Of a stretch of 64,000 bases of DNA, positions 1-64,000 are shown piece after piece (the first letter of the stretch is position 1; every line of letters starts with the position of its first letter). A program made the position numbers and the translations under genes. This DNA comes from Myxococcota bacterium (GTDB lineage Bacteria; Myxococcota_A; SURF-8; G963663525), in the NCBI GenBank assembly GCA_963676915.2, contig CAXXVK010000004.1:1-64000 (forward strand), read 5' to 3'. The notes beneath the pieces were generated by a model. That model was not told the origin of the DNA. It searched no databases and worked only from the letters and a program-made list of their open reading frames with translations.

Positions 1-52
1 GGAATTTCTTTTCGTCATCCACGAACAGCAAACGGATTTTCTTTTCCATCAT
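1..52 (-). CDS. Response regulator receiver protein, 5' end only (runs off left edge)
   Basis: Manual translation MMEKKIRLLFVDDEKKF gives receiver beta1 plus the acidic DDE pocket; GGAG RBS at 57-60; follows the REC-SLC13 gene. Confidence 0.75.
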   Translation of the reverse strand, partial: MMEKKIRLLFVDDEKKF

Positions 53-88
53 CGTTCTCCTGTCGATGTGCCCGAGCTGTCGGGCGTT

Positions 89-2116
89 CTACATGGCCGG
101 AAATCCCAGCCAGTTCCAATGAATGGCGATGGTCCACCCCCAGAGAACCATCAGTGATAGTAAGAAGATCGCCACTCCGTGCTTGGCGAAATCGCCCAGC
201 GTGATCAGCCGTTCGCCCGTCTCCGGATTTTCGGCGAGAGCGTAGACGATGGCATTGTTGGGAGTGCCGATAATCAGAATATGTGCGAATGAAGAGGCAA
301 AGGCCGTCGCAAGTCCGATCATCCACGGATGCGTGTCGGCCAGAACCGCCATAGGTACGGTAATGGGTCCGATGGCGGAGACGGTCGCGCCGTCGCTCAT
401 CAGATTGGTCATAACGGCGGTCATGGCGCTGGCCGCGATGGCCAGACCCGAGCCGGAACTCATCGATTCGGGCAAAATCGCCAAAAATCCCTTCGCAATG
501 TACAAAGCCGCGCCGGTCATCGCCAGCCCTTTACCCAGTGCCGTTGCGGCGGCATACAAGGCCACGACTTCCCAGTTGATATGCGTGATGTCTTTCCAGC
601 GAACGAGACGCATCAGCGACATCAGCAAAAGTCCCAACAAGACGGGACCGGCCATGCCGTACGTGCTGGACAGCGTGATCCAGCCCAGGATCACGATCCC
701 CAGCACGACCGCCATGAGGTATTCGTTGCGAACCATCGGTCCCAGTCGTTGCGATTCGGCTTTGACGATTCGGGCGATGTTCACATTTTTGACTTTTACT
801 TTGCGCGCAATCACAAGGTAAAAGTAAAGTCCAATGACCAACGCCATCACCGGGACGAAAGGCAGGCCGTACATGACCCACTCGCCATAGCTGGGCGCTA
901 CGCCGTAATCCTTGAGAATTCCGAGCATAATGGCGTTTCTGCCTCCGGCACTCGGGGAACCTGGTCCGCCGATATTGCCCGCCCAGGTGATGATCAACAG
1001 CAAGGTCAGCGCCAGGTATTTGTCGCTTTTGAGTCCGGCTGTTTTGATGGAGGCCATATAGACGACCAGCATAATCGGCGTGATAAAGGCCACGAGCGCA
1101 TGTTCCGAGATAAACGAGGCCGTAACGGAAAACAACGGTACGAAAATGAACAGAAAACGCCGCATGTTGCTGCTCAATCCAAGCAACAGGACTCCGATAC
1201 GCCGGTCCAGTCCGGTTTTGGCAATACCCACCGACATCGCCAGGACACCGAAGATAAACAATACCGAGTCTTTTAAAAACGATTTGGCGACGAGTTCCGG
1301 TGGCATGATCTGGAACCAGTACAGTACTACGGCGATGAGGATGGCGGTGAAACCTATGGGAATCGCTCCGGTTCCCCAGAAAAAGGCGGCGATGATCAGC
1401 AGGGCGATCATGATTTTTACTTTGAACGTCGCCGTTTCGGGCGAAAGTTTCTCACCTTTTTCCGAAAGCAGTTTGGCTTTTTTCGCATAAAAATCCTTGA
1501 TAGCTACCCCGACGGGCATTTCTTTGAACGAGGCATAGCCGCTGATCGGGTCGTCGATTGCGCCGGTTTTCGGTGTTGTCACGAGGTTTACAAGGGAATC
1601 CGGTGCGGGAAGAACCAGAACGAGGCCGAACAGCAAGAAGCCGATCAAAATGAACAGTGGCCGGTAGTTGGTCACACCAAGCATTTTGCGCCAGAAACCG
1701 GGCGAAGGATCGGCCAGTTTGTCGTGACGGGCCAGCAGGTTCACCCGGTCGCGCTTGGCCATCTCGATTTCGGAAAGAAGCTCTTCGAAGTCGAGGGTTT
1801 TCTCGTGAAAGGCGTAGGCGTCCAGGCGACCGATCTGCGTGGCCGACTGATAGGTGGCGTGTCCTGTGAGAACGATGACCTGGGTGGTCGGCTGCAACTC
1901 GTGGATCTCTTTGAGCGCTTCTTCACCGCTCATACCGGGCATTTTGAGATCCAACAGTACCACGTCATAGTCGTACAAACGCACCTGCCGGATAGCGTCT
2001 TCTCCCCGGTTGACCGTATGCACGCTCATACCGCGAAGCGTCAGACGCTGGGCAAGGTTTTCCGTCCATTTCACTTCGTCATCGACGATCAGAATATCCT
2101 TGTGATTTCCAGCCAT
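89..2116 (-). CDS. Receiver domain fused to SLC13/DASS (divalent anion:Na+ symporter) permease
   Basis: N-terminal ILIVDDE...VVLLDLKMPG...VLTGH...K; C-terminal multi-TM region with GGPGSPSAGGRN, TNLMSDGAT and IGTPNNAI DASS-type motifs. Confidence 0.85.
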   Translation of the reverse strand: MAGNHKDILIVDDEVKWTENLAQRLTLRGMSVHTVNRGEDAIRQVRLYDYDVVLLDLKMPGMSGEEALKEIHELQPTTQVIVLTGHATYQSATQIGRLDAYAFHEKTLDFEELLSEIEMAKRDRVNLLARHDKLADPSPGFWRKMLGVTNYRPLFILIGFLLFGLVLVLPAPDSLVNLVTTPKTGAIDDPISGYASFKEMPVGVAIKDFYAKKAKLLSEKGEKLSPETATFKVKIMIALLIIAAFFWGTGAIPIGFTAILIAVVLYWFQIMPPELVAKSFLKDSVLFIFGVLAMSVGIAKTGLDRRIGVLLLGLSSNMRRFLFIFVPLFSVTASFISEHALVAFITPIMLVVYMASIKTAGLKSDKYLALTLLLIITWAGNIGGPGSPSAGGRNAIMLGILKDYGVAPSYGEWVMYGLPFVPVMALVIGLYFYLVIARKVKVKNVNIARIVKAESQRLGPMVRNEYLMAVVLGIVILGWITLSSTYGMAGPVLLGLLLMSLMRLVRWKDITHINWEVVALYAAATALGKGLAMTGAALYIAKGFLAILPESMSSGSGLAIAASAMTAVMTNLMSDGATVSAIGPITVPMAVLADTHPWMIGLATAFASSFAHILIIGTPNNAIVYALAENPETGERLITLGDFAKHGVAIFLLSLMVLWGWTIAIHWNWLGFPAM

Positions 2117-2128
2117 TGTAGTTCCTTT

Positions 2129-3841
2129 TCAGCTGTGAGTCTTTGGTATGATCAACTCGAATGCCGTTCCGCTTCCGACTTCGCTGGTCACGTTGATGGT
2201 TCCCCCCAACGCCGTGACGATTCCGTGGGTAATCGACAAGCCAAGCCCCGTACCTTTTCCCACCTCTTTGGTGGTGAAAAACGGCATGAAAATCTGCTCG
2301 ATATGTTCGGGAGCTATTCCAATGCCGGTATCGGAAACGATCACGCTGACTTTGTCGCCCATATCATGCGCACTGATACTGATTTTGCCGTCTTTGCCGA
2401 TGGCGTCCGCACCGTTGCGAACGAGGTTGATCAACACCTGTCGGAGTTGATCTTCATCCGTGTGGATGCAGGGGAGGCCGGGATCTACATCCACGAGAAT
2501 GTCGATGTTTTCGAGCGCGAGTTCCTTTTTCACCAATTCCACGGTTTCCCGGATCACATCGCGCAATTCGCAGTCCGAAATCTTCGGTTTGTTGCGCCGA
2601 GCGAAACCGAGCAATTTGTGAATGATGCTTCGGCAGCGATTGGATTCCTCACGGATCGAATTGAGTCGTTGCAGGAAATCGTCGCATGAAAATTCCTGTT
2701 TCATTCTCGGATCGAGAAGGTCTTCCATCACTCCGATTTCCGAGAGGATGATGGCAAGAGGATTGTTGATCTCATGGGCGACACCTGCCGCCATTTCGCC
2801 CATGGTTCCCATTTTTCCGGCTTGGACGAGCTGGCTGATCAACTCCGCCCGGTTCGCTTCTGAATGGGCGTATTGCCGCATCAGAGTCGCGGTTGCCAGC
2901 AACGAAGCGATGATCGTCCCGAAAATTCCTAAAAGGATAATCATGGCAATGATGATTTGCGCCCTCTGAATCGGGGCGTAGGCCGCTGCTTGGGTTTGGA
3001 TCACCACAAGCGTCCAATCCACGGTTTCGAGGCTTTGCGCTACCGCAAGATAGCTTTCTCCGTCGATTTCCGTTTCATACAGCCGGTTTCCCGCATTTTT
3101 GAGCAATTCATCGATCGGTGCGGCTTGCAAGGAATGTCCCAGAGCGGCGGGCACCACCTGATAGGTTCCCATGTGGTTGACGATGAATGCATGCGATTGG
3201 ACGATCTGGCCCACATCATCGACAAATTTCTGGAATTTTTGCAGATTGACCGTAAGTCGAAGAACCCAGGTCTGTTTTTCCGCTCTCGCTTTCACGGCAA
3301 TGATGAAATGCGGTTGTCCCCGATATCCCAGGTATACGTCACTGACAAAATGACTGGCGTCCGTGTCGATCAATACCCGAAACCATGTTTCTTTCTGATA
3401 GTTTTTGCTTTTGAGAAACTCGTATGGACCGGAATAGGCAACGTGTCGCCCCTGTTCGTCGAAAATTCCGACATCCAGAATGGTATCATCCAGGGATTTC
3501 AACACTTTATGTAGTTTTTCCACCTCTGTTTTCGTTGGAGGCAGGTTGATCAGGTTCGAGTTAACCACTCCCCTAAGAGCCGAAATTTTGTTTTGAATGA
3601 ATCGATCGACGGCTTGCCGATGGCCGGAAACGAGGGTTTCAAGCTGAAGTTCGCTGCGATTTTCGAGTGTCGTTTTGAACTGGTAGTGAAAATACAAGGA
3701 TAAAATCAGCAACGGCACCAGCGAAACCAGCAACAAGCGCAACAGAATGGTGTTTCTCAATCTTTTGAGACTAACGTCCGTCGGCTTGAACGCTCGGGCT
3801 ATCGCTGCACTGTGTGTGATCTGGTTTCCGTTTTGCTCCAT
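2129..3841 (-). CDS. Sensor histidine kinase, periplasmic Cache-type domain, NtrB-like
   Basis: Two TM helices; H-box AAGVAHEINNPL; N, G1, F and G2 boxes (DTGIGI, PFFTTK, GTGLGL). Start placed at MEQN (3841) from the GGAGG RBS and sigma54 promoter position. Confidence 0.9.
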   Translation of the reverse strand: MEQNGNQITHSAAIARAFKPTDVSLKRLRNTILLRLLLVSLVPLLILSLYFHYQFKTTLENRSELQLETLVSGHRQAVDRFIQNKISALRGVVNSNLINLPPTKTEVEKLHKVLKSLDDTILDVGIFDEQGRHVAYSGPYEFLKSKNYQKETWFRVLIDTDASHFVSDVYLGYRGQPHFIIAVKARAEKQTWVLRLTVNLQKFQKFVDDVGQIVQSHAFIVNHMGTYQVVPAALGHSLQAAPIDELLKNAGNRLYETEIDGESYLAVAQSLETVDWTLVVIQTQAAAYAPIQRAQIIIAMIILLGIFGTIIASLLATATLMRQYAHSEANRAELISQLVQAGKMGTMGEMAAGVAHEINNPLAIILSEIGVMEDLLDPRMKQEFSCDDFLQRLNSIREESNRCRSIIHKLLGFARRNKPKISDCELRDVIRETVELVKKELALENIDILVDVDPGLPCIHTDEDQLRQVLINLVRNGADAIGKDGKISISAHDMGDKVSVIVSDTGIGIAPEHIEQIFMPFFTTKEVGKGTGLGLSITHGIVTALGGTINVTSEVGSGTAFELIIPKTHS

Positions 3842-3881
3842 GGTGGGCCAACCTCCTTCCGGTACTGCCGACCCACTCCAG

Positions 3882-3897
3882 AGCAAAACTTGCGCCA
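3882..3897 (-). promoter_or_regulatory. Sigma54 (-24/-12) promoter of the HK/REC-SLC13/RR operon
   Basis: Minus strand TGGCGC-AAGTT-TTGCT with exact GG-N10-GC spacing, about 40 nt upstream of the start. Confidence 0.75.
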
Positions 3898-3965
3898 TTT
3901 TCATATAGCGTTGAAAATACGCTGCTTTTCAGGAAATTTCTTCTAATCTCAACCTTTGGGCAGGT

Positions 3966-4072
3966 GGGACAAATTGTCCCTACAGTTTCTTGGAGGTAAA
4001 GGCACAAAACAGATAACAGTCAGAAATTTCTAGCTTTATCCTGTTTTTCGGCGTGTTGGGACAAAATGCCGC
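3966..4072. promoter_or_regulatory. Two putative enhancer-binding-protein sites (UAS)
   Basis: Palindrome GGGACAAATTGTCCC (3966-3980) and related GGGACAAAATGCCGC (4058-4072) upstream of the sigma54 promoter. Confidence 0.6.
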
Positions 4073-4121
4073 ACATGCCCACGACATCTCAAGGATCACG
4101 CGAAAACATCCAAAACGTGGA

Positions 4122-4150
4122 AAGGGCTGGAGAAATGCTCTCCAGCCCTT
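4122..4150 (-). terminator. Hairpin terminator after the pyruvyl transferase gene
   Basis: 12-bp inverted repeat AAGGGCTGGAGA/TCTCCAGCCCTT. Confidence 0.6.
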
Positions 4151-4175
4151 CGTAAATTAGATAAATTGTGAAAAA

Positions 4176-5387
4176 TCAGAGAACGTTCGCCAGAACATCG
4201 GCCGCACTGAGCGCTCGCTGCCTCATTTGTTCGCTCGCGATCTTCAGTTGATCCCGAATCGCCTGTTCGTTATCAAGCAGATCCTTGACTTTGGAAACAA
4301 CAAGCTCCTCGGTCATATCGCCAATGCTGAGGCTGTGCTCCAGATCCCCGTACATTTCCTTGGTGATTTTGTTTCCTTTTTCTGTAGAAACCAACAATAC
4401 GGTGGGAGTGTTGGTGGAAAAACCCGCAAGAGAACAATGGAAACGCATGGTCAACAAGGCATTGGCTTGGGAAACCGCCCATTTCGTTTTTCGGGCACCG
4501 AGTTTACGAGGAAGAATCGTGGTGCGTCCCGGAAATTCCCGAGCGATTTCAAGATAGACTCTTTCGAGAAGATTCCAGTCGTTGCTCACATGAGGAACCA
4601 ACAACAGTTTGATAGGCAGGTCACGTAACAAACGCTTCACGTAGACAAGCAATTCATCTTGTACTACCCGCAAAGGCCGGTGCCCTTTGACATGTTCGAT
4701 AGCCGATAACGTGAAGTTAATGGCCAACGTTTTGTACTCGTCCTTCTTTTTCTCGAAAAACGGCATTTCGAAAGGTTCGGGTTGCATCAAAAACGCGGGA
4801 TCGGCGGCAAGAAACACGTTGTCGGTCAGTCCAAGCGTATTTCGCAGATAATTGTAGGAGTCATGCTCTCGGACAACAATGGCCCGACAGGCTTTGAGGT
4901 GCTCGACGAGTTCGCCCAATCTCGGTCCCGCTTTTTCGAGCGGCCCCACCGAAGCGCACCAGATTACGTAAGGCTTGCCGAGTTTCATGATGTCGTTGCC
5001 CGCCTGGACGATCGGATAGGGAAAAGGCCAGTCTTTTTCTTTGTTTGCGAAGGTATACAGATCTCCGCCGATGGACAGAACGCAATCCGACTGTTTCACG
5101 AGATTTTTCCGCCATTCGACGATATCCGGAGAAATCAACTTGGCTTTACGACCAACCATTTTTCCAAAAGAAGTCAAACGAACGTCTCGCCAACCGCTTT
5201 TGACCGTAACGCCACTGTTCTCACCCAGAACATTCTCATACTGGGGAGGACGCCATCCCATATGAGGAAACCATACTTCCGCATCGGGAAAACGATGTTT
5301 CAAAATTTGCGGAGTTCCTAAAACAATAGCATCGCACCCATAATTGTTTCCAATACCCGTACCGATCAACAAGAATTTATGGCTCAT
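4176..5387 (-). CDS. Polysaccharide pyruvyl transferase family protein (WcaK-like)
   Basis: NYGCDAI, IGGDLY, ASVGP, VREHDS, ADPAF and MRFH motifs. Confidence 0.85.
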   Translation of the reverse strand: MSHKFLLIGTGIGNNYGCDAIVLGTPQILKHRFPDAEVWFPHMGWRPPQYENVLGENSGVTVKSGWRDVRLTSFGKMVGRKAKLISPDIVEWRKNLVKQSDCVLSIGGDLYTFANKEKDWPFPYPIVQAGNDIMKLGKPYVIWCASVGPLEKAGPRLGELVEHLKACRAIVVREHDSYNYLRNTLGLTDNVFLAADPAFLMQPEPFEMPFFEKKKDEYKTLAINFTLSAIEHVKGHRPLRVVQDELLVYVKRLLRDLPIKLLLVPHVSNDWNLLERVYLEIAREFPGRTTILPRKLGARKTKWAVSQANALLTMRFHCSLAGFSTNTPTVLLVSTEKGNKITKEMYGDLEHSLSIGDMTEELVVSKVKDLLDNEQAIRDQLKIASEQMRQRALSAADVLANVL

Positions 5388-5703
5388 ATCGATGATTCTC
5401 TTTCCTCAAAATAGACGGTATTGCTACGTTGTGACCATGGACCGAATCGTGCGCTTGAATGTGGAGCGAATCACAATCATTGAACGACCTGTGCCCCACA
5501 TCCACTTTGACGACATGAAAAGATCCCGGAAATACCCAATATTTCGCGAAGAATACCGTTTAAGCAAGGGAATGTCAACTTGCGTTCGACATCGTAACAT
5601 CCTTAAAACGGGGATAAAAAACTCCGATGCCTGCAACAAAAATGGCTGTATATTTCAACATTTCCGATGACGATAAACTCAAATTTTTCATGAATGATTC
5701 GGA

Positions 5704-8199
5704 TCAAAGACGTCCGAATTCGGTTCGGGCGATGATTTCGTTTTGCAGTGGAGTTCCGAGATCGGTGAAAAGCGCCGAATATCCCGACACGCGCACGACG
5801 AGATCACGGTATTCTTCAGGATGCTGTTGGGCATGGCGCAAGGTGTCGCTCGATATCACATTGGGTTGCAACTCCATTCCCCCCAAAGAAAAGAAAACCT
5901 GCACGAGATCGATCATTTTACGCAAGCGTTCTTCTCCCATGAAAAGACTCGGCGACAATTTGATATTTACCGAACAACCGTTCGAGATACTGCGGTGATC
6001 GATGGAGGAAATGGAATGCAGCATGGCGGTGGGGCCGTTGCGTTCCGCCCCGTTGGAAGGTGAAAAACTGTTGCTGACCGGTTCGCCCGCCCGTCGTCCG
6101 TCGGGAGTCGCACCGAGAAACAATCCCTCGACAACGTGCATTCCGTACGAGAAAAAGCCGGGACGATACACGCCGCCGCGAATCGTTTTCAAGCGAGACA
6201 CTTCCGCACAGAAAAAGTTTACGAGATCCTGCGCGAGAGCATCGACGTCCTGGTTTCCACAACCGAATTTCGGGGCACGGTGCTTTAGCCGTTCCCGCAA
6301 GATGTCTTCACCTTTAAAATTTTTACCAAGTATTTTCAGCAATTTATCCATCGACAAGGAACGCTCTTCAAACACGAACATCCGAATCGCGGCCAACGAA
6401 TCGACTGTAGTTCCCAATCCACGACCGCTGATCGAATTGAAATCGTAGCGAGCACCACCGTTCGTCATGTCTTTGGCATTCTCCACGCATCCCTTCAAAG
6501 TGGAAGAAACGAAGGGATTGGGAAAACCGTCGCGGTAGACACGATCCTTGCTATCCACGGCATCGGCAATGAGACGAATCAGGTATCCCAACTGTTGCTT
6601 GTAGGCATCCAACAGTTGTTCGAATGTCTCGAAATCGCGGGAATTTCCGGTACGAAGTCCTACACGACGTCCCATGATCCGCAAATGGCCGTCCAATAGC
6701 GCCATTTCCAAGGCCGCACCGAGAGAAACGTCATTGCCTGAAGTACAGCCGAAGGTGTCCCCATCACCGGTAGGTTCGACACAGCCGATAATCCCGTAAT
6801 TTCTGGCGTCTTTTCGGTCCACACCACAGGTTTCCAGCGCTTGGACGGCGAGGTCGTCGTTGTACAGAGCCGCCCCCGAAGTGCTACGAAAGGTTTCCAG
6901 AGCACGTTTCCAGAATGCATCCGGCGTTTTTTCGGAAAGACGGATCGTAAAACTGTTGCCCATCGATTTCACGTTCTCGAAAGCATCGAGAAACAGCCCG
7001 GACAACGCATTGACCGCATCGTTTCCTTCTCGGTCCAGGCCACCGACCGTCGGGGCGCAACTGTCGGCTCCCAGTTCGTTGCCGGTCTGTTTACCTACGT
7101 AAGGAAGCAATAGCAGATTGGTGGCGAGTTTAATCAGCAACTCTTCCAACAATCGGGTCGCATGGCCGTCATCCAGCGTGCCTCGTTCGCGATCCTTTGC
7201 ATAAAACGGATATAGCATCTGATCCAAGCGACCAACGGCGAAAATCGCCGGCATTCCGTAGGAAATCAGAGCGATCACCTGGGTCAGCCAAACCGCTTGG
7301 ACGGCTTCGTGAAAATCGCGTGGCGGATGATATGGAACGCGGCGGCAACGTTCGGCCATGGCGGCAAGTTCTTCTTTTCGCTGGGGATCATCGGTGTGCA
7401 CCGCCAGCGCTTCGGCATATTCGGCAAGGCGGTTTCCGTATTCCCGCACGGCATCGCAACTGAGCACCACGGCATCGAGAAAATCCGCTCCATCCCGGTC
7501 GTTTTCACGCAGAGCACGCTCTTTTCGCTCCAAAGCCTCTTCTCGAATTCCGGCGAATCCGGTCTGCAACACATTGGTATGTCCAAGAATCAAATGGCCC
7601 TGGACATCGAAGACGTTGGTAACAAGCAATGGATTGTTGTAAAGCAACTCATTGAAAGCGCGCCGGGCATAAGACAACGAAAGCTCGGGAACAGCAGTTG
7701 CCTTCCGCAATGTCGCCAGATCCAGACTTCTGTACCGATGAACCAGACTTCGCAAACTGTACGAGGGTTTGAAAAAAAATCCCTGCTCTTTCCAAGCGCG
7801 TTTTTTGCCGTCTCTCACCGTTCGGCCATGCCACCAGGGCAGGATATCCTCGACCAGTTCTCGACGGTCGGCCTCACTAATGCGGTACGGCTGGCGCTCG
7901 CGCCGGGTGAGAAAATCCAACTCCAGTTCAAGCACGGTGTTGATATCACCCCGCTCCACCGGCAATACGGTTCCCACGAGTTTGCTCGACCGATTCCCGG
8001 CCAGCAGTTCTTCGTCCTGGATATCGAGAGTCACGTTTTGCAGAGTATGGGAAAGCGCCCTCGCCGCCCGCATCGCGGGAGTAGTGCCCTCGGATTCTTT
8101 ATAGGATTGTGTGTAATAGCGGGCGCGCTCGATGCAGATTTCGTAGGGGGCGCGTAAGAGTTTGTCTTTATAGTGCCGGGTCGTCGGATGAATGGGCAT
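5704..8199 (-). CDS. Glycyl radical enzyme, PFL-like family but not PFL (GRE1)
   Basis: ICIERARYYT N-terminus, GRLDQ, active-site GCVEP (single Cys), glycyl loop VRVSGYS; start MPIHP 7 nt after the upstream stop. Confidence 0.9.
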   Translation of the reverse strand: MPIHPTTRHYKDKLLRAPYEICIERARYYTQSYKESEGTTPAMRAARALSHTLQNVTLDIQDEELLAGNRSSKLVGTVLPVERGDINTVLELELDFLTRRERQPYRISEADRRELVEDILPWWHGRTVRDGKKRAWKEQGFFFKPSYSLRSLVHRYRSLDLATLRKATAVPELSLSYARRAFNELLYNNPLLVTNVFDVQGHLILGHTNVLQTGFAGIREEALERKERALRENDRDGADFLDAVVLSCDAVREYGNRLAEYAEALAVHTDDPQRKEELAAMAERCRRVPYHPPRDFHEAVQAVWLTQVIALISYGMPAIFAVGRLDQMLYPFYAKDRERGTLDDGHATRLLEELLIKLATNLLLLPYVGKQTGNELGADSCAPTVGGLDREGNDAVNALSGLFLDAFENVKSMGNSFTIRLSEKTPDAFWKRALETFRSTSGAALYNDDLAVQALETCGVDRKDARNYGIIGCVEPTGDGDTFGCTSGNDVSLGAALEMALLDGHLRIMGRRVGLRTGNSRDFETFEQLLDAYKQQLGYLIRLIADAVDSKDRVYRDGFPNPFVSSTLKGCVENAKDMTNGGARYDFNSISGRGLGTTVDSLAAIRMFVFEERSLSMDKLLKILGKNFKGEDILRERLKHRAPKFGCGNQDVDALAQDLVNFFCAEVSRLKTIRGGVYRPGFFSYGMHVVEGLFLGATPDGRRAGEPVSNSFSPSNGAERNGPTAMLHSISSIDHRSISNGCSVNIKLSPSLFMGEERLRKMIDLVQVFFSLGGMELQPNVISSDTLRHAQQHPEEYRDLVVRVSGYSALFTDLGTPLQNEIIARTEFGRL

Positions 8200-8206
8200 G
8201 TCGCCT

Positions 8207-8716
8207 TTACTCCGTATGTTTTTCCGGTTCGATTTCAACAAGGATCTCGCCCGGTTTGACCAACGCTCCCGCCTCGCAGTTAATGGCGGTAATCGTACCG
8301 TCATAAGGCGCATTGAGCGTACTTTCCATTTTCATGGCACTGACCACAACCAGCCCCTGCCCTTTGGTCACCCGATCCCCAACGCTCGCAAGCACTCGTA
8401 CGACGTTCGCTGGGGTGGCTGGCGTCACCTCTCGCGGACCTTCTGCGGTAACCCTGCCCCGCCTCGACCGGGATTCGGCGTTTTCGACAAAACGCACAGC
8501 GCCGTCATGGGCAATCCAAACACCGTTTTTGTCCCGCGCCAGCGAAACCAGCGATTTGTTTCCATCCACGATCAGTTCCAGACGATGGTCATCGATACGC
8601 CTGGCCGAGCAGGAAAGCTCGCGGTCGTCCATGGCCAAAACGAAAGTCTCGCCGTTTTCTCCCACCTGTGCATCGAGAGTGTGGATGGTATCGCCAAGCT
8701 TGATCCGGTACGTCAT
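8207..8716 (-). CDS. Biotin carboxyl carrier protein (BT-like domain + biotinyl domain)
   Basis: GDRVTKGQGLVVVSAMKME biotinylation motif; GGAG RBS before MTYRIK. Confidence 0.85.
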   Translation of the reverse strand: MTYRIKLGDTIHTLDAQVGENGETFVLAMDDRELSCSARRIDDHRLELIVDGNKSLVSLARDKNGVWIAHDGAVRFVENAESRSRRGRVTAEGPREVTPATPANVVRVLASVGDRVTKGQGLVVVSAMKMESTLNAPYDGTITAINCEAGALVKPGEILVEIEPEKHTE

Positions 8717-8774
8717 GATCGCTCCATTACAGGACGAAATCGCAAGCCAAACGGGACGGTTTCGCCACGATTCC

Positions 8775-8780
8775 ATTATA
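8775..8780 (-). promoter_or_regulatory. Possible -10 box for the BCCP-GRE1 unit
   Basis: TATAAT about 60 nt upstream of the start; no convincing -35. Confidence 0.35.
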
Positions 8781-8891
8781 GAAAGATTCGGAAAGGAAAA
8801 CGTAAAACTACGGTAAAACCGTTCATAGCAGGTTTTGGAAAAGAAGGAAAGCGAAAGCCATCCAAAACAATTTTGAATTTCGCAAATAATA

Positions 8892-8920
8892 TTGACACAT
8901 TTAACACACAACAATAAACT
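8892..8920 (+). promoter_or_regulatory. Sigma70 promoter of the AT-rich islet
   Basis: TTGACA-17nt-TAAACT. Confidence 0.6.
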
Positions 8921-9000
8921 TGATTTACTCTAAACAACACACTCTACTCGTCGGCAATCAAATTTCGAGTTTGACAATAAATACGAAATGACAACCAATC

Positions 9001-10239
9001 ATGGACAAAAATATAAAGAAAAGCCCAAGCGAGTTATTTTGGAAATACACTTCTTGGCTAACCGGGTTTATCTTTCTAATATCAATACTAGCCCTTTTAT
9101 CTAATTTCGGTTACCCTTCTCTTAACATCTTGGATAGTTTTCATTTTAATTGCAATCTGGTTATTATAGTAGTTTTCGATTCAATTCTATTGGTTGTTTC
9201 ACTACACATGTGGTCTTCTATAGTCAATTCATACCTTTACAAGTGGGTCATTGACGACCAAGTGGAACTTGAAGAATGTAAAGATCAATACTTAAAAAAA
9301 GAAATACGGAAAAAACTTGGCAACAGGCAGTGTGGATATTGTGGGCACAAACTAGCTCCTTTAGTATGCAACAGGTGTGAATCTATCCAATGGGCAGACT
9401 TGCGCCAACTACGTTTATCTCAAATAGCCAATTCAAAAAACCTAAAAATTACCAATAGCTGGGGAAAAGAGTTAGGTCACAGTGATGAAACCCCAAGGCA
9501 ATGGGAACTGGCCGCATTTGTAGCTCATTTCAGATGGAGATTTATCGCATCCGTTTTATCTATTGTCATTGTCACCTTGCTCTCTCAGGGGTTTGAACTT
9601 TATTCAAATTTAAGCTGGCATATGCAAAATGAAAATACGTATCATGGTACACATGCTAAAAAACTTGTTGAAGCCGTTGCAGGAATGCAGAAAGGCTTCA
9701 AACAATTAGAACTTTATTGCTATGAATCAAACAATAATAATCTCTGGGCTAACACTGAAGAAACCCTTTGCAATAAAATTTATGATGATTTTTTAAAACA
9801 TTACTACACCCTTTCCTGGCAAGTCCCGATACTGGTAAAATATCTTCAAGAAAAAAAATGCAACCAGCCATCCTCCAAAATGCAAAAGCAGGTTTGCAGA
9901 ATTCTCAAGCAAGACGATATTGTCAGTAGATTTGACAAAATCTTTATCGGTTTCACTGAACACAATCGACAGTATATCCACAAAAGAAACAACAAAAGCA
10001 AAACTACAAACGAAAGGAACGTCACCAAAGAGGATATCGTTACCTCAATGGATAGAGCCAGATGTGGCCTGTTTTCAATGGCCTGCATGATAATCACAAC
10101 AACATTTGGACCAGACTATTCATTAGAAAAAGATTTCAAATCTTTCGACCCCTGTAAAAATTATTTGAATATTTTCGATGAAGAAGAAATAGATGCGTGC
10201 GTTTCGGAAATAATAGAAACAAGGAGAAATGCGCAATGA
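9001..10239 (+). CDS. Hypothetical membrane protein with CxxC-x8-CxxC zinc ribbon
   Basis: 412-aa ORF in AT-rich DNA; about 3 hydrophobic helices; CGYC...CNRC. Confidence 0.75.
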   Translation: MDKNIKKSPSELFWKYTSWLTGFIFLISILALLSNFGYPSLNILDSFHFNCNLVIIVVFDSILLVVSLHMWSSIVNSYLYKWVIDDQVELEECKDQYLKKEIRKKLGNRQCGYCGHKLAPLVCNRCESIQWADLRQLRLSQIANSKNLKITNSWGKELGHSDETPRQWELAAFVAHFRWRFIASVLSIVIVTLLSQGFELYSNLSWHMQNENTYHGTHAKKLVEAVAGMQKGFKQLELYCYESNNNNLWANTEETLCNKIYDDFLKHYYTLSWQVPILVKYLQEKKCNQPSSKMQKQVCRILKQDDIVSRFDKIFIGFTEHNRQYIHKRNNKSKTTNERNVTKEDIVTSMDRARCGLFSMACMIITTTFGPDYSLEKDFKSFDPCKNYLNIFDEEEIDACVSEIIETRRNAQ

Positions 10240-10688
10240 AGTCTTGTTCTTATCTCTTTCTCGTCAGTTGTTTTTTGTTTATTGTGTTAAGCATGGGAGG
10301 CTTTATTTTTCTGAATCTATTTGGTCCTTCAATCATTGAAAAAAAAGACAGAATATCGGTGAACACCATTGATATCGATAGAAAGAAATTAGAAATCCTT
10401 GAGTATTATAAGCAGTACTCGTTGATGAATTTTCAAGAACAATATCCAATTTTATTGGAGTGTAAGAGTGATGATAAGCGCTGTTCAACATCTTGGGACT
10501 TCACAAACTATATCTGTATTGTGAAGTATTCTTTTGTCGATCATTCCACATGGGTTCTGACACCAAACGAGTCTTTTTGGGATCGATTTCATAATAATAC
10601 CATAGTATATATGGTTTGGATTAGCATGTTATTTTTAATAATCACTGTTTTAAAATATAGTTGTTTATACATTGCCGTAAAAAAATAA
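10236..10688 (+). CDS. Hypothetical 2-TM membrane protein
   Basis: ATGA overlap with the upstream stop, AAGGAG RBS, N- and C-terminal hydrophobic helices. Confidence 0.7.
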   Translation: MKSCSYLFLVSCFLFIVLSMGGFIFLNLFGPSIIEKKDRISVNTIDIDRKKLEILEYYKQYSLMNFQEQYPILLECKSDDKRCSTSWDFTNYICIVKYSFVDHSTWVLTPNESFWDRFHNNTIVYMVWISMLFLIITVLKYSCLYIAVKK

Positions 10689-10725
10689 CAGAGACCAACT
10701 TCGTACCTGACCAAAACTCAAACGC

Positions 10726-10754
10726 GAAAAGGCGGGCAAAAAGCCCGCCTTTTC
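10726..10754. terminator. Bidirectional intrinsic terminator
   Basis: GAAAAGGCGGGC-AAAAA-GCCCGCCTTTTC between convergent genes. Confidence 0.8.
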
Positions 10755-10779
10755 TTTATTTCAAACTGAAACGTCGGAA

Positions 10780-11781
10780 TTATTCCGCGCCACTGGCGTT
10801 TTTGTCGAAATACCCGATTTCTTTGAAGAATTTGTCACCCTGGTATTTGCGGATCAGGTAGACAGGTTTCTGGCCTTCCTGAATCAGCCAGAAGTCTTTG
10901 TCGGATTTTCCTTCGGCCAGCGTCAACTTGAACTCGCTGCCATCCGCCATTAGGACGGACACCCGCGCCTTGGGTTTGTCCAGGTGATATTCGGTCGGAT
11001 CGCCCGGTTCATCCACAATCTCGGCCCAGTTCAGTTTCGACACCCCCGAGAGCAGCGGGCGCAAACGGTTGATGTCGATATCCATTTCCGGCTTGCCTTC
11101 TACAACCCATTTGGGTTGTGCAGGCGGTGCGGCTTCGGCGTTTTCCTGACCTTCGGTCGGTGGAGTTGCCGGAGTTTCTTTGGCGAAAACGAGGTTTTCT
11201 CCCTTGCCCAGTTTGTCGATCGTGAGTTTGATGATGTTGTCCTGGTTGAGGCTGAGAATGGTTTTGTCCCGCCAGTCCGCAGGTTTACGCACGATAGAGG
11301 AACGAATCACGCCCTTCGTGGCGTAGACGTGGTTGTCGTCGGGCAGACGAACGAAACTTCCCGAATAATCGGCCGTGTTTTTGCCGACGATCAGGCTCAA
11401 CAGTTCGGAACCGCCCGCGAAAAGTTTCAGCCGAGCGCCTGTTTCGTCCACCTCGAAACTGCCGTGCTTATCGGGATTGTCGCTGATGAGGTGCGAAATC
11501 TCCAGCTTCTCCATCCGTTCGAGCAGGGTTTTGACGAAGCTTTCGTTGGCTTTGGCATCGGAAAGAGAGGTCATCACCCAACCATTGTTACGTTTTTCCA
11601 ACGTAACGGACTCGGTTTCCCGAACGATTTCGATCTTCTCGATTTTGTCCTTTTCAATCGTCGGCAGCAGGTTTTTCGGTTCCTCGATTTTCGAGTCATA
11701 AGGATCGGTGCGAACCAGCAGCACGATCAGCAAAAGGACGACGAACGCGGCTATGGACAGAATGGTTTTTTTATCCCACAT
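10780..11781 (-). CDS. DUF4340-type protein
   Basis: N-terminal TM anchor, LIVGKN...FVR...WRDKTIL pattern; usual fourth gene of GldAFG-like operons. Confidence 0.75.
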   Translation of the reverse strand: MWDKKTILSIAAFVVLLLIVLLVRTDPYDSKIEEPKNLLPTIEKDKIEKIEIVRETESVTLEKRNNGWVMTSLSDAKANESFVKTLLERMEKLEISHLISDNPDKHGSFEVDETGARLKLFAGGSELLSLIVGKNTADYSGSFVRLPDDNHVYATKGVIRSSIVRKPADWRDKTILSLNQDNIIKLTIDKLGKGENLVFAKETPATPPTEGQENAEAAPPAQPKWVVEGKPEMDIDINRLRPLLSGVSKLNWAEIVDEPGDPTEYHLDKPKARVSVLMADGSEFKLTLAEGKSDKDFWLIQEGQKPVYLIRKYQGDKFFKEIGYFDKNASGAE

Positions 11782-11805
11782 CGAAGTGACCTCCGTGCAT
11801 CTGGT

Positions 11806-13548
11806 TTATTTGACAAGCTTTTTCACACCATCGCGACGGGAGCGCCGAAGCTGCCAGAGCATGATCCCGAACAGGATGAACACCAGCGGCACGCCCAATG
11901 CATTGCCCCATTTGACCGCGAGTTTCGTGCTGTCTTCCACCTGTTCGATGGGGCTGATGCCTCCATCGCGGGAACGAATGGAAATCAGCGCTTCGTCCGC
12001 CATCAGCCAGTCCACCACGTTGGCGAAGAAAATGAAGTTGGGACGGTCGAGGAAATCGTTTTGGACGAACGAACCATCCGCGATAACCATAATCCGGCCC
12101 TCGCTCACGGATTCTTTCAGAGCGTCGGGGGACTGCCAAGGGTTCGAACCGGAAACGGTCGCATCCTGCCGGTTGGCGAAATAGCTGGTAAAGATACCGG
12201 TCGCCGTAGCACCGAGAATGAACGGTCCTTCTTTGGCTCCGGCTGCGGGTTGCAACGGATTCATCGGGTTGATCTGGTAAAACCCTTTTTCCTGCCAACT
12301 CGACTGGCTGGACTTCATGAACCACTCGATCTGACGTGTATCGGTGGAAGCCGCCAATTCCAGAGACGAAATGAAGGGAAAGCTCAGCCCGTCGGCATCT
12401 TTGGTCAAGGTCATGTCGCGGTTGAACTCGGTCACAACGGGAATGTAGGGATAGGCAACGATCGTCTGCAACTGCATCGGCCCACGATTCTGCTGCATGG
12501 TGATGCGCTTGTTTTGCAGGTCGAGCACCAGATCCTTGCCCATCGTGATACCGTATCCCGAAACCATATCGTACAACCCGTGGTCGAGATCCTGCCCCTG
12601 GAAGGTTTGCAGATTCACGTTCACGTTGTCGAGCAGGAAAGCCACCGTGCGGCCTTTCATTAGGAACTGATCGATCTGGAACAGGGCGTCGTCGGTGAGT
12701 TTTTCCTTGGGCGCGGCGACGATCAACGTCTCGGCGTCATCGGGAATCGTAGGATCGTCTTTGGAAAGATCCACATCGATGATTTTGTAATTGGTCGCGA
12801 GGTTGTCGCGTACGTTCTGAGTCTGTTCCGCCGTCGGAGCACCGAAACCGGTCATGAACGCCACGGTGCGCAGTTTCTCGGCAATCAGTTTGCGAACCGT
12901 GCTGGTGATTTCGTATTCAAGCTGGCGAGAGCCGCGAACCACCGGAATCACTTCCTTTTTCGTGCCATAGTAGAACACGATACCCAGGTAGACCTGAATC
13001 ATCTGAAACTCGTCGCGATCCAGTTTGTTGATCTGCACCGGGGGAACGCCCAGCATGGTCAATTCCTGCTTGACCTGCTCGTCTCCACCGGGATCGATGA
13101 TTTCGAAACGGAATTTTCCCGAAGAATATGCCTGGTACTCCTCCAGAAGATCCTTGATGAACTGACTGTGCTGATTGTAGGGCGGCGGCAGTTCGGCGGT
13201 GAGATACACCTTGGCAATGACCTGGTCGTCCAGTGAACGCATCAGGTCTTTCGAAGAATCCGACAGCGAGTACATTTTATTGGCTGTCAGATCGGCGCGG
13301 GTGAAGAACTCTGTGGAGATCATGTTGACCATCACGAGCGCACCCAGAATGAAGAAATGGTAAGGTTTCAGGAAACTTACCAAAGCACCGAGTACGCCGA
13401 AAAGGAAGGCCGTGACGATGACATGGACCGGTTCGTACGCACCGACGATCCCCAGCACCGCACCGATGACGAGAAAGCCCAGGGAAAAGATCACCGTAAT
13501 GATCTGTTGGTTGTCCATCAGGCGGGTTTTATTGGTAGCATTCGACAT
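11806..13548 (-). CDS. gldG: GldG-like ABC transporter auxiliary component
   Basis: RADLTANKMYSLS, LLEEY, IIDP, LEYEITS, IDQFLMKG, NVVDWL...LISIRSR; extra N-terminal TM helices. Confidence 0.8.
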   Translation of the reverse strand: MSNATNKTRLMDNQQIITVIFSLGFLVIGAVLGIVGAYEPVHVIVTAFLFGVLGALVSFLKPYHFFILGALVMVNMISTEFFTRADLTANKMYSLSDSSKDLMRSLDDQVIAKVYLTAELPPPYNQHSQFIKDLLEEYQAYSSGKFRFEIIDPGGDEQVKQELTMLGVPPVQINKLDRDEFQMIQVYLGIVFYYGTKKEVIPVVRGSRQLEYEITSTVRKLIAEKLRTVAFMTGFGAPTAEQTQNVRDNLATNYKIIDVDLSKDDPTIPDDAETLIVAAPKEKLTDDALFQIDQFLMKGRTVAFLLDNVNVNLQTFQGQDLDHGLYDMVSGYGITMGKDLVLDLQNKRITMQQNRGPMQLQTIVAYPYIPVVTEFNRDMTLTKDADGLSFPFISSLELAASTDTRQIEWFMKSSQSSWQEKGFYQINPMNPLQPAAGAKEGPFILGATATGIFTSYFANRQDATVSGSNPWQSPDALKESVSEGRIMVIADGSFVQNDFLDRPNFIFFANVVDWLMADEALISIRSRDGGISPIEQVEDSTKLAVKWGNALGVPLVFILFGIMLWQLRRSRRDGVKKLVK

Positions 13549-13560
13549 CGTTACACCCCC

Positions 13561-14730
13561 TTATCGCCACTTTTCGGTGGTCATGAAATGAATCGCGAGC
13601 ATCAACGTACCGGAGATGAAGGTCAGGTAGTAGATGATGTTGCGCGAGTCGATCACGCCCCGAATGATGTTTTCGAAGTGGTATCCCGGCGAGAGGAATT
13701 CCGCCGCCGAGGCGATCGGGGACGGCAGGATCATGGTGAAATACGGACTGGCGAGCAACCAGAACGCCAGACAGGTGACCCAACCCAGGATCACGGCGAC
13801 GATCTGGCTGTTGGTCCAGGTCGAGCACAACGTACCCAAGGCAAGGTAGGAAGCCCCTAAAAACAGTAAGCCGATGTATCCGCCGACGACGGCTCCCCAA
13901 TCGAGGTTGCCCATCGAGGAAACCGTCAGAGCATACGGCAGGGTTAACAAAAGCGCCACGGCAATCAACCCCAACGCGGCAAGATATTTACCGATAACGA
14001 TCTGCGCAGGTCCGACCGGCAGGGTCATCAGCAATTCGATGGTTCCGGCCCGTTTTTCCTCGGCGATCAATCGCATGGTGATGGCAGGGGAAATGAAAAC
14101 GAAAGCGACGGCGATCATCGAGAACATCGGCCGTAACGACACCTGCCCGGCCAGGAAAAATTGCTGGAAGAACAGGAAGCCGATCACCAGCAAAAAGGCC
14201 GAGATAACAATGTAGGCGACAGGAGAATGGAAATAAGCGATGAATTCCTTACGGAAAATGAACAGCGACGTGGAAACCGGTCGCCATTTCGCCAACTTAT
14301 GCCCATGCAGCATCATCAGCACACCACCGATCAATCCGATGACATGGGAGACGATCTGAAGCGCAAGCCCGAGCGTTCCGGCGGTGTTCACCTCGGCGGC
14401 CCGCAGGATTCCTTGAACGATCATGTGGAACACAAGCAACAGGCCGAAGATCGTAAGCGATCCTATGGCGAGTTTGCCGAATGCTGCCGAAAGCTGGCTG
14501 GCAAACGGTGCTCGGGCAATCCATTCTTCCTTGGCTTCCAACTCGGGATCGGTCTTGCCCAATCCTGCGATTTCGAGCAGCAGCACGAGGAAAGACGATT
14601 CGCATACCACGAGAAAAACGGTAAAGAAGAGAAACGCTCCCAGCGAGGCATCCAGATCCCACATCGTGGCGGTGATCAGAGCCATAACCAGGTTGGCCAG
14701 CAGCATGGCCGACGGGACGGCGTATTTCAT
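13561..14730 (-). CDS. gldF: GldF-like ABC-2 permease with N-terminal 4-TM extension
   Basis: RKEFIAYFHSPVAY, PAITMRLIAEEKRAGTIELLMTLP, GKYLA. Confidence 0.8.
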   Translation of the reverse strand: MKYAVPSAMLLANLVMALITATMWDLDASLGAFLFFTVFLVVCESSFLVLLLEIAGLGKTDPELEAKEEWIARAPFASQLSAAFGKLAIGSLTIFGLLLVFHMIVQGILRAAEVNTAGTLGLALQIVSHVIGLIGGVLMMLHGHKLAKWRPVSTSLFIFRKEFIAYFHSPVAYIVISAFLLVIGFLFFQQFFLAGQVSLRPMFSMIAVAFVFISPAITMRLIAEEKRAGTIELLMTLPVGPAQIVIGKYLAALGLIAVALLLTLPYALTVSSMGNLDWGAVVGGYIGLLFLGASYLALGTLCSTWTNSQIVAVILGWVTCLAFWLLASPYFTMILPSPIASAAEFLSPGYHFENIIRGVIDSRNIIYYLTFISGTLMLAIHFMTTEKWR

Positions 14731-14762
14731 GATTCGCACTCCTTTATCTTTCGCTTCCGCCC

Positions 14763-15717
14763 TCAGGCGGCCTCCGAACGGCCTGCATCGGATTGGGTCA
14801 GTTTCTGGAAAATGTCTTCGAGGCTGACTTGCTCGACGCTCATTTCAAGCACCACCCATTGATTGGAAACGGCGCATTGGAAGATTTTCGCCCGAATGTC
14901 CTGCCCTTTCTGGGCTTCGATCAGGTAGCGGGACTCGGAACCGGGACCACCCAACTCCTGAACATTCTTGACGAAATCAACCGACTGCAAGATCTTGGCG
15001 GCGTCTTCGTACGCTTTGTCGAGAGTCAGCGTAATACGAGCGGCACCCTGCTCGCGGGCCGTCAATTCGTCGGGAGTCCCATCGGCCACCAGTTTCCCGT
15101 CGTTGATGATCACCACCCGGTTGCAGGTCGCGGTGACTTCGGGAAGAATGTGCGTAGACAGGATGACGGTTTTTTCCTCGCCGATGCTCTTGATCAGGTT
15201 GCGGATACCACGAATCTGGTTCGGGTCGAGACCGGAGGTCGGCTCGTCGAGAATGAGAATTTCCGGATCGTGGATCAGTGCCTGTGCCAATCCGACACGC
15301 TGTTGATATCCGTGGGAAAGTTCGTAAATGGACCGTCCCAGGACATCCTCCAGGCCGCAGACTTCCACCGACTGGCTCAACGCACTACGTAGCTTAGAAG
15401 GTGGAATTTCCCGCATTTCCGCGATAAAGCGCAGGTAATCGATGACCATCATGTCTTCATACAACGGAAAACTCTGCGGCATGTAACCGATCAACCGCTT
15501 GATTTCCATCGGATGGGTCGAAACCTGCATATCCTTGACCTTGACGCTGCCGTATGTAGGCGTCACGTAGCCGGTCAAAATCTTCATTGTGGTGGTTTTT
15601 CCGGCACCGTTCGGGCCCGAGAAAACCCAAAATTTCCCCCTTTTGTATTTCGAAGGAAATGTTGTCCACAGCCTTGACGAGTCCGTACTCCTTCGTCAGT
15701 TCTTGAACTGAAATCAT
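14763..15717 (-). CDS. gldA: GldA-like ABC ATPase (one frameshift in Walker A near 15615)
   Basis: MISVQELTK...GFLG joins PNGAGKTT after removing one base; LSHGYQQRV signature, ILDEPT Walker B, STH. Confidence 0.8.
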
Positions 15718-16016
15718 CGGATTCTCCTCTGATTATCCATACATGGCGCTAGTTGTCCTTGCGTATACAATGTTTGCTGACTGCGGTAAACAAAAAACCG
15801 GCCGCGTTTATTTCCAAAAAACGCAACTTTTTATTTTTTTTACGAATGAGCCTCTTGCAAAAAATCAGAACTTCAATCCGTTCAGGACTTTGTCACGTCT
15901 CAAAATTGGAACAGGATTGTATCCTGCTTTTGGAGGGAACCTTCCGAATTTCTTGCAACCTATGTTAGGTTCGAGTTGTAGTGAACCATGGGGTTTCTCG
16001 AAACAATCGGACGACC

Positions 16017-17243
16017 ATGAAACGACTGTTCAAAATCTGTGCGCTTGGACTGTGGGCAAGCCTGGCCTGGAGCCTTTGGTTCGATCAAGCCTTCGCACTT
16101 GCTGGACTGCTTTGTTTCGTGCTTCTCGACGTATTTTCCAAATCCTTGTTTTTTCAAGATATTTTCAAAATTCAGCAGCCGTTTTCATCGCACCGAATTC
16201 CCTGGAATATGCTGCTTTCCTGGCTGCTGCTCGTGGGGTTGTCCTGGCTATCGGCTTTAGGAAAACCTTTCGAGGCCGAACGAAGTTTCGGACTCTGGGT
16301 GATGGTCGCAGTGCTGCCGTTGAGTGTTTTCGGACTTCGTCCCCAACTGGAGCGGGAAGGACCGTGGAAACTGCTGGCGGTCCTGTTGATGATTGTCGGC
16401 GGATACGGTCTCGTTCAAACGTTCACCGGGGTGGACCTGATGCGCCCAGGCCATCCCGCCACCTATCTATCTCCCGTTTCCCAAAGCAACTATGCGATTA
16501 TCGGTGGCTTCAATCGCCACCATACTTACGCCACGGTTACCATGCTTTTGCTGCTAATGCTTGGGGGACGCTTGCTGGATACATCCTCGAAACAGTTGAA
16601 AACACTTGGAATTTCGGCCTTGGTCGTTTCGAGCGCTTCCGTGTTGCTCTGTCCTTCGCGTGCAGCGTGGCTGGGAGGACTGGCCGGAGCGGCGGTGCTT
16701 GGAACCATCGCAGGAAAAAACAGAAAATTTCTTTGGATTTCCATAGGTTGCATTCTCATCTTTTTGCTCTTGTTTCCCCCCTCCAGAGAACGACTTCTTC
16801 AGGCAACCCAGCGTTTCGGCCTGGAAGACCGTCAGACCATCCTAGCCGTGGCCGGTGCGCAGCTCATCGACCATCCCGGAGGCATAGGTTACGGACGTTT
16901 CGCCTGGGAAGCCGCTGCGGATTTCGAAGCCACCCGGATTCCGGTCAAGGTTCGTTCCGGTACGCATAGCGATGCTCTCTCGATGCTCGTCGGCGGCGGA
17001 CCGCTTTTGGCGCTAGCGTGGGGACTGTTCGGGTTGTCGCTGATGATGTCGCTGGGGAGGGCGATTCAACAAAATCCGAAACGACGAGGATACTTTGGAG
17101 GGTTGCTGGCCGCCATGGTTTGCTACCATTTATGTGCGCTTTTCCACAACTCGCTGCAAGACGGTGAAATCGCTTACGTTTTCTGGACGATCGTTGGACT
17201 CAGCCTTCCGATGGCAGTCTCTGACTCTTTTTCAGATCCCTGA
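16017..17243 (+). CDS. O-antigen ligase (Wzy_C/WaaL-like) membrane protein
   Basis: Multiple TM helices, SRAAWLG, R...HP.GIGYG.F and THSD motifs. Confidence 0.75.
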   Translation: MKRLFKICALGLWASLAWSLWFDQAFALAGLLCFVLLDVFSKSLFFQDIFKIQQPFSSHRIPWNMLLSWLLLVGLSWLSALGKPFEAERSFGLWVMVAVLPLSVFGLRPQLEREGPWKLLAVLLMIVGGYGLVQTFTGVDLMRPGHPATYLSPVSQSNYAIIGGFNRHHTYATVTMLLLLMLGGRLLDTSSKQLKTLGISALVVSSASVLLCPSRAAWLGGLAGAAVLGTIAGKNRKFLWISIGCILIFLLLFPPSRERLLQATQRFGLEDRQTILAVAGAQLIDHPGGIGYGRFAWEAAADFEATRIPVKVRSGTHSDALSMLVGGGPLLALAWGLFGLSLMMSLGRAIQQNPKRRGYFGGLLAAMVCYHLCALFHNSLQDGEIAYVFWTIVGLSLPMAVSDSFSDP

Positions 17244-17512
17244 TGCAAATATCTGTCATTTTATTGCAGATGATTCGTAAAAATTTGTGAATATTCTTCC
17301 TCTTTATGGGTCTATGAAGGTGAGTACCAAATCGATCCATGAAAGAAAAAAGGAAGTGAATTGTAGTCAACTTCCCGGTTTTCTTGGATTTTCAGGTTGA
17401 CAGCGAGTGAAAAAGCGAAGTAAATGGGTAGAGATAACAGACAACTCGTTTGAGGGTTTTGACGGTCGATTTTCGCACACGGTTCTACCGCAAGGCGGAG
17501 GAGGATGACAAG

Positions 17513-18412
17513 ATGAAGAAATTTTTCGGAATTTGGGTTCTGGCGGCAACATTGTTGCTGTTCGCTTTTCCGGCTGGAGCCGAGGACGTCGTGTCCCAGG
17601 CCGGGAAGGGAAAAGTCAACTGGACCCAGAAAGTGATCACCTTCACGGGTGACGGTGCCCCTAACCTGGAAGGTCCGAACCGGGCCATGAACGCCGCGCA
17701 GGCCCGCCTCGGAGCGGAACGCGCCGCCAAAATGATGGCCTTGCGCCAGGCGCTCGAAGTCGTCAAAGGCATTCAGTTGGATGCTCAAGGCACCGCCGGT
17801 GACGCCATGCAAGGCAACGCCAAAATTGCGGCTTCGGTCCAAGGCGTGATCAAAAACTGGAGCGTCGTCAACATCCGGTACTACTCGGACGGTGGCGTTC
17901 AGGTAGACGTGAAAGTTCCCCTCGACGGCGTATTGACCCAGGCCATGCTCCGCCCGGCGAAACTGCCGAACGACGTACCCAAGCCCAGCGATCCGGCCCA
18001 GGCCGTCGCCATGACCCAAAAGGGTGAAAAAGCCAAAGCCGGTGCCGCCCCCGCGCAGCACCCCAAAGCCCCGAAAGCGGCCCAGGGTCCGACCGGCCTG
18101 ATCGTCGTCGCCAAAGGCATCGACCTGAAACCGGCCGTTGCCCCCAAACTGTTGGATGAAGACGGAAAAACCGTTTACAGCGCAGACAGCATCGAGGGCG
18201 ATTTTTCGAATGGCGTGGCTACCTACCTGAACAGCCAGCAACTGGCGATGAAAAACGATCTGGTTGCCAGCAACCCGATGGTCGTCACGGCGATGAAAAG
18301 CGCTAACGGCGTAGATCTGACCATCAGCAAGACGGACGCCGAGAAAGTCCGTCAATTGGCCATGATGTCCCCGGTCCTCAAAGAGGGCAAAGTCATCATC
18401 GTCACCAAGTAA
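17513..18412 (+). CDS. Secreted LPP20-like protein
   Basis: Signal peptide, VNWT...GDGAP...AERAAKMMALRQ, TGLIVVAKG...PAVAPK; strong RBS. Confidence 0.65.
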   Translation: MKKFFGIWVLAATLLLFAFPAGAEDVVSQAGKGKVNWTQKVITFTGDGAPNLEGPNRAMNAAQARLGAERAAKMMALRQALEVVKGIQLDAQGTAGDAMQGNAKIAASVQGVIKNWSVVNIRYYSDGGVQVDVKVPLDGVLTQAMLRPAKLPNDVPKPSDPAQAVAMTQKGEKAKAGAAPAQHPKAPKAAQGPTGLIVVAKGIDLKPAVAPKLLDEDGKTVYSADSIEGDFSNGVATYLNSQQLAMKNDLVASNPMVVTAMKSANGVDLTISKTDAEKVRQLAMMSPVLKEGKVIIVTK

Positions 18413-18469
18413 TTCCGCCACGGCGGTGAATTTTGAACGCAATTCCGAGCCTTTCAAGGAGAAGATGCA

Positions 18470-19645
18470 ATGAAACAGGTTTTCAAGGTATTGGCGGCGT
18501 TCCTGGCATTGGCGGTGATGACTCAAGCCGTTGCGATGGCCCAGGACGCGCAAACGATAAAAGTCAAGGGTGAAGGTGTTATTTTTAACAACGACAAAGC
18601 CCTGGCCAAAGACAAAGCCATCGAGGACGCCCTGCGTAAAGCAGTCGAACAGGTGGCTGGCACGTTGGTCAGCAGCTCCACACTCGTGGACAACTTCGTC
18701 ACGGTCGAAGACAAAATCTACGCGCAATCGCGTGGGTACGTGCAAAAGCACCGTGTGCTCTCCGAGCGCGTTTCCGATGGCGTGTTCATCGTGGACGTGG
18801 AAGCCACCGTGGCCAAAAGCGCTCTGAAAAAAGATCTCGACAGCATCCTGGCGGGGATTGTCCAACGCAAGGAATTCCCCCGAATGCTGCTCCTGATTTC
18901 CGAGCAGAACATCGACCAGAAAGCCCTTCAGGGCGCGGCGATGGTCTTTTCGATGAGCGCTGTGGAAAACAAGCTCATCGACGAATTGTCCCCCATCGGC
19001 TTCACCTTCGTGGACCCGCAGGTGCTCAGCGGACGTGTCACCGAATCGATGGCCGCCGGACTGATGGCCGCCGATAGTGGTGCCCAGGTACAGGCCGCCC
19101 GTCAGATCAGCGACCTGACCGACGCTCAAGTCATTGTGTTGGGTCAAGCCGTGGCCACCAACGCCGGAAACGTCATGGAAGGCGTCCGACTGCAATCGGG
19201 ACAAGCCGATGTCAACGTGCGGGTCATCAACGCCGACAACGGGCAGATTCTGCTCACCGCCAGCACCCATGCTGCTGCGGCGCACATCAATGCCTCGACC
19301 GCCGGGACCAAAGCCCTGCAAAAAGCCGCCGTCAAACTGTCCGGCAAATTGAAAGAAAAACTGGCCGAAAAATGGGCCAGCAGCGTCGGAACCATTACCC
19401 TCGACGTGACCGGAATCACCGGCTATCAGGATCTCGTACTGCTCAAGCAGATCCTTCAGAACATGGTTCGCGGCGTCAAAGGCGTCACCGAACGTCGGAT
19501 GCGTAAAGACGGAGCCATGCTGGATGTATTCTTCGATGGTAAATCCGACTTCCTCGCGGCGGAACTGACCGGCAAGAAGTTCGATCTCAAATTCGAGATC
19601 CTGGAAAAAACCGCCAACCGGATGAAAGTCAAAATCAGCCGCTAA
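18470..19645 (+). CDS. Secreted protein with FlgT N-terminal-like domain
   Basis: Signal peptide, AKDKAIEDALRKAVEQVAG...STLV...I...SRGYV. Confidence 0.7.
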   Translation: MKQVFKVLAAFLALAVMTQAVAMAQDAQTIKVKGEGVIFNNDKALAKDKAIEDALRKAVEQVAGTLVSSSTLVDNFVTVEDKIYAQSRGYVQKHRVLSERVSDGVFIVDVEATVAKSALKKDLDSILAGIVQRKEFPRMLLLISEQNIDQKALQGAAMVFSMSAVENKLIDELSPIGFTFVDPQVLSGRVTESMAAGLMAADSGAQVQAARQISDLTDAQVIVLGQAVATNAGNVMEGVRLQSGQADVNVRVINADNGQILLTASTHAAAAHINASTAGTKALQKAAVKLSGKLKEKLAEKWASSVGTITLDVTGITGYQDLVLLKQILQNMVRGVKGVTERRMRKDGAMLDVFFDGKSDFLAAELTGKKFDLKFEILEKTANRMKVKISR

Positions 19646-19685
19646 ATCGTAATGATTTAGACAAGGTTGATCAAGGAGGCAAACC

Positions 19686-20441
19686 ATGAATCCAAAACCT
19701 ACCCTGAGCCGACCGGTTCTCTGGACTACGCTGATCGTGCTTGGACTGGTTGTGTTATCGTTGCAGGTATGGGCAGGAGATAAGCCGACCGCCGAAGTGA
19801 CTTTCGTCGAGGGCAAGGCCGAAATTCAACAAGGTCGTAAAGGTAAAACCCAGGCATTGAAAGTCGGCGATAAGCTTACGAAAAAGCACTACGTTTCCAC
19901 CGGCGAGAAATCCAAAGTGGAAATCAAATTGCCCGACGGTTCGATTATTCGGGTAGCGCCGTCTTCCAAAGTCCGCATGCGCAGCCTGCTGGCGGATAAA
20001 AAGGGCAAAAAACGCGACGTAGGCATCAAACTGCAAGCCGGAAAAATCTGGGCCAACGTGTCCAAAGCCATCGGATCGGACTCCAAGTTTGAAGTGGAAA
20101 CGGACAACGCGGTCGCCGGTGTGCGCGGAACGATTTTCCGGGTGGACCGGGCCGACAACGACGTAACGGTGGTCAAGGTTTATACCGGAGCCGTTGCGGT
20201 CTCGAACGCCCCGATCTACCAGAAAAAAGGCCATACCAAAGCCAACCGAGTGGAAGTTCCCGGTCCGCGCCAGGTCACCAAACGCCAGTACGAAGAACTG
20301 CTGGCCAAGGCCTTGCAGGAAATCCGCGTCGCCGCCAACGGCGAACTATCCGAGCCGGCCTCGTTCGATCCTCAATCGTCCATCGAAAAAACCGAATGGG
20401 CCGCGTGGAATCAGGAACGAGACAGACTGCTCGAACAATAA
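19686..20441 (+). CDS. FecR-domain secreted protein
   Basis: STGEKSKVEIKLPDGSIIRV, GKIWANV, ETDNAVAGVRGTIF. Confidence 0.8.
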   Translation: MNPKPTLSRPVLWTTLIVLGLVVLSLQVWAGDKPTAEVTFVEGKAEIQQGRKGKTQALKVGDKLTKKHYVSTGEKSKVEIKLPDGSIIRVAPSSKVRMRSLLADKKGKKRDVGIKLQAGKIWANVSKAIGSDSKFEVETDNAVAGVRGTIFRVDRADNDVTVVKVYTGAVAVSNAPIYQKKGHTKANRVEVPGPRQVTKRQYEELLAKALQEIRVAANGELSEPASFDPQSSIEKTEWAAWNQERDRLLEQ

Positions 20442-20463
20442 TCTCCTGCAATTCCAAACATGT

Positions 20464-20496
20464 AACCCCGATCCGCTTGGATCGGGGTTTTCTTTG
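20464..20496 (+). terminator. Intrinsic terminator
   Basis: AACCCCGATCC-GCTT-GGATCGGGGTT followed by a T-rich tail. Confidence 0.8.
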
Positions 20497-20503
20497 GGCC
20501 ATG

Positions 20504-20530
20504 AAAAAACCCGCCTAAACGGCGGGTTTT
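20504..20530 (-). terminator. Intrinsic terminator of carD
   Basis: AAAACCCGCC-TAAAC-GGCGGGTTTT; the A run reads as a U tail on the minus strand. Confidence 0.8.
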
Positions 20531-20570
20531 AATCTTCTATCGGAGAGCGGAAAGCCTCCGGTTCATTCGA

Positions 20571-21098
20571 TTACTCGACGGTGGCAACCACCTTGATCTT
20601 GGCGCGGCCACGGGTGAGCAGGTTGTTGATTTCCTTCTCGATGTCGGCCTCTTCCTTGCGCTTGGCAATCGAGATTTCCTTAACCAGCAGTCCTTTGGCC
20701 ATATCCAGCATTCGACGCTCGCCGAATGAAAGATCCTTGCCGTTTTTCAACTGGTACAGGTCGCGCATGACTTCGGCGATTTCATAAATGCTGCCGGTCT
20801 TGATTTTTTCCATGTACTCGCGGTATCGACGATTCCAAGTCTGGCGGTCGAGAGGTTTTTGCTTACGCTTGAGAATTTTATAAACTTCATCCACCTGTTG
20901 CTTGGGCGTGACATGCCGCAGCCCCACCGTCGTTACTCGGTTGGTCGGCACCATGATCGTCATGTCGTTGTCCATCAGCTTCAGGATGTAGAATTTGCAC
21001 TTCTGGCCGGCGATTTCCTTGTTTTCAATGCTCGTAACCTGTCCGACTCCATGGGCCGGATAAACCGCTTTGTCGCCAACCTTAAATTGGATCTGCAT
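20571..21098 (-). CDS. carD: CarD/CdnL family transcription factor
   Basis: FKVGDKAVYPAHGVG, WNRRYREYMEKIKTG, LSFGERRML. Confidence 0.95.
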   Translation of the reverse strand: MQIQFKVGDKAVYPAHGVGQVTSIENKEIAGQKCKFYILKLMDNDMTIMVPTNRVTTVGLRHVTPKQQVDEVYKILKRKQKPLDRQTWNRRYREYMEKIKTGSIYEIAEVMRDLYQLKNGKDLSFGERRMLDMAKGLLVKEISIAKRKEEADIEKEINNLLTRGRAKIKVVATVE

Positions 21099-21332
21099 AC
21101 TTGATGTCCTCCTTGAAAGCCCTGTTTGCGTTTAACGAAAAAAGGGTCAACCTTCGTTTTTTGGACAAATACCGAATCATTCTCGAACCGACTGGACTTT
21201 CCCGAAAGGGAACTGGGGATTGATGCGGATGTGACATTTCCCGTAAGTACGGTGGTCATCGAATCGCCGTCAGAATTCGTGCCAGTCTTCGAAACTCCAT
21301 AAAAAGAATAGAGTTTCGCTATGTTGCGCAAC

Positions 21333-21360
21333 GTTATATCACAATTTTCAGGAAAATCAA
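21333..21360 (-). promoter_or_regulatory. Probable sigma70 promoter of carD
   Basis: TTGATT-16nt-TATAAC with TG extension. Confidence 0.5.
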
Positions 21361-22923
21361 CTAGTTTTTTATCTTTTGGGTCATTTTTTGTCGATTTTTC
21401 CCTTTTTCCACCTGTTTTCGCCGAAAAAGCCACAAGAACATCATGCCAAAGACCACCCAGTGGGCGACTCCCCACCCACCGCCAACATCCATTTGACGAC
21501 CGAAACAGCCTCCATTATTGGAAAATGAGGATGTTTCCGTTGAATCGTTTTCTTCAATGTCGCCGTCCGTCGGATCACTGCCGATTCCGGGCAACACCGT
21601 CAGTCCTACAATTTCTTTGGTTTCGTAGCAGGAATCGGCTCCTACCCGGCGGACTTCCGCACGAAGCTGCCAATTTCCCACCGAAGACGGAACAAAGGTC
21701 AAGCTCGAGGAATCACCGTAGGTCTGCAACGGCTCCCAATCGTCATGATGGCGCAGGAAAAAGCGGTATTCCACATTCTCAACATCGTCGGGAAGTTCCA
21801 CCGCAACCGTAGCCGTCACGTTATCCCCGGAAGCGGGGTTTGTCGGTTCGAATGAAACCTCAGTAATATCAATAACATCTCCCGCATTGATCGGTTCGGG
21901 AGCCAGCGAGGAGCAAAACCACCCCACATTGGCGGCACGACAAAACCAGCCGTCGGGACAAGGATCGTCATCGGAACAGCTACTCGTGCAATATCCTTCT
22001 TCCCCGATAGCATTGACGACACAGGACAGATCGGCTTGGCATTCCAACAAATCCCGGCAGGATTCTCCCATCACCCGATCACCGGCGACAGGAGGCAGGC
22101 ACGACCCGGACTCACACCCCAGGTAGGCCGGACAATCGGTATCGCAAATGCAATTGGAAGCACAGACCTTCCCTCCCGATGCCTCGTGCTCGATACAGCG
22201 TGCGGCGTTGCAATCTTCATCCGCTTCGCAAAACGCGCCGTTTTCGCCTTCAACAGGATAAATCGCACATACGCCTTGAATATCGTCAGCACTTAGCGTG
22301 GAGGCTACAGTCAAACCTGTCGAAGTGGAATAATACATGGTTGCGGCGAGACTCTCGCTGTGATCCAGCCCCAGAAAATGGCCGATTTCGTGGGTCGCGA
22401 TGTTCGCCACATCCATCTTTCCAGAAACACCACCCGGGTCCGTGCTCCAGGAAAAATCCTGCCCATTGAAAATCATGTCGATTTCCAAAACACGCCCCGA
22501 GTTTGGATAAAACATCGGTACGGTAATGGCAATCGCTCCATCCCATTCGGCGGGCCAGTCGCTTTCGGTGAAAATCAACAGGTTCGTGCCATCGGCTTCT
22601 CTGGAAAACGCATTGAAATCGCTTACTTGCTTATCGATCGGTCCTCCATACTGATGGGAAAAATACGAGCAATTTACGTTTTGCCAGGTTTGAAACGAGC
22701 CTTTCAAAACGTCTTCCAACAGGTCGAAATCCAGATCGTCGCTGCCGTCTTCATCCAGGTACCATACGAGTGGAAACGCAGCGTCCTCCCAAAACAGGTA
22801 AGGTTGTTCTTCGGATTCGACCACGATCCGTTCGTAGCCCCACACCGAAGGAAAACACATCCCAAGACAGGCCAGCAACACCGAAAGACACTGAATGACT
22901 ATCGAAAATCTCTTTCTTTTCAT
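21361..22923 (-). CDS. Secreted matrixin (M10-like metzincin) with Cys-rich repeats and a C-terminal GGC-TM-basic sorting signal
   Basis: HEIGHFLGLDH plus Met-turn ATMY; signal peptide; tail GGCFG...WVVFGMMFLWLFRRK. Confidence 0.85.
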   Translation of the reverse strand: MKRKRFSIVIQCLSVLLACLGMCFPSVWGYERIVVESEEQPYLFWEDAAFPLVWYLDEDGSDDLDFDLLEDVLKGSFQTWQNVNCSYFSHQYGGPIDKQVSDFNAFSREADGTNLLIFTESDWPAEWDGAIAITVPMFYPNSGRVLEIDMIFNGQDFSWSTDPGGVSGKMDVANIATHEIGHFLGLDHSESLAATMYYSTSTGLTVASTLSADDIQGVCAIYPVEGENGAFCEADEDCNAARCIEHEASGGKVCASNCICDTDCPAYLGCESGSCLPPVAGDRVMGESCRDLLECQADLSCVVNAIGEEGYCTSSCSDDDPCPDGWFCRAANVGWFCSSLAPEPINAGDVIDITEVSFEPTNPASGDNVTATVAVELPDDVENVEYRFFLRHHDDWEPLQTYGDSSSLTFVPSSVGNWQLRAEVRRVGADSCYETKEIVGLTVLPGIGSDPTDGDIEENDSTETSSFSNNGGCFGRQMDVGGGWGVAHWVVFGMMFLWLFRRKQVEKGKNRQKMTQKIKN

Positions 22924-22951
22924 ACGGTTACGACTTGCTTCCATTTTTCGT

Positions 22952-23536
22952 CTACTGTGCGGAGGAACCATCGGATTGCAACACCCTTTCGATTTTCTTC
23001 CGGAAAACGTCCAGCGTCTGTGGCTCGTCGGCTTCGGTTTCGGCTGCTGACTTTTTTAGATTCCATTGCATCAGGCGCACATTGTTCAGAGAACGACGAA
23101 CAAGCTTTTTTCCCGAATCGGGATCTTGGTTCACCTGGAACCGCCCCTGAGTCATTCCCCGCAGGAAATACACCTGCCCTTCCTCGGAACGCTGAAAGAG
23201 GAACAACACAACTTCATCACCTATCGAAAACGTAGTGTTACCCGGCAGTTTCATGGAATGCGTTTTCCCAAACCCGGAAAGCTGCCGCACGGTGAGGGTT
23301 TCTCCCACCGTTCCACGTAGGGTTTCGAGAACTTTGAAAGTGGTCAGAATGTGGCTTCTGCCGGTTGCGGCATCCGTTGTCGTTTCATTCCCTAGAGCCT
23401 CGGCTCGAACGATTACCGGACTGGTCCGCACGAGATCCTCGAAACTCAGTTTCAACAGGGTGGTCGACCAGACATTTCCGGGAATAGCCCAGAGAAAAAA
23501 CAATGTGACAATCCACAAACGAAATGAAAGCATCAT
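22952..23536 (-). CDS. Secreted hypothetical protein, partner of the metzincin
   Basis: Signal peptide, LSFEDLV...IVRA...F.V.E.L.G, GDEVVLFL, GMTQGRF. Confidence 0.7.
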   Translation of the reverse strand: MMLSFRLWIVTLFFLWAIPGNVWSTTLLKLSFEDLVRTSPVIVRAEALGNETTTDAATGRSHILTTFKVLETLRGTVGETLTVRQLSGFGKTHSMKLPGNTTFSIGDEVVLFLFQRSEEGQVYFLRGMTQGRFQVNQDPDSGKKLVRRSLNNVRLMQWNLKKSAAETEADEPQTLDVFRKKIERVLQSDGSSAQ

Positions 23537-23769
23537 GCACCCCGTCTTAAAGCGGTCTTCTCAAGAATTCGACGTTCTTGACCTGAATAATTCATGAAGA
23601 ATCTACTACGACTTGAAAACCCTCGATCTTTCACTCGTTTCCCGATTTTCATCCTCGACAGACAGTTCAGTATGCCTGCGGGTGAAAATCGCTCCAACTT
23701 CATGAAAGCTCTTCGGTTTTCGGCGTCTCGCTACGATCCTCATGAAAGTTCCAGGTCCAAACAATCCGT

Positions 23770-24558
23770 TCATGCTTTTCGCTCCGGCTCCTCCAACATG
23801 AACGTCATTCCATCGTAGGCGGGTTGAATGGTTTCGGGTAGATGATTTCGCACCTTTTCGTAATCCAGATCATGGCCCATGTGAGTGATAATCGCCCGTT
23901 TCGGCGCGATTTTTTCCACATGTTCCACCGCCTGTTCCACGCTGAAATGGGTGGAATGCGGTGTCCAGCGCAACCCACCGATAACCAACAAATCAAGATC
24001 GTGAAGTTTTTCATACGAGGTTTCGGGAATTTGACTAACGTCCGTCAAATAGGCCAAGCACCCGATTCTCCATCCGAGACACGCGAGTTTTCCGTGCAAA
24101 AGCGGTACGGGAATCACTTCGATTCCTTTCACATGGAAAGAACCCTCCACGTCGTGGCAGATAATATTAGGCTTGCCGCCGCCACGCTGAATCGACGGTT
24201 TGAAGATGTAGTCGAAACGCCTCTGAATTTCCGCGATGTGCTCCGGCAAGGCATACAGATCGATAGCCCCTCTTTTCAAGTAGTTATGCACGCGGATTTC
24301 GTCGATTCCGGCAATGTGGTCGGCATGCAAATGGGTGATCAACACCGCTTCGAGAATCCGTACCCCATATTGTAACGCCTGCTGCCGCAAATCCGGCCCC
24401 GTATCGATGAGAATTTCCATCCCGTCGTCGAAACGAAGATGCGCGCTGGTGCGCAAACGCTTGTTTTCACTGCGATCCGACGAACACACGGCACAATCAC
24501 AACCGACGATCGGCACGCCTGTGGACGTTCCGCAACCCAGTATCGTAAGTTTCACCAA
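23770..24558 (-). CDS. MBL-fold metallohydrolase, PhnP-like
   Basis: LGCGTSTGVP..GCDCAVC, IDTGPD, THLHADH, YLTD, HSTH. Confidence 0.9.
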   Translation of the reverse strand: MVKLTILGCGTSTGVPIVGCDCAVCSSDRSENKRLRTSAHLRFDDGMEILIDTGPDLRQQALQYGVRILEAVLITHLHADHIAGIDEIRVHNYLKRGAIDLYALPEHIAEIQRRFDYIFKPSIQRGGGKPNIICHDVEGSFHVKGIEVIPVPLLHGKLACLGWRIGCLAYLTDVSQIPETSYEKLHDLDLLVIGGLRWTPHSTHFSVEQAVEHVEKIAPKRAIITHMGHDLDYEKVRNHLPETIQPAYDGMTFMLEEPERKA

Positions 24559-24763
24559 TCCACTCCTTCAAACAATCTTCCTATCGAAATCTACTTTACC
24601 CGAACCATCCACGTTTCGGTGAAAAAAAGCCACTCCAACAAAACGTTCTTTTGATTTTCCACAAAGCTATGAGAATCGGCGTTTTCCAAATTGCAATATG
24701 GAACGTCTTTCATTATAGTTGCACTCGTCACAATGCTTTTTCTATGACAATGGAGGAAAATCC

Positions 24764-26836
24764 ATGAGTACCAAGTCATCTTTCGCCTACCCCTTTGTTT
24801 TCACTGCATTTTTTATTCTTTTCGCTTTCGGCTGCGGTAGCGGGGACACGACCGTAAACGTCGGCGATCAGGATCTTGTAGAACAGGACGTCACCGGCGG
24901 GGACGAAGACCTCGATCTTCCGGAACTCGAACCGGAAACCGACCCCTGCGACCCAAACCCCTGCAAAGGAACGAACAAAACCACCTGCCAGGCCAATGGC
25001 AGCGACTACGTTTGTCTCTGCGACACGGGATATGTCGAAGATACCGACACCGGCGATTGTGTAGAAGCCGAATACTGTACGGCAGAGTTCTGCAACAGTC
25101 ACGGACGCTGCGACGACACTTCCGGCACGGCGATCTGCGAATGCGTGGAAGGGTACAAGGGCGACAACTGCCAGGATTGCGATTTTGCCAACGGATGGGG
25201 CGGCACGGGTGAATCCGGCATCTGCACCCAGGATAAATGTCAATGGACGATAGACCAGTGCACGAAAGCCAACAAAGGCGTCTGCACCTGGACTGCTGAA
25301 GCCGGCGTTGTCTGTCTCTGCGATGACGGCTATTACGAAGACAACGATGGCGTATGCCAACTCGAGGCCGTTTGCACGTCCGATACCTGTCACGGTCACG
25401 GCGACTGTTCGGTCGTCAATCACGCCACAGAGTGCGCCTGCTACGATGGTTATTTGGGCGACGCCTGCAACACCTGCGATGAAGCAAGCGGCTACCATGC
25501 CGACGGTATGGGTGGATGCACTACCGATCCCTGTCTGCCCAATCCCTGCACCACCGTGGGAAAACAGCGTTGCATTACGGCTGGAGAGAACTATACCTGT
25601 GAATGCAGCTACGGCTATCACCTCGATGGTGGCACCTGCATGATCGACACAACCTGCCGCCCGGAAACCTGCTCGTTCCACGGCACCTGCGCACTCGTCG
25701 AAGCCGTTCCTACCTGCACCTGCGATTTTGGATTCGACGGGCAATTCTGCTCGGAATGCCTGGATGGCTACCGCCTGTTGAATAATCAATGCGTGCCTTC
25801 CTGCGTAGACGCCATCGTGGAATTCGACGAAAACAACACGTTCGAGGTTCACGACAGCACCGTCGGCGCAGGCAACGACGTTTCGATCACCTCGGCATCC
25901 GATTCCTGTTTCCAATGGCCGGTAGACGGTCCGGAACGAACCTATATGATTCAACTGTACGCTGGGGATGTTGTGTCGGTCACCGTCACTCCAACCACGG
26001 AATTCGACCCCGCGGCCCTGTTCCTTCTCCCCGAATGTAGCCTCGAAAATGCCTGTGTCGCCGGTGTGGACGGCAATGGCGAAACGGACCCCCCGGATCT
26101 CGCTGAATCTATGACAGGTCTAACCGTCGCAGAGGATGGACTCTTTTTCTTCAGTGTAGACAGCTACTATCCCGTCGGGGAAACCTATTCCGCTGGCGAG
26201 TACGACTTGACGATCACCTTCGAGAACGATTCCGCCTGCCGTGGAAATACGGAATGTGCGGCTTTGTACCGAGAATGCGTCGATCAACCCGACGAGACCG
26301 CAGCCTGTGGCAACTGCCTCGAAGGGTACCATGAAATCGACGGCCAGGATGCCTGTGAAATCGATGAAGCCTGTCTGCCCACCAGTTGCGGCGGTGGCCA
26401 TGGCGATTGTACCGTAGAGGGCGGATACGTCGTCTGCGCGTGTCACGACGGCTACACCGGACAATATTGCGAAACCTGCGATGACGGCTACCACGAACTC
26501 GGCGGAGAGTGCCTGATCGACGAATTCTGCGGTCCCGCTTCGTGTTCCGGTCATGGTGTATGCACGGACGAAGGCGGAATCATCGTCTGTGCCTGCCACG
26601 ATGGCTACGCCGGACAATACTGCGATAGCTGCGCCCCCGGCTACCATTACGATCAGGAATGCATCGCCGATTCCGACTGCCTCGCCACTAGCTGCAACAG
26701 TCACGGCGAGTGTGCGGACGACGGCGACACGATCAGTTGTACTTGTGCCGACGGCTGGACCGGTGCCAACTGTACCGAATGCGCCGATGGCTACGAACTG
26801 GTTGCCGGTGACTGCGTACAGGAAAGCGGCCAGTAA
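24764..26836 (+). CDS. Lipoprotein with many EGF-like repeats and a central PPC-like beta domain
   Basis: Lipobox FAFGC; repeated CxxHGxC...CxCxxGYxGxxC; GGAGG RBS. Confidence 0.85.
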   Translation: MSTKSSFAYPFVFTAFFILFAFGCGSGDTTVNVGDQDLVEQDVTGGDEDLDLPELEPETDPCDPNPCKGTNKTTCQANGSDYVCLCDTGYVEDTDTGDCVEAEYCTAEFCNSHGRCDDTSGTAICECVEGYKGDNCQDCDFANGWGGTGESGICTQDKCQWTIDQCTKANKGVCTWTAEAGVVCLCDDGYYEDNDGVCQLEAVCTSDTCHGHGDCSVVNHATECACYDGYLGDACNTCDEASGYHADGMGGCTTDPCLPNPCTTVGKQRCITAGENYTCECSYGYHLDGGTCMIDTTCRPETCSFHGTCALVEAVPTCTCDFGFDGQFCSECLDGYRLLNNQCVPSCVDAIVEFDENNTFEVHDSTVGAGNDVSITSASDSCFQWPVDGPERTYMIQLYAGDVVSVTVTPTTEFDPAALFLLPECSLENACVAGVDGNGETDPPDLAESMTGLTVAEDGLFFFSVDSYYPVGETYSAGEYDLTITFENDSACRGNTECAALYRECVDQPDETAACGNCLEGYHEIDGQDACEIDEACLPTSCGGGHGDCTVEGGYVVCACHDGYTGQYCETCDDGYHELGGECLIDEFCGPASCSGHGVCTDEGGIIVCACHDGYAGQYCDSCAPGYHYDQECIADSDCLATSCNSHGECADDGDTISCTCADGWTGANCTECADGYELVAGDCVQESGQ

Positions 26837-26897
26837 ATTTTGGAACGAAAAGGAAATTTTCGAACCTTTTCACGTAAAAATCTCACGGAGTGAAAGA

Positions 26898-27833
26898 ATG
26901 ACCATCAATCTCAAAGGCCGACACATGATCACGCTGTACGACTGGTCGGCCGAGGAAATCCGCCAGTTGCTACACCTCGCCGACCGACTGAAACAGGAAG
27001 TCTATACCGGTACGGCTCATCCGTTGCTCGCCGGAAAAACGCTGGCGATGATTTTCGAAAAACCGTCGTTACGAACGATGGTCAGTTTTCAAACGGGTAT
27101 GTACCAGTTGGGAGGCCATGCCATCTATCTCGGTCCCGACCAGATCGGTCTTGGCAAGCGGGAAAGCGTCGAGGATGTCGCTCGCGTGCTGTCGAGCTAC
27201 GTCAACGGCATCATGGCGCGGACATTCAGTTACGAGGCGGTGCAGGAACTGGCGAAGTATTCCGCAGTACCGGTGATCAACGGCCTGACCGACTTCAACC
27301 ACCCCTGCCAGGTACTGGCCGACCTGCTGACCATCTACGAAACCCGCTCCCATATGAAGGGACTGTCGATGGTCTACATCGGCGACGGCAACAACATGGC
27401 TCACTCGCTGGCCATCGGTTGCGCCAAAATGGGAATGCATTTCACCTGCGTCTGTCCTGAAGGCTACGATCCCAAAACGGAAGCCATGGACATGGCCCGT
27501 GAAGTGGGACAAAAAACCGGCTCTCATATCGAAGTCGCCCACGATGTCATGGAAGCGGCGAAAGGTGCGAATGTCCTGTATACCGATGTCTGGGCCAGCA
27601 TGGGTCAGGAAAAGGAAAAAGAGGAACGAAAAGCCATTTTCCGCGACTATCAGATCAACATGGACGTTCTCAACGTGACGGCTCCCGATTCGATGGTGCT
27701 GCACTGTCTCCCGGCCCATTACGACGAGGAAATCACCAAAGACGTAGTAGACGATCCCCGAAGCTATGTCTTCAAGCAGGCCGAAAATCGTCTCCATGCC
27801 CAAAAAGCTCTAATGCTTGCCACCATGGCCTAG
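26898..27833 (+). CDS. argF: Ornithine carbamoyltransferase
   Basis: FEKPSLRT, HPCQ, GDGNN, DVWASMGQE, HCLP, QAENRLH. Confidence 0.95.
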   Translation: MTINLKGRHMITLYDWSAEEIRQLLHLADRLKQEVYTGTAHPLLAGKTLAMIFEKPSLRTMVSFQTGMYQLGGHAIYLGPDQIGLGKRESVEDVARVLSSYVNGIMARTFSYEAVQELAKYSAVPVINGLTDFNHPCQVLADLLTIYETRSHMKGLSMVYIGDGNNMAHSLAIGCAKMGMHFTCVCPEGYDPKTEAMDMAREVGQKTGSHIEVAHDVMEAAKGANVLYTDVWASMGQEKEKEERKAIFRDYQINMDVLNVTAPDSMVLHCLPAHYDEEITKDVVDDPRSYVFKQAENRLHAQKALMLATMA

Positions 27834-27849
27834 GAAAATTCGCTGTTTT

Positions 27850-27888
27850 AGCAGGTCGGGTGAAGAATCATCCGACCTGCTGCGGTTT
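27850..27888 (+). terminator. Hairpin after argF
   Basis: AGCAGGTCGGGTGA...TCATCCGACCTGCT inverted repeat. Confidence 0.6.
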
Positions 27889-28050
27889 TGGCAAACAACT
27901 TCAAACCCATTGCCAACAAATAGGCAGGGGTTTGTTTGAAACCGTTTAAAAATGATGTAGAATGGATGAATATGGACGATCATTGAGGGGAAACGAAAGC
28001 TCTCGAAAAAGTGTTTCCCATGCATACGAGTGTTTCCTAAAGGAGACGCG

Positions 28051-30705
28051 ATGAGCCCTGAAAAAAAAGCTCCGCTGAAATTCGGTGAATTCCTGGTCCG
28101 TCGCGGTTGGATCAAAGAATCGGATATGCTCGCCGTACTGGAACGACAAGCCCGGTATGGGGAACGAATCGGCGAGGCGATTGTCCGTCTGGGGCTGGTC
28201 GAGGAAAGCTCGATCATGGAAAGCCTCGCGGAATTCTGGGAAATTCCGTACATCGACCTTTTTACAGCTCAAATCGATCCTTCCGTTCTGCTGCTGCTCC
28301 CTCAGGATGTGGCTGAAAAACAACGCTGCATTCCTTTCGGACGAAAATTCAACGAGATTCAGGTAGCTTTCGCCGAACCGAGGAACCTCGATGACACCAA
28401 TGCCGTCGAGTTTGCTCTGGGAACACGCATTCGCCCGTTCCTTTCACGCTGGGAAGACATCGACTTTTTCCTGCATCGGTTTTACGAAGTCGGAGAGCGT
28501 GTCGGCCTGCATTCGATCAATCTCAACAAACTGGTCGCTGATGCCAAACCCTTGAATACCAATGACCTTTGGTCTCTTTCCCCAGAACCCAAAGAGGCGG
28601 ATAAAACAGTCGCCAAAGCGATCGAATCCGCCTTGATCAAAGGCCAGACCGAAGTCCGATTCGCCACTCGCGGCAAACAGATCCGAGTATCGGCACATAG
28701 TGAAAAAGGATCGGAAGTTCTTCTGCGCATGGATCGCGTCTCCGAACAGGGACTTTTCGAATCGGTCTTCCGTCTCAGCGGCTTACCCATCGACCAACTC
28801 AACGGATTCCAGCAAACCGGCTTTAAAATCGATTATGGAGAGGAACGGTTCATCGCCGTCCTGACCTTCAGCGTTTCCCATCTCGGTCCCATCGCAAGTA
28901 TGCGGCTCGTTCGGGAGGCAGTCAGCGAACGAACCATCGAACAGTTGGGAATGCCACCGACATTGCGGCAGAAAATATCAGACGAGGAATTCCTGTCGAG
29001 TGCCACCATGCTGTTCGTCGGTCCTCCGTATTCCGGCAAAAGCACCTCTGTCAGCGTTGCGCTGCGTCCGGTGGTAGCTCCCCAAAAACGATCGGTGATG
29101 ATCCTCGGCAAAGAAGTGGCCGAGCGTAAAAATTTCATCACCTTCAACATGTCCGAGGAAAAACGGTCCCAGGTTCAGGTCGTTACCGACGAAATCAAGC
29201 GCAAAGCACGCACCATCGTCGTGGACCCCATCAAGGAAACCGAAGCGCTTTCCTATATTCTGGCACAGCACGAAGGAGCCGAACGGACGGTCTTGGGCAC
29301 CATCCGAAGCGCCACACCGGATAAATTCTTCAATGGCCTGCGGGAAATGGGAATCAACGATTATCGCATCGCCCAGGGGCTTTCGTTGATTCTGTTCCAT
29401 CGATCCATCGTTCCTCTGTGTTCGATGTGCAAAATTCCTCATCCGTCACCGGAAGCCGCCATGAGCCTTCTGGGACTGAAATACTCCCCCGGCGTCACGT
29501 TTTACGCCGCCAAGGGGTGTCCGCGCTGCAAGCTTTCGGGACACCGAGGTCGAGTCATTTTGTACGAAATGATTCACCTGGACGACGAGATCCAGAACGC
29601 AATCCGCGATGGTGCGGATTACATGGCAATCCGCAAAATGGCGTCACGAAAGGGTTTTCCCACTCTGCTCGACCAGGGATTCAAATACGTGCTCGCCGGA
29701 ATGCTGGCCCCGGAAGACCTGCTCAACCTGTACTCCAGCACGTCGGTGGATGACAGTCCCGTTCCCAGAAGCGAACCGGATATCAACCTCGTACAATCGG
29801 TGAAAGAAAAGACCAAGGAACCGATGCCAGAGGAAGAGGACGACGACGAACTGGATACGTTGGAGGAAGAGTTACCGGCAGAGGCTCCATCGCCGCAGGA
29901 ACAGACGGAACCGGAATATCCGCTTCCCAGTGCGAGCCAACCGGTTTCGCTCGACGCCAATTATCTGGATTCCAATGAAATGAAAGTGGATGCCAAGCAT
30001 CCGTATTACTCAAGTCCCGAACCGGAACCCGTTCAGCAAACACCACAGAATTTCCAGTTTTGCAGCCAATGCGGCACACCGATGACCGAGGGTATGATCA
30101 ACTGCCCCAGTTGCGGTCACGCCATGTATTACCCCTGTTCCAGTTGCGGAGCGCCCGTTCACGAGGAATGGACTCATTGCCCGTACTGCAACCAGCAGAA
30201 TCCCTTGCAAAGCTGGGGTGCCGTTGCCCTCTACGATCCACAAAACCAGGCAAATTATAACCCTTACGAGCAGCAAAACTCACCCGGATCGGAAACGAAT
30301 TATTCCACCGAGCCAGGCGCATACGTTCATCGTGTGCTTGTGGTAGATGACGATCCCCGCTGGCGCAAAGCCTTGCAGGATCTTTTGATTCAAATCGGCG
30401 TGGAACCGATCACGGCTGTTGATGGACAACAGGGCGTGGAACTGGCCATGGCCTTGGCACCGAGCATCATCGTCACCGACATCGAAATGCCGCTACTAAG
30501 CGGATACGATCTGGTGCAGACCGTTCGAAGAACCCCTCAACTGGCCTATACACCCATCATTTTGCTGGACGATCCTCAAACGGCAGGCCAAGTCATTGGG
30601 CAATATTTGACGGCACACGACGACTTCCTCCCAAAACCTTTCAGCAAACGGGCATTCATACAGAAAGTCGGGCTGATGCTCAACCGTTTCACGTCGTCCC
30701 TCTAA
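28051..30705 (+). CDS. MshEN + degenerate GspE/PilB ATPase + double zinc ribbon + receiver domain protein
   Basis: KFGEFLVRRG...RIGEAIVRLG; Walker A GPPYSGKST; CSMC/CPRC; four CxxC at 30060-30190; VLVVDDD...TDIEMP...KPF. Confidence 0.8.
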   Translation: MSPEKKAPLKFGEFLVRRGWIKESDMLAVLERQARYGERIGEAIVRLGLVEESSIMESLAEFWEIPYIDLFTAQIDPSVLLLLPQDVAEKQRCIPFGRKFNEIQVAFAEPRNLDDTNAVEFALGTRIRPFLSRWEDIDFFLHRFYEVGERVGLHSINLNKLVADAKPLNTNDLWSLSPEPKEADKTVAKAIESALIKGQTEVRFATRGKQIRVSAHSEKGSEVLLRMDRVSEQGLFESVFRLSGLPIDQLNGFQQTGFKIDYGEERFIAVLTFSVSHLGPIASMRLVREAVSERTIEQLGMPPTLRQKISDEEFLSSATMLFVGPPYSGKSTSVSVALRPVVAPQKRSVMILGKEVAERKNFITFNMSEEKRSQVQVVTDEIKRKARTIVVDPIKETEALSYILAQHEGAERTVLGTIRSATPDKFFNGLREMGINDYRIAQGLSLILFHRSIVPLCSMCKIPHPSPEAAMSLLGLKYSPGVTFYAAKGCPRCKLSGHRGRVILYEMIHLDDEIQNAIRDGADYMAIRKMASRKGFPTLLDQGFKYVLAGMLAPEDLLNLYSSTSVDDSPVPRSEPDINLVQSVKEKTKEPMPEEEDDDELDTLEEELPAEAPSPQEQTEPEYPLPSASQPVSLDANYLDSNEMKVDAKHPYYSSPEPEPVQQTPQNFQFCSQCGTPMTEGMINCPSCGHAMYYPCSSCGAPVHEEWTHCPYCNQQNPLQSWGAVALYDPQNQANYNPYEQQNSPGSETNYSTEPGAYVHRVLVVDDDPRWRKALQDLLIQIGVEPITAVDGQQGVELAMALAPSIIVTDIEMPLLSGYDLVQTVRRTPQLAYTPIILLDDPQTAGQVIGQYLTAHDDFLPKPFSKRAFIQKVGLMLNRFTSSL

Positions 30706-30726
30706 TCCAAAGCCAATTTTTCACCA

Positions 30727-31125
30727 ATGCGTCATTTTGGAATCTTTTGGTCCTGTTTGTTTCTACTTTTCACACTATTGGGTTGTGAAAACTATTGCAT
30801 CGAAGAAAATGACCTTCTGTGGGATCCTCCCGAGGATCGCTATCGGCTAGAGATCAGCAACCAATCGGAATTTATGGTGAAACTGAACGTTGACGACGAA
30901 GAAGTCGGCGTTTTTTGCGCGGGTGTCAAGCGCTTGCCCGTCGGGGACTTCCCGCGTTCGACCTGCAGCCGCATTCGTGTAACCTACCTGGACAACCCCT
31001 CGTCACTCCAACTCGACGATTGCGATATTTTCAGCAAGGAAGACTGTCTGGCCAACAACACGGAAAACCGGACCTGCTACGACACCACGTTCATCGAGCG
31101 GGTAGAAGCCAAAGTTAAACGCTAG
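30727..31125 (+). CDS. Hypothetical Cys-rich lipoprotein
   Basis: Lipobox LLGC, 132 aa. Confidence 0.7.
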   Translation: MRHFGIFWSCLFLLFTLLGCENYCIEENDLLWDPPEDRYRLEISNQSEFMVKLNVDDEEVGVFCAGVKRLPVGDFPRSTCSRIRVTYLDNPSSLQLDDCDIFSKEDCLANNTENRTCYDTTFIERVEAKVKR

Positions 31126-31140
31126 AAATACAGGGAAACT

Positions 31141-31169
31141 TTGCCCCATCCTCTCCAACTTGCTATAAT
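31141..31169 (+). promoter_or_regulatory. Sigma70 promoter, extended -10
   Basis: TTGCCC-17nt-TATAAT with TG extension. Confidence 0.55.
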
Positions 31170-31504
31170 GAATGGACGTTTTGGTGACTATACGGAGATT
31201 TCCGTTTCCGGCGCGTGCTCTTCCGCAAGCCCTGAGGTTTTGCGAGAAACCTGCATCGACGTGCAACCTGTTGATTTTTCAATTGTTTCACGATTTTTAT
31301 ACAACTGACTTTCCAAGCTGTTTGTACAAAAAATTTCGTTGAACGCCATGAAATTCTTCCGGTTTGCTGTGTTTTGCAGTCTTTTGTGCAAATTTTCCTG
31401 GTCGCGTGGAAGACATTTTTCTTCCAGGATCTCGACTTCGGTGTAAAAACGTTGGAACGGCAACGAACAGCCACAAACGAACCCAACCGGAAATGGTGAG
31501 GAAA

Positions 31505-32014
31505 ATGTCTCAAAAGGAAAAAGAAAGTTCCGACATCAATGTGGATCTTGCCAAAATCAAAACGAAACTAAGTCAGGAGGACGCCGGTCTGCTGAGAAAA
31601 TTCCTGAACAAAGGCAAAGGAGTTATCAGTTCGACCGAAGACAACGTGCGTTCGATCGTGGGAGAATTGACTCTTCCCAAAGAGTTGATGAACTACTTCA
31701 TGACGCAGATCGATCGGACGAAAAGCGATATCGTCAACCTGATCGGGCGCGAAGTTTCCCAGTTTCTCCAGGCTACGAACGTTTCCGAGGAAGTGGTCAA
31801 AGCCTTGAGTCAACTGGAAATTTCGGTCAAAGCTGAAGTAAAATTCCGGCATAGCTCGGAATCTCCCGACTCGGAAAAAAACGGTAGTTCCAAAACAAAC
31901 GACAGCCAGACATTGCCTCCAATCACAATTACGACTAAAACTACTTCCGAGACTTCCGGAAACGATGCAAGCGGAGGTTTTCTGAATCGTAAAAAACGTT
32001 CGAAGAAAGACTGA
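31505..32014 (+). CDS. Hypothetical helical protein, resembling a conserved myxobacterial family
   Basis: TEDNVR...LPKE..Y...Q..RTK......E...FL pattern recognised from memory; GAGG RBS. Confidence 0.65.
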   Translation: MSQKEKESSDINVDLAKIKTKLSQEDAGLLRKFLNKGKGVISSTEDNVRSIVGELTLPKELMNYFMTQIDRTKSDIVNLIGREVSQFLQATNVSEEVVKALSQLEISVKAEVKFRHSSESPDSEKNGSSKTNDSQTLPPITITTKTTSETSGNDASGGFLNRKKRSKKD

Positions 32015-32020
32015 TTCGGC

Positions 32021-32413
32021 ATGAAGACGCCTTTTTACCGAAAAACCTGGTTCGTGCGCGGTCTGATCGTCCTCCTTACGGGGATTTTCTGTTCGCTGTA
32101 TTCCGAGTGGCATCTCGGGCAACTGGAGCAGAAATACAGTGACCTCGGAAAAACCAAAACGGATCTCATTTTAGAGGACATTCAAAATCCACAAGGAGCC
32201 GTTCCGCTAGACAATAAAAAGGCGACGAAAGAAGAAGTCGAAGAACTCAGCGCTGCGAAAATCAACTACAGCCGGTCGAAAATCACCATTTATTTCGGAT
32301 ATGTACTGGCTTTCGCCGGAGTCATGCTGATGCTGATTTCCGGTAAGGAACGAGAAGTCCCCAGCATCGAAGACCTGGACGACGATGAAGACCAAACCCA
32401 TACAACCACTTAA
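32021..32413 (+). CDS. Hypothetical 2-TM protein
   Basis: Two hydrophobic helices; 6 nt after the previous stop. Confidence 0.65.
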   Translation: MKTPFYRKTWFVRGLIVLLTGIFCSLYSEWHLGQLEQKYSDLGKTKTDLILEDIQNPQGAVPLDNKKATKEEVEELSAAKINYSRSKITIYFGYVLAFAGVMLMLISGKEREVPSIEDLDDDEDQTHTTT

Positions 32414-32437
32414 ATAAATACGAGCAAGAGGAAAACC

Positions 32438-34556
32438 TTGAGCGATCCAAGCCAAAAAGACCGCAAAAACGAACAGGCAAACGAAGCCGAGGAAACCAGC
32501 TGGACGAAACCACGGGTTCCGTTCAGGAATCCGACGTGGATTCGTTTCTCGAAAAGGCGAAAGATACTCCCGAAGAGGAGGATTTCGATTTTTCGTTGGG
32601 AAAATCAACGGCCGAATCCGAGCCGGTTCGTGAAACCCACGAAACCGCTTCGCCAAAGGAAGAGTCCGCCGCTCAACAGGATACCGAGGAAAACGCTTCG
32701 AGCGACGAGGAAGACTCTGAATCGGAAACGGAAGACGAAGAGGAACCTAGCGACGATTCTTCCGTCTCCAGCCCGGATATCGCACTTGAGCCGAGCCTTG
32801 CCGCTACAACCTATGACGATGACGAGTACCCGGAAGCTTTTCGTCCCAAAGTGCGTCCACAGACGGATTCCAGACCGAAAGCTACCACAGCTACGAATAC
32901 GAACACGTATGATGACTACGCTTCGGATGAATATTCTTCGGACGATTACGACGATTTGTTGGGAGAACCGGAAAAACCGGATCAACCCGCCTGGCTGCTT
33001 GGAATTTTACTCGTACTGGGAGGCGTGACACTCTTTCGACTGTGGGTACTTGAAGGAATAGGACTGGGCGACGCAGAAGCCTACTACTATGCATGGTCAC
33101 GCGATATCAGCTTGGGATACTACGATCATCCGCCGCTCGTGGCCTGGCTGATCGGTTGGGCAACGTCCTGGTGGGGAGAAACCGAGGTCGCCGTCCGGCT
33201 GTTTTCCATGGTGTCGTTCGTCGTTGCGGGATTGTCTCTGGGGCTGTTCACACACGGCGTATTTCGCAGTTGGAGCGCCGCCGGAGCCGCCGTGTTGTTG
33301 TTCGCTCTTTCGCCGGTATTTTTCCTGGGAGGCGTCGCCGCCGCTCCTGATCCTCACCTGATGGCCGGATGGATGATGGCCGTAGCAGGTATCCATCGCT
33401 GGGTCACGGAAGAAAAACGCGGCTGGCTGATTCCGGTTGCCGTCGGTATCGCCATTGCCCTGTTGGCAAAATATACGGCTGTAGTCCTGCCGGTTTTGAT
33501 CGTGCTGTACGTCCTGTTCGCCCTTCCCCGCCGATTTTTCGCCCCCGGCTTCTGGATGGCGATAGGAGGCGGAACGGCCATCGGTATCCTGCCGGGACTG
33601 GTCTGGAACCTGGAGCACGACTGGGCGGGGCTGTTTTATCACCTGATCGACCGCCACAAAGGCGCAGGATTCGACCTGGATTCCGTGCTGCTGTTTTTCT
33701 CGGGACAGGCCATGTATCTGTCTCCCGGCATTTTCGTGCTGGTATCGATCGCCGCTATTGCGTTGCTGCTTAGATTATCGCGCTGGGGCAGGAAAAACAG
33801 CCTGGCGCTGTTCTTCCTTGGCTTCATTCCACTCGTTGCGTTTTCGATACTAAGCGTCTGGACCAACACCAGCGAACCTCATTGGACCGTCCCTGGCTGG
33901 CTACCGTTATTCGCTGCCGGAGGCTGGTTGTTGAGTTGTATCCAACATAGTACCAACCGCAAGTTCGCCTACGTCGCCACGGTGGGATTGGCAGCAATGT
34001 TCGACCTCGCCGTCGTGGTACACGTCACCACGGATTACGGTATCAAAAATCGCCCGAAGCCTTCGGAGATCCTGACTGGAGCCAGGACGTTTCCAACGAT
34101 CTCGTGGTCCTGGGACGGCATTGGCAGGGATATCCAAATCAAAGCCCAACAGGAACGGGCAAGCTTCGCCGTGTCCTACCATTACACGATGTGTGGACAA
34201 TTGACGTGGGCCACGCGGGGAGAACTGCCGGTCACTTGTGTCCCAGACAGTCCAGGCCGACGCGACGCCTTCACGTTCATGACTCCCCCCAAGGTTGAGG
34301 GACGCAATGGAATCTTCGTCGGAGACAACCGCTTCGATCGCGACCCGCACGACCTGATTTCCTGTTCGTCCATCCGCGAAATCGGAACACAGCCCGTTAA
34401 CCGGGGCAGGGGGAAACCGTAAGGAAATTCACGTTTTACCTATGCCAGAACTATCGAGGACCGGGAAAAAACGCTCAAAAGCCAACCTCGTGTGAAAACC
34501 CGACCGGATTTCGAAGAGCCATACGAGCCACCGCCTCGTCAACGTCGCGTGCGTGA
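32438..34556 (+). CDS. GT39/ArnT-PMT-like glycosyltransferase with acidic N-terminal extension (frameshifts near both ends)
   Basis: DAEAYYYAWS...GYYDHPPL, PDP, LAKYT, WN..HDW, PHW; main frame 32536-34422. Confidence 0.8.
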
Positions 34557-36022
34557 TATCTAACCCGGAATTTCCGTGGAGATCGCCCGTAAACCACAAG
34601 CGCTTGATGTGGAAAGATTTTTGGCTGCTTGTTCTGGCCCTGACCGTTTTTGCATCGGTACGTTGGGCGGCGTCGCTGGCGTTTCCCTGGACCGTCGATG
34701 AAGCGTATTTATCGGCTATGGTCGGAACATCTTTCCTGGTCGTACTTCGACCATCCACCGTTGATCGCCTGGATTCTCGCCGCCGTTCGGCAATTTTTCG
34801 AGCTTTTCGGCCCCAAAACCATCGTTGGAACTGTGCAGGATCTTGCGCTCGTTCGTCTTCCTGCCGCCTTTCTGACCGTAGCCTTCGGCTTATCCATGGC
34901 CAACTGGCTGCATCGTCGTGGATTCAACCGAAAAAGCGCCATTGGCGGGACATTCGCAGTACTTACCGTACCGTTATTTGCAGCGGGAGGCGCGCTGTTC
35001 ACACCGGATTCTTTAGTGATTCCCTGCTATTGGCTGGCTTTCACAGCCTGGGAACGCGCTCTGAGTTCATCCAAACGCAAACACGCATTACATTTTGGAA
35101 TCTGGCTCGGACTGGGTCTGCTTTCGAAATACTCGATGATTCTTATACTTCTTCCGGTTCTGCTTTCTCTGCGTGAATCGTCTTCTCGGAAAAAGGACGC
35201 TTCAAGCCTTATTTCTCTGCTTCGATTCCGGCTCTAATCCTGGTTTCTCCCGTTCTCGTCTGGAATTATTCCCACGATTGGGCGTCTTTTAGTTTCCAAC
35301 TCGATCATGGATTGGGAGGCGACTTCAACCCGCTAGGGTTGCTCGATTTTCTCGGAAGTCAGGGGTTTGCTATTCGGCCCACCCCTGCTGCTGTTGTTCG
35401 GTCTGAGCGCAAAAAAAACAGGGAATAAAACGTTTCGTTCGCAACGAGTCGAATTTGTTGCTTTTCGCACTCACTCCGTTCGCTTTCTTCGCTTTCGCTT
35501 CCCTCTTCGCTCTCCCGGAAGCGAACTGGCCCGCCATCGGCTACCCTCCCCTTTTGCTATGGATCATCGTAACCACCGCCCGAGTTTTTCCCAAAGCCAG
35601 CCAGTGGATCGCAGCCAACAGCCTTGTAGGAGTGGTCCTCCTCGCCGTCCTGCTGGTGTGGCCCTGGACCGGCCCGTTGCATGGTCCGATCGCGTCCCGG
35701 CTCTGCCAGGGAGAATTTTCCACACTGTTGCAGGAAAACGGAGTCGAAACAAACACCCCACCGATTATCGTACAACGTTATGAAATCTTTACGGATTTAT
35801 ACCTTGCTGGAAGGAATTCTGGGAAGGATCTGTTCCTGGACAGTCCACGCGGTGAAGGCATTGGGAATCGCTCCGCCGAAGTCACTCCGTTTCGATTCGG
35901 AAGTCGTCCGTATCGGCTATCTTCCCTGCTTGCCGGAAGAAACCCTCCTGGTACGTCGTTCCAGAAACGAACTTCTTGCTAGGCACCCTGAAAGCGTCTT
36001 TGTATGCCGTACGTTCCCTTGA
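34553..36022 (+). CDS. Second GT39/ArnT-like glycosyltransferase (multiple frameshifts, ends approximate)
   Basis: DEAY, YFDHPPL, TPDS, LSKYS, WNYSHDW and EANW spread over several frames. Confidence 0.7.
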
Positions 36023-36105
36023 CCGCTTCGGGCATTTCTGATACCAAGGAAAGTAGAATCGTCTAACCTGTTGTTTTCAAAGATGTTCTCTTCCACGGAT
36101 GATTC

Positions 36106-37078
36106 ATGAAAATTTTCCAGGGATTTCGCGATAATCAAGAATTGGAAGCGCTGGATCGACGCCGGAGCGAACGAGTTTTATACGTCCGTCACCGAAACGC
36201 CGGAGATCGATCTACGCAACCACTACCCGCCGGAATACGGGCTGACCTCCACCGACGAACTTCGGGAAGCGCTGGAAATCCTGCATTCCAACGGCAGCGC
36301 TCTGTTTATCGCTATCAACGATACGTTTTACAGCGACGAAGATGTCACCGAGGCGCACGAGCAGATCCTCCGCTTGCGGGACTACGGTGTGGACGGCATC
36401 ATCACCCCCAGCGTGGCGCTGTTGATCGAATTGCAGGAAGGCGACTACGACGGGGAAGTCTGCCTGAGTACCATGCAACCGGTGTTCAACGTCGAAAGTT
36501 ACCGTTTTTTCAAGCAATTCGGGTTAACACGTACGGTATTTCCCGAGCAGGTCGGAGCACACGAAGTACGGGAGATTCTCGACGACGCAACGATGCAAAC
36601 CGAGGCGTTTTTTCCTGTTATCCCACGACTGCATCAACATTGAGCCGTACTGTCTGTTTCACCATCAGGAGCCATAAATACCTAACCGTCACTCCCACGA
36701 AAGATTACGAGCATTGCCGGACCATGCCCGAAGTGAAAACGATTCGGGATACGCCGGACGGTCTTGGGCTTAAAATGGTGAAAGAGCAGTTTTTATCTTT
36801 CGACCGTTTCCACATCAACGATAACGGAAACCTGTATGATTTCCACCGTTTCGGATTGGATTACCTGAAGATGGGCAATCGTCCGTTCCTGTTGGATCAC
36901 AAACTGATGGTGCTGGAAATCGCCCGTGAATTTCTCGAACGGCTCGAAGATCCTGCTCTGTCGCGGGAAGATTTTTCTCGAACAATCCGCTCTGATTACC
37001 CAGGAGGCGATGCTCCGGCGAGACATCCACTCCATTCCGAAAATGTGCACATGGTATTTGAAACAGCGAAATGTCTGA
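36106..37078 (+). CDS. U32 family Fe-S protein, UbiU/TrhP-like (frameshifted)
   Basis: Reconstructed MKIF...DAGANEFY...IAIN...GVDGII...LST....FN...R.VFP...CINIEPYC...HC...LKMGNR. Confidence 0.7.
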
Positions 37079-37896
37079 TCCCACCGGCGCTGGCTTCTTT
37101 TTCGAAAGACGCCAACCGCTACGGCAGGATGTATCTGGGAAGCGAAACTTGCGAGTGGCTGTTGCCGAACCTGCAAGAAGTCGAACAGGCGTTGCAGATT
37201 GGCAACCGGGTATCGTTGCTCACTCCGCCGGTGACGAGTCTCGGACTGAATAAAATCCGGCGAATTCTGGAGCATTTAAGGGACGACCAACCTACACTGG
37301 AGATCGTCGCAAACGATTTCGGCGTATTGGAAATCCTGAAGAATTTCGATACTTTTACACCGGTACTGGGCCGAATTCTGACGAAAAATTTCATCGAAAT
37401 CATCGATGGAAACACGTTGGGCGTCACGACCTCGAAGGCGTTGGATTTTTTACATCGGGACTATCGCGTCTCTCGGCTGGAGTTAACCAGCTACCCGAAA
37501 AAACTGGCGTTCCCACCCCCGGATTCGTTGAAAAAGTTTTCGCTTTCCATGGTTTACCCGCTTCAGAACCTGACGACCTCCCGCCAGTGCGTGTTCCGTT
37601 TTCACAACGTTTCACCCTTGAAACGGGTGGATCAAGTCGGCTGCTCCCGCCGTTGCCTGGGTCGGGCGTTTCGCATTCGTTTTCCGAACATGGTGAAGGA
37701 AGATCTTTTCCTCAAAGGCAACACCCTCTATTCCGAAACAGGCAAAATGCCCTACTCTGCCGCCGAATTGAAACGGTTGGGCGTAGATCGACTCGTGGGT
37801 GATGTCTCTCAGCGATGGAACGGAGACTTCGTAAACAACAGATCAATGACCAAAGAAAAAAGCCGCCTCAAATTCCGAGACGGCTTTGTCGTTTAA
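37071..37896 (+). CDS. Second U32-like Fe-S protein, UbiV-like (start approximate)
   Basis: RMYLGSETCEWLLP, ANDFG, LGR, TSRQC...C.RRC, KGNT. Confidence 0.65.
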
Positions 37897-37908
37897 TGTC
37901 CGATATTT

Positions 37909-38960
37909 CTAGACAATCTCGATTCTCGCGCCTTGGCCATCCCAGGACATGGCCTTTCCGATTTCGTACGGTTTTTTCTCCCGTGTTTGCGAGCGAGATC
38001 CATCACCTCGGCGACATCCTCCTGCTTGCAAAACTACACAGAAACCGATACCACAGTTAAAGGTTCGGTCCATGTCCTCTCGGGGTACGTTACCTTCACG
38101 AGCAAGCGTCTTGAAGACCTCCAACTCCGGCCAACTCGAACGCTCCAGCTTCGCGCCGATGCCTTCGGGCATCACACGGGTGCAGGTTGCCCGGCAATCC
38201 GCCGCCGGTGATGTGAGCGAATCCTTTGACCAATCCGCGTTCGGCGAGCACCAACGCCGATTTTACATAAATCCGTGTCGGCTCTAGCAACACATCCGCC
38301 ACGGTGCCATCCACACCGGGGAACGGGTCGTTGGCACTCAAGCCCATACGTTCGAAAACGATCTTACGTACCAGCGAAAACCCGTTGCTGTGCACGCCCG
38401 AGGCACCCAAGCCGATAATCGCGTCTCCCGGTCTGAATATCCCGGCCATCCACTAGCCGGTCGCGATCCACCGCACCGACCGAGAACCCGGCCAGCTCGT
38501 ATTCGCCCGCATTCATCATGCCGGGTAATTCGGCGGTTTCCCCACCGATCAACGAACACCCCGCCAACTCGCATCCTTTGGCGATACCCACCACCACCTG
38601 TTCACCCTCTTCGGCCTTCAAACTTCCCGTGGCGAAGTAATCGAGGAAAAACAGCGGCTCGGCACCCAACACCGCGATATCGTTGACACACATGGCGACC
38701 AGATCGATTCCCACCGTATCGTGACGGTTCGCCTCACGGGCGATGATCAACTTTGGTACCCAACGCCATCGGTGCCGCTGACCAGCATAGGGTGTTTGAA
38801 TTTCTCCAGATCCGAGCGCGAAGAGAGCCCCAAAACCTCCCAGATCGGTACGAACTTCGGGCCGAAACGTCTTGCGGGCCAAAGGCTTGATGAGATCGAC
38901 CATGCGTTCGCCTTCGTCGATATCCACCCCTGCGTCTTTATAGGTAATCGAATCGCCCAT
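37909..38960 (-). CDS. purM: Phosphoribosylformylglycinamidine cyclo-ligase (frameshifted)
   Basis: [62 protein letters not shown]. Confidence 0.9.
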
Positions 38961-39042
38961 GCTTTCCTCCTCGCGGTTCCAGAAAGTCGCGTATCCTAGC
39001 CACGAGAACGGCTGGCGTCAAGCCTAGATGACCGATTGATAT

Positions 39043-39891
39043 CTAAAAATCCGTGATCGCCTGCAACGGTTCTCGCGGGTAAATCACGCAATGGTTGGGC
39101 GGCATGGAATTGTAAACCCAAATCGATATCCATACTTCCGGTTTTCACGCCGAATACCCGACGGAAACCACCGAATGTCCCCCTCGCCAGCACGCTTTCC
39201 ATAGCCATCGTCAGACCGAACACCGCCAGCGGCTGACCGGGTTGCAACCCGGAGATTTCTTGCCCATAAGCCAATGTTGAAAACGCCAGGCGGCGACTGT
39301 CGGCAGCCTGGCACTGCAACAGAGGAACGATCACCGGATACCCCTGTTCATTGAGGAAAGAAACGAATTTGAGCGTATCCAGTCGTTTGAACAGCGCGTC
39401 GGACCAGGAGTTGAGAACGGTTTCCTTGCCTGGCCGTTTTGAAACGATTTCGAACGAGTTTTGTCAAAATGGAGGCCGGAATAATCGCATGCAACGGCAA
39501 GGATTCCTGAAATCCCGCCTCGACGAGATCGAGGTAATGCACCGTGTTGATTCCGAAATAACTGTTGTAACGGTACATCGGCTTGTCGTTGTACATTTCG
39601 TATTCCGGGCCTTCGGTACGAGCATCTTTCCATAAGGCACGCCCCCGCCAGAGTTGCCGCGCCATATTCATGATCAGGAAACCCACCTTCGGATTTTCCT
39701 GCATGTTCCGTTTACTCAGCCCTTTGCTGAACTCCCCGATAATCATCTCCTTCGGACCGTTCGCTTGAATCGAGGTCAACAACGAAAGATGCGGCAATCC
39801 CTTGGGATCGACCGTAAGCCACCAGCCCGACTTTCGCGCTGGGCTCGAATTGCTTCATTTCGTTTTCGAAAAATTCGGTTCTCGTGCGCAT
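39043..39891 (-). CDS. Pyridoxamine 5'-phosphate oxidase-like (split-barrel) protein (frameshifted)
   Basis: KVGLVA...GLPHLS...SK.N..ENPKVGF; second half ends WVYNSMPP...IYP; AAGGAG RBS. Confidence 0.6.
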
Positions 39892-39910
39892 CGGATGGCT
39901 CCTTTTTCCG

Positions 39911-40950
39911 TCAACAGGCATCACAGCCTTTGACGAGACGTAACGGGGATGTTTCCGGGTCTTTATCAGATTCTTCCATGCGGGTCGCGCCCGTCGCCTG
40001 AACGAGGGGAGGGCTCCACGCCGCTTTGTTTCGCGATTTTTTCCAGGCGTTTCCAATTCTTCACCGGACAACAGCGGTGTGGATTCGAACTCCCAGGTTT
40101 TGCCGAGACGCTTGTATTTGTCGATACAAAGGTTGTTGAACGCACAAAGTTCCCAACGTTCGAGCCATTTCCCGACATGTTGCGCCAGATAACGACCGAT
40201 ACCGGTAAGGTTTTCCTCGGTAGCCGTAGCATCTGGAATCAATGGCGTACGTACCCAAAGCTTCGGGGGACGGATGATGGGAACGAAGAGTCTCGATAAG
40301 GCGATCCAGGTTGGCAAGGATGGTTTCGTTCGAATGCCCCGGTGAACGTTTCGTGCTTTTTCGGATCGATTTCCTTCATGTCGAACAATACGAGATCGAC
40401 ATAGGACAAGAGACTTTCCAGAGACTCCCAGCGACATTGTCCGCAGGTATCTATCGCCGTAGCGATTCCTCGACGCTTCATTTCCTCCAGAAAAGCCGCG
40501 ACGAACCCAGCTTGTAACGTGACTTCTCCGCCGGAAATCGTCACGCCGCCCCCCGGATTTCTCGAAATACGCTCTATCTTTGGCCACTTCGTCGGCGAGT
40601 TCTTCGACCGTCCATTCCCGACCCAACAACTCCCAGCGCCGTCGAGGGGCATTCCTCGACACAAAGGCCGCAACCGTTGCAGCGTTTGCGGTCGATGGAT
40701 ATCCCTTTCTCTGCGGCTTTGAGGGCATCGCGAGGACAGGTTTCGATACAGGTTTTACAACCGATTACAACGGGAACCGATCCACTGGATTTCCGGGGAA
40801 AAACGAATGCTTTCCGGGTTATGACACCAGGCGCAGGCAAGGCGTACAGCCTTTGAGAAAAACCGTCGTTCGCAGTCCGGGACCGTCTTCGGTGGACATC
40901 CGTAGAATTTCCAGCACGCGGCCCGTGGGTGGAGAAGAAGACTCGTTCAT
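39911..40950 (-). CDS. Glycyl-radical activating enzyme (radical SAM with ferredoxin insert; frameshifted)
   Basis: [15 protein letters not shown]...C.WCHNPES; two ferredoxin-type Cys motifs ([22 protein letters not shown]); GGVTISGGE; RTPLIP. Confidence 0.9.
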
Positions 40951-40962
40951 GATCGCTTTTCC

Positions 40963-43479
40963 CTAAAACCGGCTATGGCTGACACGGGCAATCACTTCGT
41001 CCTGCAATTCCTTGCCGATCGAGGTGAAATAGGCGTTGTAGCCTGTGACCCGCACCAGCAAATGCCGATAATCCTGGGGATGCTTTTGGGCGTCACGCAG
41101 CATTTCGGATCGAGCATATTGATTTGCAGCGCCGTACCACCGTTTTCGGCGTATCCCCTTAAAAACGCTTTGAATTTGTCACGGTGCTCCGGGTCACGCA
41201 GGATCGACGGATTGAAAGTAATGGTATGGCTCGCTCCGTTGGGCAGGCTGTTTTTGTACCCCTCCCAATCGGCATCGCCGTTCGAGCTTTTACCTCCCAG
41301 CACCTTCCCGACCGAATTGGCGTTGGAAGGTCGGACCGGTGATATCCGCTCCGTTGACCGGGCAGATGGCGTTGCTTAAAAAAGCGCCCTTTCGTGCGTC
41401 CGTCCGGGCTGGCGGTTCATGATGTAGCCGTCTCCGGCCCAATAGTTCCAGCTTAACATTCCCGGTCTGAACTGCCTGCCGGTGGATTGAGTCCGGTGCT
41501 TCCAGGTTTCGTCGCACCAGAGATCCATCACCCTGCGACCCATGGCGTCGGCGTGATCGTCGTCACGACCGTACTTGGGGGCTTTGTTCACCGCTTTGGC
41601 CTGCAATACCTCATAGCCTTTCCAATTGTTCCGTAAGGCATCGATCAACTCCGCCATGGTGCAGGCTTTTTTCTCGAACACGAGGTATTCGATGGCCAAC
41701 AGCGAATCGACCGTGTTGGCATACGTGACCGCTTCGAGGGTCGTCAGGCTGATTTCCGCACCACCTTGGGTGACATCTTTGCCCGATTCGGCGCAACCTT
41801 TGACTAGACTGGAAAGATATGGCGTGGGGAAAAAGCGCTCGCGGACTTTCTCGGAGGCTTCGTAAATCTCGACGCACTTGCTTATAATGTAGCGGGTCTG
41901 CTCGGCATAGGCGTCCCAGAACTGCTCGAAATTCTTGAACGTTTCCGCTTCGCCCGTCTGTGGTCCGTCCTGAGTGATCTCGTAAACGGTTCCCATCACG
42001 GGATCGGAGTGCGGTTACCAGATCCTTCCCATTACCCAACGCCAGTTCCACGGCTTTAAGCAGGTTCAGGTTGTTGTCCACGGTGCCGGAGCGATCGTTA
42101 CCGACCATGGTATTTTCCAGACAACCGACAGGTGCATAATCCTGAATATTCCCGGAATGAATCAGCTTTTCAAGTTTCCCCCGTTTGGCTTCACGCATCA
42201 TTCCCGCCATGGAACGTTCGTCGAAGTTGATCAGGAACGGCGCGCCCTGGCTTGTGGAAATCATTTCCACAACAACATCCAACAACTCTTCGGGACTATC
42301 GCGATGCAACCGCACGTTGGGCTTGGGTTCCAGAATCGGCGACATTTCGTCGATCACTTCCAGCATGACGTAGGTCAGATCGTTGGTGGCGTCCCGGCCA
42401 TCGGCACCCATGCCGGAGAGCGTCAGAAGCTGGCCGAATCCAGCGGTAATGCCCTGGTTTCCGGTATGAATCTGCGCATCATAGGCAGTATTGGCATGTA
42501 CCCAGAAACATTTGAGAATTTCCTTACCGAACTCGCGATCCATACCTTCCTGGAGAGAATACTCCCCAATAAGGAAGAAGATATTGGTCGATCCGACCGA
42601 AACTCACTCCCGGACCGGGGTAGTTTTCGTCACTCATCACCAGCATATGATTGATCCACAACGCCTGTACGGCCTCCCAGAACGTTTTCGGAGGCTCCCA
42701 GGGCACGCGGTCGAAGTTCTCGGCCATGGTCTTCAGTTCGGTCTTGCGAGCTTCATCCGTCTCCCCGGCCAGAAGTTGACGACATCGTTCGGCGTATCCG
42801 GCGGCCAGTTCGCGGGGCAACTCTGCGGCGGTCATCATGGCGCGCAATTGTGCGCCTTTACGTCCTTTTTTCTCGGAACGGGGATAACGCAGAATAATAG
42901 GCTTCCAACTCCTCGCGGACGCCTTTCCATCCCAATGTCAGCACATTTTCGTGACCGGGTATCAGGTGACCGCTGGTGGCTCCGCAATTGCCGTATCCAT
43001 GATCGTGAAAACCACTTCACCTGCTCTCGCGCTCCACCCTTGCCGGAGGTCAGCCGGTTGTACTCTTCCTGCTCCTTCTTCGTCAGGCATAGAGAGACAT
43101 GCACGTTGAAACGCGCCCCGCAGATCAGATCGCCCGGAAGAATTTCTTTGGGAAGGTAGTTGGTCATCACTTCCTTGAGAAACCAGGCTCGGCGCTCCGG
43201 ATACTCCAGGACCAGAAGTCCTTGTGCAAATCCACATCGTAAGCCGCCTGCTTGTAGGAAGCTCCCATTGCCGAGAACAAAGCATACACTTCCGGTACGA
43301 TATAGTACGTCATTTCCTGAAATTGCAGATCCCAGGGGCGTCCCGGTGGACCACACCGTGAACTCGTTGTTCCAGTGGCGCTCGGCTCCCTGGAAATAGT
43401 AGTCCCTGAGCCATTGTACCCGTGGAGAAAGTCCCTTGGGTTCCTTGAGAGTTACCTGTTTGGCCGTGGAAACGCTCAT
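40963..43479 (-). CDS. Glycyl radical enzyme, non-PFL (GRE2; many frameshifts)
   Basis: FWEAVQ, SFGRIDQYL, active-site VGCLEN, KAPKYG, C-terminal LLVRVTGYNAYF...LQDEVIAR. Confidence 0.85.
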
Positions 43480-44217
43480 ACGGTCCTCCTCTCGTCTGGA
43501 CGACGATTTCGACAATGTGTTTTTCGCCATGGGCCAATAAACGTGTCATAACGTCAACCGCCCGAACGACATCCCGTTCGGTCAGTGCAGCAATCAATTC
43601 TTCGTGAAACCCGAACACCGTAGCGGCGACGTTCGGTAGTGCGAAAAACTTACCGGAAAGATTGGTGAAAAGCGGTTTGAAGGAATTCATCATCAGGGGA
43701 TAGACAAGGTTTCCCGTTGCCAGCGCCACCGTATGATGAATTCGGAAATCCAGCTCGGCTCGCTCTTCGGTTCGTTCTTCGGCACAGGCTTTTTCCTGGC
43801 GAAGCAGGTCGTTCAACTCGTCGAGATGACTCTCTTCCCGGTGATCGGCGGGCCAGTTGAGCGTTTTCGACCTCCACAAGTCGCCGCATCTGCAACAGCT
43901 ATCGAGCAGATCGAGGCTGACCTCTCCCTGATGATAGTTGAACAGAGAATGCAGCATGGTCAACGAACCTTCGCTACGATAATCGTTGACCACCGTTCCA
44001 ACCCGGAGGTTTCATCGTCACCAGCCCTTTAAAGGCCAGATCCATCAGTCCTTCATGAACGACAGGACGACTGACACCAAGTTGCAGGGGCCAGTTCCCG
44101 TTCCGAGGGAAGTTTTTCGCCGATCTTGAAACGACCGGAAAAAATCAATTCCTCGAACTTTCGAACGAAAACGTCCGTCAAACTCTCTTTTTTCAGTGGT
44201 GGTAGAATATCTTTCAT
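43480..44217 (-). CDS. GntR/FadR family regulator (frameshifted, 3' end approximate)
   Basis: IFSGRFKIGEKLPSERELA..LGVSR.VV.E wHTH; FCD-like ATGN...H...I.AL..RD. Confidence 0.8.
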
Positions 44218-44232
44218 GGCTCTCATGGCTGG

Positions 44233-44277
44233 TGGTATTACCAGATGCCAGTATACAAGCCTTCACAAAAATGTCAA
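44233..44277 (-). promoter_or_regulatory. Sigma70 promoter with FadR-type operator near +1
   Basis: TTGACA-16nt-TATACT (44277-44250); palindrome TGGTA-N-TACCA at 44233-44243. Confidence 0.75.
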
Positions 44278-44311
44278 ATGCAAATATTGGAAAAATCGAA
44301 TTTTTCTGCTT

Positions 44312-44935
44312 TTACGGTTTTACAACGTGCCCGGCCTGGGTCAGAGAATCGAGGATCTCATACATGTTGGTGACTTTGCCAACCGCAAGTTGATCGATCA
44401 GGCCAAAGTAATCCAGGCAGGTACCACAGGAACGCAGCACAACACCTTGATTTTCAAGAGCTTTTAAACTTTCGAGCACCGGGGAGTCGGCGACCGTCAA
44501 CCGAACGCCCGCGTTGGCGAAAAGGATTTTCTGGGGCAATGGGCGCACGTCCTTTAGCGTGTTGACAAACGCTTTCATCAACGCCTGTCCCAACTCATCC
44601 GAGCCACTGCCCATACTGTCGGAAGAAATATATACCACATGCGGAGCCGCAGCCGCCGTAGGCTGAGGAATGCCGCAACGAGCCTCGGTGGTGATTTTCT
44701 CTTCGCCACGGGTAATGATCAACCGCTGCAAATCGCCTTCCGTTTCCTTGACCACGCTTCCGCCGTTTTCCTGGATGTAGCGTTCGACGTTCTCCGCACT
44801 CGTCGGATTGTTGACCAACGTCACCATTTGCTCGCCAACGGCGATTTCATCATAAACCTTTTTGGTCATGATCAACGGTACGGGGCAAGTTTTGTCCAAG
44901 GCGTTGACTTCAGGGATTTTTTTCGAATCGGTCAT
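44312..44935 (-). CDS. yedF: Sulfurtransferase-like selenium metabolism protein (TusA + DsrE-like domains)
   Basis: CPVP, MGSGSDELG..LMKAF, SCGTCLDYF, VGKVTNM; next to selA. Confidence 0.85.
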   Translation of the reverse strand: MTDSKKIPEVNALDKTCPVPLIMTKKVYDEIAVGEQMVTLVNNPTSAENVERYIQENGGSVVKETEGDLQRLIITRGEEKITTEARCGIPQPTAAAAPHVVYISSDSMGSGSDELGQALMKAFVNTLKDVRPLPQKILFANAGVRLTVADSPVLESLKALENQGVVLRSCGTCLDYFGLIDQLAVGKVTNMYEILDSLTQAGHVVKP

Positions 44936-45002
44936 GGTTTGATCCTTTTTCAGAAAATATTATTTGGAATATTTATCGAATTTCACATGCTTTCAAATTG
45001 AT

Positions 45003-46378
45003 TCAATGAGCCGTCTTTTCCACCCAAAGACGAACAGCCTCCGCAATATCCTTGAAATCCCTAGGAAAAACCGTCCTGAAATCCAGAACGAATCGGTCTT
45101 TCTGCACGAGTCCGACAATCGGTGTCGGGCGCTTCCTAAACCATCGGGCCGCTTTTTCGGCGGTTGCGGTCTTTAACACCAAACCGAAACTTTCGAGTTC
45201 GATATCCGGGGCACTGCCCGCCCCAACGGCGGAGAAGCACTCGACCGGCTCCAACCACGGTTTGCACGTTTCATACTCGTTGAGAAATAACCGTACCTTC
45301 TCTTCGATTTCAGCAGCGCTTTGGGTCAACATCTTAATGGACGGTAGTGACTGCGAAGTCGTATCCGCATGATATTTCAAGGCATTTTGCATCAAAAACA
45401 GCGTGGTTTTGTCCGGGCGCAGCACTCGCATCATCGGAGCTTTGGCAAGCTTCGAAATTTTCTCTTTTGTTCCCACGATAAAACCGGCTTGCGGACCACC
45501 GAAAAGCTTGTCTCCCGAACAACAAACGAGATCCGCGCCTTCTTCCACCGTTTTTTGCACGGAAGGCTCGTCGTGACCGGGCAGAGAAAAGTCTCCCATG
45601 TAACCCGATCCAAGATCTTTGACAATCATCACGTTCTCGTTTTTCAACGGCGCCAGGTCGCGAACCTCGACGCTTTTGGAAAACCCGCGAACTCGGAAAT
45701 TGGAATGATGCACTTTGAGCACCATCGCCGTATTTTCGTTGATGGCTCGCTTGTAGTCGTCGATTATAGTGATATTGGTGGTACCGACTTCTCGTAAAAT
45801 CGCACCCGTTGCTTCCAAAATATCGGGAATGCGAAATCCACCACCGATCTGCACCAGCTCCCCACGGGAAACGATGACTTCCTTCCCTTTGGCAAACGTG
45901 CTCAACACGAGAATACAACGCCGCAGCGTTGTTGTTGACCACCAACCCGGCCTCGGCACCACAAACCGACGCAAGCAGACGGTGCGTAAACAGCGACCGT
46001 GTACCGCGTTGCCTTCGGCCAAGTCGATTTCAAGGTTGGTATAGCCTTCAATCTCTTCCGAGAGTTTTTCCAGAGTTTTCGCTCCGTAAGGAGCGCGTCC
46101 CAGATTGGTATGGAGCACAACTCCCGTTCGCGTTGACAACCCGCTTCAAACGCGTGGAATCGAGATACTCGCACGCACGTCCGATCTCTTCGAGAATAGC
46201 GTCCGTATCCGGTTCGATCCCCTGATCCAACGCCTTTTTTCGCGCTTCGTCCACCGACTCGCGGCATAGTTCTTTGGCAAGAGCACGTCCCAACCGTTCC
46301 TCTGCATCGAGAAAAACGGCGAGAATGCATCAGAACATCCATTTTGGGTAGTTTGGCGAGCAACTTCTCGTTCGACAT
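45003..46378 (-). CDS. selA: L-seryl-tRNA(Sec) selenium transferase (frameshifted)
   Basis: TGVVLHTNLGRAP, VNNNAAA, SRGELVQIGGGFRIPD, EVGTTN, SGDKLFGGPQAG. Confidence 0.9.
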
Positions 46379-46548
46379 CGTTTACGTCTCAAAGAAAGTG
46401 ATATGATTTTTCGTAAAATGAACCGTTTCGATTCTTTAGCCGATACAAATCCGAAGTCGGCATCTTTTTTAGAAGCTATTTACGCCGTTATTTCCAACGG
46501 TTATCCAACCGATTGCTTTCTCGAACGTATCACAACGCGGGGATGACC

Positions 46549-46920
46549 TCAGTCAGCAAAAATGGACTGCACCAATTCCACGACTTTTTCGGGGTCGGTC
46601 GGCTTGGGAAGGAAATGGTTCGCACCTGCATCCAATCCCATTTTTTTATCCGCTTCGGTGCTTTTGGCCGTCAGCATAACGATAGGAACATCCTTGTACG
46701 ACTCGGTTTTCCGCAACTCTCGGCAGACATCGTACCCAGTTACTCCACCCGGCATGATCAAATCGAGAAATACCAGGTCGAAACGCTGCTTCTTCGCCGT
46801 CTCGATGGCTTCCTTTCCATTTGTTGCGGTCGTGATTTCGTACCCCTCCGAACCCAATAGTTCTTCTAGCGAAATCAACACCAATTCGTCGTCGTCGGTA
46901 ATCAGAATATGTTTTGCCAT
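46549..46920 (-). CDS. Single-domain response regulator
   Basis: ILITDDD, FLDLIMP, MLTA, LPKP. Confidence 0.9.
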   Translation of the reverse strand: MAKHILITDDDELVLISLEELLGSEGYEITTATNGKEAIETAKKQRFDLVFLDLIMPGGVTGYDVCRELRKTESYKDVPIVMLTAKSTEADKKMGLDAGANHFLPKPTDPEKVVELVQSIFAD

Positions 46921-46925
46921 GGGGT

Positions 46926-48911
46926 TTATTCTCCCTTCGTTTCCTTAGCCCGAGAGGACGAAAATTCGGGCAACACGACATGAAATGTCGTGCCCTCACC
47001 TTCGACACTCTCCACGTCGATACGTCCACCGTGTTCGACGATGATTCCATAACAAATCGACAAACCAAGCCCCGTTCCTTCTCCAACCTCTTTCGTCGTG
47101 AAAAACGGTTCAAACAGCTTGTCTTTCTGGTTCTCCGAAATACCTTTTCCGGTATCCGAAATGCTTACCACCACAGCGGGCTGGCCGTCGATTTCTCCGC
47201 TATGGCTTCGAATGGTCAATTGTTTCGTCTCCCTGTCCGCCATCGCGTCGCGTGCATTGTTGATGATGTTTAGAAACACCTGTTCAAGGTGATTCGGATC
47301 GCCTTTGACGGAAGCAAGATTGAGATCCAGACTCTTTTCCACCTGAATATGCAGGTTCATCAATTGTTGTCCAGCAATGAGCAAAGAGTCTTCGAGAGGA
47401 AGATTGATATCCATCTCGACCATTTCCAGATCGGTCTGTCGAGAAAAGTCCTTGAGATGTGTCACGATTTTGGAAATCCGTCCGTGACAGTTTTCGATCA
47501 ACTCGAACTTCTTTGCATTCGGACAGTCATCGATACAAGGCTTTTTACGAGCAACATGCAGCATCGTGATGGCAGCCATCAGAGGATTGTTGATTTCATG
47601 CGCCACACCGGAGACGAGATCCCCCAAGGCTCTCAGTTTCATGCTCTGAATAACCTGAGCCTGGGTTTTTCTCAACTTCTCCTGAAGGGCTTTTTCGCTC
47701 GTAATGTCGGAGAAAATACCGAAACTGCCGATTTCGTTGCCTTGACCATCGAACAATCGTGAGGCGGAGGTTCGAATGGGAATGATCCGATCTTTGCCAT
47801 TCAATTCCATTTCGTAGTTGGCAACATTACCCTGATCCCTCAGCATCCGCATGATGGTACGAGCCTGCTCTTTTCCCTCCGGATAAAAATTCCAGATTTG
47901 CGAGCCGATCACCTCGTCTTTTTCCATCCCAAGCATTTCTTTCATGCCACGATTCACGAAAGTCACAATACCATGAACATCAGCCGTTACGATGCCATCC
48001 ACCGTCCCTTCCACGAGGCTGCGGTATTTTTCCTGAGAATCGAGCAACTGCCCGGTGCGCTCGGCAACGAGCCGTTCAAGATCCTCCGTTTTTTCACGGA
48101 CTTGCTCGGCCATATAGTTGAACGTCCTCGCCAGGGTTGAGAATTCGTCCGTCCCGGCGGAACCTTTTACACGCTTGTCGAAATTCCCGGCGGACATCCT
48201 ATTGGCCGCCTCGACGATATCGATTAATGGGCGGGAGAACATGCGACTCATCATGTATGCCACCGCAGCCACAAGCAACAAACTAAACAAAATCAGTGGC
48301 CAGATATACGTTTCCACATCTCGCGCCGATGCGAAAATCTCTTCTTCGTAACTACCCGCAGCGATGATCCAGTCCCAAGGTTCGTAATATTTGAACATCA
48401 GGATTTTCATTCTGGGGACGTTTGCGGCATCTTCCGGGTTGTGCCAGGGATAGCGAATCGTTCCGACATCATCCGGGCCAAGCTTTTTTGCTTGATCGAC
48501 AATGGCGCGAATGAACATCACTCCTTTGGAATCACGGCTTCCCAGGATATTCCGGCCTTCCTGAGCCGGATGAATGACAAGGTTGCCCTTGCTGTCCATA
48601 ATGTAAGGATAGCCCGTTACTCCGACTCGAAACGTACGAATCGCGTGACGTATCGAACGGGTTTTGCAGGCTAGCAGGTCTTCTTTACCCTCATTTCCCA
48701 GACATGAGATTTCGGCCTCGGCCTCGGCTTTGTCTTGAACCAGCCGGTACAGGTGATCGACGATATTCGTCAATTCCAACTCGGCCATATCCCGTAAGCC
48801 AGCTCGAAAAGAGGACACGGCCACCAGTTCTCCCGCCAATAATGGTAAAAGAACTACAAGGAACGTCAGTAGGAGTTGCGTCCTGATTTTAAATTTTCGC
48901 AATAAAATCAA
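46926..48911 (-). CDS. Sensor histidine kinase (Cache-HAMP-PAS-HisKA-HATPase)
   Basis: GVTGYPYIMD...HP..EG, YEPWDW, HAMP DEF..LA..FN.M, PAS, GVAHEINNPL, GTGLGL; TTG start overlaps the upstream TGA. Confidence 0.9.
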   Translation of the reverse strand: MILLRKFKIRTQLLLTFLVVLLPLLAGELVAVSSFRAGLRDMAELELTNIVDHLYRLVQDKAEAEAEISCLGNEGKEDLLACKTRSIRHAIRTFRVGVTGYPYIMDSKGNLVIHPAQEGRNILGSRDSKGVMFIRAIVDQAKKLGPDDVGTIRYPWHNPEDAANVPRMKILMFKYYEPWDWIIAAGSYEEEIFASARDVETYIWPLILFSLLLVAAVAYMMSRMFSRPLIDIVEAANRMSAGNFDKRVKGSAGTDEFSTLARTFNYMAEQVREKTEDLERLVAERTGQLLDSQEKYRSLVEGTVDGIVTADVHGIVTFVNRGMKEMLGMEKDEVIGSQIWNFYPEGKEQARTIMRMLRDQGNVANYEMELNGKDRIIPIRTSASRLFDGQGNEIGSFGIFSDITSEKALQEKLRKTQAQVIQSMKLRALGDLVSGVAHEINNPLMAAITMLHVARKKPCIDDCPNAKKFELIENCHGRISKIVTHLKDFSRQTDLEMVEMDINLPLEDSLLIAGQQLMNLHIQVEKSLDLNLASVKGDPNHLEQVFLNIINNARDAMADRETKQLTIRSHSGEIDGQPAVVVSISDTGKGISENQKDKLFEPFFTTKEVGEGTGLGLSICYGIIVEHGGRIDVESVEGEGTTFHVVLPEFSSSRAKETKGE

Positions 48912-50038
48912 GTTGATTTCGCTCCATGAATCGGAAATACGTTTTCTTGGATGCTGCGAACCACCGTCTCTGCATGACGAATGGCCTTCTCTTTTGCCTC
49001 ACCCTTGGTGGAAAGCGGACGATCCCAGAGACTATCCATGTCCGAACCGTACATCATACCGCCTACCAGTCCGGCAAATTGATCGACCGGCTCACGGCCG
49101 CACATCGCCGCCCATGCCAAGGTCCAGCATTTGGACGTACGATAGACATCGTATCCACCACCACCAACCGCCACCAGTTTAGGCGCAGCCTTGCACAACT
49201 CTTGAATCGTGTCTTCGTAACCATTGCTGGTCAATCGCAAATGGGTCAAAGGATCGGAAATCACGGTGTCCGCACCGATTTCGGCAATTACAAGATCCGG
49301 TGCAAAAGCCTCCAACAAAGGCGGAACGATCCGCTTGAAGGTCTTTGTATAGACCATATCGTCGGTTTTCTCGATCAAAGGTACGTTGACGTTGTACCCC
49401 CTGCCCTCTCCTTCACCGATTTCCGTTTCATTGCCTCCCCATGGATAGAGGGTTTCGCCGGATTCGTGCAAGGAAATCGATAATACTCTCGGATCATCGT
49501 AGAACGCTTTTTGAATTCCGTTGCAATGATGTGCGTCGATATCGACGAACGCCACCTTTTTGCCCTTTTCGATCAGGTCGGCAATGGCAACACCTACATC
49601 ATTGATAAAACAGAATCCTTCCGCGTGATCTCGCTCGGCGTGATGAAAACCACCTACAAGGTTGAACGCTCGGTCAACCTTTCCCGACATCACCAATTCC
49701 ACGCCGTGCATCGTTGCGCCGAGAGCTTGAATGGAAAACGAATAGAGATTCGGCACGAATGGGCAATCGTCGGTGCCGATGCCCCGAGCCAACATGCTCA
49801 GGTCGAAACTCCCTTTTTCGGCCTCTTTCAGCACCTCCAGATATTCGGCTTCGTGAAACAAAGCCGCCATCGATTCATCGACGGTGCCGGGTTCGACCTG
49901 AATGCATTCCGCATCGATCAAACCATAGCGATTGCACAATTCAAGCGTGTTCCTCGCCCGCATGGGTTTGAACGGATGGTCGTCCCCATAATCGAATTTC
50001 GCCAACTGTTCCGAATACAGCAGGGCCGCTTTCGCCAT
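48908..50038 (-). CDS. acuC: AcuC / histone deacetylase family protein
   Basis: HPFKPMR, GGFHHA...GFCFIND, DIDAHH.NG, SLHE, GAD...DPL, GGGGY. Confidence 0.85.
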   Translation of the reverse strand: MAKAALLYSEQLAKFDYGDDHPFKPMRARNTLELCNRYGLIDAECIQVEPGTVDESMAALFHEAEYLEVLKEAEKGSFDLSMLARGIGTDDCPFVPNLYSFSIQALGATMHGVELVMSGKVDRAFNLVGGFHHAERDHAEGFCFINDVGVAIADLIEKGKKVAFVDIDAHHCNGIQKAFYDDPRVLSISLHESGETLYPWGGNETEIGEGEGRGYNVNVPLIEKTDDMVYTKTFKRIVPPLLEAFAPDLVIAEIGADTVISDPLTHLRLTSNGYEDTIQELCKAAPKLVAVGGGGYDVYRTSKCWTLAWAAMCGREPVDQFAGLVGGMMYGSDMDSLWDRPLSTKGEAKEKAIRHAETVVRSIQENVFPIHGAKST

Positions 50039-50206
50039 GAAAAACCCCTTTCGTTTCCGTTCGAACGAAGGTCTATCCCGTTTGCATCATTTCCGTTATA
50101 CAACAAACTAAATTCAAATGGAGTAAAAACATTCAAAGTTGCGCTAAAACTTTGAAAAGCACTTACTTTCCAGAACGAAGATCGGGATTTTCGGACAATT
50201 CCCGAT

Positions 50207-50242
50207 AAAAAAAGGGGCCGACGCTTTCGCATCGGCCCCTTT
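50207..50242 (-). terminator. Intrinsic terminator of the giant protein gene
   Basis: AAAGGGGCCGA...TCGGCCCCTTT with a U-run on the minus strand, 16 nt after the stop. Confidence 0.85.
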
Positions 50243-50258
50243 ACCATGAAAGAGTGAC

Positions 50259-53200
50259 TTACATCGTATCGAAAGTGCGCGTCTCACTCGTGGTTTCGTT
50301 ACCTTCCGAGTCGATCGCAACAACCTTCCAATAGTAGGTCGTCTGTGCCTCCAGAGCCTCGGGAACCTGGTAGAGCACCACATCCTCCGGCAGGATGCCT
50401 TCTCCGCCTTCATCCGTCAGGTCTTCACAGGCGGTCATTCCACCGAGCACGACCATGCAACTCAGCACCATCGCGGCCATCGGTTTGCGACCGGTGCGAA
50501 CCAGCACGAACAGCAGTCCGAGAGCGAACGGCAGGGCGACCATGCCTTCGATCAGCTTCGTGGACTCTCCGCCCTCTTCCTGAGCATCTTCTTCGCTTCC
50601 AGCTACAACCACTGCATCACATCCACTAAAGGATTCGTTATTGCAGTAGTAGAGTTCGTAGCTCAGATCATCGCCTTCGGGATCGGTAGAACGTTTCCAC
50701 ATGAAGCTCATCATGGTCGGAATGCTGCTCTGGTCCGGACCCGGGTAGAGGAGTTCCGGAGCGGTCGGAGCCTGGTTCGGCTGATCGGTGCTGCCGGGAT
50801 CTTCCACACACAGATCGCTCAGGCAGACCAGACCTTCATCGCAGGTATCGTCGTTGTAACAATCACAACCTTCCGAACCGACGATGCATTCTTCCTCGTC
50901 CTGATCGCCATCGACTTCCGGTTCGCGGCAAATACCCTCGCGGCATTCCAACTCACCGTCACAGGTGTCGTCGCTGTAGCATTCGCAACCTTCCGAACCC
51001 GGGAGACAGGCTTCGCTCTCGGCAACCAACAGGCTGTAGTTGCCCGCTTCCTCGCCAAGCAAAACCACCTGAATGATGTACATTCCGCTCTCATCCACGG
51101 TGATGCCGTCCATCACCACATCGTCTCCGGCGTCGCCATGCTGGGCTACCGGTTCGGCACAGGCATTCGAAGCGCCGCATTCCGCCAGCAGAGCCACACC
51201 CAGAGAGCGGGAGCTATCGGTCAAGGTAATGACGTAAGCCTGACCCGCGTTCAACTGAATGCTGTAGAAGGCATCAGCCGCGTAGAGATCGGAAGAGGAG
51301 CAGGGATAGGACAACGCATGGTTGGCATGGCGTCCGTCAAGGCTGTCGTTGACGGCGTTGTCCAACGTGATCGGCGTCGCGCCTTCACAGAAATCGCCTT
51401 CTTCCAGTTCGACGCACTCGCCGCTCAGGCAGGCATGAGCATTGATCGCGCTGGAGTCGCAAACCGTCCAGTCATCCACCGGATCGTCCACGCAACCGCG
51501 TTCTTCATCGCAACTGTTGGCCATGCACTCGTTTCCATCGTCGCAATCCAGCGTACCGGTTCCGGCAAGACATTCACCCGCGCTGCACTGGTCGCCCGTG
51601 GTACAAGCGTTTCCATCGTCACAAGCGTTGGTGTCGTCGATGCTCCAAACCTCGCGGGAGGAAATCGGTGTGCATTCCTGACAAGGATTGTCCGGGTTGA
51701 CGGTTTCAGGCGCATAACAGAGACCGTTGATAATACAGACGTTGTACTGGTTGGTATTAGCCAGTGCGGGGCAATTGTCGCAAGCATCGCCAACTTCATC
51801 GTCGTCCGCATCTTCCTGATCGACGTTCGCAACCTTCGGGCAATTGTCTTCGTTGCCGCAGATACCGTCCACATCCATGTCGTTTTCAGGATCGAAGGGG
51901 CATACATCGCAGAGGTCGCCGAACTCGTCGTCGTCCGAATTGACCTGCTCGGTGTTGCTGGCCAGCGGGCAATTGTCGTTGGTGTCGAACACGCCGTCTC
52001 CGTCGTCGTCCACGTCGCAGACATCGCCTTCGCCGTCAAGGTCCGTATCGAGCTGGTCGAAGTTGGCTACGAGTTCGCAGTTGTCTTCGACATCGAGCAT
52101 TCCGTCGTCGTCGTCGTCGTCGTCGCAGACATCGCCCGCACCGTCGAGATCCGTATCTTCCTGACCGGTGTTCTCGGTGAGCGGGCAGTTGTCGTAGCGG
52201 TCGAACACGCCGTCGTTGTCGTCGTCGTCGTCACAGACATCGCCTTCGCCATCCAGGTCGGCATCTTCCTGCTCGGGGTTGATCGTCAGCCAGCAGTTGT
52301 CCTCGGCATCGGTCACACCGTCTTCGTCGGCATCGTCTTCGCAGGCGTCGCCGCGTCCATCGTTGTCCGTATCAACCTGATCGAAGTTCGGAGTCCGGCG
52401 ACAGTTGTCGAAGCTGTCCAACACACCGTCGTTGTCATCGTCGTTGTCACAGGCATCGCCCCATTGATCGTCATCGGCGTTGTACTGCTCGGGGTTGTAG
52501 GTCAACGTACAGTTGTCGTTCTCATCATCGATACCATCGGCGTCGTCGTCCGAATCGCAGGCATTACCCATCAGGTCACCATCCGTATCGGTTTGATCCG
52601 GGTTGTAAACGGTCGGGCAGTTGTCATTGATCGCCACGACACCGTCACCATCGGAGTCGGCATCGCAGGCATCGCCCATGCCGTCTTCATCCGCATCGAG
52701 CTGATCGGCATTGGCAACGAGCGGGCAGTTGTCGTCGATGTCCAGAACCTCATCGGCATCGTCGTCGTCGTCGCAAGCATCGCCAAGAGCGTCCTCATCG
52801 GTATTCGTCTGATCGTCGTTGGCGACCATCGGGCAGTTATCCTCACCATCGAGAACGTCATCGTTGTCGTCATCGTCGTCGCAGATATCACCCATGTCAT
52901 CGTTGTCATTGTCAGCCTGATCCGGGTTGAAGACGACCGGGCAGTTATCCTCTTCGTCGAGCACGCCATCTTCGTCGAGATCGTCCTCGCAGGCATCGCC
53001 CTGGCCATCTTCGTCCGTATCCGTCTGATCGTCGTTGAACGTCAACGGGCAGTTGTCATCGATGTCGTCCACACCATCGTTGTCGTCGTCGGTGTCGCAG
53101 ACATCGCCTTCGTCATCCTCGTCGGTGTTGAACTGGTCGGTGTTGGCCACGAGCGGACAGTTGTCATTCGCGTCCGGAATCCAGTCGCCATCGTCGTCGT

Positions 53201-56200
53201 CGTCACAGACATCGCCTTCGCCATCCTCGTCGGTATCGAGTTGGTCAGCATTGGCCAGAAGCGGACAGTTGTCCTCAACATCCAGTTTGCCGTCGCCATC
53301 GTCGTCGGTGTCGCAGGCATCGCCTTCTCCGTTGTCGTCGAGGTCGGACTGCGTATCGTTTGCAACCATCGGGCAGTTGTCCGTCTCATCCGCGATGCCG
53401 TCGTTGTCGTCGTCATCGTCGCAGATATCGCCGAACGCATCGCCGTCCAGGTTGGCCTGATTCGTATTGACAACCAACGGACAGTTATCCAACTCGTCGT
53501 AGATACCATCGGCGTCGTCATCCGCATCACAGGCATCGCCTTCGCCGTCTTCATCGGTATCGAGCTGATCGGTGTTGATCACCAACGGGCAGTTGTCATC
53601 GCCGTCGAGCACGCCGTCTTCATCGTCGTCGTCCTCGCAGGCATCACCCTGGCCGTTATCATCCGAGTCGGCTTGATCGGCGTTCGGAGTGCGCGGACAG
53701 TTATCCGTTTCATCCAGCACGCCATCGTTGTCATCGTCGTAGTCACAGGCATCACCCAGGCTGTCGTCGTCGGCGTTGAGCTGATTCGTGTTGGCGAGAA
53801 TCGGGCAATTGTCGTTCTCGTCGAGCACGCCGTCGTTGTCGTCATCCGTGTCACACAGATCACCCAAGCCGTCGTTCTCGTTGTCAGCCTGCTCGGGGTT
53901 GATCACGGTCGGGCAATTGTCCTCGGCATCGGCCAGACCATCGTTGTCGTCATCGTCGTCACAGGCATCGCCCATCGCGTCGGTGTCGCTGTTGGTCTGC
54001 TCTGCGTTGGCTACGAGCGGACAGTTGTCGGATTCGTCGAGGATGTAATCGCCGTCGTCGTCGTCGTCGCAGGCATCGCCTTCACCATCCGAGTCGGTAT
54101 CGGTAAGGTCGGCATTCGCCAACAGCGGGCAATTATCGATGGTGTCGTCTACGCCGTCGCCATCGTCATCCATATCGCAGGCATCACCCATGTTGTCGTT
54201 GTCAAAGTCCGCCTGATCGTCATTAGCAACGAGCGGGCAGTTATCGACGAGGTCGTCTACGCCGTCCGCATCGTCATCCGAATCGCAGGCATCGCCTTCG
54301 CCATCCTCATCGACATCCACCTGATCGGCATTGGAAACCAGGATGCAGTTGTCGGATTCGTCGGCTACGCCGTCGTTGTCGTCGTCCGCATCGCAGGCAT
54401 TTCCTTCGCCATCCGCGTCGGTATCCGCCTGACCCATGTTTTCAACGAGGCGACAGTTGTCGAAAGCGTCGTACACGCCATCGTTGTCGTCGTCCATATC
54501 GCAGGCGTCGCCCATCTCGTCGTCGTCCGTATTCACCTGTTCAGGGTTGTAGACCAACGGGCAATTGTCTTCTTCCTCGGAAACACCGTCTTCATCGTTG
54601 TCATCCTGACAGGCATCGCCTCGTCCATCCTCGTTGGTATCGAGCTGGTCGGTGTTCACCGTCTTCGGACAATTGTCGACGTCATCGTACACGCCGTCGT
54701 TGTCGTCGTCAGCGTCACAGGCATCGCCGTCGCCGTCCTCATCGACATCCACCTGATCGGTATTGGCCACGAGCGGACAATTGTCGACGCCGTCCATGAA
54801 GCCGTCCGCATCGTCGTCGTAATCGCAGACATTACCTTGACCGTCCACGTCGGTATCGACCTGATCGGTATTGGCTACGAGCGGGCAATTGTCCATTTCG
54901 TCGGGCACGTAATCGCCATCGTCGTCCGCGTCGCAGACATCGCCTTCACCGTCCATGTCGGTATCCGTCTGATCGGCGTTGGCGATCATCGGGCAATTGT
55001 CTTCGACATCCGCCACACCATCCTCGTCGGTGTCGTTTTCGCAGGCATCGCCAATGCCGTCGCGGTCGGTGTCGAGCTGATCGGCGTTGGAAGTGAAGTG
55101 GCAGTTATCTTCGCCGTCGTTCACACCATCGTTGTCATCGTCGTCATCGCAGACATCGCCCAGGTTATCGTTGTCGTTGTCCGCTTGATCTTCGTTGGCA
55201 ATCAACGGGCAGTTATCTTCGACATCCGCCACACCGTCCTGATCGAGATCGTCCTCGCAGGCATCGCCGATACCATCCAGATCGGTATCGAGCTGACCAT
55301 CGTTGAACGTCACCGGGCAGTTGTCGACGATATCGTCCACACCGTCGTTGTCATCGTCCGCGTCGCAGACATCGCCTTCGCCGTCACCTTCGTTGTCCGC
55401 CTGGTCGCTATTGGGAACCAGCGGGCAGTTGTCATTGGTGTCCGGCACGCCATCCTGATCGGCGTCGTCTTCGCAGGCATCGCCGATGCCGTCGTCGTCC
55501 GTATCCGCCTGATCCTCGTTGGCAATGAAGACACAGTTGTCGGTTTCGTCGTCCACACCGTCATTGTCATCGTCATCGTCACAGACATCGCCCGCACCAT
55601 CGTTGTCCCGGTCGGACTGATCGGTGTTGGCCGTCATCGGACAATTATCGACGGAATCCGGCAGGTAGTCGTTGTCGTCGTCCGTGTCACAGGCATCGCC
55701 CAGGTCATCCTCGTCGTTGTTTTCCTGTTCGGCGTTCGGCACCATGGGACAATTGTCTTCATTGTCGGCGAGTTCGTCGTTGTCATCGTCGTCGTCGCAG
55801 ACATCGCCCACCGTATCACCATCGTTATTGGCTTGATCCGGGTTCGCATTCATCGGGCAATTGTCGAACAGGTCGTTGATGCCGTCGTTGTCGTCATCGG
55901 CATCACAGACATCGCCGAACTTATCGAGGTCGTTGTTTTCCTGTTCGGCATTTTCGATCAACGGACAGTTATCCTCGACATCATCGACTCCGTCTCCGTC
56001 GTCATCCGTGTCGCAGGCATCACCTTCGTCGTCTTCATCGGTATCGACCTGATCCGGGTTGATGGCTTCAGGGCAGTTGTCCTCTTCGTCCACCACGCCG
56101 TCCTGATCGGTGTCATCTTCGCATGCATCGCCGATGCCGTCTTCGTCCGTGTCGGTCTGATCGTCGTTGGCGATTCGGATACAGTTGTCGGTTTCGTCCA

Positions 56201-59200
56201 ACACGCCATCACCATCGTCGTCGTCGTCGCAGGCGTCGCCTTCACCGTTTTCGTCGGCATCGAACTGCTCGGCGTTTTCGATCAGCGGGCAGTTGTCGGA
56301 TTCATCGTCGACACCGTCGTTGTCGTCGTCCGTGTCACAGGCATCGCCTTCGCCGTCGTCGTCGTTGTCCGCCTGATCATCGTTGGCCACGAACACGCAG
56401 TTGTCGGCTTCATCGTCGACACCGTCGTTGTCGTCGTCGTCGTCGCAGACATCGCCTTCACCGTCATTGTCCTCATCGAACTGTTCGTGGTTTTGGACGA
56501 ACTGGCAGTTATCGACGGTATCCGGCACGAAGTCGTTGTCGTCATCCGTGTCACAGGCATCGCCTTCAGCGTCTTCGTCATTGTTCGCCTGATCATCGTT
56601 GGCCGTCCAGACGCAATTGTCGGTTTCGTCAGCAACGCCGTCGTTGTCGTCGTCGTCGTCGCAGAGATCGCCGAACTCGTCGTCGTCGTTGTTGGCCTGT
56701 CCGGGGTTGAACAGCTGCGGGCAGTTGTCTTCGGCATCCGCCACACCGTCCTTGTCGTCGTCATCCTCGCAGGCATCACCGATACCGTTGTCGTCATAGT
56801 CCGCCTGATCATCGTTTGCGGTCAGCGGGCAGTTGTCAGATTCGTCGGCCACACCATCATTGTCGTCATCGTCGTCGCAGGCGTTACCGAACTCGTCATT
56901 ATCTGTATTGATCTGATCGGTATTGGCCAGCGTCGGGCAATTGTCAACATTGTCGAGGATGCCGTCACCATCGTTGTCGTCCTCGCAGGCGTCGCCGATG
57001 CCGTCGTCATCCGTATCGACCTGATCGACGTTCTCGGTCAACGGGCAATTGTCGTAGGCATCGAACACGCCGTCACCGTCGTCGTCGTCGTCACAGGCGT
57101 TTCCTTCGCCATCCTCATCGGTGTCCGTCTGGTCGGGGTTAATGTTCTCAACACAGTTGTCAACGTCGTCTGCCACACCGTCTTCGTCAGCATCGTTTTC
57201 GCAGGCATCGCCGATACCATCGTTGTCCTCATCGGCCTGATCGTCGTTGGCAGTTCTCGGACAATTGTCTTCAACATCGTCCACGCCGTCGTTGTCGTCG
57301 TCGTCGTCACAGGCATCGCCCAGACCATCGTGGTCGGCATCGAACTGTCCGGGATTGGCCGTCTGCGGGCAGTTGTCCTCAAGGTCTGAACTTCCGTCGT
57401 TGTCGTCATCCGCATCGCAGACATCGCCTTGACTGTCGCCGTCGAGGTTTCTCTGACTTGCGTTGGCTGTCATCGGACAGTTGTCGAGAACATCCTGCAC
57501 GCCGTCGTTGTCGTCGTCGTCGTCACAGACATCACCCTCGCCGTCTTCGTCATTGTCCGCCTGATCGGGGTTGATGTCCTGAGGACAATTGTCTTCCGCA
57601 TCCGTCACGCCGTCCTCGTCGTCATCGTTCTCACAGGCATCACCCTGGCCGTCATTATCGGTATCCGACTGATCGGCATTGACGGTCAGCGGGCAATTGT
57701 CGAACAGGTCGAGCACGCCGTCGTTGTCATCGTCCGTATCGCAGGCATCGCCTTCACCATCGTCTTCGCTGTCCTGCTGATCGGCGTTGGCCACGAAGGG
57801 GCAGTTGTCATTGATGTCCGGCACGCCGTCTTCGTCCGCGTCATCCTCGCAGGCATCGCCCACACCATCGTTATCGGTATCGACCTGCTCGAAGTTCGAG
57901 GTCTTGGGACAGTTATCGTAACCGTCAAGAATTCCGTCCGCATCGTCGTCCGCATCGCAGACATCGCCTTCACCGTCGTCGTCCGTATCTTCCTGCATGT
58001 CGTTGAAGGCCATCGGACAGTTATCGTAGGTATCCACGATTCCGTCGTTGTCGTCGTCATCGTCGCAGACATCACCTATATTGTCATTATCGTTGTCCAA
58101 CTGACCCGTATTGGAAATGAGCGGACAGTTATCGAAGGTGTCTTTCACTCCGTCCGAATCGTCATCCACGTCGCAAGCATCACCGTCGCCATCATCGTCA
58201 GTATCGAGCTGGTCGCCGTTGGCGTCCATCGGGCAGTTGTCGAACTCGTTGGCCACGCCGTCACCATCCATATCGTCATCGCAGGCATCGCCGAATTCAT
58301 CGTCGTCGTGGTTGGCCTGTTGCGTGTTGAATGTCAGCGGGCAGTTGTCGAAATCGTCGAGGACGCCGTCACCATCATCGTCGTCGTCGCAAGCATTGCC
58401 TTCGCCATCGTGATTGGTGTCGATCTGGTCCGGGTTGACGACCACGGGGCAGTTATCCTCGCCGTCGAGCACGCCGTCCTCATCGTTGTCGTTTTCGCAG
58501 GCATCACCCACGCCGTCATCATCGGTATCAATCTGATCGCCGTTGGCCGTACGCGGGCAATTGTCCATTTCGTCGAGGACTTCGTCATTGTCGTCGTCGT
58601 CGTCGCAGGCATCGCCGAAAGCATCGTTGTCGGCATTCAACTGAGCCGTATTGGCTTCGAACTCACAGTTGTCAACCGTGTCGAGAACGCCGTCATTGTC
58701 GTCGTCATCGTCACAGGCATCGCCTTCACCGTCTTCGTCGTTGTCGTCCTGCACAACGTTGGGAACGAGCGGGCAGTTGTCGAGCACGTCGGGCAGCAGA
58801 TCGCCATCGTCATCCTCGTCACAAGCATCGCCTTCGCCATCCTCGTTCGTATCGAGTTGTCCGACGTTGCGAATCAACGGGCAATTGTCGACTTCGTCGA
58901 GCGTACCGTCGTTATCGTCGTCCACGTCGCAGGCATCGCCGTCACCATCCTCGTCGGTATCCAATTGATCGGTATTGTCATTCACCGGGCAATTGTCTTC
59001 GCCGTCCAGGATCGTGTCACCATCGTCGTCGTCGTCGCAGGCATTACCTTCGCCGTCTTCGTCGGTATCAAGCTGGTCGGCATTGGACACCGAAGGACAG
59101 TTGTCTTCGTAGTCCGGCACGCCGTCGCTGTCGTCGTCTTCTTCACAGGCATCACCCACGCCGTCGTTGTCCGTATCGTATTGATCGGCATTGGCGAGGT

Positions 59201-62200
59201 TGGGACAATTGTCCTCTACGTCGTCTACGCCGTCACCATCGTCATCCGTGTCACAGGCATCGCCTTCGCCGTCTTCGTCGAGGTCTTCCTGATTCGGATT
59301 CATCACGTTGACGCAGTTGTCGGCTTCGTCGAGAACACCGTCTTCGTCAATATCATTGTCACAGGCGTCGCCGTAGCCATCTTCGTCCGTGTCGGCCTGA
59401 TCCTCGTTCGGAGTGCGCGGGCAGTTGTCGTTTTCGTCAAGCACGGTGTCGTTGTCATCGTCATCGTCGCAAGCATCGCCGAATTCGTCGTCGTCCGCGT
59501 TGTACTGTTCGACGTTGGACACCAGCGGGCAGTTGTCAACAAGGTCGAGAACCTGGTCCGCGTCGTCATCGACATCGCAGACATCGCCTTCGCCGTCCTC
59601 GTCGGTATCCTTCTGCTCCACGTTGGCCATGGTCGGGCAGTTGTCTACGTCATCGGGGATGAAGTCGTTGTCATCATCCGTGTCGCAGGCATCGCCTTGA
59701 GTGTCTTCGTCTTCGTTCGCCTGATCCTCATTGGCCACGAGCGGACAGTTGTCCTCGCCATCTTCCACACCGTCGTTGTCGTCATCGCGGTCACAGGCGT
59801 TTCCTTCACCATCCTCGTCGGTGTCATCCTGTGCGGCATTGGCTACCAGGCGGCAGTTATCAACAGTGTCGGGGATGAAGTCGTTGTCGTCGTCCGTGTC
59901 ACAGGCGTCGCCTTCACCATCGGTGTCGGTGTCGAGCTGATCGTCATTGGAAGCCAACGGACAATTATCCTCACCGTCGTCAACTCCATCGCCATCGTCG
60001 TCCGCGTCGCAAGCGTTACCTTCGTTATCCAGATCCTGGTCGGCCTGATCGGCATTGGAAATCAGCGGACAGTTGTCCTCGACATCATCCACACCGTCGT
60101 TGTCGTCATCCGCGTCACAGGCATCGCCTTGACCGTCGGTGTCCAAGTCACTTTGCGTGTCATTGGAAATCAGCGGGCAATTGTCGTCAACGTCATCGAC
60201 ACCGTCGGCGTCGTCATCGTTATCGCAGGCATCGCCCCAGTCATCCTCGTCCGTATCAAGCTGATCCGCATTCGAGGTGAACGGGCAGTTATCGAAGCCA
60301 TCTTCCGCACCATCGTTGTCGTCGTCGTCGTCACAGACATCGCCGAAGCCATCCAGATCGTTGTTTTCCTGTCCGGAGTTCTCAACGAGCGGGCAGTTGT
60401 CGGAAGCGTCGAACACACCGTCGTTGTCGTCATCCGCATCGCAGGCGTCGCCTTCACCATCCTCGTCCGTGTCGAGCTGATCGTCGTTGACCACCAGCGG
60501 GCAATTGTCGGCGCCATCGAGCACGCCGTCTTCGTCGGCGTCGTCCTCACAGGCATCGCCAATGCCGTCATGATCGGTGTCGGCCTGATCGAAGTTGGCG
60601 ATACGGGTGCAGTTGTCGAAGTTGTCGAGAATACCGTCGTTGTCGTCGTCTTCGTCGCAAGCATCGCCGAAGCTGTCGCCATCTGCGTTGAGTTGCTCGG
60701 GATTGGTCACGTAAGGACAGTTATCCTCACCCTGGTCGTAGCCGTCGCCATCCAGATCCGAATCGCAGGCATTGCCCAGACCGTCGTCATCCATATCCAC
60801 CTGATCGCTGTTGGCATCGAGCGGGCAATTGTCCTCACCATCCGGGACCGTATCACCATCGTCGTCATCGTCACAGATGTTACCTTCGCCATCACCATCC
60901 GTATCGAGCTGTTCCACGTTTTCGACGAACGGACAGTTGTCGATATCATCGTTCACACCATCGTTGTCGTCGTCCACGTCGCAAACATCGCCTTCGTCAT
61001 CGTCGTCGAAGTCTTCCTGTCCTGCGTTCTTATCGAACGGGCAGTTATCGGCGGTATCCAGCAATCCGTCGTTGTCGTCGTCCGCGTCGCAGGCATCACC
61101 CACACCATCCTCGTCGTTGTCGCTCTGATCGGGGTTGTCCACGTTGGGGCAGTTGTCCGAAATGTCCGGAACACCGTCCTCGTCGTCGTCATCTTCGCAG
61201 GCATCACCGATTCCGTCTTCATCCGTATCGAGCTGCGTGAAGTTCGCAGTACGCGGGCAGTTGTCGAAGTTATCCAAAATGCCGTCGTTATCGTCGTCCA
61301 CGTCGCAAGCATCACCATCTTCGTCATCGTCCGAGTTCACCTGGTTGGTGTTTTGCACGAGCGGACAGTTGTCGGCAGCGTCCATCACGAGGTCGTTGTC
61401 ATCGTCCGTATCGCAGGCATCGCCTTCACCATCCTCGTCCGTATCATCCTGCGAAGTATTCGCCACGAGCGGGCAGTTGTCGGCGCCATCCGGGATGAAG
61501 TCGCCGTCGTCGTCTGCGTCGCAGGCATCGCCTTCGCCATCCTCGTCCGTATCCGTCTGAGCCGTATTCGCGTGCTCGGGGCAGTTGTCGCCACCGTCCG
61601 GAATACCGTCCTCGTCATCATCGTCTTCGCAGAGATTACCCTGACCATCGTTGTCGGTATCCAACTGGTCGGCATTTTCTACGAGCGGGCAGTTATCGAA
61701 GATATCCAACACGCCATCGTCGTCGTCGTCGGTATCGCAGGCATCGCCTTGGCCATCGTCATCCGTATCGAGCTGATCGTCATTGACCGTGTGCGGACAA
61801 TTGTCATCTTCGTCGAGCACGCCGTCTTCATCGTCGTCGTTTTCGCAAGCATCGCCGGTGCCGTCGTCATCCGAATCGACCTGATCGAAGTTCGAAGTGC
61901 GCGGACAGTTATCGGAAACATCCAAAATACCGTCGTTGTCGTCGTCGTTATCGCAGGCGTCGCCCAACTCATCGTTATCCGCATTGAGCTGATCTTCGTT
62001 GGCCACGTTCGGGCAGTTGTCTTCCGCATCGAGAACACCATCGTTGTCGATGTCGAAATCGCAGGCATCGCCCTGACCGTCGTCGTCCGAATCCGCCTGA
62101 TCGTTGTTGTTCACGAACGGGCAGTTGTCGAAGCCATCCGGGATTCCGTCGTTATCGTCGTCGGTATCGCAGGCATCACCCAACTCGTCGCCGTCGTTGT

Positions 62201-64000
62201 TGGCCTGATCGTTGTTCCAGGTGAGCGGGCAGTTGTCGCCGGCATCCAGAATCATGTCGTCGTCATCGTCAACGTCACAGGCATCGCCGTAATCATCCGA
62301 GTCCGTATTCGTCTGATCGGTATTGACCGTCAACACGCAGTTATCGAAAGTATCCGGGATTCCGTCGCCATCATCGTCAGTGTCACAAGCGTTACCTTCG
62401 CCGTCCTGGTTGGTATCGATCTGATCGGTATTGACCGTCAGCTTGCAGTTGTCCGAAACGTCCGGGATAAAGTCGTTATCGTCATCGTCGTCGCAAACGT
62501 TACCGTCACCATCGTCATCCGTATCGAGCTGATCGGCGTTTTTGTTCAACGGACAGTTGTCACCGGCATCCAACACACCATCGTTGTCGTCATCGGTGTC
62601 GCAGGCGTTTCCGTCGCCATCTTCATCCGTATCGAACTGGTTGGTGTTGTAGATCATGGGACAGTTGTCGGCATAGTCGGGAATGAAGTCGTTGTCGTCG
62701 TCGGTATCGCAGGCGTCGCCCTGTCCATCGTTGTCGGTATCCACCTGATCCGGGTTACTCAGTTCGGGGCAGTTATCACCGGCATCCAACACACCGTCGT
62801 TGTCGCTGTCATCGTCACAGACATCGCCGTCACCATCGTTGTCGAGGTCGGCCTGATCGGTGTTGAAGTCGAGGGGACAGTTATCCTCACCGTCGGGGAT
62901 GAAGTCGTTGTCATCGTCCGGGTCACAGGCATCGCCCAGGGTGTCGGAATCGGTATCGAGCTGATCGACATTGGCCATCAGCGAGCAGTTGTCCGCCCAG
63001 TCGAGAACGCCGTCCGAGTCGTCGTCGTCATCGCAAGCATCGCCAAGACCATTGACGTTGAAGTCTTTCTGATCTCCGTTGGCTACCAGCGGGCAGTTGT
63101 CGGCGTCGTCGAACACGTAGTCGTTGTCGTCGTCCGGATCGCAGGCATCACCAATGCCGTCGTTCTCTGTATCCGTCTGATCGGTGTTGGCAATTTTCGG
63201 GCAGTTATCGAGGATATCGACGACGTCGTCGTTGTCGTCGTCGTCGTCGCAGACATCGCCCATGCCATCGTCATCAGAGTCCGTTTGCTCGGGATTCTGG
63301 TGATAGGGGCAGTTGTCCTCGGCATCCCCGATGCCGTCTTCGTCATCATCGTCCTCGCAGGCATCGCCTTTGTAGTCGTTGTCGGAGTCCGTCTGGCTCG
63401 GGTTCGGGGTGTAGGGACAGTTATCGTTGGTATCCACTACACCGTCGTTGTCATCGTCCAGGTCGCAGACGTCGCCCTGTCCGTCACCCTCGTAGTCGAG
63501 CTGATCGACGTTGGCCATGGAGGGGCAGTTGTCGCAGATGTCACCCAGGCCGTCTTCGTCGATGTCGTACTGAGTATTATTGTAATTGTACGGGCAGTTA
63601 TCGTAAGCATCGAGGATCGTATCGTCATCGTCGTCGGTGTCGCAGGCATCGCCCTGACCATCGTCATCGAAATCGAGCTGGTCGACGTTCTGAACCGTCG
63701 GGCAGTTGTCGCTAATATCCAAAAGTCCGTCGTTGTCGTCATCATCGTCACAAGTATTACCGATACCATCTTTATCGGCATCGGCCTGCGAGGGGTTACC
63801 AGCCACCGGACAGTTATCGCAAACATCACCCACGCCATCGTTGTCGGTGTCGGTCTGGTTAAAGGCATTCGCCACCGTGGGGCAATTGTCGCTGCCGTTG
63901 GGGATACCATCATCGTCGGCATCCGGGTCGCAGGCATCGCCAGCACCATCAGAGTCACTGTCCGTCTGATCAACGTTTGTTGTATTCACACAGTTATCGC
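50259..64000 (-). CDS. Giant thrombospondin type-3 repeat surface protein (>4570 aa, 5' end outside window)
   Basis: Frame stays open to the window edge (...DNCVNTTN...); about 110 DxDxDGxxDxxDNCP...NxDQxDxDxDGxGDACD units; Cys-rich, PPC-like and Fn3-like C-terminal domains. Confidence 0.92.
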   Translation of the reverse strand, partial: DNCVNTTNVDQTDSDSDGAGDACDPDADDDGIPNGSDNCPTVANAFNQTDTDNDGVGDVCDNCPVAGNPSQADADKDGIGNTCDDDDDNDGLLDISDNCPTVQNVDQLDFDDDGQGDACDTDDDDDTILDAYDNCPYNYNNTQYDIDEDGLGDICDNCPSMANVDQLDYEGDGQGDVCDLDDDNDGVVDTNDNCPYTPNPSQTDSDNDYKGDACEDDDDEDGIGDAEDNCPYHQNPEQTDSDDDGMGDVCDDDDDNDDVVDILDNCPKIANTDQTDTENDGIGDACDPDDDNDYVFDDADNCPLVANGDQKDFNVNGLGDACDDDDDSDGVLDWADNCSLMANVDQLDTDSDTLGDACDPDDDNDFIPDGEDNCPLDFNTDQADLDNDGDGDVCDDDSDNDGVLDAGDNCPELSNPDQVDTDNDGQGDACDTDDDNDFIPDYADNCPMIYNTNQFDTDEDGDGNACDTDDDNDGVLDAGDNCPLNKNADQLDTDDDGDGNVCDDDDDNDFIPDVSDNCKLTVNTDQIDTNQDGEGNACDTDDDGDGIPDTFDNCVLTVNTDQTNTDSDDYGDACDVDDDDDMILDAGDNCPLTWNNDQANNDGDELGDACDTDDDNDGIPDGFDNCPFVNNNDQADSDDDGQGDACDFDIDNDGVLDAEDNCPNVANEDQLNADNDELGDACDNDDDNDGILDVSDNCPRTSNFDQVDSDDDGTGDACENDDDEDGVLDEDDNCPHTVNDDQLDTDDDGQGDACDTDDDDDGVLDIFDNCPLVENADQLDTDNDGQGNLCEDDDDEDGIPDGGDNCPEHANTAQTDTDEDGEGDACDADDDGDFIPDGADNCPLVANTSQDDTDEDGEGDACDTDDDNDLVMDAADNCPLVQNTNQVNSDDDEDGDACDVDDDNDGILDNFDNCPRTANFTQLDTDEDGIGDACEDDDDEDGVPDISDNCPNVDNPDQSDNDEDGVGDACDADDDNDGLLDTADNCPFDKNAGQEDFDDDDEGDVCDVDDDNDGVNDDIDNCPFVENVEQLDTDGDGEGNICDDDDDGDTVPDGEDNCPLDANSDQVDMDDDGLGNACDSDLDGDGYDQGEDNCPYVTNPEQLNADGDSFGDACDEDDDNDGILDNFDNCTRIANFDQADTDHDGIGDACEDDADEDGVLDGADNCPLVVNDDQLDTDEDGEGDACDADDDNDGVFDASDNCPLVENSGQENNDLDGFGDVCDDDDDNDGAEDGFDNCPFTSNADQLDTDEDDWGDACDNDDDADGVDDVDDNCPLISNDTQSDLDTDGQGDACDADDDNDGVDDVEDNCPLISNADQADQDLDNEGNACDADDDGDGVDDGEDNCPLASNDDQLDTDTDGEGDACDTDDDNDFIPDTVDNCRLVANAAQDDTDEDGEGNACDRDDDNDGVEDGEDNCPLVANEDQANEDEDTQGDACDTDDDNDFIPDDVDNCPTMANVEQKDTDEDGEGDVCDVDDDADQVLDLVDNCPLVSNVEQYNADDDEFGDACDDDDDNDTVLDENDNCPRTPNEDQADTDEDGYGDACDNDIDEDGVLDEADNCVNVMNPNQEDLDEDGEGDACDTDDDGDGVDDVEDNCPNLANADQYDTDNDGVGDACEEDDDSDGVPDYEDNCPSVSNADQLDTDEDGEGNACDDDDDGDTILDGEDNCPVNDNTDQLDTDEDGDGDACDVDDDNDGTLDEVDNCPLIRNVGQLDTNEDGEGDACDEDDDGDLLPDVLDNCPLVPNVVQDDNDEDGEGDACDDDDDNDGVLDTVDNCEFEANTAQLNADNDAFGDACDDDDDNDEVLDEMDNCPRTANGDQIDTDDDGVGDACENDNDEDGVLDGEDNCPVVVNPDQIDTNHDGEGNACDDDDDGDGVLDDFDNCPLTFNTQQANHDDDEFGDACDDDMDGDGVANEFDNCPMDANGDQLDTDDDGDGDACDVDDDSDGVKDTFDNCPLISNTGQLDNDNDNIGDVCDDDDDNDGIVDTYDNCPMAFNDMQEDTDDDGEGDVCDADDDADGILDGYDNCPKTSNFEQVDTDNDGVGDACEDDADEDGVPDINDNCPFVANADQQDSEDDGEGDACDTDDDNDGVLDLFDNCPLTVNADQSDTDNDGQGDACENDDDEDGVTDAEDNCPQDINPDQADNDEDGEGDVCDDDDDNDGVQDVLDNCPMTANASQRNLDGDSQGDVCDADDDNDGSSDLEDNCPQTANPGQFDADHDGLGDACDDDDDNDGVDDVEDNCPRTANDDQADEDNDGIGDACENDADEDGVADDVDNCVENINPDQTDTDEDGEGNACDDDDDGDGVFDAYDNCPLTENVDQVDTDDDGIGDACEDDNDGDGILDNVDNCPTLANTDQINTDNDEFGNACDDDDDNDGVADESDNCPLTANDDQADYDDNGIGDACEDDDDKDGVADAEDNCPQLFNPGQANNDDDEFGDLCDDDDDNDGVADETDNCVWTANDDQANNDEDAEGDACDTDDDNDFVPDTVDNCQFVQNHEQFDEDNDGEGDVCDDDDDNDGVDDEADNCVFVANDDQADNDDDGEGDACDTDDDNDGVDDESDNCPLIENAEQFDADENGEGDACDDDDDGDGVLDETDNCIRIANDDQTDTDEDGIGDACEDDTDQDGVVDEEDNCPEAINPDQVDTDEDDEGDACDTDDDGDGVDDVEDNCPLIENAEQENNDLDKFGDVCDADDDNDGINDLFDNCPMNANPDQANNDGDTVGDVCDDDDDNDELADNEDNCPMVPNAEQENNDEDDLGDACDTDDDNDYLPDSVDNCPMTANTDQSDRDNDGAGDVCDDDDDNDGVDDETDNCVFIANEDQADTDDDGIGDACEDDADQDGVPDTNDNCPLVPNSDQADNEGDGEGDVCDADDDNDGVDDIVDNCPVTFNDGQLDTDLDGIGDACEDDLDQDGVADVEDNCPLIANEDQADNDNDNLGDVCDDDDDNDGVNDGEDNCHFTSNADQLDTDRDGIGDACENDTDEDGVADVEDNCPMIANADQTDTDMDGEGDVCDADDDGDYVPDEMDNCPLVANTDQVDTDVDGQGNVCDYDDDADGFMDGVDNCPLVANTDQVDVDEDGDGDACDADDDNDGVYDDVDNCPKTVNTDQLDTNEDGRGDACQDDNDEDGVSEEEDNCPLVYNPEQVNTDDDEMGDACDMDDDNDGVYDAFDNCRLVENMGQADTDADGEGNACDADDDNDGVADESDNCILVSNADQVDVDEDGEGDACDSDDDADGVDDLVDNCPLVANDDQADFDNDNMGDACDMDDDGDGVDDTIDNCPLLANADLTDTDSDGEGDACDDDDDGDYILDESDNCPLVANAEQTNSDTDAMGDACDDDDDNDGLADAEDNCPTVINPEQADNENDGLGDLCDTDDDNDGVLDENDNCPILANTNQLNADDDSLGDACDYDDDNDGVLDETDNCPRTPNADQADSDDNGQGDACEDDDDEDGVLDGDDNCPLVINTDQLDTDEDGEGDACDADDDADGIYDELDNCPLVVNTNQANLDGDAFGDICDDDDDNDGIADETDNCPMVANDTQSDLDDNGEGDACDTDDDGDGKLDVEDNCPLLANADQLDTDEDGEGDVCDDDDDGDWIPDANDNCPLVANTDQFNTDEDDEGDVCDTDDDNDGVDDIDDNCPLTFNDDQTDTDEDGQGDACEDDLDEDGVLDEEDNCPVVFNPDQADNDNDDMGDICDDDDDNDDVLDGEDNCPMVANDDQTNTDEDALGDACDDDDDADEVLDIDDNCPLVANADQLDADEDGMGDACDADSDGDGVVAINDNCPTVYNPDQTDTDGDLMGNACDSDDDADGIDDENDNCTLTYNPEQYNADDDQWGDACDNDDDNDGVLDSFDNCRRTPNFDQVDTDNDGRGDACEDDADEDGVTDAEDNCWLTINPEQEDADLDGEGDVCDDDDDNDGVFDRYDNCPLTENTGQEDTDLDGAGDVCDDDDDDDGMLDVEDNCELVANFDQLDTDLDGEGDVCDVDDDGDGVFDTNDNCPLASNTEQVNSDDDEFGDLCDVCPFDPENDMDVDGICGNEDNCPKVANVDQEDADDDEVGDACDNCPALANTNQYNVCIINGLCYAPETVNPDNPCQECTPISSREVWSIDDTNACDDGNACTTGDQCSAGECLAGTGTLDCDDGNECMANSCDEERGCVDDPVDDWTVCDSSAINAHACLSGECVELEEGDFCEGATPITLDNAVNDSLDGRHANHALSYPCSSSDLYAADAFYSIQLNAGQAYVITLTDSSRSLGVALLAECGASNACAEPVAQHGDAGDDVVMDGITVDESGMYIIQVVLLGEEAGNYSLLVAESEACLPGSEGCECYSDDTCDGELECREGICREPEVDGDQDEEECIVGSEGCDCYNDDTCDEGLVCLSDLCVEDPGSTDQPNQAPTAPELLYPGPDQSSIPTMMSFMWKRSTDPEGDDLSYELYYCNNESFSGCDAVVVAGSEEDAQEEGGESTKLIEGMVALPFALGLLFVLVRTGRKPMAAMVLSCMVVLGGMTACEDLTDEGGEGILPEDVVLYQVPEALEAQTTYYWKVVAIDSEGNETTSETRTFDTM
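51760..64000 (-). repeat. Degenerate coding tandem repeat, unit about 108 bp / 36 aa
   Basis: Recurrent GGGCAGTTGTC and GCAGGCATCGCC motifs at about 108-bp spacing on the + strand. Confidence 0.9.

Follow-up and report, generated by a model that had tools for sequence, protein, structure and literature searches.

To our knowledge, anchoring by the C-terminus in bacteria needs a dedicated enzyme, for example a sortase, an exosortase, a rhombosortase or a myxosortase. The lipoprotein enzymes Lgt and LspA have been described as acting on signals at the N-terminus. The MYXO-CTERM/myxosortase, GlyGly-CTERM/rhombosortase and PEP-CTERM/exosortase systems anchor exported proteins by the C-terminus, as proposed here for a recurring protein tail. 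Such C-terminal sorting signals are tripartite, with a motif followed by a helix and then a basic cluster (PMC11980579; PMC6219818). These signals end the protein and need their sorting enzyme, whereas the tail described here continues after its helix with a lipoprotein-type signal and half a domain, and no dedicated enzyme is evident. Its closest named relative is NF058595.1 (invert_tail), the "lipo-invert putative C-terminal anchoring domain" of NCBIfam release 20.0. Literature searches yielded neither a paper nor an experiment for the tail or for NF058595.

We analysed a 64,000-nucleotide stretch of a Myxococcota bacterium genome (the window; positions 1 to 64,000 of contig CAXXVK010000004.1). 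The ORF list places a giant secreted protein with a TSP3-repeat body on its minus strand (50262..64000), with the 5' end beyond the window. In the whole contig the open frame spans 5,182 codons, begins with a signal-peptide-like N-terminus and contains 103 TSP_3 stretches by Pfam. The ORF list and translation put the stop codon at 50259..50261 (minus strand). A terminator-like hairpin with a 14-pair stem and a following T run lies 17 bases past the stop on the same strand (50242..50211); the hairpin scan gave one site, equal to the shuffle mean, and stem length and position alone are notable. The neighbouring genes are deacetylase-like, a histidine kinase and SelA-like, and no conserved neighbour stands beside the giant gene.

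An earlier note on this DNA had described the end of the giant protein as an Fn3-like sandwich split by a transmembrane hairpin with an internal lipobox. Minus-strand translation of 50259-52058 recovered every element it had listed, in the same layout. The tail, defined as the last 173 residues, starts with the codon at 50778-50780, and all its features are on the minus strand. The first half of the sandwich (50601..50780; residues 1-60) carries strands A, B, C and C' together with a pair of cysteines (residues 46 and 54). An acidic linker follows (50547..50600; residues 61-78), modelled at pLDDT 45-56. By translation, the next elements are TM1 with 16 hydrophobic residues (50499..50546; residues 79-94), a basic loop of six residues with three Arg/Lys (50481..50498; residues 95-100) and TM2, or h-region, ending in M-T-A (50430..50480; residues 101-117). 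The lipobox Cys118 was read directly as a TGT codon (50427..50429). Behind it come an acidic/Gly linker (50382..50426; residues 119-133) and the second half of the sandwich with strands E, F and G (50262..50381; residues 134-173). A cassette of TM1, basic loop, TM2 with the lipobox Cys, and linker is set in this way in the C'-E loop of the sandwich.

The cassette fits the pattern of a lipoprotein signal, with a basic n-region, an h-region of 7-22 uncharged residues, G/A/S at −1 and Cys at +1. In the window tail the Cys stands at a distance of 18 from the last basic residue, with Ala at −1 and Met at −3. The signal is internal and not at the precursor N-terminus; the Cys lies 55 residues from the C-terminus, and 73 residues follow the helix and basic cluster. 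On the basis of the signal at the N-terminus and of the positive-inside rule, applied to the basic loop, we infer that TM1 is a stop-transfer helix, N-out/C-in, and that the loop is cytoplasmic and acts as the n-region of an internal lipoprotein-type signal. Classical lipoprotein signals share the basic n-region, an h-region of about 17 residues, S/A/G at −1 and the invariant Cys; the present signal differs by lying inside the chain, some 55 residues short of the C-terminus, behind a putative stop-transfer helix. None of the papers listed in literature searches speaks of an internal lipoprotein signal, an internal lipobox, internal signal peptidase II or a second lipobox. Papers retrieved with "C-terminal lipobox" appear, by their titles and abstracts, to concern ordinary N-terminal signal peptides.

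We next consider the fold. As the earlier note had supposed, both halves are predicted to form one Fn3-like sandwich: AF2 gave pLDDT >90 for residues 1-60 and 131-173, with the strands in Fn3 order. The predicted strands are residues 9-12, 25-29, 40-46 and 57-60 in the first half (pLDDT 91-97) and 134-138, 148-156, 162-164 and 168-172 in the second (pLDDT 92-97). The top Foldseek rows with this model were all Fn3 or PKD (best E 3.8e-3, probability 1.00, TM-score by target up to 0.72), and no row reached E <= 1e-3. In an alignment with unsplit Fn3 repeats, the first half fell on their N-terminal part and the second on the other end, and the tail had ~75 additional residues separating C' from E. 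Pfam fn3 (PF00041) matched the second half at profile positions 54-82 of 84 with 17.3 bits, below its 25-bit cut-off, and no Pfam model reached its cut-off on the tail. The ESM Atlas returned generic Fn3 clusters alone, with scores <=0.82.

We observed that the halves, predicted as separate chains (residues 1-62 and 118-173), scored 0.53 against 0.00 for the best control. The runs agreed in >=97% of contacts, with partner pLDDT >=69. In calibration the mark was reached by 58/80 solved complexes and 2/110 mismatched pairs; at scores <=0.60, the passes were 7 of the 80 solved complexes plus both passing mismatches. The prediction thus lends weak support to association of the two pieces as separate chains. 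As each piece is half of a common fold, resemblance to solved Fn3 structures may explain the pass. A literature search on Fn3 fragment complementation gave indirect papers only.

The layout is more than a chance arrangement, since it recurs at the C-terminus of unrelated passengers in more than 100 other proteins. Among the best 150 library matches, 38 matched tail residues ~2-172 at their extreme C-terminus, 36 of them in one stretch, in proteins of 160-1,047 aa. A further search yielded 149 proteins at E <= 1e-5; of the 120 listed, most cover >=90% of a 180-aa module. Passenger domains include S8 peptidase, matrixin, FG-GAP, delta-60, NHL and choice-of-anchor D. The carriers are proteases, adhesin-like giants and repeat proteins, and those seen with source names are mostly hypothetical. 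They come from Nitrospirota, Desulfuromonadales-type MAGs, gammaproteobacterial MAGs, SAR324 and others. We counted 21 module matches in 10/151 sampled genomes, and 1 to about 5 copies per genome in five genomes. In the host genome of the window, the layout (C-terminal TM, basic loop, TM, [GAS]-Cys, tail) was unique to the giant protein: of 4,038 stop-terminated open frames of 250 aa or longer, no other had it. Three candidates in other genomes for a two-gene version, with a passenger ending after TM1 and a separate small lipoprotein, proved to be broken copies: two have a frameshift in or just after the basic-loop codons and the third has in-frame TGA stops.

Conservation in the family centres on the lipobox. 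The Cys after TM2 was kept in all homologues of three alignments (39/39, 62/62 and 117/117), as the earlier note had required of a genuine module. Of 139 tails, 111 have S at −1, 23 have A and 3 have G (S/A/G in 137/139); at −3, 83 have L, 20 have F, 12 have V, 8 have I and 5 have M (L/F/V/I in 123/139). The Met at −3 in the window tail had been called slightly non-canonical in the earlier note; the same-genus orthologue, which keeps the cassette in a continuous frame, has Leu there (LTAC). Measured between the last basic residue and the Cys, the h-region of the 139 tails is 17 residues long at the median, and the ten residues before it hold a median of 4 basic residues. Position +2 is Gly in 112/139 tails, and a Gly/Ser-rich linker follows the Cys in homologues. 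The TM1 site is hydrophobic in 38 homologues. A Gly inside TM1 is conserved in 103/117 tails, and an aromatic-Ala-Gly motif stands just before TM1 (Ala in 98/117, Gly in 95/117); the window TM1 is without this motif. The two cysteines of the first half occur in 94 and 93 of 117 tails.

In the window tail, acidic residues directly follow the Cys. Such residues are common in the host's own N-terminal lipoprotein-like signals, where a regular-expression search found D/E at +2 in 70/354 candidates. The host genome encodes LspA, four Lgt-like genes, Lnt and LolA. The four Lgt-like genes raised the idea of a dedicated Lgt paralogue, which we rejected, as two module-bearing genomes have one each.

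The earlier note knew of no named sorting signal with this layout. This holds in part: NF058595 exists, but the window tail matched no NCBIfam family, NF058595 included, at E <= 1, and the homologues score below its curated cut-off of 37 bits where seen. NF058595 matched 11/13 homologues at 15.6-30.3 bits, and 54/62 homologues at E <= 0.01 (best E 1e-8). The best Fn3-type tail in the genome searches reached 35.2 bits, compared to 66.2 bits for a true member in a Nitrospira-type protein. At low scores NF058595 also matched ordinary hydrophobic signals in 14/14 control genomes, so the similarity of the cassettes is partly compositional. No PEP-CTERM, MYXO-CTERM or GlyGly-CTERM model in NCBIfam matched the window tail or recurred among the 62 homologues, and the 2023 myxosortase preprint mentions neither Lgt nor a lipoprotein signal, nor does it use the term invert.

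In true NF058595 members, the same cassette sits within a different, likewise split Ig-like domain, of which two strands follow the Cys. AF2 predicted these two strands at pLDDT 93-96 in an NF058595-type tail, and the model aligned as one sandwich over the range 25..200 (Z 12.8, rmsd 2.1 A, 102 residues). An hhalign comparison of the Fn3 type with the NF058595 type gave a probability of 94.8 (E 5e-8) across 94 columns, the cassette among them. Both types sit at the extreme C-terminus of diverse exported passengers and share the TM, the basic loop, the lipoprotein signal with its invariant Cys, the Gly-rich linker and the last strands. They differ in that NF058595 has an Acidobacteria/Nitrospira-type Ig-like host domain and two post-Cys strands, whereas the window type has an Fn3 host and three. 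We set the Fn3 type apart from NF058595 by scores and host domain, the curators' description being known by name alone. The best reading of these comparisons is that the window tail would be a new, Fn3-embedded variant of the putative lipo-invert anchor.

We propose that the tail is a C-terminal lipid-anchoring module, in which a split Fn3 sandwich is processed by Lgt and LspA and completed by the lipidated three-strand peptide; we put the chance of this at slightly better than even. The N-terminal Sec signal would export the passenger until TM1 halts transfer. TM2 would then re-insert N-in/C-out and export the last 55 residues. Lgt would add diacylglycerol to the Cys, LspA would cut just before it, and the lipidated peptide would add its three strands (E, F and G) to the four that stay on the passenger. 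A two-chain sandwich would in the end link the C-terminus of the passenger to a lipid anchor. In this scheme we infer the topology, lipidation, LspA cleavage, the staying together of the fragments, the final compartment and the fate of TM1, and we assume that Lgt and LspA act on a signal ~5,100 residues into the chain. Several observations stand against it: the window lipobox has Met at −3, the window TM1 is without the family motif, the window tail drew no NF058595 match, no Pfam model and no Foldseek row passed its threshold on the tail, and no conserved neighbour suggests a pathway. Parts of the scheme have counterparts elsewhere. In chaperone-usher pili, donor-strand complementation completes an incomplete Ig-like fold, and in GAIN/SEA domains a large extracellular part is kept non-covalently on a membrane-bound part after cleavage. 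The likeness to both is mechanistic only; folds, organisms and proteases differ.

After the LspA cut the passenger would still be covalently joined to TM1, loop and TM2, and the lipid peptide would be redundant unless the hairpin is removed, a point that the earlier note passed over. One alternative supplies this step, with LspA cutting at the Cys, a second membrane protease cutting at the periplasmic edge of TM1, and the hairpin discarded. The passenger would then be held solely by the non-covalent, lipid-anchored two-chain sandwich, which would leave it free for sorting to the outer membrane or surface. Extended to diderms of several phyla, this would mean that a lipidated peptide of two or three strands, in two folds, tethers the passengers. 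The TM1 region is more conserved than a plain anchor requires, in its aromatic-Ala-Gly motif and internal Gly, and the motif, helix and basic cluster together follow the same three-part order as the C-terminal sorting signals described above. Homologous passenger domains use such signals in other lineages, where NCBIfam names assign MYXO-CTERM or PEP-CTERM anchors to relatives of the passengers, which are surface proteins. In E. coli, Gly at +2 permits Lol export; by this rule the Gly at +2 in most family tails would permit it here, and the host has LolA. Against these points, no candidate protease emerged: we found no conserved neighbour and no pathway pointer among 48 ORFs flanking 17 module genes, and rhomboids are present but also occur in 14/14 control genomes, which makes them uninformative. 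The absence of the motif from the window TM1 also counts against a second cut, and TM1 conservation could instead reflect TM1-TM2 packing. We regard excision by two cuts as possible but rather unlikely.

An uncleaved hairpin is, in our judgement, a still more doubtful explanation. Two helices would tie the passenger to the inner membrane, with the Cys otherwise used or lipidated uncut. A two-helix hairpin suffices as an anchor by itself, the support that the cassette gives for cleavage is not direct, and its likeness to NF058595 is partly compositional, given the low-score matches in all control genomes. Yet such an anchor has no need for an invariant Cys, for S/A/G at −1 and L/F/V/I at −3 at the frequencies observed (137/139 and 123/139), for a Gly/Ser-rich stretch after the Cys or for an h-region of lipoprotein length. 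These lipoprotein-signal features also recur in the second, Ig-type family. Finally, an assembly artefact that joins a giant gene to a small lipoprotein gene by fusion or frameshift, or else a small nested lipoprotein with an internal start, could be suspected from MAG copies frameshifted within the A-rich basic-loop codons and from the basic stretch followed by Met in the window's loop, but this very improbable reading is already contradicted by the continuous frame in the window and in the same-genus orthologue, the uninterrupted layout in more than 100 independent proteins, the lack of a conserved start residue ahead of the basic loop and the two halves being parts of one fold.

Overall, the sequence comparisons suggest that the recurring tail probably lipid-anchors exported proteins at their far end. 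What was already known is the sister family named by NCBI curators; what is new is the Fn3 form, which that model does not capture. If the proposed lipid-anchoring module is real, C-terminal anchoring would be achieved by housekeeping Lgt and LspA together with fragment complementation of a small domain. If the hairpin were in addition cut out, sorting could bring the tether to the outer membrane or the cell surface, it might separate under force, and the trick would have emerged in two or more distinct sandwich folds using only the ordinary machinery of N-terminal lipoproteins. The module, if true, would also offer a natural design for C-terminal lipid display. Recognising it would give better localisation calls for its carriers.

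We observed that the minus-strand frame with its stop codon at 50259-50261 extends beyond the window end (ORF list) and is open for 5,182 codons in the genome contig. The giant protein has a signal-like N-terminus (basic, then hydrophobic) and a body of 103 thrombospondin type 3 (TSP3) stretches (Pfam). Translation of its last 173 residues (the tail; residue 1 at 50778-50780) recovered every element exactly as described in the earlier note. A first sandwich half (tail residues 1-60) is followed by an acidic linker, TM1 (16 hydrophobic residues, 79-94), a loop of six residues (three basic), TM2 (again hydrophobic, with M-T-A just ahead of Cys118; codon at 50427-50429), an acidic/Gly linker and a second sandwich half (134-173), all on the minus strand. 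On the same strand, a hairpin (14-pair stem, then a T run) lies 17 bases past the stop. The tail matched only the C-terminal part of Pfam fn3 (17.3 bits, under the cut-off) and no NCBIfam family at E ≤ 1. The order helix, basic loop, helix, [GAS]-Cys and a 20-120-residue tail occurred in one of 4,038 genome frames (stop-terminated, 250 aa or longer), that of the giant protein, and this single occurrence places the layout beyond chance. A protein search with the tail did not find a second full copy in the window's genome.

Plus-strand frames run antisense to the giant gene at 51138-57389 (2,083 aa) and 57429-63998 (2,190 aa); the simplest reading is that both are shadow frames of the TSP3 coding sequence, which is repetitive and Asp-rich. 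Downstream of the giant gene lie a SelA-like gene (45003-46139, minus strand) and a TusA-domain gene (44312-44935, minus strand). The repeats of the giant protein gave a weak, partial NCBIfam match to an Omp28-related selenoprotein model.

An exhaustive HMMER search, with the tail as query, returned 2,139 proteins at E ≤ 1e-3. Most of the best 150 were multi-repeat proteins built of ordinary, unsplit Fn3 domains, with residues 2-50 and 136-172 matched separately. In 38 of the best 150 the tail was matched end to end (36 in a single stretch), at the extreme C-terminus of proteins of 160 to 1,047 aa. Both helices, the basic loop and the Cys were present in all 39 aligned tails (window plus 38). 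The Cys after TM2, on whose conservation the earlier note had staked its reading, was likewise kept in 62/62 tails of a larger alignment and 117/117 of a third. In the alignments, the invariant Cys falls at 50427-50429. A second, TM2-internal Cys follows V-L-S in a lipobox-like context (50457-50468, tail residues 105-108) and is retained in the same-genus orthologue.

A consensus-like member used as query in a word-based search returned 149 longer proteins at E ≤ 1e-5; among the 120 matches listed, most spanned at least 90% of the module, and source-named proteins were mostly "hypothetical". The passengers (the exported parts ahead of the tail) included S8 peptidases, matrixins, and FG-GAP, delta-60, NHL, PKD and choice-of-anchor D domains. 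Most named genome records carrying the complete module were Nitrospirota/Thermodesulfovibrionia MAGs, and the others were Geobacteraceae, Desulfuromonadaceae, gammaproteobacterial, SAR324 and Spirochaetales MAGs; one module protein came from Beggiatoa alba. Five genomes held 3, 5, 1, about 5 intact and 1 copies, a copy number that fits a sorting tag and not a lone gene. One phylum gave 21 matches in 10 of 151 sampled genomes, possibly an undercount, with at most 16 candidates scored per genome. Among 30 other relatives of the window's genome searched, only a same-genus genome had the module, on an orthologous 5,214-codon frame (80% identity in the tail, lipobox L-T-A-C).

In genome G004, three module-bearing genes stand in tandem within about 6 kb (G004:C43:15768-21881), and contig C18 has another two, separated by about 2.5 kb. 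Broken copies were seen in MAGs at G004:C18:46545-47136, G004:C10:27634-28202 and G081:C214 (L123, around 2100-2520). The C18 and C214 breaks are frameshifts, placed within the codons of the basic loop (A-rich in G081) or just past them, and hint at sequencing errors or decay; the C10 copy has in-frame TGA stops.

We compiled lipobox statistics from 139 tails chosen by a loose rule that included a few false picks (e.g. P0031). Position −1 was S (111), A (23) or G (3), position −3 was L (83), F (20), V (12), I (8) or M (5), and position −2 was V, I, T, A or S in most. Gly followed the Cys in 112/139, the last basic residue lay a median of 17 residues from the Cys, and the ten residues upstream of the h-region held a median of four Arg/Lys. 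By sequence, TM2 looks like a lipoprotein signal, more than a mere helix. The window's Met at −3 is a minority form of the family, and its acidic +2 and +3 residues are unlike the family but consistent with its own genome. There, 354 regex candidates for N-terminal lipoprotein signals carried D/E at +2 in 70 and at +3 in 106, positions free of the search pattern; L-T-A occurred seven times and M-T-A once at −3 to −1, which the pattern shaped. Genes for LspA, Lnt and LolA are present in the genome, together with four Lgt-like genes. The Lgt-like genes (C21:5011-5736, C33:30967-31776, C62:3663-4514 and C31:60655-61362) all exceeded the Pfam cut-off (213, 173, 157 and 104 bits); five other module-bearing genomes had one or two each.

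An AlphaFold2 model of the tail, built with a 15-row alignment, agreed with the earlier claim of a single sandwich: both halves were predicted as one fold with Fn3 strand order (pLDDT 91-97 for residues 1-60, 92-97 for 131-173, 45-56 for the insert). Foldseek returned no row at E ≤ 1e-3; the top rows were all Fn3 or PKD, with alignments spanning the insert (best E 3.8e-3, probability 1.00, TM-score by target up to 0.72). In an alignment to four unsplit repeats from a single library protein, the tail halves correspond to the two ends of a repeat, with about 75 residues inserted between strands C' and E. The split form has a Cys pair past strand C (94 and 93 of 117 tails) that the four repeats lack and that may form a disulfide. 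Folded as separate chains, the two pieces scored 0.53 (best control 0.00), contacts agreed by at least 97% between runs, and partner pLDDT was at least 69. In calibration, 58/80 solved complexes and 2/110 mismatched pairs reached the mark; passes at 0.60 or below came from only 7 of the 80 complexes and from both passing mismatches. The model is weakly suggestive of association between separate chains, and the pass may reflect likeness to solved Fn3 domains, because the pieces are halves of a common fold.

The earlier note knew of no named sorting signal with this layout. An NCBIfam scan of the tail homologues found one, NF058595.1 (invert_tail, 'lipo-invert putative C-terminal anchoring domain'), matching 11/13 homologue proteins (15.6-30.3 bits) and 54/62 at E ≤ 0.01 (best E 1e-8). 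The window tail itself was unmatched, and all scores seen for Fn3-type homologues fell below the curated 37-bit cut-off. Low scores also fell on ordinary lipoprotein signals in 14/14 control genomes, and one match barely above the cut-off (37.9 bits) was a plain N-terminal lipoprotein. A true member (66.2 bits), identical to a "hypothetical" protein of Candidatus Nitrospira nitrificans, runs Ig-like domain, helix, basic loop, helix with lipobox Cys, Gly/Pro-rich linker and final beta-hairpin. In Nitrospira and Acidobacteria, its relatives bear the tail behind passengers of the HAF-repeat, S8 and FG-GAP types. AlphaFold2 predicted helices at 108-129 and 134-150 and two post-Cys strands (pLDDT 93-96), and comparison with solved Ig-like domains matched one sandwich (range 25..200, Z 12.8, rmsd 2.1 Å, 102 residues). 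Therefore, this cassette interrupts two different sandwiches; the second is an Ig-like host domain with two post-Cys strands, whereas the window type has an Fn3 host with strands E, F and G. The two types aligned by hhalign (probability 94.8, E 5e-8, 94 columns centred on the cassette), although part of this score may be compositional.

We propose that the passenger would be exported, with TM1 as stop-transfer and the basic loop inside, and that TM2 would be re-inserted, leaving the last 55 residues outside. The N-terminal signal, taken with the positive-inside rule, suggests this topology; 70/94 full-length-looking homologues passed a crude signal test. Because the lipobox is conserved, we argue that Lgt and LspA would act on TM2, and the freed lipidated peptide would complete the sandwich with its strands E, F and G. 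After such an LspA cut the passenger would still be covalently joined to TM1. Either it is retained in the inner membrane, the lipid being an extra tie, or TM1 is removed. Recognition of TM1 is hinted at by an aromatic-Ala-Gly motif ahead of it (Ala in 98 and Gly in 95 of 117 tails) and by a Gly within it (103/117), but the window's copy lacks the motif. Neither gene neighbours nor Lgt copy number gave a candidate enzyme. In one Thermodesulfovibrionia MAG, a type II secretion protein C-like gene (L014:2889-3932) lies directly 3' of a module gene, and none was seen at the other 16 module loci examined.

As described in PMC11980579 and PMC6219818, known C-terminal anchors combine a motif with a helix and a basic cluster, and a dedicated enzyme makes the cut. 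Within reach of our literature searches, we found no publication or experimental test of this kind of module. An anchor role is supported because NCBIfam names passenger relatives in other lineages as MYXO-CTERM or PEP-CTERM proteins; among such matches, the window's own repeats matched MtsC. The observation in the earlier note is confirmed, and its interpretation is partly supported. The module is real and conserved, and, to judge from the name and the members of NF058595, is a new Fn3-embedded variant of the kind named by NCBI curators. It probably serves as a C-terminal anchor, by way of a lipoprotein-type signal that lies within a split sandwich.
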